Shown one piece after another: positions 1-64,000 of a stretch of 64,000 nt of DNA. The notes under the pieces are model-generated. The model was not told where the DNA came from, did no database searches, and worked only from the letters and a program-made list of their open reading frames with translations. The DNA comes from Selaginella moellendorffii (lineage: Eukaryota > Plantae > Lycopodiophyta), in contig NW_003314275.1 in NCBI RefSeq assembly GCF_000143415.4, forward strand, positions 2,337,419 to 2,401,418, given 5' to 3'. A program made the position numbers and the translations under genes. Every line of letters begins with the position of its first letter. Position 1 is the first letter of the stretch.

Positions 1-2393
1 GCCTTGGAACACGGTGGACCCCAAGACATCAAAGCGAGGGACATCTCCACACAAGGGAGCTTCCCATCTCCCGCCTGCGGAAGAAACCAGGCGCAGTGGA
101 CTTCGGCCTGGACCCCGAGCGGATGCTGAAACTTGTTAGTTAACTCTCTCGAGGTTGATCAGCACAGGCGTGCGGCGGAAGTATCTGTTCGTGACCAGAA
201 GCCCAATGTGGTGGAGGTGGTCCCTTTCCAGCTCCTGTACCATTTCCTGATCCTCTCCTGGCCAGTTACCCGAACTTTAACACCACGAAGGCTAAGCGCC
301 TCTCCCACTTTGTGTCGCTCATCTGAGAATACCACCAGCCTCTTGTAACTTCGAAATAGCTGCTTCCAATATGCTCCACCTTTACCTCCTCGTCGATCGC
401 CACCTGGTGGAGCTGGCACACACCTTCCAGCGTTACCCTTGCCGGCTCTATCTGCTTGCAGCCTGCAGGTACAGGAGGAGAGTGCACAGAAATAATTGCA
501 TCCTGATGCCGATACAGAACAGCCTTCACCTGCGAAAAGCAAAGTGGATTTAAAACACGGTGAGAGAGCTGAAATTTAAAGTTGGCATGACCATACCTTA
601 TGAGCAGGCAGCTTCTCAACCTCCACAACGAGCACCCGGCGCACGTCTCCCACCTCCATGCTCAGGAAGGAGCTGGGTGTCCCAACCAGAACATCACAAC
701 ACTTACAGCCCATATCCCGAAGGAACGTCCATGAGTTTTATGAGCTGTGCAACCCTGTGCTCTGGAGCCAGCAGTAATGCCGAAGAATCGGTTGCGTCTT
801 TGTTCTGGACAAGGCATGGTACACATGCCAGCACTCCAGATCAATCCTCGAACACAACCATCATCATGTCACTGAGGTCCCCTGCCTTCCACGCAAAGTT
901 ATAAAGCCACGAAGAGTTCACGGCCTGGTTAAGCCACCAGCCCACATGGACGGTGAGTTTCTTGCCGTCTTACACGAGCATCTGTCTGAGCTGCGTTATA
1001 AACCCGTTCTAATCTTTCAAGTGTTTTTGCAGAAGCTGCAGCTTGTCCTGGATTGAGTGATATTATCTTCTGAACCGAAGAAACGGGAGCGGACGGAATG
1101 TGTATATGACCAGCGCAGCAAAGGTGCAGCCAAACATTAGGCCTGATAACGCAAACTCACAAGCTTCCTCTTGGGTCGCCAACACAATGTCTAGACCATG
1201 TATCATCCACTCGTGGTGCTTAACGTTAGGCGAGGATACCAGTCACGTGTGGACATTCGAAGGTTTTGAACAGTGGATCCCGTGATAACAAGCACCTTGG
1301 TCATGCCAAAAAACCGCAGCAGCTCCAGGCTCCTGAGAACAAACGGAGTGTTCCCAATATTAGCTGCAAGCACAAATGCAGAGCATATTCTTAGCAAAAA
1401 TCGATCGATCTTATTTGACATACCGCTGATGTACTTCTACACAGTACAAATACTCACGACAGGAACCCGCACCAAGCTTGCAGAATCTGGCGACTAGTGA
1501 AGCAATCGGTGAAGACTGCATCATCGCCGCAGGCTCTGTGCAGAGAAGCAGGACCCGCCATCGCGCTCCTGATGAAAAACGCTGGATCGAGCTGCTGTGT
1601 TAGGTTGGTGGAGTCCGCACTTCCGTTCTTTGCAATGCACTGTGCCCCACGGACTTTCGGCTGCCTTGATGAACACAAATGATGCTTGAGCCATGCCCCC
1701 ATCATTGATGGTATTCGGGTAGCACAGCGACAAACAATTCGGAAGTACACATTTACTAACAAGATGTCTCGAAGTCTCGGACTTCTGCTGCCAGATTCGA
1801 TCTGTCTTACTGTTTTTCTTGCAGGTTGTGGTGACCGACATGTAAGAGAATCATCTGAAACACACCATCTTATTACCAGTGTTGCATTTCCAGCCCAGCT
1901 TATTCAGCATGGACGGAGATTTTGGGCATTGATTGTCCAACTCAGGGACAGATGTAGCTTTCTTCCGGTTTTAGAGGATGATAATCGCTGGCAGCAGTAT
2001 AATGAATGCTTTGAGCTCGGATCTCTTCACGTTTGCCTCGCCCCTCCCGGTGCTGGCGAATCCAACAATCAGTCCCATGAAGATCGTCTGCCATGCAGAG
2101 ACAAGAAAGAATGCGTAAATTGGCTTCTCACGTTCCAAGAGCTACATTGGATGGATTCGCAGCGTACCTGGCTACGCCATACTTGCGATGTTGGCGAGCC
2201 ACAGCCACTCCCAACATTCACACTCGTAGCCGCACAGCCCATGTCGTGCTCTTGGTCTTATGTTTATAATTTATAAGCACAAGATTAACTCCTTTTTCTT
2301 TTTTTGGATTCTCTAGAATATTCTTAAGAACTGTGAATCACGTTATTGCCCATTGCCAGCGGTCTTGGTAAACGAAAGTCAAAGAAGGTGGTG

Positions 2394-2588
2394 AGGAGGT
2401 TTCGATCCTCCGACCCGTGGGTCACGCGAGAGAGAGTGCGATGGATGATCCAGCAAATGAAGTGCCGCTGATGATCAAGGGGCTTGTCGGGCAGCCATCG
2501 CTTGCACAGCAGCGCCAAATCCTCCACCGCTACTCTGGCCCGGGTTGCAAGTTCTACAACATTTACATCAACATGCGCGGCCTGGAGT
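2394..2588 (+). pseudogene. Truncated duplicate of the tRNA-iMet/NTF2-like gene unit (tRNA 3'-half fragment plus the first ~50 codons of the gene)
   Basis: 2394-2422 (gaggtttcgatcctccgacccgtgggt) nearly matches 3739-3765 inside the tRNA. It is followed by a short (GA)n run and ATG 2441 MDDPANEVPLMIKGLVGQPSLAQQRQILHRY, paralogous to MENPAKEVPKVIEGLVGRPSLAQQRQILHRY at 3944. Similarity ends near 2588. Confidence 0.85.
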
Positions 2589-2737
2589 CGCTAAAACCAT
2601 GTTCAACTATCCATTTAATATTTTGAAGCAGGTTTTTGGTTGAGATGTTTTCAGGGGTAATCTCATGTTTATAATTGAGGTGCCTTGCAAAGTTGTTGGT
2701 TACATTCCTCTGATCTAGCAAAATAATATTAACAAAC

Positions 2738-3658
2738 TTAATAAGAAGATGGAGCCAAGCAATACAGAAACTGGTCGCTGTCTTCCTCGCTCACATCCAT
2801 TATATACCACTGGCGGCTAACCTGGTCAAATGCAAGGATTGCCCGGTCCATAAGGATAGCCATGTACTTGCACCCTTTGGCATGAGCAGGATAAATGGAT
2901 CCCACGTAATTATCCAGGTTGCTGCAGTCGGATTTGCGATACATTGGGCCGAAAGGAAGCCATTTCATCAGCTGACTGTCCCACTGGTAAATCTCAACCT
3001 GATCATCCACAAGCGGTACAGCATAGTCCCCAGAATACACAACCAGGAGCATGAGCTCGTTGTAGAAGCCTTTGAAGCACCGGCAAATGCCATTGGGAAA
3101 ACCCCAATTCTCGTACGTGATTCCCTCAGGCTTTGTGAAACCGGGGTGTTGATACAGCTTATCTTCTGCAAAGTCGTATACATCTCCCAGCTGAGTTGCG
3201 ACGCGGTTGTCTACATGGTACGCGGCTTCCCAGCCCCCTTTTTCTATACGCTCCACACGGTCGCATGAATCCATCTCCCTCTCCACGTTGCAGCTCTGAA
3301 CCCAGACGTTGCTCTTTGAAGTGTACATAAACTTGTCAACCAGGAGCGTAAACTCCCCAGCCTCTGGAGCGTCCGCAATCAGATAAACATGCAACTAGAA
3401 CCGAACCGTCCCATCCTTGTACCAGTTGTAGCCAGGATGCCAAGGGATGGGTGCCCAAATCCCAGTCAAGGGGCTCCCAACAAGCCCCTGCTTCAAATCG
3501 AAATTCTCCACGTACATGAGGTTGGAGTCTGTGGCCATGATTTCGAAACCCTCCTCGATCCTGACGGGCCTCAACTCTTGTTTGTGAGGCACCCACGCTT
3601 GCAATTCACCTGAGATCGGCACCAGCACTAGAGACTCGCCCGCAAGAGCCCTGGCCAT
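2738..3658 (-). pseudogene. Single-exon beta-rich protein gene (possibly F-box-associated/propeller-like) interrupted by an in-frame TAG
   Basis: ORFs 3395..3658 and 2738..3394 are in the same frame and separated only by TAG at 3395-3397. W/Y/D-rich beta-strand patterns (YTSKSNVWV, YQWDSQLMKW, FDQVSRQWY). The family assignment is tentative. Confidence 0.5.
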
Positions 3659-3729
3659 GTTAGTAAAAGGAAACTAAGGGTGCTCTTTAATATACGATAT
3701 TTTAGGGTATAAAAAGGGTCAGTTAGATT

Positions 3730-3801
3730 TATCAGAGGGAGGTTTCGATCCTCCGACCTGTGGGTTATGGGCCCACCACGCTTCCGCTGCGCCACTCTGA
3801 T
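3730..3801 (-). tRNA. tRNA-iMet (CAT), cytosolic initiator
   Basis: The reverse complement reads ATCAGAGTGGCGCAGCGGAAGCGTGGTGGGCCCATAACCCACAGGTCGGAGGATCGAAACCTCCCTCTGATA. It has A1-U72, a GTGGG/CCCAC anticodon stem, a CAT anticodon and an initiator-type ATCGAAA T-loop, matching the plant iMet pattern. Confidence 0.97.
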
Positions 3802-3881
3802 CTTTACATAAAAAAATAATTAAATATCATTAACTACCTTTTTCCTTTTTCATTTTTTTCCATGCTATCTGGCAAATTCTC

Positions 3882-3903
3882 AGAGAGAGAGAGAGAGAGA
3901 GTG

Positions 3904-3936
<33 letters not shown>

Positions 3937-3937
3937 T
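3882..3937. repeat. Compound (GA)n(GT)n(GA)n microsatellite just upstream of the NTF2-like gene
   Basis: Read directly from the sequence. Confidence 0.95.
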
Positions 3938-3943
3938 GTGGCG

Positions 3944-4526
3944 ATGGAGAATCCAGCAAAGGAAGTGCCGAAGGTGATCGAGGGGCTCGTCGGGCGGCCA
4001 TCGCTCGCGCAGCAGCGCCAAATCCTCCACCGCTACTTCGCCCCGGATTGCGAGTTCTACCACATTTACATCAACACGCGCGGCCTGGAGGATCTCTCGT
4101 CCATCTACCAGTTCGCCGAGACCATGTTCAACTACCAGGGCGTCAAGTTCCACACCGTCGCCTACGACGCCGCGCAGGAGGTGGTGGCGGTGCGCATGAC
4201 GGTGCGCATCTGCCCATGGATCCGCCTTGGCACGCCCGTGGATCTCGAGTTCTTCACGATGCTCGAGCTGGAGAAGTTCCAGGACGAGGTATTGGATTCT
4301 TCGGTTTCTCGAGAGTGCTGGAACTATTTTCTTCTTGTTCTTCTTGCAGGATGGAAGGGAGCTCAAACGCATCAAGGTGCAGCGAGATTTCTTCCAGCGA
4401 TCGCCTCTGCTTCAAGCCATCCCCTTCCTCGGAGAGATCTACTCGTGGAATTTGTGGAGGGATCTCCTCGGCCGCGTGGACGCTGCCTTTTTCCGTCTCG
4501 TCCAGAGATTGGTGGCATGGGTCTAA
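3944..4526 (+). CDS. NTF2/SnoaL-like fold protein, 2 exons (3944-4288, 4350-4526)
   Basis: A GT-AG intron at 4289-4349 joins ...ELEKFQDE to DGRELKRIKVQRDFFQRSP...LVAWV*. High-GC3 codon usage. The YFAPDCEFYH, VAYD and RIKVQRD patterns fit an NTF2/SnoaL-like fold. Confidence 0.75.
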
Positions 4527-4632
4527 AGTCTTGCATAGCATGTACGAGAATGGAAGTGAAAGCAAATAAAAAAAATCTTCCTTTCTTATGATTTTTTTTT
4601 TTTTTTTGCCTGTTCTTCGTGAGCTCCCACCA

Positions 4633-6267
4633 TCACCAGAGCTTTTCGGCGATTTGCACGGCGTTGAGAGCTGCTCCTTTGCGTATTTGATCGCCGCACA
4701 CGAAGATGTCTAGCCTGATAGAAAATGCGAGCGTTTTCCTGGGTGAAATCCACAGTGCAAACGGAAAAAATAAAATGTGCTCACCCGTGGTGGCCATCTT
4801 GAGAGAGATCGCGCCGTATCCTTCCCACAGCAACATCATTCGTGCTCGACACCTGGGGTTCAAGAAAGTGANNNNNNNNNNNNNNNNNNNNNNNNNNNNN
4901 NNNNNNNNNNNNNNNNNNNNNNNNNNNNNNNNNNNNNNNNNNNNNNNNNNNNNNNNNNNNNNNNNNNNNNNATAAGCGATCGTGAATAGCAAGTCTACCT
5001 CGTCCACTGGCTTTTCGAATTGTAGATTAATGCTTTCGGCGTGAGCTCTCATCACGGGGACACGAACACAAGTAGCTGTGACACGGACTTCATCGTCATC
5101 CTGAGACACCATACGTCAAACTACAAGAAATAGTCAAGGAAAATAAAGTACCCAGATTTTTCGAGTTTCTTTCACAAGCTTAAGTTCTTCCTCGTTGTAG
5201 CCATTTTCCTTGACGGACGAGTTGTGGGAGAAGAGATTGAAAGCGTACTGTGAGAGACAAACGTTAGCCATTCCTAAAAACCATATTATTTGGAAAAACC
5301 ACCTGCTGGTTGAAAATTTTGCACGTAGGCTCTTTTCCTTCCAGGACCTCACGCGTTTGCTGCTCAAGCTCCGCCATGGCAGCGGCACCAGCTCCACTCG
5401 CAGCTTGGTAAGTGCTCACGACCATGCGCTTTACCTACAAACATCCCAGTTACTAAAGCTTGGAAGCAGCAGCAACACATTCTTAAATCACCTTAGCGTG
5501 ACGATGAAGAGGTGTGACAGCCATGAGGCATATAATCGTGGAACAGTTTGGGTTGGCAATGAGAGCTCCCTTTTTGTTGCTCAATCTTATGTGTGCCATG
5601 GCATCTGGATTTACCTACATTTTCTCTACAAATCAGCATTGAAAAACGCAACCAAAGAGAACTAACACGAACACTTGCCTCAGGAATGACAAGGGGAACA
5701 CCATCCACCATTCGAAACGCGGAGCTATTGTCGACAACAATCACACCTTTGTCGACCGCAACTGGTCCAAATTCCTTGCTGCAAAGCTTGAGAGAGTTAG
5801 ATTTTTCCTTCTCTAGCGTTAAGTTTCTCAAACCAACGTTACCTGATAGATCCACCAGCGCTGAAGAGAGCAATGTCGACACCATTGAAGGACTCATCCG
5901 TGAGTTCCTCCACGACATAGTCCCGGTCCTAGAAAGTAAAGAGAATCACGATCGCGCCACGAGTGAAAGAAAGAGTTTCACACACCTGGAACGTCATGTG
6001 TTTGCCGGCGGATCTCTTGCTAGCCAGGAGCTTAAGCTTGCCATACGGGAAATCGCGATCGTCAAGAACACTAAGAAATTCCTGGCCGACGGCGCCAGTC
6101 ACGCCAACGACAGCCACAGTCGGCCCATTCTCGCTCAGCGCCATCGTCACGACGCCGCATTGCTTGCGCCGCCTGGAGACTACAACCCTGTGCTGCGATC
6201 GCTGCGAAGACGAGGAGAGAAACGAAGAGATCTGGATGCTCCCGGGCTGGAGCTTGAGAAGCGCCAT
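4633..6267 (-). CDS. ASD: Aspartate-semialdehyde dehydrogenase with plastid transit peptide, multi-exon, spanning an N gap
   Basis: Exon motifs include [74 protein letters not shown] and [17 protein letters not shown]. Confidence 0.96.
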
Positions 6268-6422
6268 CGCGTAAAACCCCAGTAGCCGCCATCACAGCAG
6301 TAGGGTTCTTCGTTTTTATATTTTTCGTTCGTGGAAGAGAGTGAAAGAGAGAGAGGAGAGACAAATAAATTTCCAGGGTTTAGGGTTTTCTTGGATCGAT
6401 CGTTGCCGCGGGCGCGAGGATG
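6268..6422. promoter_or_regulatory. Probable bidirectional promoter (ASD / APC7) with a telo-box
   Basis: Only ~155 bp separate the head-to-head start codons. It contains AGGGTTTAGGGTTT (telo-box, AAACCCTA on the - strand) near 6375-6388. Confidence 0.6.
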
Positions 6423-8998
6423 ATGGAGATCCTGCGCGAGCAGATGGGATTCTTGCTCGATCAAGGCTTGCACGACTCTGCAGAGATTTTGGTAGATCTT
6501 TCTTGGATCTATTCGTGTGATTTTGGAGTGAATGGCGGCATTGCAGGGCTCGTTTCTTCTGTGCGCGGCCGCGTCCAACAACGATCTGGCTCCTACCGTT
6601 CGCGCCGAGAATATGGTATGGAGTTTCTTTGCGGGAGTGATCGCTTTTGTGAAATCTTTCTGCCGGTCTAGGTGTTGTTTGGCGATGCTTTGTATGGAAG
6701 AAGAGAGTACAAAAGGGCTCTTGTAAGTTCCTCTAGCGTTTTTTCTTTTGTTCCATGCTTGATCTGGTTTGTTTTTGTTTCCTGTTTTTCAGAACTTTTA
6801 TCGGCAAGCATTACAACAATGTAGAGTAACGTTGAAACCAAACACGGCTGTCACGAGAAGCACTCTTTCTTCGACAGGAAGTCGACCATCGTCCGCAAAC
6901 TCAAGTTATTGTGGTACTATCAATGACAATGAGGTATGCTTCGATTTTCTACGTTCCAGGCATCACTCTCGTTTCTCTTGTCTGTGTCTCCAGGTGAAGT
7001 ACAAAATAGCTCTCTGTCATATGGGCTTGCGCGACACTCGCTCGGCTCTTACAGAGGTTCGTCTTGCCAAACATCTACAAGAGACAGAATAAATCCAACG
7101 CACCATCTTATCCCAGTGATTGCAGATGGAAGCCATACCATCAAAAGCCAGGACGCTGCGTATAAATCTCACGCTAGCAAAGCTCTACCGTGTTACGGGC
7201 TACGACCGAGCGGCGGTCGCTTCATATCGAGAGTGTCTAAGGTAGTTTCTCAAGTACTATCTGTTTGCTCTTTATCTGTTTTCTGACAGGCAATGCCCAT
7301 ACGTCTTGGAGGCCATTATAGCACTGGCTGAGCTTGGAATACCTGCGAAAGATATTCAGCTTCTTTTTCCTCAGGTATGAGAAGTACTTACATTTTGGAA
7401 CTTATTTTTTATTTTATATGCAGACTCCTAGCAAGGTTGCTCGAGCACCCTCTGATGGTCACGAATCTTCACGCTTGCTACAGGTATAATGAAACTGGTA
7501 CTGTTCGGAGTCTGATATATGTTTCCTTCAGAAACTTACCGAGGTTCATTGCGGGATTGCATCTTTGGACTATAAAGGTATCTATAGTTTCTATGGTCTT
7601 GTAGTTAATTTCAGTTTCCTGTAGGAGCTTTAGAGAATTTAAACCAGCTCGCACAACGTTTTCCAAATAACCTACATGTTTTACTAGAGACAGGGAAGGT
7701 AATCGCTTTTGTGAGTTTTCTGTTAAGCGATAGGAAAAGTTTATATTTCGGTTAAATGCTCACATTCTGGCAGGTTGAAGGAGCTTTGGGGAGAGGCGAT
7801 GAAGCAGTTCACAGCTTTGAGAAGGTGAGACCTTTTCTGTTTTCTATTACGTCGATTAATGCGTACGAAGTTTATGTTCCAGTCACGGCAAGTAGATCCC
7901 TGTAACTTGACAGATATGGACGAGTATGCGATGCTGCTTAGAATGAGAGGTGATACTGCCGAAATGAACCGTCTAGTTTATGACCTGCTCAATGTTGATG
8001 CCGGAAGGCCGGAAGTATGGGTCTCATCTGCTGTTTATTGGGAAACACGTGATGACAGAGTTCGCGCTCTCAGTTATGCTGATAAGGTGACCGCTATTCT
8101 TCAGGTATCATATTGATTAATCCGTGTTCGGTTTCAGAGTATACGTGTTGCTGACCGTCATACACCGGCGTATCTTATGAAGGTATTCATATTTCGTTGA
8201 AAATAATCTTTTCTGATCTTTTTTTTGAAGGGGAATCTATCTTTATCTTTGAACCACTCTGAAGCTGCTGTGATGGCTTTTAGAAAAGCTCAATCTTTAA
8301 AACCAGATCTCCGATCCTATCAAGGTATGAAAAACCGCAGAGCTTCGTGTATTCACTTCTTGTGTTGAAGGTCTTGTTAGATCATACCTTGCATTATCGA
8401 AGAACAAAGAAGCTCTCTGTGCTGCCCGCGAAGCCATGAAAGCTATGCCTCATTCTGCCAAGGCTCTCACCCTCGTAGGTGATGTTTATGCACATGTTCC
8501 GGAAGGTCGAGAAAAGGTAAAGCAGCAAAGTTCCAAGATTTTTTACATGCCATGGTTTTTAATTTCCAGGCTCGCAAGTTTTACGAGTCTGCATTGCGCC
8601 TGGAGCCGGGGTATCTTGGTGCTGTGCTTGCGTTGGCAGACTTACACAGAATGGAGTCCCGCAATGAAGAAGCTACACTACTTTTGCAACGTTACCTGCA
8701 GAACTGGGCAGATGATGCTTTGCACACGAAGCTGGCACAGATACTGGCGCTCACAAACAAGCTGGGAGAATCTCTATCACATTATCAGGCTGCTCTGAGG
8801 TAACATGTCATCCTTGCGTTTCAAGTAATAATTGTGTCGAATTTTTGCAGCATCAATCCGCAAAACGAAGCAGCAAGAAAAGGCTTGGAACGTTTGGAAA
8901 AACAAATGAAGGGAGTGGATCCTGATGCACTTGAAGAGGACGAAGAGAATGAAGCAGAAGATGGAGAAGGGGACCCCGAAGAGGCCGAGTTCCTGTAG
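6423..8998 (+). CDS. APC7: Anaphase-promoting complex subunit 7 (TPR protein), many short introns
   Basis: N-terminus MEILREQMGFLLDQGLHDSAEIL..GSFLL..RAENMVLFGDALY..EYKRAL. Also NEVKYKIALCH, CPYVLEAIIALAELG, ARKFYESALRLEPGYLGAVLALADLH, and an acidic C-terminus ending in TAG at 8996-8998. These match plant APC7 as I recall it. Confidence 0.92.
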
Positions 8999-9073
8999 TA
9001 AGTTCCATTACAGCTTTTACATTACTACAGATTTTTACCTGTTGTATAACACTACCATTGGCTTACTCTTTGT

Positions 9074-10473
9074 ATGGCGAGCATCGCTGGGCTCCGCCCT
9101 TGCTGGAGTGATAATCACAGTACCCAGTTGAGGCATTTTTCCAAAGAGCACGGTATCCTTACTGCCCAGGTTTCTAGCAGACGAAAGAAATTGAGATTGA
9201 GATGCAAGGCATCCTCGCAGTCCTCACAACAGCAATCTAGTCTTCTCAGCTTCCTTTGTCCGCTACTCAAGCTCATTGGGGTATGTAATTATCTTTTTTC
9301 TGCCATCAAACGTCTTCTGTCTAGAGTGGCGATCCATCGGCACCACGGAATGGTTTGCTCGAGGTGTGGAAATTTTTCTTTTTTTCGACTTTCAAACAAG
9401 GATTGATTTATGTAGTCTGCGACGTCCGGAATTGCAAGCTTGGCAAGGCTGCCTTGGGGAAAGAACGTCAACACGCAGATTGTATCTTCACGGACGAAGC
9501 AACCACTTGAGCTCTTCAAGCTCTACGAATTCGGTAAAGCTTAAACTCTCGCATTTTTTGGTCGCCTGTTCATTTTTCTTGTTTGTATATAGAGGCCTGT
9601 CCCTTCTGTAGACGAGTGAGAGAAGCATTGACAGAGCTCGATCTTTCTGCCGAGGTAGTGTCTCGCGGAAGTTGCAGATGGAAACTTTTTCAATCTTTGT
9701 GTAGGTGTATCCGTGCCCAAAAGGATCTCGAGTCCATCGTGCGTTTGTGAAAGCGTCTGGAGGCAAAGAGCAGTAAGTGATACACTCTTGTCTGTAACAG
9801 ATTCTCATCGAATATGACAGGTTTCCATTTCTCTTGGATCCAAACACCGGCATGTCAATGTACGAGAGCTGTGAGTAATTTTTCTTTTCATCACAATCAG
9901 CTTGCATGAATGCCTCTGGCAGCCGATATTGTCAACTACTTGTTCCAGGAATATGGTGAGAGAAGGCGGCCAACATTCGGGATTTTAGAAAGGTAACAAG
10001 TTTTACTGAAGTGTAAACTCTTCGGTATTTCATCATAGTGTGTTCCAGCACTTTAGTCACTGGCTGGGTTCCGACGATAATACGAGCAGGGCGAGGCATG
10101 TCACTGTGGAATGGAGCATTGCCAGATCCTCCACAGAAGCTCCTTGAGCTATACTCATACGAGAACAACCAGGTAAAGCGCTGTGTTTTCAAAGAATTCT
10201 AAAAGTTTTTTGGTAGTTTGCAAGGCTCGTAAGAGAAGCCCTGTGCGAGCTGGAACTTCCTTACATCCTCTGGAACACGGGCAAAGGGTCACTTAATTGC
10301 TCCAAGCTCAAGCAAATCTCGGGTTCAACACAGGTAACCTTTTGATCTATTTTTCCCTTCATTATCATTGTCAAGAACAGGTTCCATATCTGGTTGATCC
10401 CAACACCGGCATACAAATGGCAGAGTCTCTTGACATAATCCGCTATCTCTTCGCTAACTATAATTCGAAGTGA
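9074..10473 (+). CDS. Plastid-targeted tandem GST-N/thioredoxin-fold protein (At4g10000-like), multi-exon
   Basis: Transit-peptide-like N-terminus. Motifs LYEFEACPFCRRVREALTELDL, YPCPKGS, QFPFLLDPNTG, LYSYENNQFARLVREALCELELPY and QVPYLVDPNTG. TGA at 10471-10473. Confidence 0.9.
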
Positions 10474-10599
10474 TGTTGATGGAGAGTTTCCTTGGATTGA
10501 TCAGCTATCATCGTGTTTGGTACTAATAGTGTATCGAGCTTTAATCCCAAGAACAAGGAAATGGCAGTTGCTACCATCAGCAAACGGAGGTGCCAGCTA

Positions 10600-12130
10600 A
10601 ACAGCAGTGTTCCCACGTACGGAAAATGTACGGGGTGATCTTGACTAGACAGATAAAGAGGTTAGGGCAGGCATTCCTTTTGTACCCCATTTTTGAAGAA
10701 ATGAGGCATTTGGCACATCACCTGGTCGCTTTTCTGCTACGGCCGGGAACGAGCTCAAGGTTGGGAGGTATGGGTCATGATGTGAGGATCGTTCGTGATT
10801 TGGGGTCGTGTCCTTCTTGGTAGGAAGAGAGGCAATTCTGCTTCGCATGCATCCAGGATGTCCCTGGATGTCCTGGACTGAGAAAACCCAAAACGATGGC
10901 TGGGACAGCAGTGCTTGGGCAGAATTTGAGAGCTTTGGATGCGCACACAGTGGCTATCATCCCTGGACACATTGATGAAAGGAAAGTGTTAGGTCTTTCT
11001 TTCTTGACTTCTCGACTCACTGACCAAACTTTTTGTGACGAGGTTTGAAGTTCTGGAGAGCAAGGACGAGCTTGATCTCATTGGACAACAACCACCAGAA
11101 CCGCTGCGGCAGTTTAACCAGCGCTTTCAGTCTTATATTCGTAAATTCGTCCTGTGTGGCGACTTGATACGGCTGTGCATCACTTTGCCAAGTTCCAGCC
11201 TTCTTGGATTGGTCCTTATCAGGTACTTTCTCGTGCTGGCACTAATTCGTATTGGCTAGCAGAGTTGACGGGCAGGAAACCGAGTTCATCTCAAACGGTA
11301 TTTCTTTTGACTGGTACAGTTCACGTTTCGTTTCTATTGTTTTAATGCTGTGAGTGTCTTTGCGAGAACTATTTTGTTACTCACAGGCCCGAACCTGATT
11401 CGGGAGCAGGACACTGTCTCCTGGGATAAGTTCTGTCGCATTCGCGATGCGGAGACAGCTTGTTGAGGGGCACGATCCTGTGGTACGTAATGCTTCTCTC
11501 TCCCCTGTCTCTTGAGGTTTCCGATCGTCACAGTTCTGAGGTGCATTCTTTGTCTCAAATCGCTGAGAATGTTAATCTGCATTTCCTTGTTTTCTGTCAT
11601 AACTGTTACATTTGAACTGCTTTCTATGTTTTCTTGTTCCGTGGTCTCGTTCGTCTAGTTGTGGCCTGTCGTTAACAATCTTTCACTGGGGATGGCCAAA
11701 GCGCTTGGTCTCTCTGGCGTTGGAAAGTTTCATGGCGGTTGGTTCTCGTCGACAGTTGGCCAAGTCGCTTGGTCCTTTCGGCTTGTCAATCGACTGCCTA
11801 TGACGGGCTGCTTCAAGGATGGATGAGACACGAGAAATTCATGTGTGATGCCTTTCTGTGCTTATTGTCTTTCTTTCATACCATTGCCTCGGAGCTTGAA
11901 CATCGATGCTACCTCAGAATCTTTGACTTTGGACCTCCAATCACTTGGGATTGAGACTCATTCGCCCCTTGAGAGTGCACTCCATCAACACTGAATCTCT
12001 TAGTATCTGCGCACTTGGGACGTGCTTTCCCCAGTCAGTCGCCAAATACGAAACGTACGGGAGAGTGTTATAAGAGGGTAGACATTCTTTGGATGATGTT
12101 AGTGCATAGGGCATGAAGGGAACCGCCATG
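10600..12130 (+). mobile_element. Decayed Ty3/Gypsy integrase C-terminal remnant (also in the duplicates at ~27620-29150 and ~57370-58900)
   Basis: KFQPSWIGPYQVLSRAGTNSYWLAELTG is a GPY/F motif of Gypsy integrases. There is also an upstream HSGYHP-like fragment. The reading frame is broken. Confidence 0.55.
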
Positions 12131-14308
12131 GAGATGTGCTCCAGGTCGAGATAGCTTCGTGTCGGCTGGATATGCAGTGGAATAATTCCAGCACTGCCAA
12201 GGAAGAGAACATAGAATTCAGGTGGTTTTACAACAAACCTGGAGAATCGTCTCTTTGTTCAATGCAAATCCTTGATTTTGGAATTCTTCCTCCTTAAAGA
12301 ATCTAATGTCTTCACAACTCTCTATGGTCATTTAAAGCCTTTTTGGCAGCTCCTAGAAAGCTTGTGGTTGAAGAACTACATTTGTAATGAAGAGCAAGAG
12401 TCCCCAGGAGAGGCATGCAATCCATGACCTAGGTCAATCTGCTGAAATTTAAGTTGAACCTAAGTTGCAAAGATTGCAGGAAATTTCACTAAAGCATAAA
12501 ATAGTGATAAAGTCATCTCTTATCTGTAAATTGTTTTTTAAGTTTTGCCATCTTGAGTTTAAGTATCAGGTGTTGAGTAGGATTGATGCTAATCTACCGT
12601 CAAGCATCCAACCTTTTACATATTTATCTAAATATTTATTTCGAAATATTTCTGATATGTAGATGATAAAAGAAAATTTAAAAATTTTAAATATATTTAT
12701 TCAAAATGAAAGTAATAAGATACTTGAGTTTTATATTATTTTAAAAAATTATAAGTTAAATTTTTAGTTTAATATAAAATGATGGTAACATGAAGAACAA
12801 CAATATTTTCTAAATTTTGTAATATACTTCTTGTTTGCATCCTTTTAAAAAATATATATACTTATTTATCAGTTTTGATATAAAAAACAGGATCTTGTAA
12901 ATCCATGTAATAACTATAATTGAGATAAGGTTATTGCTAATGGCAATCCCCTTGGATCATTTATGATAAAAAATCAATCTCAATAGAGTTTGATTACAAG
13001 AAAATGATGAAAAGGAAACACAAAAGGAAGTTAAGCAATATAAATTATAACTAAACTTAATTCAATTTATAAATATTGATTATTAAGGTTAAAAATTGTC
13101 AATGTTGTGCCATTTCTAGCCTCCTGACAAGAGCTACATCACTATGTATAAGTGATATAATCTTAACAATTGCTCAATGTGGCCATCTTCCAATTGCTAT
13201 CATATTATTCCATATGTGTAATAACTCTGGCCCAATCCAATCCTAATGTTTTTAATTCAAGGGTTTGCTTTAAATAGCTATTAATAATATTTCATTATCT
13301 TGTGCATTTTTTGGAGGCTTATGTGCATCATATCATAATCATCCATAAAAGAGATGTATTGACTTGTAAAATTCCTTATAGAACAAGTTTTCACTAATAA
13401 ACCATCTTAAATATCTAAATTGAATTAATGCCTCCATTTTTTCTGCTTCTAAAGTAAACAATTACTCCTTTATTTTTGATAGTTAGGTTTAAAATGTAGA
13501 ACCTTTTAGTTGTTTCTTGATCAATATTTTGATAGCTTTTATATCCTTTTTAATGACTTATATTTTATTAAATCTTCTCCTTCACTTAGTCTATGTTTTT
13601 TTCATGGAGCTCACTGGTTATTTTAACCATGAATTTGTTAACTTCCTAGCTTTCTTTTATACAATAATTAGTGTATGTGTTTTCAAAGTGTTTTTTTGAT
13701 AATGTAGGCTTCTTGATTCCACATCTTTAAGGATTAATATTGTTAACAAAACAGTGATCCAAGAAGTCTTTATATTCTATAGCAATATTTAATTTCTCAT
13801 TATTATGACATAAATTTGGTGACAAATAAAAATGTTTTATTTGTCTTTGATAAAATTAAAATCTCCGGTAACAATCAATATTGAAGGTTACAAAGGGAGC
13901 TCCTTTAAGATCTCTTGAAAAAAACAACCCCTCTCTAATGAATGACTTACCAATGCATATACATTTAGAGAGCATTAGTCATATATTTGATTTTAAATTA
14001 AACACATTACATGTGATCCCAGAACCAATATTATGTCTATTATAAAGTAACTCCCACAAACCTTTAACCACTACTAGCATCCCCTTACTACATCCTATTG
14101 TCAAGTTCCAAAAGTTTTTTTTTTTTTTTCTTGCAAACTTATACACTAAATTCACACTTGAAAGACAATGCTTTTTCACACATAAAAAATCATTTGTGAT
14201 ATTCCTTATGATGTCAATAAAACTATCATACCTAGGCAAAACACATACTACATACTCACTATCAGGAAATTTGTTATGCATGTTTTTGTAAAAAGCATGA
14301 TATGTCCA

Positions 14309-14852
14309 TGTAGTATATGTGGTTTTCACCTTTATCCTATCGTGATTTACCATAGGATAACCATAAAGTGGAATCTAGACCCTCCATATGTCATATGCCA
14401 TATATCATATATCCAATGGACAGCAAAGTGGAACTTTTGTTTTAAGGCCACTCATTGGGCCACTGAATGAAGATATAGAGCTAAGCTCCCAAACTTGCAA
14501 CCAATGAGTGAAAGAACTGGAGTATGGTGTGATTTTTGAGCATTCAGCCCAAAAAGTGAAGGGACAGGAACATGGAGTGATGTAGGAACAATCTTAGAGC
14601 ATTCAACATTCTAATACCAAGACTAGCATGCAAAACGGACCTAAATAGAGTCTGACACTATTTCAATATACCAGTGGCCTAACGTAAAGATATGGGTATT
14701 TCATTAATTAACATGGTATAGAACTTGGACTTAGACCCAAGCTGGACGCAGAACAAAAATACGCATGCAAATAAGAGCTAAACTATGCCTTAGGTTATTT
14801 GGCCATGCTTGACCTACCCACTATCCCTACTATATATTTGGAACTTTTGACA
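14309..14852 (-). mobile_element. LTR of an unclassified retroelement family ('LTR-X'); related copies at ~23710-24567, ~32680-33375 and 62136-62490
   Basis: TG...CA ends (tgtag at 14309, tgaca at 14852). An adjacent purine tract on the - strand (CAAAGAGGGGGGGAT) resembles a PPT. The core gtgatttaccataggataac recurs in the other copies. Confidence 0.6.
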
Positions 14853-16099
14853 ATCCCCCCCTCTTTGAGGAACATATGCTTTGGGCTTTCAACTTTAACT
14901 ACCCTTAGTACCAGAAGTTAGTCTCTAGAACTAATTTGAAACTTATTAAATATGGAATGTCCCTAGATTGCAAATGTGGATACAAGACCAACACTATTGT
15001 GGTCAAAACAATCTTTACATTCCGTAGATTATGCCAAATAAATAGATCTAGACACTTTCTATAAATAGCATTTAGAACCAAATGGTACTTAACACAAGGC
15101 ATATAATAGTGAGGGTGTTTGGTAGACACGGTAAACTATCACTTAGCAAATATTAAGGGACTAAGCAAAATTTTGTGAGGGTTCCCAACATTAATAAGTG
15201 CAAGTTAATGAATGAGTTTCTCTAACCAGGTCAAGTATGTTTGACTAATAGCACTTAGGAATTCCATCCTGATGCTCATTTAGTCAAGTGCATACGCAAA
15301 GACCAGTTTCCTAATTAGCTTAGGCAAAAATTGAAAAAAAAGATTTAACAATACTAGCCTCTTGCCGTCATGGCAATAAAGAAAGAATATCCAAAAAAAA
15401 CTAGCCGATAGATAGCTTTTAATACCTAAAGTCACTTTTGCGACAGTCCACATCATAACTTGGAAAATGAGAAAGTTTAGAAATTAGATAAAATATGAAA
15501 TACCTACTCATCTTTTTAGGCTTATTTTGAATGCCCCTAATATCGATGCCAATAGGATCCATGATGCATTCAAAGGAGAATGACTTGAAATAAACTTCTA
15601 CTACATACATCATAAGCTCATACATCTAGTTGGGGTCGTTTAGTAAGATAAAAATGACATAGTTAACTTCGAGTAGAAATGTTTATGACAAGAAAAATAT
15701 ATCACACAGGTGGTCGAGTGTGAGAAAGTTTCTAGTCCTTGACTTCCCTATCAATATTTGAAGACTATTTGGAAAGGTGAAGAGAATGAAGTTTGCAAGG
15801 GCTTTTATATCTTTCAGCACTAATAGTCGAACTAGTGTTATATTTCCATGTTCATATCTTCTTTTGTGAAAGATGTCAACAATCTACTATAGAAGCCAAT
15901 GAAGACACCCACAATGCCTCGATGTGTTATTGGGAAAACAAGACAAACCTATAGAAGAGTCATATGAATAAAAAAGCTACCATCTTATGATTGTTTGGTA
16001 GTGAAATTAAAGCTTGATCTTGGTTATCAAATGGTGGAATATGAGTTTGATTCAGAGCTTCTTTATCTTCATCTCCATTGTCACTATATCATCATTAAA

Positions 16100-16360
16100 T
16101 TTGAACTTCTCATAAGGTCACCCAACCCAATACTATTTAAACCCAAAGAAGTTTAACCTCAAATAGCCTACCAATTGGAAAAAAGGTGCCCTTTATATTT
16201 GAACCTTGATAAATCATTTTTCAAATTAGTTTACAATCTAGCACACTTCCTTGCAAATTCACACCCTCCTGAAAAGTTGAGAACCACAACTCTCCCCGAG
16301 AGCCCCACTTTTTTATATTAAATATCCCAATACCCTACTCACAATTTGTGTGATATAGAT
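16100..16360 (-). mobile_element. Heavily decayed Cassandra fragment
   Basis: Reverse-complement similarity to 23857-24449 (5S-like box, internal domain), with many transitions and deletions. Confidence 0.6.
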
Positions 16361-16803
16361 AACCCTTTTTATCAATTTTCCAATATTGTAAATCATATCA
16401 TCTAGAGTTTTGTTCACTACAAAAGTAATATGTGTAATTGAGAAAAATGAAGCATGTGATAAAAAATTTATATTTGTGAATATAAAGTTTAACTATACTC
16501 TCTAGTCACTCCTTCAGCTTGTGATTGTTTGTGATACATACTAGTTTCTTCAACTTTGAAGACTTTACATATTGAATTTTATACTTAATTNNNNNNNNNN
16601 NNNNNNNNNNNNNNNNNNNNNNNNNNNNNNNNNNNNNNNNNNNNNNNNNNNNNNNNNNNNNNNNNNNNNNNNNNNNNNNNNNNNNNNNNNGCATAAAATT
16701 GATTGGGTTGTTGAACCAGATCATACCATCATTTCGAGTCTATAAGTGTTGAACAAGTGTTGCAAGATCATCACAATAATATTGTCAGATATCATACTCA
16801 CTC

Positions 16804-19800
16804 TGTCAAGACCCCCAATAAGATTAAAACTCGAAAATGTAGAAGACAAAGAGAAAAGCTAGTGGAAACAAAGAAGATGCCTTAAACTAGCGTTGATTCA
16901 GATGGTTGAGAAATGGAACAAAGTTAACCTATATATACTATAGGTTGATGAAGCTCCACCACTCTTGGATTGAAAACGGCCTAAATATAGCTAAGGGCCA
17001 CATCATCATCAGGAATGTGGCTCGAGATTCAGGAATCATATGGGAAATCAAAAAGTCAGGTATAGGGAAGTGTCTCGAGAGTCAAGAATGTGGTCTGCAG
17101 GTCAAGAATCCGGCGAGAGTCAAGAATGTGGCAAGAATTAGGGGATTCCTGACAACACCCCCTCCTCAAGAACGAGTGGAACAAGGACGTGAATGAGAAC
17201 GAAGAGGAGGATGAGATGGGTGGCGAGGGATGGGAGATGGAGAAAAAGAATGAGGATTGGGACGAGAAGGATAGCAGTGGTGGAAGTCCCGAACAAGGTC
17301 AGGAGAATGAATCAGGTTGTCCACAAGTTCCCAAGTGCATTCCACAGGTCTGTAACCCTTCCAGTCTACTAGATAGTAGAGTTTAGACCGTGAGATCTTG
17401 GAATCAAGGATGTCCTGAACCTCGTACTCAGGACATCCTCGAGCTGCACTGGTGGAGGTGGAGGAATGACCTGATTTGGAATAGGACTGGGAATATAAGG
17501 CTCAAGGAGAGAAGAGTGAAAAACGGGGTGAATTTGATATGAGGAGGGAAGTGTAAGGCGATAAGTGATAGGATTAATGATGGCAATGATAGGGAAAGGA
17601 TCGAGGCATTTGAAATCAAGTTTGGGACATAGTCTAGTGGTGGAGATATTTCACCTGAGGAGCCAGACTTTATCCCCGATATTATAAGGGGGACAATCCT
17701 GATGATAGATATTGGCAAATGTTTTGCTTTCAGGACGCATCCATGACATGAGGGTTTTTCGCAATTCAACCCTCAGGAACAAGATTGTAGCAAGGGAGCT
17801 GCTAACATTGTGAGATTCCTGAGCACGATGGAGGTGGAAGGAGATGGAGTTGTGGATTTCCTGGAGGTTGGAGATAAATGCCTCAAAGCGGGGATTTAAA
17901 CGAGAGGATTCAGATGGAAAAGGAAATGAGAGATTGAATCGGGGATTTCGGCGAGAGTTCGCAAAGAAGGGGGAAACTCGAAGGGAGGAGTGAACAGAAT
18001 TGTTATAAGAGAACTTAGCAAGGGGAAGGATATCAAACTAGTCATCCTGATGATAGTTGATAAAGCACCATAGGAATTGTTTTAACGTCTGAATCGTTTG
18101 CTCGGATTGTCCATCAATTTAAGGATGATATGTTGAAGAGAGGTTGGCCTTCACTCCAAGCAGCTGCAAGAACTGTTGCCAGAAATGAGAGATGACCTGA
18201 GGTCCCCGATCCAAAACCACATCTGCAGGAATCCCATGAAGTCCGAAAATTTCCCTGAATACCAATTTTGAAATATCCTCGCCCAAAAACTCCTTGGTAT
18301 ACGGCAGGAAGTGTGCCATCTTTGTGAAGCGATCCACCACGACTAACATGCTGTTGAAGCCTCCAGAACTCGGAAGATCACTCAAGAAATCTATAGAGAT
18401 GGATCCCAAGGACCTAAAGGGACCGGGAGGGAACAAAGCAAACTTGAAGGAAGGTGGTGAGGTACCTTATTCTGGGCGCAAGTGTCATAGGAGGTAACAA
18501 AAGCTTTGATGTAGTCATCCATGTGAGGCCACCAAAAGTCCTGTGCAACCAGCTCATAGGTTTTTGCAATGCCGAAGTGACCAGCAGTTGGGCTATTGTG
18601 GCACGCCATTAGGACCAACCTTCGAGCATCACCTTCAGGAATGTAAAGCTGCTCCCCACGGTACAACAAGCCATCTAAGAACTCGAACTTGTCAAATCAC
18701 AGGCAGTCGAGAGTCACTGGGTGTTCAGCTTGAAGATGGGGAAAAATGTCGCTGGTGAGATCGTTGGATTGAAGATCATTTTTGATCACATCCATCAATG
18801 AGGAGTCCTGAGGGGCCAGGGAAATTGCCATAACTTGAAGCCAATTAGGACCAAGGATAACCTGATCCTATTGATCGAAGGCAAGATTACTAGGCTTGAG
18901 ATTGAGATAGGAGCGCCTTGAAAGAGCATCAGGAAGGCCTTAAAGCTTTCCAGGTTTGTACTTGATAACAAAGTCAAACTGACTCAGGAATTGTGCCCAC
19001 CTTGTCTGACGACGGTTCAAAACTCGGGAAGTGGCAAAGTACTCGAGATTTTTGTGATCCGTCCAGACTGTTGTTTGATGGCTTGCCCCCTCCAAAAAAC
19101 GACGCCACTCTCCAAAGGAATCCACGATGGCAAGGAGCTCCTTGTCGTGGATTTCGTAATTGATCTCCGCAGGCTTGGAATTTTTGAGAATGGAAAGCGA
19201 CTGGATGAAATTTCTGATTTGCTCCGAGTTGAGACAACATAGCACCGATGGCAAAATTGGAGGCGTCAGCCTTGATGAAGAAAGGTTGTGAGGGATCAGT
19301 GTGGATCAAGATGGGAGCAGAACTGAAGGCCACCTTGAGTGTGTCGAAGGCTTGCTGGGTAGTAGTAGACCAAGAGAAGGGAACATCCTTGCGAGTGAAA
19401 TGCGTGAGAGGAAGGACAATGTCAGACTAGTGATCAATGAATTTGCAGTAGAAGTTGGCGAAGCCAAAGAAAACGTGAACGTCCAACATTGATTATGGAG
19501 GCTCTTATTTGAGAATAGTCTTGACTTTGGTAGGATCCATCATGATACCCTTAGAAGTGACAATGTACCTAAGGAACTCCATAGACTCTTGATCGAAGGA
19601 ACATTTTTCAAGCTTCGCATATAACCCGTGTTCCCGCAACTTCACCAGCACCTTGCGCACATGCTTGTCATGCTCCTCCTGAGTTTTTGAGTAGATGAGG
19701 ATGTCGTCGAGGTAGACGATCATTATCTGATCAAGAAACTCCCGAAAGATGTTGTTCGCCATGTGTTGGAAAACTGTTGGAGCATTTGTCAAGCCAAGTG

Positions 19801-22403
19801 GCATGACAGTGTACTCGAAGTGGTCATAGCAGGTTCGGAACGCAGTCTTCCATTTGTCGCTAGGCCGGATCCGGATCAGGTTGTATGTTCCACGGAGGTC
19901 GATCTTTGTGAAGAAGCGGGCACTACTGAGGCGTTCCAATAGGTCCGAGATTAGGGGTAGCGGATAACGGTTCCGAACAGTCACTATGTTCAAACCTCGG
20001 TAGTCGATAACTAGCCGCAAAATCCCATCCTTCTTCTTGACAAAGAAGACAGATGCTCCAGCCGGGGATTGTGAATGCTGAATGTACCCCGAGGCAAGAT
20101 TCTCATCCACGTACCCTTTGAGGGCTTTAAGCTTGGACAGAGATAACCCCTAGATAGGCCCCCACAAAGGTGACGCTCCTTCCTGTAAATCAATGGGACA
20201 GTCATAAGGCCGATGAATAGGCAGTACACTAGTTTTTTTCTTGTCAAACACATCCCCAAAATCATGATACTTCTCAGGAAGACTGACAGGAAAAACATGC
20301 AAAGCAAAAAGGAAAATAGGTTCTTCATGAAGGAGTTCTTTCATAGTGATTGTGGAGATAGGAGGAGGCGTACGACTAAATGAAATGATGAGACAAGGAT
20401 ACTGTCTAGTGTAAAATGGAAGAGAGGGAAAAGAAGAGGGTGAAAACTTCGTAGAGTCAGGAATAGAACCCCAATTTGAGTTGAGGGAACTTTTCTTGAG
20501 TCCGACTCAATGAACAGTAGGGGAAGCTATAGGAGATGGTGACGTGGGAGAGGCGAGCTGTAATTCCTTCCAACATATCTGAGGCTGGTGTAGTTGGAAC
20601 CAAGGAAGGCCGAGCATCACAGAGGAGGACTTGCTGTTGATGATGTTGAAGGCGATATCAGTGATGGTGGACCTGATGTGTACTTGAACGGGCAATGTTT
20701 CTCTAAGGCCAGAAGATGGAGACACAAAATGTCCACCTTCAACCCTCAGATCCTGTATGGTAGGAGAAAGAGGAACATGATGTCAGGTAGCAAAGTCTGT
20801 GTCCATGAAGTAGGAAATTGCACCCGAGTCCAATAGCGCCAAAGCCTTGAGTCCTGATTGTGTGGTGAAAGAAAGGAGACATGGGATGTGGAAGTTGTGG
20901 GAATTGATGGTGGCTTTGATGAAAGGTGGTGAGGAACTTGGTAAAGAAGAAAAGTGATTTTTATTCAGGGAGTCCAAACAGACAGCTCCTACTCTGTTTG
21001 GATAAGGTTGTTTCCCGACTGCAACAAACGTGGACCTTGAGGCAGAATGAACTCGAGCAGTCAAGGAGGCTTCTTGGGACACACAGTTGCTTTGTGATTA
21101 GGATCAGCACAGTAGAGACAAAGATTATGAGATATTCGCTTCTCAGCAGGACTCAACTTCCCTTTGATGAGTCAGGGAGTACCAGAAATATCCATCTGGA
21201 CCAGAGTAGTAGGTTTGGGAGTATGCCCCGAAGACTCAAGCTGGGATTCCTAAGTCTAAGACAGGAAAACGGCGGCGCGGTGACTTTCCTAATGATGTTC
21301 AAAGAGACGATTGTCACATCGAATAGCTTTGTTAATGGTGTCCAACAGGTCCGTGGGATCCTTCATAGTGAGCAACAAATCCTTGACACCATTGTTGAGG
21401 CCGAAACGAAATTGATCAATCAGGGCCTGCTCATCCCACTGAGTGTCCAAGGCAAGGAGTTGGAACTCTGCAGTATAGATCAAGGCAAGACGAGACCCTT
21501 GAGAGAGACATCTCATCTTTGTGGTGGCAGCCTGAACCCGATCCATCTCACCAAAACATGTTTCGAGCTTCTCTTTGAACAACTGAAAATCCATCAGCTC
21601 CGGAACCACAACCCTTTCATGCTCTTCTCTAGGAGAGGAGAAAACCATGACAAAGCTTCACCTTCGAGCAATGTCCTAATCGCACCGATTTGAGACTTGT
21701 AAATGGGGTACCGCCAATGTTGAAGTGCGAAGATTAGCTCCATTTGGTTCAGGAATCCGAGAAGCTCTGAACACTTGCTTGAAAATTTCACTAGGAAACT
21801 CACTTTTGGTTCAGGAACTTTGTTGGATCCTTGAGCCAAAAGTGAAGCAAGCTCCTACTACATGCAAAGAAGGGTTGCCTTCAGCTCGGTATTCTCAAAC
21901 TGGATTTTTGCAAGGACTTTGGCAAAGAAATTAGGATGGCTTGGAGACTCTATCGGCAAAGAAGAAAGAAAAAGGGGGAAAAAGGTAAAGACAGTCAAAC
22001 AATCAAAACGAGCTAAAGCAAAAATGAAAAAAAACACAATCTGAATCAAACTGTCAAGACCCCCAACAAGATTAAGACTCGAAAATGCAGAAAACAAAGA
22101 GAAAAGCTAGTGGAAAGGCTTTAAACTGGCGTTGATTTAGATTGTGAAGAAATGGAACAAGGCTAACCTATATATATTATAGGTTAATAAAGTTCTGCCA
22201 CTCTTAGATTGAAGACGGCCTAAATATAGCTAAGGTCGAGGAGGTGCCACGTCATCATCAGGAATGTGGCTTGAGATTCAGGAATCGTACAGGAAATCAG
22301 AGAGTCAAGAATAGGGAAGTGTCTCGAGAGTCAAAAATGTGGTTTGCAGGTCAAGAATTTGGCGAGAGTCAGGAATGTGGCAAAAATTGAGGGATTCCTT
22401 ACA
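16804..22403 (-). mobile_element. Full-length but mutated Ty3/Gypsy chromovirus (Tcn1/Tf1-like)
   Basis: LTRs 16804-17154 and 22052-22403 (TG...CA) with TSD CACTC (16799-16803 / 22404-22408) and PPT 17155-17168. Domains: gag (~21300-21950), protease ALLDSGA, RT VYLDDILIYS, RNase [11 protein letters not shown], integrase HNSPTAGHFG...VVDRFTK and chromodomain YLVDWKGY...TWE (~17300-17420). Many frameshifts and stops. Confidence 0.95.
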
Positions 22404-23014
22404 CACTCAACTCTACCAAAAACTAGAGTTGTTTTATATCATGAATAAAGTTCTACTTTTGGACAGAAAATTATCTAAGTCTACATTTAAATATAACAAA
22501 GCAAGTGAAAGTGGAGTTGAAAGAAATTTTTTAACAAACCTTGCATTGATCTTTTGGCAGGCCAAGATAGATCTATTGATATCCAAAGGAAGCTACATAC
22601 TTATGGTTACTATCAATAATTTGAAATATTATCCCTGCAAATTATTAAGTTTCAGAATGTCTAATAAGCATATTATTGAATTCAAAGGTCTTCCTCCTTT
22701 AAATAGGATCCCTGCATTTCACGATCTCAAGTGTGACGGTAATGATCTCTATTATTTCTAACTTGCAAAAAGCATATTACTACCTTTAGTGACCTGAAGG
22801 TCCTTTTAAAAATGTATGAATTAGTATTTGGATATTAAATGAAATATCTAAATAATCAGGTGCTAAAAGATTGATATTTGTGCCTATAAATATAGATGCA
22901 TTCAACTTGAATCAATACAAAATAGTGTTAGCAAAATATTTATTGATATGATATATTTGAATGGAATGTAGATCAAATTTAGTTTTAAAACTTACAAATA
23001 TATAATTAAAAAAC

Positions 23015-23070
23015 TAAATTTTTAATTTATAAATTTTTAATTTATAAATTTTTAATTTATAAATTTTATT
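23015..23070. repeat. 15-bp AT-rich tandem repeat (taaatttttaattta x ~3.5)
   Basis: Read directly from the sequence. Confidence 0.8.
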
Positions 23071-23856
23071 TATTAGTTTATTAAGTTTTATGCTAACTTA
23101 TTTATTAATGACTTATTTATTTGGTTAATATAAACTGAGGATTTTTGTTTTGTGCCTTGTAGCAATTGCCTAATATGTGTTTATATATTAAATTGTATTT
23201 TACACCACTTACTGAGTTTTAAATGTATTTTATAAAATATAGAAGATAAACAATAATGCTAAAATTAAATGAATTAAATAACTAGAGTTAAATGAAATTA
23301 GATGGGAAACTTAATAAAAGGAATGTTTATTTATAAGTATTTTTAAGTTATAGTTTATACAACTTCAGTTTATAAGTTGATACAAATGAAAAAAATTAAT
23401 ACAAAAATAATATATTGTCCTGATCTTGTTTTATCCAAAATTCATGTTAATCATTCATCAATTTTTAATTTAGTTAGGACTTATATTCTTTTTCTTCCTT
23501 CAGCCCTCTCACCATTTTGCTTGTAATCAAATTCTATTATAATTGATTTTTTGTCATAAATGGTGCAGATTTGGATTCATGCTCTTCATTACAAATATAG
23601 TTCTTCCACCACAAAAAAATTCTCTAGGCTTGTTGCAAAACCAATTGCTGGAGTCATTCCATTGTATATCTAGCAGACATGAAGCTATTTCGACCTAAAG
23701 CACATCTTTGTGTTCTTGTCCCTTCACTCCTTGGGCTAAATGCTCAAGAGTCATTCTATACTCTAATTCTTTTGTTTCTTGGCTCTAAATTTGGGAGTTG
23801 AGCTCTATCCCTTCGTTTAGTAGCCCAAGGCCCTGAAACTCAAGTTCCAATCCACT

Positions 23857-24449
23857 TGTAAGCAACCAAAAGGAACGACTCGAGAGACGATCCATGGGGT
23901 TCAAATATAGAGGGAAAGGGCCCATGAACAAGAGTGCACCCCCTTTTCCAATCAGTTAAGGGTCTTGGGATATTTGGGGTTAAGCGTCCTTGGGTTTGAA
24001 TAGTACTGGGCTAGGTGACCTCCCGGGAAGTCCAAACTCAGGAGCTTACATTTGGTATCAGAGGGGTCTCGGGTCCGACTCTGTTGGTTGGCTAAGGGAA
24101 TCACACCACATGTTGATTGACATCTGGCTGGTCCAGTTTGCTCCCGCTGGGCTCGACTCGAGGGGTAGGGTGTCAAGAGAGCGAGGCTCTCGAGAGAGTT
24201 GCGGCTCTCAGCTTCCGTTCACGAGGGCGTGAACTTGCAGGGAAGCGTGGTGGATTGTAAGCAACCAAAGGGAACGACTCGAGAGACGATCCATGGGGTT
24301 CAAATATAGAGGGAAAGGGCCCATGAACAAGAGTGCACCCCTTTTTCCAATCGGTTAAGGGTCTTGGGATATTTGGGGTTAAGCGTCCTTGGGTTTGAAT
24401 AGTACTGGGCTGGGTGACCTCTCGGGAAGTCCAAACTCAGGAGTTTACA
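23857..24449 (+). mobile_element. Complete Cassandra TRIM (5S rRNA-derived LTRs)
   Basis: LTRs 23857-24050 and 24256-24449 (194 bp, TGTAA...TTACA, nearly identical). PBS TGGTATCAGAGGG at 24053-24065, PPT ~24237-24255, TSD CCACT. Each LTR carries GGTTAAGCGTCCTTGGGTTTGAATAGTACTGGGCT(A/G)GGTGACCTC..GGGAAGTCC, the 5S internal control region. Confidence 0.93.
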
Positions 24450-25099
24450 CCACTATCCCTAGATACATGGTATGTGGCATGTGGCATATAAAAGGATAAG
24501 TTATGCTTTGTGGTTATCCTATGGTAAATCACTATAGAATAAAGGGTGAAAATCACGTATGCTATACTCACTGTTCATAGTAGTGTTCACCACCACCACT
24601 ATTAATTTAGAGCTTGAATGCCTATCCACTAAATTTTACTAACCTTTGATACTTCTTCACTATGTAACTATACCCTTGGTCACTAAACAAAAGGATTATT
24701 CCTCTTGCTTTCCATAATTTAAGACTTTAGAATGATAATTCGAAACATTGCAACTCAATGTAAGTCTCATGGGCATATGTACTCCCCCTATCTTCTGCCA
24801 TTAGGATGCCCTAACCATGTGGCTAAAGCAAGGTTCTAATGAGCCATACAAGACAATGCCACTCATACTTGAATTGGGAACATTAATCATTTGATCTTTC
24901 ACAACTATTAAATACTTCATCAAATAACCCCATTTATCTATCCATATTCACTTTAGCCTTAGACTCTTTAGTAATTATATCATTTTCCACCACATGGGTG
25001 TAGTCTTCCTTGGTCATATTAACCTTTTTTAGCCTCATTGATTCCACTTTGTAAGGATTTATTAAACCCCTTAGCATCTGGAGACAATCGCTTTAGGCT

Positions 25100-25330
25100 T
25101 TCACCCTTGGATTTAGTCTTGGTCTCAGTCTCAGTTTTGGTCTTGGCCTTAGTCTTGGTTTCAATCTCAATCTCGCTCTCGGATTTGAATTTGAATTTGG
25201 ACTCCCTCTCAAACCCAATCTTGACCTTCATTTCTCATACTTGATATTGGACTCCGTCTCAGACTTGGTACCAAAGTTGAAATCAGTCCTAGACTCAGTC
25301 TTAGACTAAGTCTCAGATTTGGTTTTAACA
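25100..25330. repeat. Decayed 6/12-bp tandem array (gactca/gtctca), similar to 38310-38570
   Basis: Repeated tcttgg/tctcag/actcag units; the encoded TKTKTETE/ISIS low complexity reflects this. Confidence 0.6.
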
Positions 25331-25849
25331 CTTTTATGTCTTATAACATTTACCATGTGTTAATTCTTTTTGTATTTTGTTTTAAAGACTTATTTTATCA
25401 ATCATTTTATGCTCATTCCCATTTTCAACTTTTTGAGTTGAAACTTTTAGTTGAACTTCCACTTTAGCCATTGTCACATGATATATTTTCAACTCCATTT
25501 TGGTGCTTAGGGATTTGTGTCTTACCGATCAAAACATGATTCTTGAAATGTAACCATATACCACAACATGCCTTGATTGCTGCCACAAACAGCCAAATGC
25601 AAATTCCTAGCTTTTGATATGACTTGCAAAGTGCTCAAAGTGATCTTTGGTTCCATATCCACAAGGAGGCAATGGAAAGGTTCCATTTGCCTTGGAATCC
25701 CAATGGAAAACCAAATAAGTGGTTGGAACCATTCCAAACATTAAAGGAAAATCATAAAACAAGTATTAAATAAAAAAATCAATCAATTAATCAAATATTA
25801 AAGGATCCTGCCATGTTGAGTTAAGAGACTGATCATAAAGAATTTTCAA

Positions 25850-26385
25850 TCTGGAGAGAATGAGCCTCTTGTATGCAAAAGACAGGATCATAATCCAGCT
25901 GCAAATTTCTTGGGGAATCACACCTTGTGAATTGGTTCCCACTATATCTGAGGTATGTGGAATTCAAGCTTTTTTACTGGAACGTTGCCACTCAACTTGT
26001 TGGATATGACAAAGGAGAACAAACTTGTCAACTTCATCAGCTCAAGCGGGCCTGTGAGATTGTTTTGTGCAAAGTTGACCACTTTGAGGTATAAGCAGTT
26101 CGCTAGCCTTGAGCTGATTTCTCTGTGGAACTTGTTCACAGAGATCCACGTAAGGCAGGTGCACCAAAAGTTGGCACCTTGCTCTGTATCGAGTTTCCAT
26201 GGAGGTTGAGATAACCAAGGTTTGTGCACTTATCCAGTGGAGGAACTTCATTGCTGAGTTTGTTGTCACTCAAGTCAAATATCTCTAGACGATCCAGCTG
26301 ACTAAATCCTCTTCGAATGCTACCTGATATATTGTTATAGTTGAGATGCAATCGCTGGAGAGTCTTCATCTATGTGATCGAATGT
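25850..26385 (-). pseudogene. Plant extracellular LRR (RLK/RLP) fragment
   Basis: LQRLHLNYNNISGSI, LEIFDLSDNKLSNEVP, LGYLNLHGNSIQSKVP and LKVVNFAQNNLTGPL fit the LxxLxLxxNxLxGxIP consensus. Frameshifted. Confidence 0.85.
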
Positions 26386-26392
26386 GGAATGG

Positions 26393-29212
26393 GCTTCCTT
26401 TTCCAGCTACTCAAGCTCATATGGGTATGTAATTATCCTTTTTTTCTGCCATCAAACATCTTCTGTCTTGGGGAATTGCAAGCTTGGCAAGGCCGCCTTG
26501 GGAGAGAACGTCAAGACACAGATCGTATCTTCAACTTGAGCTCTTCAAGCTCTCGTATTGCAGTTGTTTGTTGATTTTTCTTGTTTGTATATAGAGGCCT
26601 GCATTTCTGTAGACGAGTGAGAGAAGCACGATCTTTCTGCCGAGGTAGTGTCTCGCGGAAGTTGCAGATGGAAACTTTTTCAATTTTTGTGTAGTTGTAT
26701 CCGTGCCCCAAAGGATCTCGAGTCCATCGTGCGTTTGTGAAATCGTCTGGAGGCAAAGAGCAGTAAGTGATACACTCTTGTCTGTAAAAAATTCTCATCG
26801 AATATGACAGGTTTCCATTTCTCTTGGATCCAAACACCGGCGTGTCAATGTACGAGAGCTGTGAGTAACTTTCTCGTTTTCTTTCCATCACAATCAGCTT
26901 GCATGAATGCCTCTGGCAGCCGATATTGTCAACTACTTGTTCCAGGAATATGGTGAGAGAAGCAAGCCAACATTCGGGATTTTAGAAAGGTAAGAAGTTT
27001 TATTGAAGTGTAAACTCTTCGGTATTTCATCATAGTGTGTTCCAGCAATTTAGTCACTGGCTGGGTGCCGACAATAATACGAGCAGGGGGAGGCATGTCA
27101 CTGTGGAATGGAGCATTGCCAAATCCTCCACAGAAGCTACTTGAGCTCTACTCGAACAACCATGTAAAGCGCTTTGTTTTCAAAGAATTCTAAAAGTTTT
27201 TGGTAGTTTGCAAGGCTCGTAAGAGAAGCCCTGTGCGAGCTGGAACTTCCTTACATCCTCTGGAACACGGGCAAAGGGTCACTTAATTGCTCCAAGCTCA
27301 AGCAAATCTCGGGTTCAACACAGGTAACCTTTTGGTCTATCTTTTCCCTTCATTATCATTGTCAAGAACAGGTTCCACTGGTTGATCCCAACACTGGCAT
27401 ACAAATAGTCCCCTATCTCTTCGCTAACTATAATTCGAACCGATGCAGATTTTCCTATCAGCTATCATCATGTTCACTCCATTGAGTGGTACTAATAGTG
27501 TATCGCGCTTTTCTCCCAAGAACAGGGAAATGGCAGTTGCTACCATCAGCAAACGGAGGTACCAGCTAAACAGCAGTGTTCCCACAACTATGGACTGGTT
27601 GGCTTTCTAGAACGTGTACGGGTGATCTGTACTAGAGAGAGAAAGAGTTTAGGGTAGGCATTGTTTTTGTACCCCATTTTCAAGAAATGAGGCATTTGGC
27701 GCATCACCTGGTCGCTTTTCTGCTACCGCCGGGAACGAGCTCAAGGTTGGGAGGTATGGGTCATGATGTGGAGATCGTTCGTGATTTGGGGTCGTGTCCT
27801 TCTTGGTAGGAAGAGAGGAAATTCTGCTTCGCATGCATCCAGGATGTCCCTGGGGGGAGGGTGTGATGTCCTGGACTGAGAAAACCCAAAACGATGGCTG
27901 GGACAGCAGTGCTTGGGCAGAATTTGAGAGCTTTGGATGCGCACACAGTGGCTATCATCCCTGGACACATCGATGAAGGTCCCAGGCTGCATGTGGAAAG
28001 TGTTAAGTCTTTCTTTCTTGACTTCTCGACTCACTGACCAAACTTTTTGTGACGAGGTTTGAAGTTCTGGAGAGCAAGGACGAGCTTGATCTCATTGGAC
28101 AACAACCACCAGAACCGCTGCGGCAGTTTAACCAGCGCTTTCAGTCTTATATTCGTAAATTCGTCCTGTGTGGCGACTTGATACGGCTGTGCATCACTTT
28201 GCCAAGTTCCAGCCTTCTTGGATTGGTCCTTATCAGGTACTTTCTCGTGCTGGCACTAATTCGTATTGGCTAGCAGAGTTGACGGGCAGGAAACCGAGTT
28301 CATCTCAAACGGTATTTCTTTTGACTGGTACAGTTCACGTTTCGTTTCGTTTCTATTGTTTTAATGCTGTGAGTGTCTTTGCGAGAACTATTTTGTTACT
28401 AACAGGCCCGAACCTGATTCGGGAGCAGGACACTGTCTCCTGGGATAAGTTCTGTCCCATTCGCGATGCGGAGACAGCTTGTTGAGGGGCACGATCCTGT
28501 GGTACGTAATGCTTCTCTCTCCCCTGTCTCTTGAGGTTTCCAATCGTCACAGTTCTGAGGTGCATTCTTTGTCTCAAATCGCTAAGAATGTTAATCTGCA
28601 TTTCCTTGCTTTCTGTCATAACTGTTACATTTGAACTGCTTTCTATGTTTTCTTGTTCCGTGGTCTCGTTCGTCTAGTTGTGGCCTGTCGATAACAATCT
28701 TTCACTGGGGATGGCCAAAGCGCTTGGTCTCTCTGGCGTTGGAAAGTTTCATGGCGGTTGGTTCTCGTTGACAGTTGGCCAAGTCGCTTGGTCCTTTCGG
28801 CTTGTCAATCGACTGCCTACGACGGGCTGCTTCAAGGATGGATGAGACACGAGAAATTCATGTGTGATGCCTTTCTGTGCTTATTGTCTTTCTTTCATAC
28901 CATTGCCTCGGAGCTTGAACATCGATGCTACCTCAGAATCTTTGACTTTGGACCTCCAATCACTTGGGATTGAGACTCATTCGCCCCTTGAGAGTTGCAC
29001 ACCATCAACACTGAATCTCTTAGTATCTGCGCACTTGGGACGTGCTTTCCCCAGTGAGTCGCCAAATACGAAACGTACAGGAGAGTGTTATAAGAGGGTA
29101 GACATTCTTTGGATGATGTTAGTGCATAGGTCATGAAGGGAACCGCCATGGAGATGTGCTCCAGGTCGAGATAGCTTCGTGTCGGCTGGATATGCAGTGG
29201 AATGACTCCAGC
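26393..29212 (+). pseudogene. Duplicate 2 of the GST-N locus and its downstream region (copy of ~9249-12190); 5'-truncated with several exon deletions
   Basis: Long near-identical stretches with 9249-12190. It lacks the start codon and has internal deletions. Confidence 0.93.
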
Positions 29213-30989
29213 AGTTGGTTTTGCAACAAGCCTGGAGAATCTTTTTGTGGTTGAAGAATATATTTGTAATGAAGAGCAAGAGTCCAAATCTGCATCATTT
29301 ATGACAAAAAATCAATTATAATAGAATTTGATTACAAGCAAAATGGTGAGGAAGAAAAAGAATAGAAGTCCTAACTAAATTAAAAACTGATGAACGATTA
29401 ACCCGAATTTATGGATATTGATGGACAAGACAATATATTATTTTTGTATTAAATTTTTTCATTTGTATAAACTCAAGTTGTATAAACTATAACTTAAAAA
29501 TACTTATAAATAAACTTTCCTTTTATTAAGTTTCCCATCTAATTCATTTAACTCTAAAATTCATTGAGTTAAATTAAATTTTAGCATTATTTTTTATCTT
29601 CTATATTTTATAAAATACATTTAAAACTCAGAAGTGGTGTAAAATACAATTTAATATGTAAACACATACTAGGCAATTGCTACAAGGCACAAAACAAAAA
29701 TCCTCAGTTTATATTAACCAAATAAATAGGTCATTTATAAATAGTTAACATATAACTTAATAAACTAATAAATAAAATTTATAAATATTTTTTTAAGTTT
29801 TTTAATAAGATATTTGTAAATTTTATAACTAAATCTGATCTACATTCCATTCAAATATATCATATCAATAAATATTTTTGTAACACTATTTTGTATTGTC
29901 TTAAGTTGAATGCATCTATATTCGTAGATACAAATATTAGTTTTTTAGCACCTGATTATTTAGACATTTCATTAAATATCCAAATACTAATTCAAACACT
30001 TTAAAAAGGAGCTTCAAGTCACCAAGGGTAGTAATATGCTTTTTGCAAGCTAGGAATAATAGAGATTGTATTGTCACACTTTGAGATCATGAAATACAAG
30101 GATTCTATTTAGAGGAAGAAGTCCTTTGAATTTAATAACATATTTATTAACCATCATGAGATTTGATAGCTTGTAGGGATAATATTCCAAATTATTGATA
30201 GTAAGCATAAGTATGCAACGTCCTTTAGATGTTAATAGACTTATCTTAGCCTGCTAAAAAATCAATGCATAAGTTTGCTAAAATTTTGCCTTCAACTCCA
30301 CTTTCACTTGCTTTGTTATGTTTGAATGTAAACTTAGATAGTTTTCTATCCAAAAGTAGAACTTTGTCCATGACATTAAATAACTTCAATTTTTTATAGA
30401 GTTAAGTGAGGATGATATTTGACAATATTATTGTGATGATCTTGCAACACTTGTTTAACACTCATAGACTTGAAATGATAGTATGATTTGGTTCAACAAC
30501 CCAATCAAATTTTCTGCTTATGGTGTGCTGTAAGGTATATCTTTCCTTCACTTTATAAAGGATTATTTTTATTTTTTTGGTTTCTATCTTTTAGTAAAGG
30601 TCAAATAAGATGCATATGAACTTGTGTATCTGGAAAAGAGTCAGGAAGAGCTCTTGGCTGAGTTTTTACAAATTGAGTATAAAATTCAATATATAAAGTC
30701 TTAAAAATTGAAGAAATTAGTATGTATTACAGACAATTATAGGTTGAAGGAGTAGCTAGAGAGTATAGCTAAGCTTTTTACTCACAAATATAAATTTCTT
30801 ATCGCATGCTTCATTTTTCTCAATTACACATATTACTTTTGTAGTGAGTTAAACTCTAGATGATATGATTTACAATATCACAAAATTGATTTTTATATAA
30901 ATAACAGATAGAAATTCTAAAGTTCCTCAATATCTACTTGATGAACAGAGAGAAAAGACTGTTAGAAGTATTTGAGAACATGATAAGGA

Positions 30990-31305
30990 GGGTTATCTAT
31001 ATCATGTAAATTGTGAGTAGGGTCTTGGGATATTTAGTATTAGAGAGTGCAGTGCTTGGGGAGAGTTGCAGTTCTCAACTTCTCATAAAGGTGTGAATTT
31101 GTAAGGAAGTGTAGTGGATTATAAGCAACTAAAGAGAATAACTCGAGAAATGGTCTATAAAGATTCAAATATAAAAGAAAAGACTCATAAATAAAAATAC
31201 ACCACTTTTTTCCAATTAGTTAAAAGTCTTGAGTTATTTGGGGTTAAACATCTTTGGGTTTGAATAATACTAGGCTAGATGACTTCATAGAAAGTTCAAA
31301 TTCAA
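30990..31305 (+). mobile_element. Decayed Cassandra (internal domain plus 3' LTR)
   Basis: Aligns to 24100-24440 with dense G>A and C>T substitutions. Confidence 0.75.
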
Positions 31306-32053
31306 TGATAATGCAAGTGACAATGGAGATGAGGATAAGAAAGCTTCGAATCAAACTCATATTCCACCATCTGATAATCAGGATCAAGCTCTAATTTCAC
31401 TACCAAACGATCATATGATAGTAGCTTTTATTATTCATATGACTCTTCTATAGGTTTGTCCTGTTTTCCCAATAACACATTGAGGCATTGTGGGTGTCTT
31501 CATTAGCTCCTATAGCAGATTGTTAACATCTTTCACAAAAGATGACATAAACATAGAAATATAACATTAGTTCAACCATTAATGCTGAACAATATAAAAG
31601 CCCTTGAAAACTTTATTCTCTTCGACTTTGCAAATAGTCTTTAAATATTGATGGGAAAGTTGAGGACTAGAAACTTTCTCACACCTGACCACCTTGTGAT
31701 ATATTCTTCTTGTCATAAACATTTCTATTTGAAGTTGGCTATGTCATTTTTATCCTACTAAATGACCCCAACTGAATGTATGAATTTATGATGTGTGTAG
31801 CAGAAGTTTATTTCAAGTAATTCTACCCCGAATGTATCATGGATCCTATTGGCATCGATATTAGAGGCATTCAAAGTAAGTCTGAAAAGGTGAGTAGGTA
31901 TTTTATATTTTTATCTAATTTCTAAACTTTCTCATTTTCTAAGTTATGATGTGGACTATCACAAATGTTACTTTGGGTATCGAAAGTTACCTATTGATTA
32001 GTCCTTTTGGATATTCTTTCCTTACTATTATGACGGCAAGAGGTTGGTATTGC

Positions 32054-32377
32054 TAAACCCTTTTTTTCAGTCTCCACCTAAAATAGTTGAGAAACTAATC
32101 TTTGTGTGTGCACTTGACTAGCTAAATGAACATCAAGACGGAATTCCCAAGATGGAATTCCTAAGTGCTATTAGTCAAACATACTTGACTTGATTAGAGA
32201 AACTCATTCATTGACTAAACCCTTTTTTTCAATCTCCACTTAAAATAGTTGAGAAACTAATCTTTGTGTGTGCACTTGACTAGCTAAATGAACATCAAGA
32301 CAGAATTCCCAAGATGGAATTCCTAAGTGCTATTAGTTAAACATACTTGACTTGATTAGAGAAACTCATTCATTGAC
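32054..32377. repeat. Tandem duplication, 2 x 162 bp
   Basis: taaacccttttt...gaaactcattcattgac occurs at both 32054 and 32216. Confidence 0.85.
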
Positions 32378-32706
32378 TTGCACTTGCTAGTGTTGGGAAC
32401 CCTTGCAATATTGAGCTTAATCCTTCAATATTCGTCAGATGATAGTTTATTGTGTTTGACAAACACTTTCGCTATCATACATCTTGTGTTAGTACTATTC
32501 GGTTCTAAATACTATTTATGGAAAGTGTCTAGATATACTTATTTGGCATATCTACGGAATATAAAGATTGTCCTGACCACAATGGTGTTGGTCCCGTATC
32601 CAAATTCACAATCTAGAGACATTCCATATTTAGTAAGTTATGAGTTAGTTCCACAGACTAACTCTTGGTACTAAGGGTCAGATATGGTCAACCAACTTGA
32701 GGCATA

Positions 32707-32901
32707 TGTAAGCTCATGAGTTTGGACTTCTCGGGAGGTCACCCAACCCAGTACTATTCACACCCAATGACGCTTAACCCCAAATATCCCAAAACCCTTA
32801 ACTGTTTGGAAAAGGGGGGTGCACTCTTGTTCATGGGCCCTTTCCCTCTGTATTAGAACCCTATGGATCGTCTCTCAAGTCGTTCTCTTTGGTTGCTTAC
32901 A
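32707..32901 (-). mobile_element. Cassandra solo LTR
   Basis: Reverse complement of the 194-bp LTR including the 5S box. TSD GCATA at 32702-32706 / 32902-32906. Confidence 0.9.
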
Positions 32902-35900
32902 GCATAGTCTAGCTCCTGCTTGCGTGCCTATTATTATTTTGCATCTAGGTTAGGTATAAACCCAAGTTCTATACCATACTAGTTAATGGAGTACCCATAT
33001 CCTCGCATTAAGCCACTAGTATGCTGAAATAGTACCAAACTTCATTTAGCTCCATTTTGCGTGTTAGTCTTGGCATTGGGATATTAAATGCTCTAAGACT
33101 ATTTTTATGTTACTCCATGCTTCTGTCCTTTTACTCCTTGGGCTGAATGTTTGGAGTCACACTATGCTCCAGTTCTTTTGTTCCTTGGTTGCAAACTTAA
33201 GAGTTTGGCTCCATACTTACATTCAATGGCCCAAGGCTTTAAAACTTGGGTTCCACTCTGCTGTCTATTGGACATGTGGCATGTAATACATGGCATATGG
33301 AAGGTTTAGATTCCGCTTCATGGTTATCTCATGGTAAATCACTATAAGATAAAGGGTGAAAACCATATATACTATATTTGGTACCAGAGAATAAGTTTCA
33401 GTGAGTATTATCCAATGAGATTGGGCAATTGGTCTTGTTGCATATGCAGAGATGAAAATGATGATCTGAGTGGGTGTACATTTGAGTGCTATGACTTTGT
33501 AATATTTCTTTAGGTATGGATTTTGGTTACCTTTTTGTACCATATTATGTGAGCTTGTGCTTTGGCTTATAAGATGGATTAAAAATGTTCCGTTTGCACA
33601 AGTTTGAGCTGTGGCTCATGAATGAGGCACATTAGCAACTCAAGGTTACACTTTGAGTTAACAAGATTAATGTTAGCCTATTAGTGGTTACCATAAGTTA
33701 TTCTATGTATTATAGGTAAAATTAAACCTCCCTTAGGTTTGCTATGGGTGGTGAATATGCTAGTTTGTAGCTGTTTAGCATAGAATTAATGGATCCTTTC
33801 TAGGCATGATTATAAGTGGATAAAGCAAACTTGAGGTTTAGTCAAAATTGAGTAAAAAAAGAAAGTTATTAGGGATGAAGGATCAAACACATAAATCATT
33901 TTCTCTTTTGGAGAGATGATTTACAACAAAGTGTTAATTCATTGTTCATATTTACGTCATACAATCAAAAGTTCTTATTTTGATGCATGTTGGAAATTAT
34001 GGTCTTATAAGTGGTGAGTTGTGAAATGGATAGTGATGAAGTGCTAAACCATTTTGTTTAGGCTTGTTATTGAAAACTTAGATTGCAATACTCAATTCTT
34101 TTTAGGGGAACCTTGCTATTGTTCCTTGAATAGTTTGGTGTAAGATTAGTGTTGAGTTTGATCGGAAAAAGAGTGACATGAGCTTATTTATGTTGTGAAC
34201 AAAAGTTAGTGGTGTTCAGTATTGTAAATCCTTATTGGTGGAGTGTGGCATTTATATTACATTTTATTGAATCGAGTTGGCATTTGATACTCATGTAAAC
34301 CTTTGTAGTAGTGATATAGATGTTGCTTATGGTATTGCTCGATTAATGATCAAGTCATTATGATATTTATATCATATCCATATGATAATGAGTAATGTGT
34401 TTATGAAGTTGTTTGATTAACAATGATTAACCACAAAATGGTTGATAGTGAAGTTAATTTATTTGCTAGTAGTAGCATTGAAGTAGCTTTGACTAGATTC
34501 TCGATGGTGGTTTATTATACTAAGCTTGAGTTGATACCTTATTTCCTTAAGAGTTTGCCCATAAACTGTTAGAAAAGGTTATAATATTCACTTGCTATAG
34601 CTTGTTGGTTTATCCGTTAGCACTTGGAATAAATTGTTGGATAGAGAAGGTGTGAAGTTGAGGCACTAACATTGCTAGCACTTGTGCTAATGAAAGTGGC
34701 ATTATTGTTTTGAGTGATAAGGAATTTTTCTTGGAGCTTGATTTTCCATGTCATTTTTCTTGTTAGTGTTTTGGCTTCACATTAGATCTTGAAGATGATT
34801 GAAGAAGAGTGTTAGTACAATGTGGATATCCAAAAATGTGGTCTTCATAATCATGTCTTAGGTATTCATTTGCATTTTGCAAGTGATGGTGTAGGATGTC
34901 AGAAATATGGGCAAGATGTTCATACTGTTGGGTTATGAGAATTAATGTTGAGGTGAACTTTTGTAAAGTTGTAAGTAGGAGGAAGTTGGTTGAATTTTGA
35001 AAGTTTGTATTTCTAGTCATTCTTTCTCTAGAATGGGAAATTTTCCACAAATTTTCTTAAACTTTTTCAATAACTAATCTGTTAATCACTTTATCAGAAA
35101 ACCATTCCATTTTCGTAAGCTAGTACAAACTAGTGAAGGGGTTGGAGTTGAATATAATTAGCTTAGACTTTAGTAGGTAGTTTGTATGATGCGGCCCGAA
35201 AGAAATGTTGACTTCTTGGGGCTAAAAAAATTAAGTTGAATAGAGTCTGGAGTTGGTGTAGAAAAATGGCTATTGCACTTTTCTAGAAAGGTGACCCTTA
35301 TGCCTTTCTTTTGTAGTGTTATGCTTGGTGGTAAGTTGTACTTTGCATTTCATTAAACTTTATGAGAGTAGTGAATTCTCTCTAATCTTGAATTGGTCTT
35401 GATACCCTTGCGCTTTAGTTAAAGATAGTGATGTCTAACTTAGTTGTTTGAGGTTAAGGTGTTAATACCTGTATTATAACTTTGTCCATTAGAAGGTTGT
35501 GTATAAATATGAGTGTATTTTATGATTTTCACTTTAATTTTGACTAAGTATGATTATGTATAACTAACCTCTTCAAGGCATGCTCAAAGATATTGGTTAT
35601 ACACATTAATGAACTTATTGCGGTTGAGTTGGATTTGAGTGGTCATTTAATTCATGCTTATTCATGTACCTAGGGTGTTATGTTCAAGTTGAATAAATAT
35701 ATGACTCGATGGCATGAGTTTAGTATTTGGGTTTTGTGAAGGTAAGTTGAAGAATGATTATTGGTTGCTTTGCAACTAGTGATTGCTTATACACTTTGTC
35801 GAGGACTGCTAACACTTGCTTTGCTCGATGATGATTTAGCAGTGATAAACTTGCTTTACGAGATGTTACAGAGGATCATATTATGGGTTGCATGGATTTT

Positions 35901-37642
35901 CCATGTTAGCATATCAATTTTATCTTTATCGATATCATTTGGTTGCATTTAGTTTGGGGTATTGGATTTTATTGAGTTTTGGATGTGGTGAATAACTCCT
36001 TGATGATGTATTATTTGTAATTGAGTGTTATTAAAGGATTGGTCTTGAATACTAAGTATAATATCTTTGACTTTGATTATCTTGGTTGCTAAAGAGCTTC
36101 AAGTGGTGATTCACTTTTGCTTTTTTCTAGCTTTGTTCTGGTGTTAATTGCATTGAAGTGATGATTTATCGTTGAAATTCTTGATGTTAAGATTCGAGTG
36201 AAATGAGATGTCTCTCTATAATTTTGATATTGAGTTTCCTTAATCTCAATGCAGATAGTATTGATGATTTAGCTAAAGCTTTATGTTGTTAGCAATCGTG
36301 CATTAGCTAGTTAACAACTATGTTGGCGTTCAAATGAGCTAAATAGCAAGTTGAGTTAGTTATGTTCTAGACGAGATTATTTAGTAGGGGTTGAGCTTTA
36401 GCTTTTCCTTGAAAAGTGATTTAGTCATGAACTATGCTAACTTTACAAAAAGAAGAGTTAGCTTTCGATATTAAAGTTGGTGGTTCTTATCGATTTATGA
36501 TTCTTTTTGTATTTTTTATGATGATTTTTCTTGTACTTGTTATGAAGTGAGTTATGTTTTACTATAGAAAATGGATTTATGGAGGATTGGTTTAATAATC
36601 ACTTATTATGCTTAGCTTTTGGATTGATACAGATATACTATAGTTTTGCATTATAAAGTTTCACTTTTACATGTGTTGAGAAAGATGTTGTGGGTTGTAC
36701 CATGATTTCTTCTTTGGCATTGAAGTTAGTTCATGCAAGATTCGTGATCATTATTAGGGAAGACTTAGCTATAAGCTTCTTCGAGCTTTTGGTTCTTTAA
36801 GTTTTGTTATGCTCATTATTCTAATTGTTAGAAGTTGTTAGGGGAAGGTATTTTAGTTTATTAGCTTCAATGTTAAAGTTAGCTTCTGCATTTGGCAATC
36901 ATTGATGATGATTGACTATCATCTAGGATAGTTAATTATCTTTGTTAAAGGTTTTGCTTAATTATTGTTGATGTTGAATTATTGCCATTCTTTGGGATGG
37001 TGGATTATTTCTTGACAATGTTTATTTGCATTACCACATATTCTTTGTGGTTTGCTTTGGTTGGTCTCTTGGGGTTGAGATATTGATAAGATGTTGCTGA
37101 CACTTGCTTAAGCAACTTGAGTTCTTTAGTATGGTAAACAAAATTTTATATAGATTGGCTAATACAATAGTTATCATGAATGAGTGTTTGTTTACTCTAA
37201 CTGCCTATTTGCAGTAGTCTATCTAAACCTTACTGACAGGTTTATTTTCTTTACTTAGGAGGGTTGGGGCCTTTAGCTTCTCTCTCTATATCCTTGTAGA
37301 CAGAGGCATATCACACTTTTGTAAGTTGGGTGACACCTAGAGCAACAAGAGTGGCTAACTCCATTAATCATTTCCTTGTCAATGATGGTCAGAAGGTGTT
37401 GAGGGAGACTCTGGAAGGACAGAGAGGCCCCCGGACGGNNNNNNNNNNNNNNNNNNNNNNNNNNNNNNNNNNNNNNNNNNNNNNNNNNNNNNNNNNNNNN
37501 NNNNNNNNNNNNNNNNNNNNNNNNNNNNNNNNNNNNNNAGGACATCAATCTTCTCTAAAGGGGGGAAAGTGTCGTGAATGTGACTTCAGGTATCAAATGC
37601 TATCTGTCATTTAGTCCTTTTAGATATTCTTTCTTTACTACT

Positions 37643-38650
37643 TGTAAGCTATAAATTTTTCTTTTCCAATTTGCCAGCTTACCTCGTCTATCCGACCAAT
37701 ACTACCTTGGATTTTGCTAAGTTCCCTTGCCAAGGTTCCTGCCTATTATACTAGCTCCTATTTGGTCCTACTTGGGTTCAACTACTCACTGCACAAGCAA
37801 CGGAGCGTTAGCTATCTATCCACGGGTTCCCAAATCTTTCCCAATCCCCCTCCCCGGGTTAGACTGGACTTAAGGTTCGGCTACACTCCCCGCAGGCACA
37901 AGCAGCCAAGCACACCAAGCTTCTAGGTTCTTAACATCCCTTGGTACAACAAGACTTCCCTTTACATCCCAAGCCTTGGGTGCAACACTTGCTTCGGGAC
38001 ATCGGGGCGAAACATTAGGTACCTCTACCCCCCCACTTCTATCCTGAAGGGAAGGCCCAAGCCTCTAGGAAGGGTGAGGACTAATGAGCCATAAGGTACT
38101 TAAGTGGGGCACCACTCTATATGAGCCAAGAGCACTATAGTTGGTTCTCCTTTCGGGAGTGGGAGTTGCTCTTGAGAACTTCCTTGGGTGGCCCCTACAG
38201 CACCACCCGAGTCCATGCTCACTCCCACCCAAGGCCCCTTGGCCCCAGTCTCAACCTCAAGTCAGTTTGGAAGCACCACTAGAGAATTCCTTCAAGACTG
38301 GTTCTTGGACCTCACTTGACTTGTATTAGTACTCGGACTCGGTCTTGGACTCGATCTCAGACTCGATCTCGGACCCGATTTCGGACTCAGTCTCAGACTC
38401 GATTTTGGACTCAATCTTGGACCCGATCTCGGACTCGACTTCGGACTCAACCTCGGACTCGATCTCGGACCCGATCTCAGATCTCGGACTCTGTCTCGAA
38501 CTCGGTCTCGAACTTGGTCTCGAACTCGGTCTCAGAGTCGGGTTTGGACTCAATCTCAGACTCAGTCCCATCTGATGAACTCTTTGTCATTTCGGTTATG
38601 CTTTTAGGGATCCTTTAGCCTACGACACCTTGGGGAGTTGGTTCTTTACA
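37643..38650 (-). mobile_element. Probable 3' LTR (~1 kb) of the second chromovirus
   Basis: TGTAA...TTACA termini. A PPT-like GGGTGGTGGAGT lies next to 38650 on the - strand. No second LTR is present for confirmation. Confidence 0.55.
38310..38570. repeat. 12-bp tandem array (ctcggactcgat-like) within the LTR
   Basis: About 20 degenerate units; they produce the SDSI/RSRT periodic pseudo-ORFs. Confidence 0.9.
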
Positions 38651-40925
38651 ACTCCACCACCCATAGAAGAAGTTCGATGCCCACATTGAACATTTTTTTT
38701 TATCCTACAACTTGTTGACCATGTCTCCGGGGGCATCCCCCCACTTAGCAGTGTGCCTAAGTTAGCCTCCCCAACCAAGAGCCCATGACAACGGAATATA
38801 GGTGTCCCTATACCCCTCACCCCACCACGCCCTAGTATGGGGTTGGGACTTGAACCCAACCTTGCTTTACTAGGGGTTTGGGACTTGAACCCAACCTCCG
38901 TAGAATACATTTATGGATTCGACATCCCCATGAGGAGTCGGGTGTAGTTCTCTACGCCTGGTTGACCTAGCTAACCCATACTAATTAGCTTACCTTTGGC
39001 ACACCTTCGAGTCCCAACATATGCCATTGCTCAACTTCACAAATTGATACTTTAATTGAACTTTGCATAAGTACATAGAGTTCTGCCTTGCAGAAATTCC
39101 TCCACTAGATCTCGCGCGTTCGTTAGATTCTCCTCCGGTTCCCATGTTGCTTTGCAGTGTGGAAATCCTTTCCACTTCACATGGAACTCTCTCACATCGC
39201 GTCCTTGTCGCTTGCTTTTGCGCGCATTAAGGATGGCCTCGACTTCGTATTCCTCTTCCCCTTGGATAACCTCAGGTAAAGGTCTTATTTGGTCCTTGTG
39301 AAGCAGATCCTCAAAGTATAGCTTGAGTAAGTTCACGTGGAACACTGGGTGCATCTTCCCCATCTCTCGAGGAAGTCGGAGATGGTAAGCCACTTTACCG
39401 ATTCGTGCCTCAATCTTATAAAGCCCCGCGAACTTGCTTAAGGAACTCAAGATCAATTCATTTACAGGAATATATGCATTTTTACCTTTGGGTCAACTTT
39501 CAGCTAATCCCACTTGGTAGCCTGAGATTCTTGGTGTTCAGCCACACCTTCTCCCCAGCTTGGAACTCTACATCCCGGAGCTTTTGGTTCACGTACTTTG
39601 TTGAGCTCGTTCCAAAGAATCCCTTACTAGATTCCAAATGTTGAGTCTTTTCGCCGTGAATGCCTCCATTGCGGGTAACTCTCCATGATACTTGGCCATG
39701 TCGAGCTCCACAGGACCTTCAATAGCTTACCCATTAATGACTTCCCATGGACTCACCCTGATACTCGAATGTAGTGAGTTGTTATAACACATTTCCGCAA
39801 GTCCTAAATGACTTACCCAATCGGTCTGGTCTCCTGAGACATAACATCGCAAATAATCCTCCAGTTGCCTATTCACTCTTTCCGTTTGTCCGTCTGTCAA
39901 GAAGTGTTAGTGCCACCAAACTTGACTTAATACCCAATACCTATCTGTGGGTGATAGGCTGTGTTGAATTTCAACTTGGTGCGATACTGTTCTAAGAGAG
40001 TTCTCCAGAACCTACTCGTGAAGATCTTATCTCGATCTGAGATAATCTCTTCTGGCCTTCCCCGCACTCGAACCACTTGTTCAAAGAATAGCTTTGCCAC
40101 ACCTTTCGCATCCACTTCCGTTGTGGTGGGTATGAAATGTGCCATCTTTGAAAATCGGTCCACCACCACGAATATCGCATCGAACCCCTCGCTTGGGGGG
40201 AGTCCCATGATGAAGTCCATCGTAAAACATTTCCACGGACAATCTGGAATTGGGATGCTTTGTAACAAGCCCCCACTAGCCTTAGTCATGGCTTTGACCT
40301 GCTGATATGTTGGACATGTCTTTACATAGTCTTGGACGTCCTTAGCCATATCTGGCTAGTGATACTTCCTTTTGAGTAAGCCTATCGTCTTGGGCACTCT
40401 GCCGTGTCCCACAAAAGGTTCGTTCTGACACTCTTCTAAGGCTACCTTCCTTAGTTCCCCTTCTGGATCATACACCCTCGTTTAAGCTCTATTTCGTTAA
40501 AGTGGGAATTGTCATTATCCCACTTGTAAAATAAGGTTTCAAAACCTTTATATAGTATATAAATATAACAAAATTCAACTGCATTGAGGCACATGCCATT
40601 TTATTTTAAACAAAGAAATGTCTACTCAATCACTTCTCCTCCCCTTGCCACTGCTTCACCTCTCTCTTCTCCTTGTCATCGTCGTCCAATTTCTTTCCAT
40701 CCTTTTAATATTGGCTCAGTTGCTCCGAGTCTAGGTGGAGCCCAAGTCCCCATTCAATCTTTACTTTCCCCTTATTAATAAAACAACTTCGTAGACTTCC
40801 AATAACATGCTGTAACACTTCTAGTATAATGCAAATCCTCTCAAAGAATTGTCTTTTAATATTAATACAATGGCATGGAACCCCATGCCATAATAAGTTA
40901 CATTTTTAAATAAATACATGTCATC

Positions 40926-41790
40926 TCAGACTGTTATTTTTTGCCTCCAACGCCTATACAATAATCTTGGAATTTCATCACTCTCCACACTATCAGGATT
41001 TAAACCCAATAGTAATGCCATCTCTTCTCTAATACGTCCACGCTCATGTTCAGTGGTTGAAGAACCCATCCGGTTGAGCAGATTATGGAGATGCGGATAG
41101 TGCTTGGCTAGACAATATACATGCCATAAATGATGACTGGTGTCTGTCCGATCAAATGGCTTCTGATATACCGTTCCATCTGCCATTTGGTTGATTTCTG
41201 CAGCCACCTCCTGGACTGGCCGGTTCTCTATCACCATCGCTCCAAGCCGTTTTGCAAGGTCCCCCAGAACATACGGTTTCTTCTCCCTAGTTTCCATACT
41301 GCAAGAGATGGGGTGCACTGCATATGTGTGCGTGTTCGCTGCAGTTTTAATCGGCGAGTCATCGATGATGAGGATTTCACTTGACCTAGCAGTCCGGTTC
41401 ATCACTACAGCCTCTGGCTTGACGAAGATGGGCTTGCTACCCCTCACATGGACCATAGTCAAGCAATCCTTCTGCGTTAGGAGAAAGTCAAATGGTAATA
41501 TTACTCGCGTCTGATCGTGCATCATCTATAACAACGTTAATGCATTGTGGCGCATCATGGATGTCCAAACTCCCAATTGCAAATTGAACCCGGCCCTCTG
41601 TTTTAAGTGTCGCATGGTCATTATTAGATCCCGCAGTTTCTCCCGTGTGATTAATGTGAATCTGTCTCTTTTGACCAACTTGCGACCGCAGGCTTTGGAG
41701 GGTGCAGTGACATTCGAGGACGAGCCACGCTCATAGGAGAAAAGGACACCGTTCAGATCAAAAATGATATAGTACCTTCGTCGTGACTCT
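40926..41790 (-). CDS. FCP1/NIF-like HAD phosphatase domain (probable last exon of the cargo gene), with an in-frame TAG at 41526-41528
   Basis: HAD motif I-like IIFDLNGVL, motif II-like GVWTSM, TQKDC, and motif IV ILIIDDSPIK. Acceptor tttcatttcag at ~41790. Confidence 0.75.
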
Positions 41791-41869
41791 GAAATGAAAT
41801 GCGTCAATATAAAAAATGGTACAAGTCAATTTTACCATCTACAATATTAGCGAATGGTGCTCCCGATGG

Positions 41870-44400
41870 TCGTTGAGAGGGTTTTGGTCGAGGAAACGTG
41901 AAGGGCGGAAATACTCTCCTCTACAATGTGGGGTCAATCGCATCCGATGGCGTGTGGGCACATGCCATTTCAGCTGTAGACTCTGGTACAACTGGCTCAA
42001 CAGTGGCATGGGGTGGTTCTGATGGCGTGTGATCACACGCCATTTCAGCTGGTGCCTCCGTTGACAAAGTGGACATGACCGAATAGGCAATAGGGGTAGT
42101 GTAGGGAGGTTCCAACGGCGCATAGTCAAACGATTGGGCACACATTGAGTCCGTTGGAAATGAGGATACGACCGGCTCGGCGGCTGGGGCGGCCTCATGC
42201 GGGTCCAATGGCACCTTGTCACCATCAGTTGGATACATGGACAAGATTGACTCAGTGGTATGGGCAGCATCAAGTGGAGCGTGGTCAGCTTGCTTGGCGT
42301 TGATATGGATAGTAGCCTCCACCAGCTCTGATGACTCTTGCAGGCAAGTAGAGTCCACTGGCGGATCCATATGCATGTCCAAATATCTCCCTTCGATTGA
42401 GATGGTATCCTCCCGTGCTACTAAAAACAAACTCATTAGCACATTGAATCGACTATACTGTATTTACCATCAACTGCTATTGAGGAACTAGGACCAATAT
42501 CACTTGGGCGCACTGCTGATTCTAAAGGATTGGACATATGTTTCGACCCTTGCTTGGCACTATCCTTCCTCGACACTAAAGGCTAGAGTTTGTATCTTAA
42601 TTCAACTGAATAATCTCTACTTACCATTTGCTCTGCGACCTACATGGACAATGTTAGAAATGGTAAAAGGTTAGGAATGGATGTACTATTATTTACCTGA
42701 TGGTTTGTCTTGTATGACCTTCCTCCGCTGCTCTTTGGCCACCTCAGGCTGGCCATCGTTGTCATCATCGTCATCGTCATTATTGTGATCGTCACCATTG
42801 TGAGGACCATCCAAGTCCTCTTCGTCCTCCTCTTCATCCTTCTGTTCTTCCTGCTCATTATCTTTCTTTGGCTCCTCATCCCCCTCCTGCATTTCTTCCA
42901 TAGGCTGCTCAGGCTGGATGGCTTGTTCTTCCAGGACCATCTTGGGAAAATCATCTGGCCAAGTCTCCATCTCAAAATACAAGACATCCATAGCCTGTTT
43001 TAGTGCGTGACCTAGGACCGTATCCTCACCCGACTGTCTTAACATGGTTTCTGCACGTTCTTGCACCCTTCGAAGACGACGAGGTGAGAAAAACGTGGCC
43101 CTGACTTGAAAAGCATCCCTCATCCATTGTACCTCTCCATTGAGATTAGGGAAGGGGAGTCCGCCATAGGAATCTGAGTCAGGAGGTGGTGACTGGCTGC
43201 TTTCACTCAGCCCTTGATTTGCAATGAATGGCATGAGCACACACGCCATAACCGCGAGGCATTACCTATCATCTTTTCGTTGCCCTTCTTCCTTTTCGAA
43301 TCAAACGCCTCTAATCCCGACGACTGTTCAACGTGCTTTCGCTTTTTATGACCACTGTCAGTTTGAGCTTGATCTGCAAGAAAAATGGCATGAGGACCCA
43401 CGCAATAACCATGACGCTTTACTTCCCGTCCTTGGAGGCTCTGTCGTGCCTTCCGCATCCTCAGGTGCCTGCTCCTCAATTCCCTTTCTCTTTCGTTTCT
43501 TATGCGCCCGTTCTACAGAAATAGCATGAGGACATACGCGATAATCACACAAATGCTTTTACCCTTCCTCCTCTACCCTAGTCGGTTGTCCATCTCTTTG
43601 TCTACAGCGTCTGAAAGCTATTTTGCAGGTAGCCTAATTCGAGGTTCACGACGTCTCCTTGGCACTTGAACTGTATATTATTGCATCAACACATGCAACA
43701 TCCCATAATATTTTTAAGTTACCTTTCATAAAGTTTTCCATTGGTTCAACTCGTTCCCCTGAAATACAAACTTAGATAAGTGCATGGGGCCATATGTCAT
43801 GATCGTACCTGTTTCGGAACTCTCCTTATCACTCTCCGAGGCCTCCCCCTCCTCCACTGGAGGCACGTTGTTCCGTTCGATTTCCTCGACGCGATCTGCA
43901 AGAACATTAGTTAATTGCGTGGGGCCACACGCCATCAAACCTTCAGGTTCTTGTCGTGAGGTCTGCGCTGCTTGCCCTAGTCTCTTTGGAATTTGAGCTG
44001 CAAGAAGCAATGGCATGAGAATTCACGTATAACAAAAATGATTGGTACCTCTCGTCCGTTGTACTTGGCTAGTGCTTGCCTGTTTTGCCTTTAAAGAAGT
44101 GTCTCCTGCAAGGAATGGCATGAGACCACACGCCATTGCAAATATAATTTGTACCTCCTTTTTTCTTATTGCTTGTCTGTTTGTCCTTCTTCGACGCGCC
44201 ACCAGTGCGCTTTTCAGTCCTCGTGTTTGAATATTCATAACGATCTATAATCAAAATGGCGTGAGGCCTCACGTGACCTTACCTTGTGCAGGTTGTGAGC
44301 TCGGCCCAACATGGGTATCTTCAACAGTAGCTGTTAACGCCGTTTCAGCATCTGGGGGTGACCACGCTCCTGCATACAGAGCTTGTGAGAAACATTTAAA
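41870..44400 (-). CDS. Short exons encoding a low-complexity acidic/Pro-rich linker of the cargo gene
   Basis: A chain of ~50-nt GT-AG introns (e.g. 43374-43422, 43513-43562, 43998-44048, 44106-44154) separates the exons. There is an E/D-rich ORF at 42689-43249 and a P/A/E-rich ORF at 41921-42442. The exact splicing is not resolved. Confidence 0.55.
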
Positions 44401-44401
44401 C

Positions 44402-46935
44402 TTAAAGTGCGTACTCACCAGGTTCGCAGAGAAGATACTGTTTTTCTTTGGCAATTGTAATTATATGCTCCATTGAAGTCACCTCTTCAATGGAGTTTGT
44501 CACCGCAACACACGGGACACCCTTGAGTAGTGCGGCTTGAAAGAATAGTCCGCCGCAGTTGTACTCGACAACGCATTTGCCCTTGGAGTCGGAAGCAGGT
44601 GACCCACCCGCTATTGCATTGAAGACCCAGCTGAGCATTTCCCATGCTGCACCTGGAGCTTTCTCTGGATTCGAAAGCTCCATAGCCGTCTTCAGTTCCT
44701 CAGGCACGGGTAAATTGACCTCCCTCAGATCAATTCGATCGGCCTTGTCGAATGAAGCTGGGAAGTCACTCCAGTCCCACTCTGCTGCAGGACCAATAAC
44801 AAGGGCAAGTGTGAAGATGCGGACATTCGTCAGTATCTTCTTCTTAGCCATTATCCCATGGATCTCCCGCATCTCCTTGCCTTTCAACCGAGCCTTCACC
44901 TCGTTCAAGGCCTTCCAGAACTTGTGATAGGATTCGGAGTCGTAGATCATATAGTAAACTGAAGATTCCACCTCCGCAAGTCCCACCATTAAGTCAATGA
45001 TGGAGCTGACTTCGTCTGCATGAGTGATCTCCTTGTTTGTGAAGTCCATCACACAAAAGATGTTCTTGACCTGCTCATCTCTGCGGGAAACGATGCTCCT
45101 CCACCTTTGATCCTCATCCGAATTCACGTATACCCGGTAAGGTTCTCGATAGGCCTCTGCTATGGGGTCGAGCTGTTTCTGAAGCCGGCGGTCAACATCC
45201 CTCTTAATGAAATTTGGATACTGATCCAACTTCTCAGCTTTACTTTTTGTGGCATCCCGCAGCAGATCGATGAACTTGGGGGCCCCCTTCATGTACTCGT
45301 CGATGTCTTCATTTGACAACTCCAGCTCTTCCATCATCTCTTGCGTGGTGTCGATGCTCACCCTCTCCACGGCCACTTGCTCGAAGATCCAATCCTTCAA
45401 TAGCGCACGAGCTCTCAGAGTCGTGCACAAGTCCTCGTATGTCACAATATGGCCGGGAGTCATTTTGGTCTTGTTGAAGACTACCTCACCACGTAGAAGA
45501 GCATTAGCCATTGTCAGAAGGTCATTGTCGTCTAGAGACCGCGAGAAACGCAAGGCGTTGAGCTTCAAATCATTGGGCTTCCGGCCGTCCTCCACACCCA
45601 TTGAGTTTAGCAACTCCCCGTCATGGTACCTCCTCAGCACATCTACCCATTTGTCAAAAACAACTTTTGTCGCGAGTAGAATGTTATGGATGCTGAGTGT
45701 GTCATTGACCCCTAGTGTTTTCGAGAGAAGACTCGAGAATTCCTGCAATGGAAATGGCGTGAGGCCACATGCTATGCCACATGCAACGAGGCTTACCTGC
45801 CAGGCGCTAGTTGCTAGTGCACGTCCTTGTCCTAGTTTTTGTGGATTCTTCAGTTGAACCCAGAGCTTCCGTGTTCGTGCCAATGTCTCGTGCAGACCCG
45901 ATTTGTAGCACGTTTCTTGCTTGACATTCTGCGCGTGGGAGATGTATATGATAGATTGGAGGGGCGAGTTGCCTTTTATCAGGCGGACAACTCTTGTCTT
46001 GAAGACTTTCTTCACCTCCTCGCCCACCATAATATCCACATCTCTTGCATCGCCAAGCTAGAATGCTGCCCGGAGACGCCATAGAACCGGATGTTCTGAT
46101 CGTCCAACACCTTCCTATTGATCAAGTTTGGAAACCTCGTCTCGCCCTTCATTGTTCGGTAGTAGGGGATCACGTCTGCGATGTCGGGTGTTACTGGACT
46201 TGTCAGCATCTTCTGCTTCAGTTTCTCCACCCACTCATCAGATACTAGCCTGTGGTTGTATTTGCTTTGGATGTCAATGTGGCTCACGTCGATTGTATAT
46301 ACTTTGTTGGAATAGTAACAAGTACTATTATCTGCGACGATTTTTGCTGCCTCTTCTTGCTCTTTCTGCTCTTTGCGGCTCTTCTTTTTGGTGGGTGTAG
46401 TGTTCGAACCCGAGGCAATGGCATCACCGAGTAGCTTCTTTTTTGGAGCAGGAGAGTCGGACGTCAGCTTGAGCTTGACCACCCTTTTCTGCTTCGGGGT
46501 AGTTTCCAGATCGACCCCCTTCCCTTTCGCTTCGCGAACTGGAGTCACTCTCAACGGCTCAATGTTGGAATATAGTTTTTGAACATTGCCGTAGGTGAGG
46601 TCCGTGGATTCCATATGATCTTCATAGACCCGCAGCATCTTTGAAATTGTGGGCCTCCTGGACAACCTCTCCCTAGCTCCCTCTAGGAATTCCTCATAGC
46701 CGCTGCCCCCCTCCGGGAAGCCGCTAGGATGTGCAAGGTGGATCTTGAAGGCGGACGCTGTCTCTACCACAAGTGCCAGTCCATATTCTTGCATGGAATT
46801 GCATGGAGTGTCTGTCATTTGGATGAGGATCCCCATGCATTCTTTTCTCCCACCATCTGTGTTGTACAGCCTTAGATCCTCGCCTTCCATCCCGAAAGTC
46901 CAACTGGTGAGCTCCTCCCCCTTCTCTGCATCCAC
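44402..46935 (-). CDS. Cargo protein core: ParB/Srx-like domain, helical region and degenerate amino-methyltransferase-like region; frameshift near 46040; in-frame 54-nt intron 45743-45796
   Basis: Overlapping ORFs 46012..46935 and 44402..46039. ParB-like pattern IDVSHIDI..NHRLVSDEWVEKLKQKM...FYGVSGQHSSLAM. C-terminal PEK...GKCVVEYNCGGLFFQAALLKGVPCVAV resembles the motif X/I region of beta-class N4/N6 methyltransferases. Confidence 0.6.
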
Positions 46936-47874
46936 ATTGACAGTGGCTGGAAGAAGAATGCAATTCCTCGCCTATTCAGAAATGCACAACAATTAGAGCT
47001 GACAGATGAAAAGCTAGCAGCTGGAAATAACGTGAGGCCACACGCCATTCACCACTGCATCAGATGTCTTGAGGCTGCATCCTAAGATGGCGTGAGGCTA
47101 CACGCCATCTGTAACTAGACTGCACTCGAGAGCCCAATCGGTGCATGCCAATGTTGCTACTAAATGGCATGTGGCCTCATGCCATTTTCTACTTGGCCTA
47201 AAAGACTTACCATTTGAAGCCGAATGGAGGCGTGACAATCAAGGCCGGACTTGCTGGCGAATGTGCACTGTGTGTGCAGCGGATCGTAGCAGCAAGGCTA
47301 CTCTGCCACTTACAGTTGGAGAGTGGCGCTGAAATCTCCCGGGACGCCAAGTGGGCTGCGTGTGGGTGGCGGAGTGGGCGGCGGAGTTGGCGGCAAAGTT
47401 ACAAATTGGGTGTGTCTTGAAGTGGACGCCGATGCACACGAGCGCGATGCGAGCGCGAGTGTGATGCAAGCGCGAGTGGATGCCGATGCACACGAGAAAC
47501 CTGTAGAGAAGGTAGATGAGCGCGAATGTGAGCGTGATCGCGAGTGGGAGCGCGATGCGAGCGTGAGTACGAAGCAAAATGCAAAACCTAACCTCACACG
47601 CGCGAAATGTCACGACGGTTGGTAATCCCGCAACGTCATCATTCCTCGGACTTGGGCGCCACCATTAATTTTTGGATCGCCGCGCGCATGCATGCACATG
47701 AAATCCAAAAGAAATCCGCAACATCATCATTCCTCGGACTGCATGCACGCGAAATCCAAAAGAAAGATCATGATTGGGATATCATTTAATACCCTCGCTA
47801 TATTTATACCATGCATGATTGGATATTCCAAAGCATCTTATATTTCCAAAAATGCCAGACGTTCAGCTAAATAA

Positions 47875-49808
47875 AGAATGGTATACAATGTCCTTCTTGA
47901 TGACCCTGCAAAGAAGCATCTCGATCGGACACCACATGAGACCACACAAGCCTTACAATATTTCAGGGGCATTTGCCATAGATCCGACCATTATTTTGCT
48001 CCAAGATTCTACTGTTTGGTGTGCATTGACCTTTCCATCGACACTGCAAAGGGACATCACAATCAGATGCGGGATCACAAGAAACCAACTTCACTAACTC
48101 TGGTTTCACCAAGATCTACGTAAGGAGTTATGAAATAAAAGGACCCTCTCTATTGAAATGTGTTTATGGTCCTAGGGGCATTGTGACATATCAAAGGATT
48201 TTGCATCAAGTTCTGTATTTGCATGTTTATCAAGCTACTGAATTGCTAAACCCTAAACCCTCCCTAAATATGTGGCAAATGCTGCGTGAAGAAAGATGCC
48301 CTTTCTGGGCAAATGCTGTAAGAGGCAGATGCCGAGCAGTTACACGGCGAATAATCTTGGCACGGATTGCTGACATGGCATGGCAAAGTTCGAATCACTG
48401 ACATGGCACAGCTGGATCGAGGCAAGGACATGATGTGACAAAGTTCAACGTCCGACAGCAAAGTCTAGAAGCTACTCAATTTGAAATTTGTCAAAGGAAT
48501 TATAAGATCTGGTTTATCAGAGGATTTGATGTGACGTTCAAGCGTGTGGGCTCATGCAATTTTGATCCCAAAAAATGCACCAAAAACTGCTCGGCGTCAT
48601 CTGGCGTTATCTCTTGAATGGCGTGGGGCCGCATGCTATTTTAAGGGGCACATAGGAGTATATTCCTAGAATATTCTGACACGCGCGAGATTTTTTTGAG
48701 TTTTCTGGAGATCCAACCGTTAGATCGCAACTAGATTTTACAGAATGGTATACAATGTCTTTCTTGATGACCCTGCAAAGAAGCATCTCGATCGGACACC
48801 ACATGAGACCACACGAGCTTTACAATGTTTCAGGGGAATTTGCCATAGATCCGACCGTTATTTTGCTCCAAGATTTTACAGTTTGGTGTGCATTAACCTT
48901 TCCATCGACACTGCAAAGGGACATCACAATCAGATGCGGGATCACAAGAAACTAACTTCACTAACTCTGGTTTCACCAAGATCTACGTAAGGAGTTATGA
49001 AATGAAAGGACCCTCTCTATTGAAATGTGTTTATGGTCCTAGGGGCATTGTGACATATCAAAGGATTTTGCATCAAGTTCTATATTTGCATGTTTATCAA
49101 GCTACTGAATTGCTGAACCCTAAACCCTAAACATGTGGCAAATGCTGCGTGAAGAAAGATGCCCTTTCTGGGCAAATGCTGTAAGAGGCAGATGCCGAGC
49201 AAATGTATCTCAGGCTAGCGAAGGGGACAAACGAAAGCTAGCTATAAACATGACGGGATGCAAATAGATTACTAGGCTGGTCCTGCGAAAATCAAAAACC
49301 ATAATTGAAAACATTGAAAATGCAAAAAGAAAGGTTTATAATATTTTTGAATTTTAAGCAACCAAAGGAATGTAAGTAGGGCATGTGTTTGTAAGTTTAA
49401 AAATGCCTCAACCACTTAACTTCCCAAGTAAATAAAGCTGTTTTTATTTTTGGTACAGGTAAACTTTATAGCGTGTGGGCTCATGCAATTTTGAACCCAA
49501 AAATGCACCAAAAAATGCTCGACTAGCATTATTCTTTGAATGGCATATGGCCTTATATTGCCATAAATGGACGTACACACACAGCATAATTATTCCTTTA
49601 CACGGCGAATAATCTTGGCGCGGATCGCTGACATGGCATGGCAAAGTTCGAATCACTGACATGGCACAACTGGATCGAGGCAAGGACATGATGTGACAAA
49701 GTTCAACGTCCGATAGCAAAGTCTAGAAGCTACTCAGTTTGAAATTTGTCAGAGGAATCATAAAATCTGGTTTGTTAGAGGATTTGATGTGACGTTCAAG
49801 CGTGTGTT
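47875..49808. repeat. Interleaved internal direct repeats: A 47875-48340 / 48742-49200 and B 48340-48580 / 49598-49808, with telo-box motifs
   Basis: Near-identical copies (duplicate ORFs MVYNV..DDPAKKHLDR and MLSDVELCHIMS). aaccctaaaccct occurs at ~48249 and ~49116. Confidence 0.9.
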
Positions 49809-50316
49809 ATTTTTGAATTCTCGAACTCATTCCTAGGTCTATCATTTTTGTGCGCCGTGTTCTTGGTTCCGCTGAGTGCAGTGAGCGCTGCTTGTGTAAG
49901 CGGCGTTGTGAGCTGTGGTTTATGCGTCTACGAGCGGTTGCAGCATTGCGAGCGCCATTGTGAGCGGTAGTTTATGCGAGTGGCAGTTTGTGCGAGCGGC
50001 GCTACGAGCAGTTGCGGTGGTGCGAGCGGCGCTACGGTACCACTAATGGTATGAGGGCTCATGCCATCTTAGGGCTTGCAAGTTCATCACTAGCATATTG
50101 CCAATAGTTTCTTTACCTGTCTGTAGCTGTGTGTTTATCAAGATGGCATGAGGGCTCATGCCAATTTTGTGAATGCGAAATTTCACGTGGGTGTCAATAG
50201 CATGTTTGAATAATGGCATGTGGCCTCATGCTATTGAGGTTGTTTGGTATGTTATGATTTAGGGCATTCTCCAATCATTTTTTGTATGGTCTTAACTTCT
50301 TTTCTGCACTTTCAGA

Positions 50317-53142
50317 ATGGCCTCCGCAAGTGCGACACATGTTCCCTCTGTGGATCTTAAGAACCGTGCTACATGGATTCAGGCAAAGGTGTTTCTAAAC
50401 AACCCCGAGGGGGAGGTGGTAGCTGAGGGCTTAGCCACAGTTGTCGATCCAAGAGATGCGGTTGTTAATCAAGAATTGGGCTGGGATGATATTGGAGTTG
50501 CGATTTTAGAGGTTATTGACACAGAAGAAAACAGTCTGACTATTGGAAGCATTGTGCGGTGGAAATTGAGGCACTTAGTGTTTGAGAATGTGAAGGATTC
50601 ACAATCAAACACCACTACAACTGATGATAGAACATCTCTTCATGGGAAAAGAAAGTACACCTTCCTAAAGCGCAGCCAAAGGGATTTGAGCAACGAACCG
50701 AAAAGGCAAAAAATGGTGATGGAGGTTCGAATGGTCTCGACAGTTGCTTGTTGCAAGAGGAGGTGCTGTCAACATGCTGATTCGGATGCTATTGAAGAGG
50801 AGAGAGCAAGATACAAGACATTGTCCTGGAAGGCAGCTCGCAATTTTGTGTATGAGGCATTACGGTCATCTGTTGATGCTTCAGAACATCAGGTGGGGGG
50901 CATGGTCTTCCAGAGGGGTTTGGTCTACATGAAGGCATGGAGAATCATTTATGGAGTCCCTCGAACCACATTCTACAGAATCAAAACTGAGTTCGAGGAA
51001 CAAAGGGTTCAACAGGCAGTCCATGGGAACGACGGTACTCACAAAACCAGGGGTCATGTTGTATATGGAGAAGCAATCTTCAAGAGGTTTGTCAAGACAT
51101 GTAGCGAGCAGCAACCACATAAAACCCGCCTCTTGGAAGATGGAACTCGAGACACCCAACGAGTTCTCCCTTCCATGTATACCAAGGGGGCCATATTGGA
51201 AGATGTGAATCGGGAACTCCAGAGTAATGGCTACAGGAAGCTGAGCCAATCTAGATTTAGTAGATTGTGGAGCAACAGGTTCAGGGATGTGAGTATAGGA
51301 AAGTACTCCAGCTTTTCAAAGTGTGACGAGTGCACTGCTATCAAAATGGCTTTGTCGAAGAATTCTTGCATCGCTCAAGAGCGAGAGACGTTGGTTAGAA
51401 GGCGGCTCAACCACAACATCGAGCAGAGAAGCTGCAGGACTGCATATTATCATAACAGGATTCTCTCCATGGAGAGACCTGACTCTTACCTCTGCATCAT
51501 CCACGACAAAATGGACCAGAAAAAGACGTGCTTACCTCGACTCAATCCTGCCCCCAAGGCAATCTCTTCATCCATGCAGCTGCCTGTGTCTCTGTTTGGT
51601 ATAATCGCTCATGGGCATGGTGCCCAGAACTATGGGAACTTCTTTGTACCTCTATGGGGTGGCGGGGGTGCAAACATGATGATTGCGTCCCTAGCAAAAC
51701 ACTTAAGGTCTCTGCAAAGTGCGCAAACTGAGCTGAACGGCCAACCCTTGCATAAGGCCCTTGTCGATCGAACCCCATACAGGGTTCAGCTGGAGGAGGA
51801 GCAAAGGCTTGCAGTATCGTGTGGGGCCTCATGCCATCCCAGTGAATATGTTGGCCGTCAGATTGTAGGGTTATCACGTGAGGCCTCATGCCATTCCGAC
51901 GAGGCTGGTCGCCCGGTGAATGCACAGCCTCATCCAAAAGAAGCAGAATCTCAAGGAAGTTCTTACGGCCGATGTGGCCTTCCACCCCATCTTCTGCTCC
52001 AAACAGACAATGCTGGCAGTGAGAACAAAAACATGTACGTCTTCGCGTACTTGGCGATGCTTGTTGCCAAAGGCATATTTGAAATGGTTACACTTGGCTT
52101 TCTCATGGTTGGGCACACTCATGAAGACGTCGATGCCATGTTCAGTCACCTGGCAGAGTCCCTCCGGCGATCCAATGTCCTCACCCTCCCACAACTCTAC
52201 GATGAATTCCAAAATTGCATCAAAGGCACTGTTGAAGCTGCACTTCTGACAGAGGTTCCAGACTTTAAGGGGTTTGTAAGAGGCTACACCAGGGACGGAT
52301 CCGAAACGCTGATTGGCCACTCCAAGCCTCTTTAGTTTCATTTCAGCATGCGTGACGGTGCTCCAGTGATGAGGTACAAGATGAGAGAATGGGACACAGT
52401 GTGGCTGCCAGTGGACAGCATTGAACTCTTCAAGAGAGATCCCATAACTGGGGAACCTATGATTCCTCAGGGTTCCCCACGGCCGATGCACCCGGATGGA
52501 CTCAAAGACCAGGAAAGTATAGTGGCCGGGATTAGACAGCATATTGCCTTCTGGAAGAGGGGGTTGGTGTTTGGTGGAGAATCCTATTTTCAGAGGTGCA
52601 AGCCTTTGTTCGAATACTGGGAGAAGATTATATCTGCTATCCAAAATGGGCCGGTTGTATATGAAGAATTGGAAGAGTCCTTTTGGCCAGAACCCAGAGC
52701 ACCAGATAGTAGCAGAACAATGTCCTCTAGAAATGCAGTGACAGATAACGATGTTGAGGATCACTATTGTGGGCCGAGGAACAAGAAGCCGGATTTAGCA
52801 TTCAATCCAGTACAGGTCTGCAAAGGAATGGTCGTGCTTGTCAGACCCAGTAATAAAAAACAAATGATATGGGTGGGGCGCTGCATCACTGATGCAGAGG
52901 AGGACGCGGAAACTAACTCCTTCAATGTAACTGTGGAGTGGTTCAAGCCAAGTTCCGGATATACAAAGGATTGCCTAGAAAAGAGATGGGTGCTGAATCC
53001 AAGGGATCCCAACATGAGCATATCGGTGGATAATGTTGTGCATGGTTGGATGCGAAAGCAGAGTGCCACCATCACCTTGCTAGACCATGCAAGAGATGCA
53101 GCAATAGCATTCATAACCCGGGTTCAAGGTGAGATTCATTAA
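50317..53142 (+). CDS. Sola1-like DDD transposase with one in-frame TAG at 52333-52335 (probably inactivated)
   Basis: CCKRRCC and FSKCDEC cysteine motifs. Catalytic-like IIHDKMDQKKT..P, LQTDNAGSENKN and FLMVGHTHEDVDAMFS. ORFs 50317..52335 and 52348..53142 are in the same frame. Confidence 0.85.
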
Positions 53143-56100
53143 TATTCCTTTACTAAGTTTCTAATGTATTTTATTTCAAGGTAAACAATCCGAATCTGAA
53201 TCAGAGGAGGCGTGATGGCATGTGGCCTTACGCCATTCCTAGGTGAGATGATACAAATAACAAATATAAATTCTTAGTTGTTCTAGCAAATCTTACTTAA
53301 AGTTCAAGGTGAACAAGCCGAATATGAATTCATCGGATTGTTATAACAAATTGCGAGGTGATGGCATGAGGCGATACGCCATTTGAGAGTGGTAGCCATT
53401 CCTATATGAGGTGAGTGAAATATTTATTAGAAATACCTCATTCAATTGTGCACTTCTAAGTCTTGGTCCACTCAGTACTGTTTGCATGTTTCTATTTTAA
53501 TTCTTTCTCTAAAATGTTATTTAGCATGTGGCTTCATGCCATTGCTCTCCACAATCATGCATTGAATTTTTCTATCCTTGCATAATACTTCTCCATATAT
53601 ATAGCATGTGCGCACATGTGATATGGTTTATTAGGCTTGATATAGTGTGTAAGGTAAAACAAAGATGATGTGACATATGCATTTACCAATCACACGTGCA
53701 TAAATCTAATAATATGGTGTGTGGCCCATATTAATGGTACATAAACCCATATTGTGGGCTTACGTGCTTTATGTACCATCATTCCCTTGCAGCGTGTGTG
53801 TTGGTTTCCTTTTACAACACAATGAACTCCATATTTTAGGGTGAAGAGCGTTCTCATGGCAAGCACAAAATCTGTAAGTGAGGCAAAAAAGGAGACGGAG
53901 AAGGAGATAGGTGAAGATGTAGAATATATAAGTCTTCCAAACTCCCTATACTATACTCCAGGTGATCATTTTTCTGAACAAATGGCAACATTAACAACTA
54001 TCGAGAACGCCCTAGTAACGTCAGAGACAACAATCCAAAGCAAAACAACTGACCCGGAGAAGGATGATAGTACCGCTAAGAGTACCAAAAATGAGGTGTC
54101 CACTAGCGCTTAGGCTTATAAAGGCGTGTGCCCTCATGCCATTTACTTGATCACCAAATACCTTTTTCCCTTTGCACTAGTATATCTTAATACCGGTCTG
54201 AGAAATAGAATGGCATGTGCCCTCAGGCCTTTTACTAAATCACCTTTGAAAGAAATGCAAGCTTCTATGTCGTAAAAAAAAGGCACTAGAGAAATTCCTT
54301 AATAATATGAATGTTATTTAGTTTCATGAAAATACACTAAGGGTCAAATGAGTTAAATGACTTCTCCAGACTAGCAATGCCTCTTGCTACACCTTCACAA
54401 TTAGATTCGTTAGAAAAAGATAACATTAAATAATATCTAAATGTTCTCACCATTAAGTTATATGTCTGGCTAATAGGAATGACGTTCATCTTGGAAAGCT
54501 CACCACACGCTCAATGAACAAACAAATAGTGTGTGCGCGCATGCCATCGCTCTTCTTTAGCTTCAGATTCGGCTTGTTCACCTTGACAATGAGATTTATT
54601 ATACAACCAGATGGACTCAGTCTGGACACAAAGTCACCGCGCTAGTCACCATGCCCCAGATATGTCTAGCCCCTAGACAAAAAACATATAATTTCACGTC
54701 ATTTTCAAATACTTGAAAATTTGTACCTAGTCCCATTTTACTGAATAAATCCCACTTTAACGAAATAGAGCTTGTTTGCTTGTAATAGATGAATCTATTA
54801 CGTTCCGCATAGCCCGTTTTCTCTTCCGTTGGCAGCTCACCTCTCTGGTGAGCTTCCCGTGCCTCTAGATTCCTCAGCAACACTTCTTGTGCTAGACCGT
54901 CGCTTTCATATGCCATCCGCACATCATCCCAAAAGGTTGCTGTCGTGTTAGATATCCCTAACTTCAAGCTTGATTTTCAACTTAGCACATTCGCCACGAT
55001 GTTGCTCTTCCCAGGCTTGTACAAAATCTCGCAATCAAACTTGGCCAAAGCATTTGCCCACCAACCCTGTTTCCCTCTCAAGTCGGGCTGTAACAAAAAG
55101 TGTTTTGTCGCCACATTGTCTATGTAAATCTTGAAGTGTCTCCCAAGGTAGTGTCACCACTCCTTGAGTGCCTTGACCACCGCAAACAATTCCTTCTCGT
55201 GGGCAGGCCACTTCCGTTAAGCCTTGTCCAACTTCTTTGAAAAGAATGTTACTGGATGGTTGTCTTGCTTCAAAACTGCACCCAACACAAAGTCCAAAGC
55301 ATCTATTTCTACCTCAAAGTCCTTACTAAAGTCTAGTAACGCCAACATGGGAGCCTTCCTCAACTTCCCTTTGAGGTGGACAAATGCCACCTTGCATTCT
55401 GCTGTCCATACCATCTTCCCTTTTCCTGTTTGGTCCGTTAAGGGTAGGGCTACTTTCAAATAGTGTCTCATAAACTTTTGGTAGTAGTTGCATAACCCCA
55501 AGAATGCGCTTAACTCGTGTACATTCGATGGTCGCTCCCAATCCTGGATCGCTTGAACTTTCTCAGGGTCCACTTTGAGCCTGTCCTTGCCCACCACATG
55601 CCTGAGAAACTTTACCTCTTGTTGAGCAAAGTCACATTTGCTCTCTTTAGCATTTGCTCTCTTCCCTTAGTTTCTCAAACACCTTTGTCAAGTGTTCAGC
55701 ATGCTCCTTTAGCATTTCGCTATAGATCAGGATGTCATCAACATAGACGACCACAAAGTGATCCAGATAGGGTACAAAGATGTGGTTCATCAATGCCGAA
55801 AACGTTGCCAGCACATTGTATAGCCCAAAGGGCATCACCAAAAACTCAAAGCTCTCATACCTTGTTCGACAAGTTGTCTTCTCGACATCTTCCTATGCTA
55901 CTCTGATTTGGTAGTATCCTGACCTTAGGTCAATCCTCGAGAAGTATTTTGCCTTTCCCAACTTATCGAACAGGTCTTTAATCCTTGGCAAAGGGTACTT
56001 GTTCTTCTTTGTATAGTTGTTGAGCAACCGGTAGTCTATGCACATGCGCATAGATCCATTTTTCTTTTTCACAAATAACACCGGCGCCCTATATGACGAC

Positions 56101-56487
56101 TTGCTCAACTTAACATACCCTTTGTCCACCAACTCCTTTAGTTGGCACTTGAGCTCCTTGAGTTCCTTTTCGTTCAAACGATAGGGGGGACGAACCACTG
56201 CCTCAGCACCCTCGACCAGCTCAATCTTATGTTCTATTGGTCGTGTGGGGGGCAACCCCACCGGTAGCTCGTCCGGCATGGTATTCTAGAATTGGTCCAA
56301 CACCCGTTGGATCATTAAAGGTACTTCTTCCATTCCCATCTTTTTATCACTCTTCACCGAGAGTAAGCACAAAAATGTTGCTTTGGTTCCTTTAGTGAGT
56401 TGTCCTCTCGTAGACACCAGGTTTAGGCAGGAATCTTTGGCCTTGCATTGCCCTACCTTTAGATCCAGGGCCTCCACCCTGGATCTA

Positions 56488-59400
56488 AATGGCACAACAT
56501 TGACAATTTTTAACCTTAATAATCAATATTTATAAATTGAATTAAGTTTAGTTATAATTTATATTGCTTAACTTCCTTTTGTGTTTCCTTTTCATCATTT
56601 TCTTGTAATCAAACTCTATTGAGATTGATTTTTTATCATAAATGATGCAAGGGGATTGCCATTAGCAATAACCTTATCTCAATTATAGTTATTACATGGA
56701 TTTACAAGATCATGTTTTTTATATCAAAACTGATAAATAAGTATATATATTTTTAAAAAGGATGCAAACAAGAAGTATATTACAAAATTTAGAAAATATT
56801 GTTGTTCTTCATGTTACCATCATTTTATATTAAACTAAAAATTTAACTTATAATTTTTTAAAATAATATAAATCTAAAGTATTTTATTACTTTCATTTTG
56901 AATAAATATATTTAAAAATTTTAAATTTTCTTTTATCATCTACATATCAGAAATATTTCGAAATAAATATTTAGATAAATATGTAAAAGGTTGGATGCTT
57001 GACGGTAGATTAGCATCAATCCTACTCAACACCTGATACTTAAGCTCAAGATGGCAAAACTTAAAAAACAATTTACAGATAAGAGATGACTTTATCACTA
57101 TTTTATGCTTTAGTGAAATTTCCTGCAATCTTTGCAACTTAGGTTCAACTTAAATTTCAGCAGATTGACCTAGGTCATGGATTGCATGCCTCTCCTGGGG
57201 ACTCTTGCTCTTCATTACAAATGTAGTTCTTCAACCACAAAAAACCTGAGCGATTCTCCAGGTTTGTTGTAAAACCACCTGAATTCTATGTTCTCTTCCT
57301 TGGCAGTGCTGGAGTTATTCCACTGCATATCCAGCCGACACGAAGCTATCTCGACCTGGAGCACATCTCCATGGCGGTTCCCTTCATGACCTATGCACTA
57401 ACATCATCCAAAGAATGTCTACCCTCTTATAACACTCTCCCGTACGTTTCGTATTTGGCGACTGACTGGGGAAAGCACGTCCCACGTGCGCAGATACTAA
57501 GAGATTCAGTGTTGATGGAGTGCACTCTCAAGGGGCGAATGAGTCTCAATCCCAAGTGATTGGAGGTCCAAAGTCAAAGATTCTGAGGTAGCATCGATGT
57601 TCAAGCTCCGAGGCAATGGTATGAAAGAAAGACAATAAGCACAGAAAGGCATCACACAAATTTCCCCGTGTCTCATCCATCCTTGAAGCAGCCCGTCATA
57701 GGCAGTCGATTGACAAGCCGAAAGGACCAAGCGACTTGGCCAACTGTCGACGAGAACCAACCGCCATGAAACTTTCCAACGCCAGAGAGACCAAGCGCTT
57801 TGGCCATCCCCAGTGAAAGATTGTTAACGACAGGCCACAACTAGACGAACGAGACCACGGAACAAGAAAACATAGAAAGCAGTTCAAATGTAACAGTTAT
57901 GACAGAAAGCAAGGAAATGCAGATTAACATTCTCAGCGATTTGAGACAAAGAATGCACCTCAGAACTGTGACGATCGGAAACCTCAAGAGACAGGGGAGA
58001 GAGAAGCATTACGTACCACAGGATCGTGCCCCTCAACAAGCTGTCTCCGCATCGCGAATGGGACAGAACTTATCCCAGGAGACAGTGTCCTGCTCCCGAA
58101 TCAGGTTCGGGCCTGTGAGTAACAAAATAGTTCTCGCAAAGACACTCACAGCATTAAAAGAATAGAAACGAAACGTGAACTGTACCAGTCAAAAGAAATA
58201 CCGTTTGAGATGAACTCCATTGATTGGCTTCAGTGGTTTCCTGCCCCTCAACTCTGCTAGCCAATACGAATTAGTGCCAGCACGAGAAAGTACCTGATAA
58301 GGACCAATCCAAGAAGGCTGGAACTTGGCAAAGTGATGCACAGCCGTATCAAGTCGCCACACAGGACGAATTTACGAATATAAGACTTAAACTGCCGCAG
58401 CGGTTCTGGTGGTTGTTGTCCAATGAGATCAAGCTCGTCCTTGCTCTCCAGAACTTCAAACCTCGTCACAAAAAGTTTGGTCAGTGAGTCGAGAAGTCAA
58501 GAAAGAAAGACCTAACACTTTCCTTTCATCAATGTGTCCAGGGATGATAGCCACTGTGTGCGCATCCAAATCTCTCAAATTCTGCCCAAGCACTGCTGTC
58601 CCAGCCATCGTTTTGGGTTTTCTCAGTCCAGGACATCACACCCTCCCCCCAGGGACATCCTGGATGCATGCGAAGCAGAATTTCCTCTCTTCCTACCAAG
58701 AAGGACACGACCCCAAATCACGAACGATCCCCACATCATAACCCATACCTCCCAACCTTGAGCTCGTTCCCGGCGGTAGCAGAAAAGCGACCAGGTGATG
58801 CGCCAAATGCCTCATTTCTTGAAAATGGGGTACAAAAGGAATGCCTACCCTAAACTCTTTCTCTCTCTAGTCCAGATCACCCCGTACACTCCTTCGTACG
58901 TTCTAGAAAGCCAACCAGTCCATAGTTGTGGGAACACTGCGGTTTAGCTGGTACCTCCGTTTGCTGATGGTAGCAACTGCCATTTCCTACGCTGTTCTTG
59001 GGAGAAAAGCTCGATACACTATTAGTACCACTCAATGGAATGAACACGATGATAGCTGATCAATCCAAGGAAACTCTGCATCAACATCAGTTCGAATTAT
59101 AGTTAGCAAAGAGATAGCGGATTATGTCAAGAGACTCTGCCATTTGTATGCCGGTGTTGGGATCAACCAGATATGGAACCTGTTCTTGACAATGATAATG
59201 AAGGGAAAAATAGATCAAAAGGTTACCTGTGTTGAACCCGAAATTTGCTTGAGCTTGGAGCAATTAAGTGACCCTTTGCCCGTGTTCCAGAGGATGTAAG
59301 GAAGTTCCAGCTCGCACAGGGCTTCTCTTACGAGCCTTGCAAACTACCAAAAAACTTTTAGAATTCTTTGAAAACACAGCGCTTTACCTGGTTGTTCTCG

Positions 59401-60165
59401 TATGAGTAGAGCTCAAGGAGATTCTGTGGAGGATCTGGCAATGCTCCATTCCACAGTGACATGCCTCGCCCTGCTCGTATTATCGTCGGAACCCAGCCAG
59501 TGACTAAAGGTGCTGGAACACACTATGATGAAATACCGAAGAGTTTACACTTCAGTAAAACTTGTTACCTTTCTAAAATCCCGAATGTTGGCCTTCTTCT
59601 CTCACCATATTCCTGGAACAAGTAGTTGACAATATCGGCTGCCAGAGGCATTCATGCAAGCTGATTGTGATGAAAAGAAAAATTACTCACAGCTCTCGTA
59701 CATTGACACGCCGGTGTTTGGATCCAAGAGAAATGGAAACCTGTCATATTCGATGAGAATCTGTTGCAGACAAGAGTGTATCACTTACTGCTCTTTGCCT
59801 CCAGACGCTTTCACAAACGCACGATGGACTCGAGATCCTTTTGGGCACAGATACAACTACACAAAGATTGAAAAAGTTTCCATCTGCAACTTCCACGAGA
59901 CACTACCTCGGCAGAAAGATCGAGCTCTGTCAATGCTTCTCTCACTCGTCTACAGAAGGGACAGGCCTCTATATACAAAAAAGAAAAATCAACAAACTGC
60001 AATACGAGAGTTTAAGCTTACCGAATTCATAGAGCTTGAAGAGCTCAAGTTGAAGGTACGATCTGTGTTTTGACGTTCTCTCCCAAGGCGGCCTTGCCAA
60101 GCTTCCAATTCCCCAAGACAGAAGATGTTTGATGGCAGAAAAAAAAGATAATTACATACCCATAT
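56488..60165 (-). pseudogene. Duplicate 3 (inverted) of the GST-N locus and downstream region (copy of ~9277-13115)
   Basis: Reverse-complement near-identity to copy 1. It shares the 5' deletions of copy 2. Confidence 0.93.
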
Positions 60166-60169
60166 ACCT

Positions 60170-62135
60170 GTTTTTGATAGTAGCAGAGACACTGGGCTCT
60201 TTCCTTGCACATGGAGGGGATATAAAAGGCCTGGTGCTGCCCTCTGAACAACTACAACTCCTGGGAACTCAAGTCATGACACAAGAGGTGTAGGATGGGG
60301 CATTTGCAGATGATACTGCACTTTTCCTGCTCGCCACCCCAGGGAACCTGGACGCAGCAAGGTCCAAGCTCGAGAACTTCAACATGGCAGCGGGAGTAGT
60401 TATAAACTGGAACAAGTCAGTAGGAGTGAACTGGGGAAAGCTAGGCATCGAGGCTTGGGGACAAGAGATAAGATATCACTGGCGAAGACACTTGGTACCT
60501 CGGCATCTAGGTTGGGGTCTAGTACAGTGTGGCCACACAGGACGATACGCTGCTCAGGAGGATCTGGACTGCAGTTCAAAAATGGACACTGAGGAAACTC
60601 AGGCTCCTAGCTTGGATCATAGTAGTCAAGGGCATGATCCTCCCTAGCATCTGGTACCACCTTTTGATTTGGCCGGTGCTGGAAACTACATTGCAGAAGG
60701 TGTGACAGATGGTGTGAACCTACATATGGCGTGGAGCATTAGTTACAAGGCGAACCATGGCCAAGGTGGCATGGCAGTCTACAGCGAGGCCGTGCATCCT
60801 AGGAGGGCTCAGGATCATTGACCCCAGCGACATGGCGAAGGTGTTGAGGTACAAGATTTTTCTTATAGGACTACAACAGGGGAGACAGCCATAGCGACTC
60901 ATGCTCTGGCAGAGCCTCCTAGTGATACACCCCAAACATAATGCAGCCAAACCCTGGGAGGAGGACCCACAGTGGCTCTTCGTAAAAGGACCGACTCAAG
61001 TAGTGAAAAGGGGCAACTTCATCCAGAGCCTTCACCGATTGTGGAAAGCCTTTCTGCTGGAGCAAGTACTACCGACTAGGGCTGAGGAGTGGCTTAACCA
61101 GTCTCTGTTTTTCAATGCACTGTTCAAAGTGGGAGGTGTGACACTGGGACGAGAGACTCACCACACAATCTGGAGAAAAATGCATGCAAACGGCTTTTGG
61201 ACTATGAAACAACTGGCGGGAGTGATCGACAGGGATTGGTGGTGAACAGCAAGAAGGACTCAAGTTTTTGGACCTTGGAAGCAACGCAACATCCTGCTGG
61301 ACGTTCTACGACTCCTCCGGGTGGTGAACGACACGAAAGCAAGGACGAAGTGGCTGAGAAGATGCCTTAAAGCAGGGGACTTTGTGGCGATTCAACAGCA
61401 AACAGAGTGGGAGGAGCACGATGCAGTGCGACATCCGCTGGGGAAGTGGACTCGATCATTCACTACACCTACACCAGCATGGGAAGAAGGGGATGTCGAG
61501 GTGTGGTTCGTCACTGCACTAGAGCACAACATAGGATGGCCTTTTTGCGTCGCAAGAGGAGATATGCTCCTCCCAACGGGTGAGAGACAAATGATGCCGA
61601 ACGTCACGGACGATGAGGTATGTGGGAGGATTCGTGTGCTTAGGCAGTCACACAAGAGGCTGGACGTGGTGGAATCGGAAGACCTACTAGAGGGCGATGG
61701 ACCATTGATATGGTGGCAACAACAGCTGCTTGAAGATCTAGACTAGGACCCTGCCACATGGTGACGAGGGATGGGAAGCTTTTTCTCCTATGCAGTCAAG
61801 GAAGTGCGGAATGGACTACTGACATCGTGGGAGGAGGCAAGAGAGGAGATTCCAAAGCTATGGCAAAAGTGAATAGCACAGGGGGTTGACACGGAGCAAG
61901 TGGTGGACAACACGATTCACTTCTAGAAGCTGCCCGTGTAGGAAAAAGTGAAAGTCACCTCCTGGTTAGTAGCGAACAACGGTCTCCCGGTTGGACAGCA
62001 ATTCCAAGATGACGCGAGTCGCACGTGCAGGGAGTGTGGTGAAATTGAGATAGTCAAGCATGTGCTGTGGGAGTGTGACACTACAAAGGAGGTGTGGCGC
62101 CAGATCATTAAGGTAGGGAAAGAGTTGGGCATTAT
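60170..62135 (+). mobile_element. Decayed non-LTR retrotransposon (L1/Tx1-like) RT C-terminus and zf-RVT
   Basis: AFADDTALFL...INWNKS (RT catalytic FADD), GGLRIIDP and the zinc knuckle CRECGEIEIVKHVLWEC. Many stops. Confidence 0.85.
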
Positions 62136-62486
62136 TGTAGTGCACGTGGTTTTGACCCTTTATTCTATGGTGATTTACCATAGGATAACACCATGAAGTG
62201 GAACCTAAACCCTTTATGTGCCACGTGTCATATGCCACATGTCCATGCCACGTGTCCATAGGAACCCGAGGTTCAAGGCCTTGGGCCACTGAGGGAAAGA
62301 ACGATGCCAAACTCCCAAGCATGGAGCCAAAAAGTGATGGAACTGAACCACAGAGCAACTCCCGAGCATAAAGCCCAAGGAGTGAAAGGGATAGGAGCTC
62401 GGAGCGACTTAGAACAGTCCTAGAGTAACCAGCATCCCAATGCTAGGACCAGCACGCAAAATGGAGCCAAACGGAGCCAAACGGAG

Positions 62487-64000
62487 TCTCATCTTTGTGG
62501 TGGCAGCCTGAACCCGATCTGTCTCGCCAAAACATGCTTCGAGCTTCTCTTTGAACAACTGAAGATAGTTTTTGGTAGAGTTGAGTGTGTCAAGAATCCC
62601 CCAATTCTTGTCACATTTCTGACTCTCACCAGATTCTTGACCTGCAAACCACATTCTTGACTTTCGAGACACTTCCCTATTCTTGACTCTCTGATTTCCC
62701 GTATAATTCTTGAATCTCAAGCCACATTCCTGATGATGACGTGGTGCCTCCTCGACTTTAGCTATATTTAAGCCGTTTTCGATCCAAAGGTGGTGAAGCT
62801 TCATCAACCTATAGTATATATAGGTTAGCCTTGTTCCATTTCTCCACAATCTGAATCAACACAAGTTTAAGGCTTTTTCTTCGTTTCCATTAGCTTTTCT
62901 CTTTGTCTTCTGCATTTTCCAGTCTTGATTTTGTTTGGGGTCTCGACAGTTTGATTCAGATTGTGTTTTTTTCATTTTTGCATTAGCTCGTTTTGATTGT
63001 TTGATAGTCTTTGCTTTTTTCCCCCTTTTTCTTTCTTCTTTGCCAATGGAGTCTTCAAGCCATCCTGATTTCTTTGCCGAAGTCCTTACAAAAATCCAGT
63101 CTAAGAATACCGAGCTGAAAGCGACCCTTCTTTGCATGCAGCAGGAGCTTGCTTCACTTTCGGCTCAAGGATCCAGCAAAGTTCCTGAACCGAAGGTGAG
63201 TTTCCTGGCAAAATTTTCAAACAAATGTTCAGAGCTTTGCGGATTCCTAAACTAGATGGAGCTGATCTTCACACTTCAACATCGGCAGTACCCCACTCTC
63301 GAGTCTCAAATTGATGCAATCGGGACATTGCTCGATGGTGCAGCTTTGTCATGGTTTTCTCCTCTCCTAGAGAAGAGCATGAAAGGGGTCGTGGTTCTAG
63401 AGCTGATATAGAGTTGTTTTATATCATGAACAAAGTTCTACTTTTAGACAGAAAATTATCTAAATCTACATTTAAATATGACAAAGCAAGTGAAAGTAGA
63501 GTTGAAAGAAATTTTTTAACAAACCTTGCATTAATCTTTTGGCAGGCCAAGATAGATCTATTGATATCCAAAGGAAGCTACATACTTATGGTTACTGTTA
63601 ATAATTTGGAATATTATCCCTGCAAATTATTAAGTTTCAGAATGTCTAATAAGCATATTATTGAATTCAAAGGTCTTCCTCCTTTAAATAGGATCCCTGT
63701 ATTTCACGATCTCGAGTGTGACGGTAATGATCTCTATTATTCCTAGCTTGCAAAGAGAATATTACTACCTTTAGTGACCTAAAGCTCCTTTTAAAAATGT
63801 TTGAATTAGTATTTGGATATTAAATGAAATATCTAAATAATCAGGTGCTAAAAGATTAATATTTGTGCCTACAAATATAGATGCATTCAACTTGAATCAA
63901 TACAAAATAGTGTTAGCAAAATATTTATTGATATGATATATTTGAATGGAATGTAGATCAGATTTAGTTTTAAAACTTACAAATATATAATTATAAAACT
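62487..64000 (+). repeat. Duplicate of 21512-~23015 (chromovirus gag/5' LTR plus flank) with an ~840-bp internal inversion (62568-63407)
   Basis: 62487-62567 matches 21512-21590 directly. 62568-63407 is the reverse complement of ~21593-22420. 63408-64000 matches 22420 onward directly. Confidence 0.88.

What the first reader, a model, noticed from the sequence alone, without database searches (positions are those of the whole stretch)
40870..54547. Dispersed fixed-spacing palindrome ATGGCRTG-N6-CAYGCCAT (~30 copies) confined to the transposon
Copies of varying fidelity start at about 40870, 41947, 42022, 43228, 43385, 43521, 43914, 44010, 44115, 44256, 45754, 47027, 47087, 47164, 48618, 49468, 50046, 50143, 50213, ~51815, ~51874, 53215, 53361, 53521, 53601, 54121, 54210 and 54526, plus weaker ones. 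The 8-6-8 geometry is kept while the spacer (often WGGCCW) and flanks vary. They are not in tandem and their surroundings are not homologous, so simple duplication does not explain them. Conserved half-site spacing points to a dimeric DNA-binding protein rather than an RNA hairpin (inference). The motif is unrelated to the TIR sequence.
Basis: seen in the sequence. Interest (0 to 1): 0.9.

Follow-up and report, generated by a model that had tools for sequence, protein, structure and literature searches.

The report
Plant transposon tiled with private palindromes
A 14-kb jumping gene in a plant genome carries 31 copies of one 22-letter mirror-image DNA word, mostly in its spacers and predicted introns; they are likely docking sites for a protein that the element itself encodes and may use to keep its own DNA from being silenced.

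Summary
All 28 listed sites are real. A profile finds 31 copies inside a 14,290-bp element (40484-54773) and none outside. The element has 24-bp perfect terminal inverted repeats, a 4-bp target duplication and a DDD/DUF7869 transposase, so it is Sola-like. The 'N6' spacer is conserved (WGSSCW). Arm changes are one-sided (40) and never compensatory (0), and there are no per-copy target duplications: a protein site, not a hairpin or micro-insertion. 27 of 31 sites are non-coding; nine short predicted introns of a second, divergently oriented gene each hold one. That gene encodes a ParB-like front end and an N4/N6-methyltransferase-like domain (both weak leads) and a NIF phosphatase-like end. Related transposase loci carry three other private palindromes, so the motif changes with the family. 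Best reading: a self-recognition code read by an element-encoded protein, as with VANC/VANDAL and as proposed for red-algal Plavaka PAG3, probably against silencing. Binder: accessory protein about 0.45, transposase about 0.3. No accessory gene was found in the relatives' loci, no RNA supports the introns, and binding is untested.

The parts
40480..40483 (.). Left copy of the 4-bp target site duplication (GTTT)
   Evidence: removing the element and one copy leaves an open Ty3/gypsy integrase frame across the site
40484..40507 (+). Left terminal inverted repeat, 24 bp, perfect; a short word AARTGGGA occurs at 40500 and (inverted) 40518
40578..54547 (.). 31 copies of the 22-bp palindrome ATGGCRTG-WGSSCW-CAYGCCAT, starting at 40578, 40870, 41947, 42022, 43228, 43385, 43521, 43779, 43914, 44010, 44115, 44256, 45754, 47027, 47087, 47164, 48539, 48618, 49468, 50046, 50143, 50213, 51816, 51873, 53215, 53361, 53521, 53601, 54121, 54210, 54526; largest gap 1603 bp
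40926..47213 (-). Predicted multi-exon accessory gene, divergent from the transposase; broken in this copy (frameshift near 46040, several stops)
   Evidence: introns predicted from GT-AG and frame continuity, not confirmed by RNA
40926..41789 (-). Last exon: NIF/FCP1 (HAD) phosphatase-like domain, motif reads DLNG
   Evidence: homolog P0023 has PF03031 at E 5.8e-17; window exon matches that part only weakly (pairwise E 0.002; E 0.18); no direct Pfam hit
43219..44418 (-). Low-complexity linker made of short exons and 38-52-nt phase-1 predicted introns; 8 of the 10 introns here hold one palindrome
43368..44063 (.). 696-bp segment with 5 palindromes that most other copies of the family lack
   Evidence: depth 4.7 against 72-75 in run X4, 7.6 against about 100 in X10, with a joint 43367-44064
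44419..45742 (-). Exon encoding a helical domain (about 190 aa, confidently modelled, no known fold found) followed by an N6/N4 DNA-methyltransferase-like domain
   Evidence: (Atlas lead 0.87, 10 of 10 best hits PF01555)
45743..45796 (-). In-frame 54-nt predicted intron holding the palindrome at 45754
46036..46380 (-). ParB-like N-terminal region ending in SGQHS (46074); continues past the frameshift
   Evidence: weak leads only: Atlas DUF3723 0.90, DUF6551 0.89, ParB_N 0.87; PHROG ParB-like E 0.22; no Pfam hit
46972..47210 (-). First predicted intron of the accessory gene, 3 palindromes
47214..50316 (.). Divergent promoter and leader region with internal duplications and 6 palindromes
50317..53142 (+). 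DDD transposase (HDKMD 51502, TDNAG 52003, HEDVDAMF 52120), DUF7869; premature stop at 52333; two palindromes (51816, 51873) lie in a variable linker at 51697-51979
54750..54773 (-). Right terminal inverted repeat; AARTGGGA words at 54731 and 54750
54774..54777 (.). Right copy of the 4-bp target site duplication (GTTT)

Best explanation
The 31 palindromes are likely binding sites for a dimeric protein made by the element's own second gene, whose front end is weakly predicted to be ParB-like, and they would let the element recognise and mark its own copies, probably to resist host silencing. Shown: the sites, their confinement to the element within this window, their one-sided variation, the element's ends and its two genes, and different palindromes in related families. 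Inferred: the introns; that a protein binds; that the binder is the accessory protein; that it loads at a site and acts over about 1 kb on each side, which would explain why no gap exceeds 1.6 kb; that the methyltransferase-like and phosphatase-like domains, both with altered catalytic motifs, act as DNA- or chromatin-binding modules or decoys and not as enzymes; that the outcome is loss of repressive methylation and transcription of the two divergent genes. The transposase would use a separate word (AARTGGGA) at the ends.
For: Variation fits a protein site (the same in four relatives: 60 one-sided changes, 5 two-sided, 1 of them compensatory). 27 of 31 sites are outside the modelled coding DNA, which is 57% of the element (P 4e-7), as for VANC21 sites (PMC5735166, passages). 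Relatives have private palindromes: L001 13 copies, L002 6, and a third word in a more distant group, against shuffle scores of at most 94; none of 29 loci has an exact match to the window's consensus. A family-specific word points to an element-encoded reader. A different short word occurs 4 times, only within 45 bp of the ends, the usual place for transposase sites. ParB-like and methyltransferase-like leads in the second gene. Precedent: red-algal Plavaka elements carry a ParB-like and an N6-methylase accessory gene beside inverted-repeat arrays (10.1101/2025.02.11.637652, section 8); the ParB relative VirB is a bacterial anti-silencer (PMC10653881, abstract). 0 of 47 listed differences from other copies fall in 220 motif bases of 2,017 (P 0.004, or 0.04 allowing for cytosine context). 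The two coding pairs fill the two largest gaps (post hoc P 0.006).
Against: No homolog of the accessory gene was found in any of the 29 related loci, including four of 15-22 kb that carry a palindrome array; those copies are decayed and the profile had 6 sequences. The ParB call rests on sub-threshold leads, with no Pfam or PDB hit, and the arginine patch that true ParB clamps use for CTP (recalled) is absent. The helical domain matched no known DNA-binding fold. Two RNA runs gave no reads on the exons of either gene, so neither introns nor expression are shown. This copy carries many C-to-T changes in CG, CHG and CHH contexts, so it was methylated at some time. Transposases can be sequence-specific activators by themselves (10.64898/2026.08.24.746577, section 7).
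Confidence: 0.45

Rival explanations
1. The transposase is the reader. It binds the palindromes through a domain other than the one that grips the ends, to condense the long element for pairing of the ends or to activate its own copies as Spm TnpA and AtMu1 transposase do.
For: Palindrome arrays occur in relatives selected only by transposase homology, with no detectable accessory gene. The N-terminal domain of the L001 transposase matches Transposase_23 (TNP1/EN/SPM) at E 6.8e-4, just under the curated cut-off; 3 other such segments, the window's included, gave no hit. Preprint sections 4 and 7.
Against: The word is unrelated to the TIR and absent from the terminal 90 bp; a separate word sits at the ends. 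Known transposase and TnpA sites cluster at the termini, whereas these run through both genes.
Confidence: 0.3
2. A host transcription factor binds the word, and the element has collected its sites to be expressed in some tissue.
For: Sites flank both promoters. Parts resemble plant NAC and TCP sites (recalled, not tested).
Against: A 26-bit, 22-bp word is long for a host factor; each related family has a different word; no copy in the other 49.7 kb, which includes host genes.
Confidence: 0.1
3. The word is an RNA hairpin that helps splice very short introns, or the remnant of an intron-making element.
For: Nine predicted introns of 38-54 nt each hold one copy, 8-20 nt from the acceptor; some copies fold at -10 to -14 kcal/mol.
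Against: No compensatory change; mismatches show no strand preference; 19 copies lie outside mapped introns of the accessory gene; distances to the splice sites vary (5-21 and 8-20 nt); 3 of 13 listed introns have no copy; no Rfam match.
Confidence: 0.07
4. The copies are independent micro-insertions or only by-products of local duplication.
For: 7 of 31 sites share flanks with another site; a 696-bp block with 5 sites is present in only a minority of copies; one related group has part of its array in tandem with a period near 47 bp.
Against: No target duplications beyond chance; 24 of 31 sites have unrelated flanks; information falls to near zero one base outside the 22-mer, which means the word is kept while its surroundings drift.
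Confidence: 0.05

Closest known systems
VANDAL21/VANC21 and VANDAL6/VANC6 of Arabidopsis (PMC5735166 and PMC10398659, passages read)
   Same: TIR-class DNA transposon with an accessory gene; a family-specific short word gathered in introns, intergenic and terminal non-coding DNA; the word differs between related families.
   Different: Here the transposase is Sola-like, not Mutator; the word is a 22-bp palindrome, not an 8-9-bp asymmetric word ('palindrom' has 0 hits in PMC5735166); most copies are single, not tandem; the accessory protein shows no Pfam family in common with any known protein and has ParB-, methyltransferase- and NIF-like leads.
Plavaka (EnSpm) elements of the red alga Bostrychia, accessory genes PAG2 and PAG3 (10.1101/2025.02.11.637652, section 8 and passages read)
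   Same: Giant DNA transposon with ParB-like and N6-methylase-like accessory domains and inverted repeats, proposed to bind and modify its own sequence.
   Different: There the repeats are tandem arrays next to PAG3 and the domains lie in separate genes with SET and 2OG-oxygenase partners; here one predicted gene joins ParB-like, methyltransferase-like and NIF-like parts, the sites are spread over the whole element, the transposase is Sola-like and the host is a land plant. Binding is untested in both.
Spm TnpA and AtMu1 transposase as sequence-specific activators (10.64898/2026.08.24.746577, abstract and sections 4, 6, 7, 21 read)
   Same: Family-specific motif clusters read by an element-encoded protein; a Transposase_23-like domain is present in at least one relative's transposase.
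   Different: Those sites and their effect are confined to the termini.
Bacterial ParB/parS and the anti-silencer VirB (PMC10653881, abstract read; parS details recalled)
   Same: Palindromic loading sites, several per replicon; a ParB-family protein can offset silencing.
   Different: ParB homology here is only a weak lead, the CTP-binding arginine patch is not seen, and no ParA-like gene was noticed.
Sola superfamily (PMC10741241, passage read)
   Same: DDD transposase, 4-bp target duplication, TIRs within the reported 11-1124 bp, rare in flowering plants.
   Different: 14.3 kb is above the usual 2-9 kb; the passage mentions no accessory gene or internal motif.

Membership tests
Sola DNA transposons | 4-bp target site duplication | tested here: met
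   GTTT on both sides; the host integrase frame is open without the element; definition from PMC10741241
Sola DNA transposons | Terminal inverted repeats | tested here: met
   24 bp, perfect
Sola DNA transposons | DDD transposase | tested here: met
   Three conserved acidic motifs shared with 5 homologs; DUF7869 E 1.5e-38. That DUF7869 marks Sola transposases is my inference and comes from no call
Sola DNA transposons | Placement among reference Sola1/2/3 transposases | not testable with these tools
   No Repbase sequences held; the founding paper is not held
VANC/VANDAL anti-silencing system | Family-specific word enriched in non-coding DNA of the element | tested here: met
   27 of 31 non-coding; other words in relatives
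VANC/VANDAL anti-silencing system | Words arranged as tandem repeats | tested here: not met
   Only 7 of 31 sites share flanks; a tandem part is seen in one related group
VANC/VANDAL anti-silencing system | Mutator-type transposase | tested here: not met
   DUF7869 and a 4-bp duplication
VANC/VANDAL anti-silencing system | Accessory protein homologous to VANC | tested here: inconclusive
   No Pfam family above cut-off on the exons scanned; no VANC sequence was compared directly
VANC/VANDAL anti-silencing system | Protein binds the word and causes loss of methylation | not testable with these tools
   Needs EMSA, ChIP and methylomes
ParB/parS | ParB/Srx N-terminal domain | tested here: inconclusive
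   Atlas leads 0.87-0.90, PHROG E 0.22, no Pfam or PDB hit; not folded
ParB/parS | Arginine patch GxxRxxA for CTP (consensus recalled) | tested here: not met
   The matching place reads SGQHSSLA
ParB/parS | Helix-turn-helix site-recognition domain after the N-terminal domain | tested here: inconclusive
   A helical domain is modelled at pLDDT 68-92 but has no clear match (best Z 4.8)
N6/N4 DNA methyltransferases (PF01555) | Fold or profile match | tested here: inconclusive
   Atlas 0.87, 10 of 10 best hits agree, a lead only; no Pfam hit; this part of the model is under pLDDT 50
N6/N4 DNA methyltransferases (PF01555) | Catalytic [DNS]PP[YF] motif (consensus recalled) | tested here: not met
   The candidate place reads CVMDF; three homologs also lack the motif
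NIF/FCP1 phosphatases (PF03031) | Domain match and DxDx[TV] motif (consensus recalled) | tested here: inconclusive
   Homolog P0023 matches at 5.8e-17; the window's exon is only weakly similar; both read DLNG
MITE or introner micro-insertions | Target duplication at each copy, or copy ends fixed at splice sites | tested here: not met

The most novel reading that the evidence does not exclude
Land-plant Sola-like transposons carry a eukaryotic ParB/parS-like self-recognition system: a ParB-derived protein fused to a DNA-methyltransferase-like and a CTD-phosphatase-like domain loads at a family-private palindrome laid out at most 1.6 kb apart, even at the cost of building introns and protein linkers around it, spreads over the element and rewrites or shields its chromatin. 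With the red-algal PAG3 case this would be a mobile anti-silencing cassette shared by several transposon superfamilies, and a source of programmable 18-26-bp site readers.
Probability: 0.25. Interest if true: 0.85.

Novelty: new variant of a known kind. Interest (0 to 1): 0.66.

Why it matters
How transposons escape host methylation is shown for very few elements (VANDAL, Spm, AtMu1, all in flowering plants). This element offers a clean test in another superfamily and another plant lineage: one long, information-rich site, a candidate reader in the same element, and related families with different sites as built-in specificity controls. It also makes the untested proposal for red-algal ParB-like accessory genes testable. 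The family is abundant in its host's sequencing runs, so the system may have helped it spread.

Tried and rejected
No genome is held, so genome-wide density was not tested; family searches on the relatives' records were not possible. No RNA holder was listed. Homolog searches for the accessory protein in the word-indexed database found nothing; the full scan gave 6 hits, of which P0020, a repeat protein, was dropped as spurious. Single-sequence folding failed (pLDDT 36). Fold searches of the 6-sequence model gave no clear match. A homodimer job for the helical domain gave no verdict. PDB, NCBIfam and PHROG scans gave nothing above noise for the accessory exons. Rfam: no match worth keeping. 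The idea that R and Y are this copy's own CpG decay was rejected: other copies list no difference in the 10 motifs covered. In the de novo search 14 of 27 loci gave no array above shuffles (mostly contigs of 1.5-4.5 kb filled by the transposase; L026 is 7.4 kb), L027 gave a plain tandem repeat, and L008's top hit was an unrelated tandem repeat; L014 and L023 were left out as near-duplicates. A 13-row transposase tree had long-branch warnings and was not used. Ten paper searches found no description of a Sola element with a dispersed palindrome or such an accessory gene; subscription papers, Repbase Reports and preprint supplements were not visible.
Full report
Observation. The consensus with up to 3 mismatches gives 29 hits in the window against 0.72 by chance. 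The half-site gap is 6 in 28 pairs; other gaps give 0-4, except 10 at gap 11, not examined. The spacer is conserved (W-G-S-S-C-W), the whole word carries about 26 bits, and information drops to near zero just outside it.

The element. It spans 40484-54773 (14,290 bp), has perfect 24-bp terminal inverted repeats and a 4-bp duplication GTTT, and interrupts the integrase frame of a chromodomain Ty3/gypsy element. The right gene is a DDD transposase with DUF7869, 35-45% identical to five proteins in public data. A DDD enzyme with a 4-bp duplication fits the Sola superfamily (PMC10741241, passage); I could not compare it with reference Sola sequences. The host is a plant by inference: this copy differs from others mainly by C-to-T changes in CG (12 of 184), CHG (15 of 173) and CHH (8 of 526) contexts. 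The family is abundant: 59,154 contigs of one DNA run lie on the stretch, and 16 very small assemblies hold over half of its words. This copy is dead: a stop in the transposase, a frameshift and stops in the second gene.

The second gene. On the minus strand, twelve predicted exons from 46039 to 42697 stay in one frame through GT-AG introns, nearly all phase 1; the only two stops lie where other copies read differently. One acceptor is decayed in this copy and intact in others. The product has a ParB-like start (weak), a helical domain of about 190 residues with a confident model but no known fold, an N6/N4-methyltransferase-like domain (lead), a long low-complexity linker and a NIF phosphatase-like end. 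A distant homolog, P0023, joins the same helical domain to a clear NIF domain, which supports a single gene. The catalytic motifs recalled for all three enzyme families are altered. Two RNA runs, about 12% of each read, gave no reads on either gene's exons, so the introns remain predictions.

Where the sites lie. 27 of 31 are outside the modelled coding DNA, which is 57% of the element (P 4e-7). Ten of 13 listed introns of the second gene hold a site: nine of 38-54 nt with one each, and the first with three. The four coding sites are two pairs in variable linkers, and these pairs fill the two largest gaps, so that no gap exceeds 1,603 bp (post hoc P 0.006; for 31 uniformly random sites a gap this small is not unusual, P 0.4). 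Most copies of the family lack a 696-bp block with five sites, so 26 is the common number and site-bearing exon-intron modules come and go.

What kind of signal. Arm positions 1-8 show 40 one-sided and 0 compensatory changes; R and Y vary independently; the W positions are mostly unpaired. There are no per-copy duplications beyond chance. Only 7 of 31 sites share flanks with another: local duplication makes some new sites but does not explain the set. None of 47 listed differences from other copies falls in the 10 motifs covered (P 0.004 to 0.04; the list was cut), so both CG and TG forms are family traits. Equal use of CG and TG would suit a reader that tolerates methyl-CG (inference).

Relatives. 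29 loci were fetched by transposase homology and 27 searched de novo for repeated palindromes. Eleven gave an array scoring 136-514, against at most 94 in 35 shuffles; nine non-element pieces of the window gave only 12-bp tandem repeats or noise. The eleven reduce to three words: TTTGGCCATATGGCCAAA (L001, 13 copies), AAGGCTCAAAC-N4-GTTTGAGCCTT (L002, 6) and a GTGGCCAC-centred word in a more distant, decayed group (5-24 copies, partly tandem). Fourteen loci gave nothing, mostly short contigs with little flank. Variation is again one-sided. No locus has an exact match to the window's consensus. No accessory gene was detected in any locus, which is the main result against my preferred binder.

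Mechanism. A word that is private to each family, palindromic and spread through non-coding DNA is best read as the target of an element-encoded dimer (about 0.75 in all). For the accessory protein: a separate word, AARTGGGA, occurs four times and only at the ends, where transposase sites are expected; ParB-family proteins read palindromes, and one is a bacterial anti-silencer (abstract); red-algal Plavaka elements pair ParB-like and N6-methylase genes with inverted repeats. For the transposase: arrays without a detectable accessory gene, a Transposase_23-like domain in one relative, and activation by transposases alone. I put these at 0.45 and 0.30. The anti-silencing outcome is inferred from VANC and not shown.

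Comparison and verdict. It works like VANC/VANDAL in layout but is not a member: different transposase, palindromic and mostly non-tandem sites. It is closest in parts to Plavaka PAG2/PAG3, where binding is also untested. Ten paper searches found no Sola element described with either feature. Earlier notes of this scan report ParB-like genes with dispersed palindromes in other eukaryotic transposons; they are unchecked leads that raised my odds for the accessory protein and led me to the Plavaka paper, and they are not counted as evidence. Verdict: real feature, new variant of a known kind, interest 0.66.

Noticed in passing
window 47277-47316: A 40-nt stretch in the leader of the accessory gene matches abundant RNA reads that run on into unrelated sequence on both sides. 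From recall those flanks are the 3' end of large-subunit rRNA, so the element may carry a captured rRNA hairpin; Rfam did not flag it.
   Followed up: partly
window 43368-44063: Most copies lack this 696-bp block, joined at a 4-base microhomology; by my reading the shorter form stays in frame.
   Followed up: partly
window 47872-48548 and 48739-49806: Internal duplications of 200-300+ bp at 95-96% identity in the divergent promoter region.
   Followed up: no
window about 9570-12250, 26625-29213 and 57250-59994: Three copies (one inverted, 95-100% identical) of a host gene with short introns that looks like a thioredoxin/glutathione-transferase-type protein (label by eye).
   Followed up: no
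window 38307-38573 and 25117-25318: 12-bp tandem repeats (consensus near GGACTCRATCTC) next to the gypsy element.
   Followed up: no
window about 60300-62200: Decayed LINE-like reverse transcriptase fragments (label by eye).
   Followed up: no
L001:1974-2213 and the N-termini of P0005-P0008: These transposases begin with one or two copies of a small domain that matches Transposase_23 (TNP1/EN/SPM) weakly, suggesting a CACTA TnpA-type domain fused to a Sola-like transposase.
   Followed up: partly
L008:2483-3118 and L010:3282-3928: A shared coding-like fragment 5-7 kb upstream of the transposase in two related loci; could be another accessory gene.
   Followed up: partly
L027:3938-4360: 57-bp tandem array holding two G+C-rich palindromes per unit, downstream of a related transposase.
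   Followed up: no
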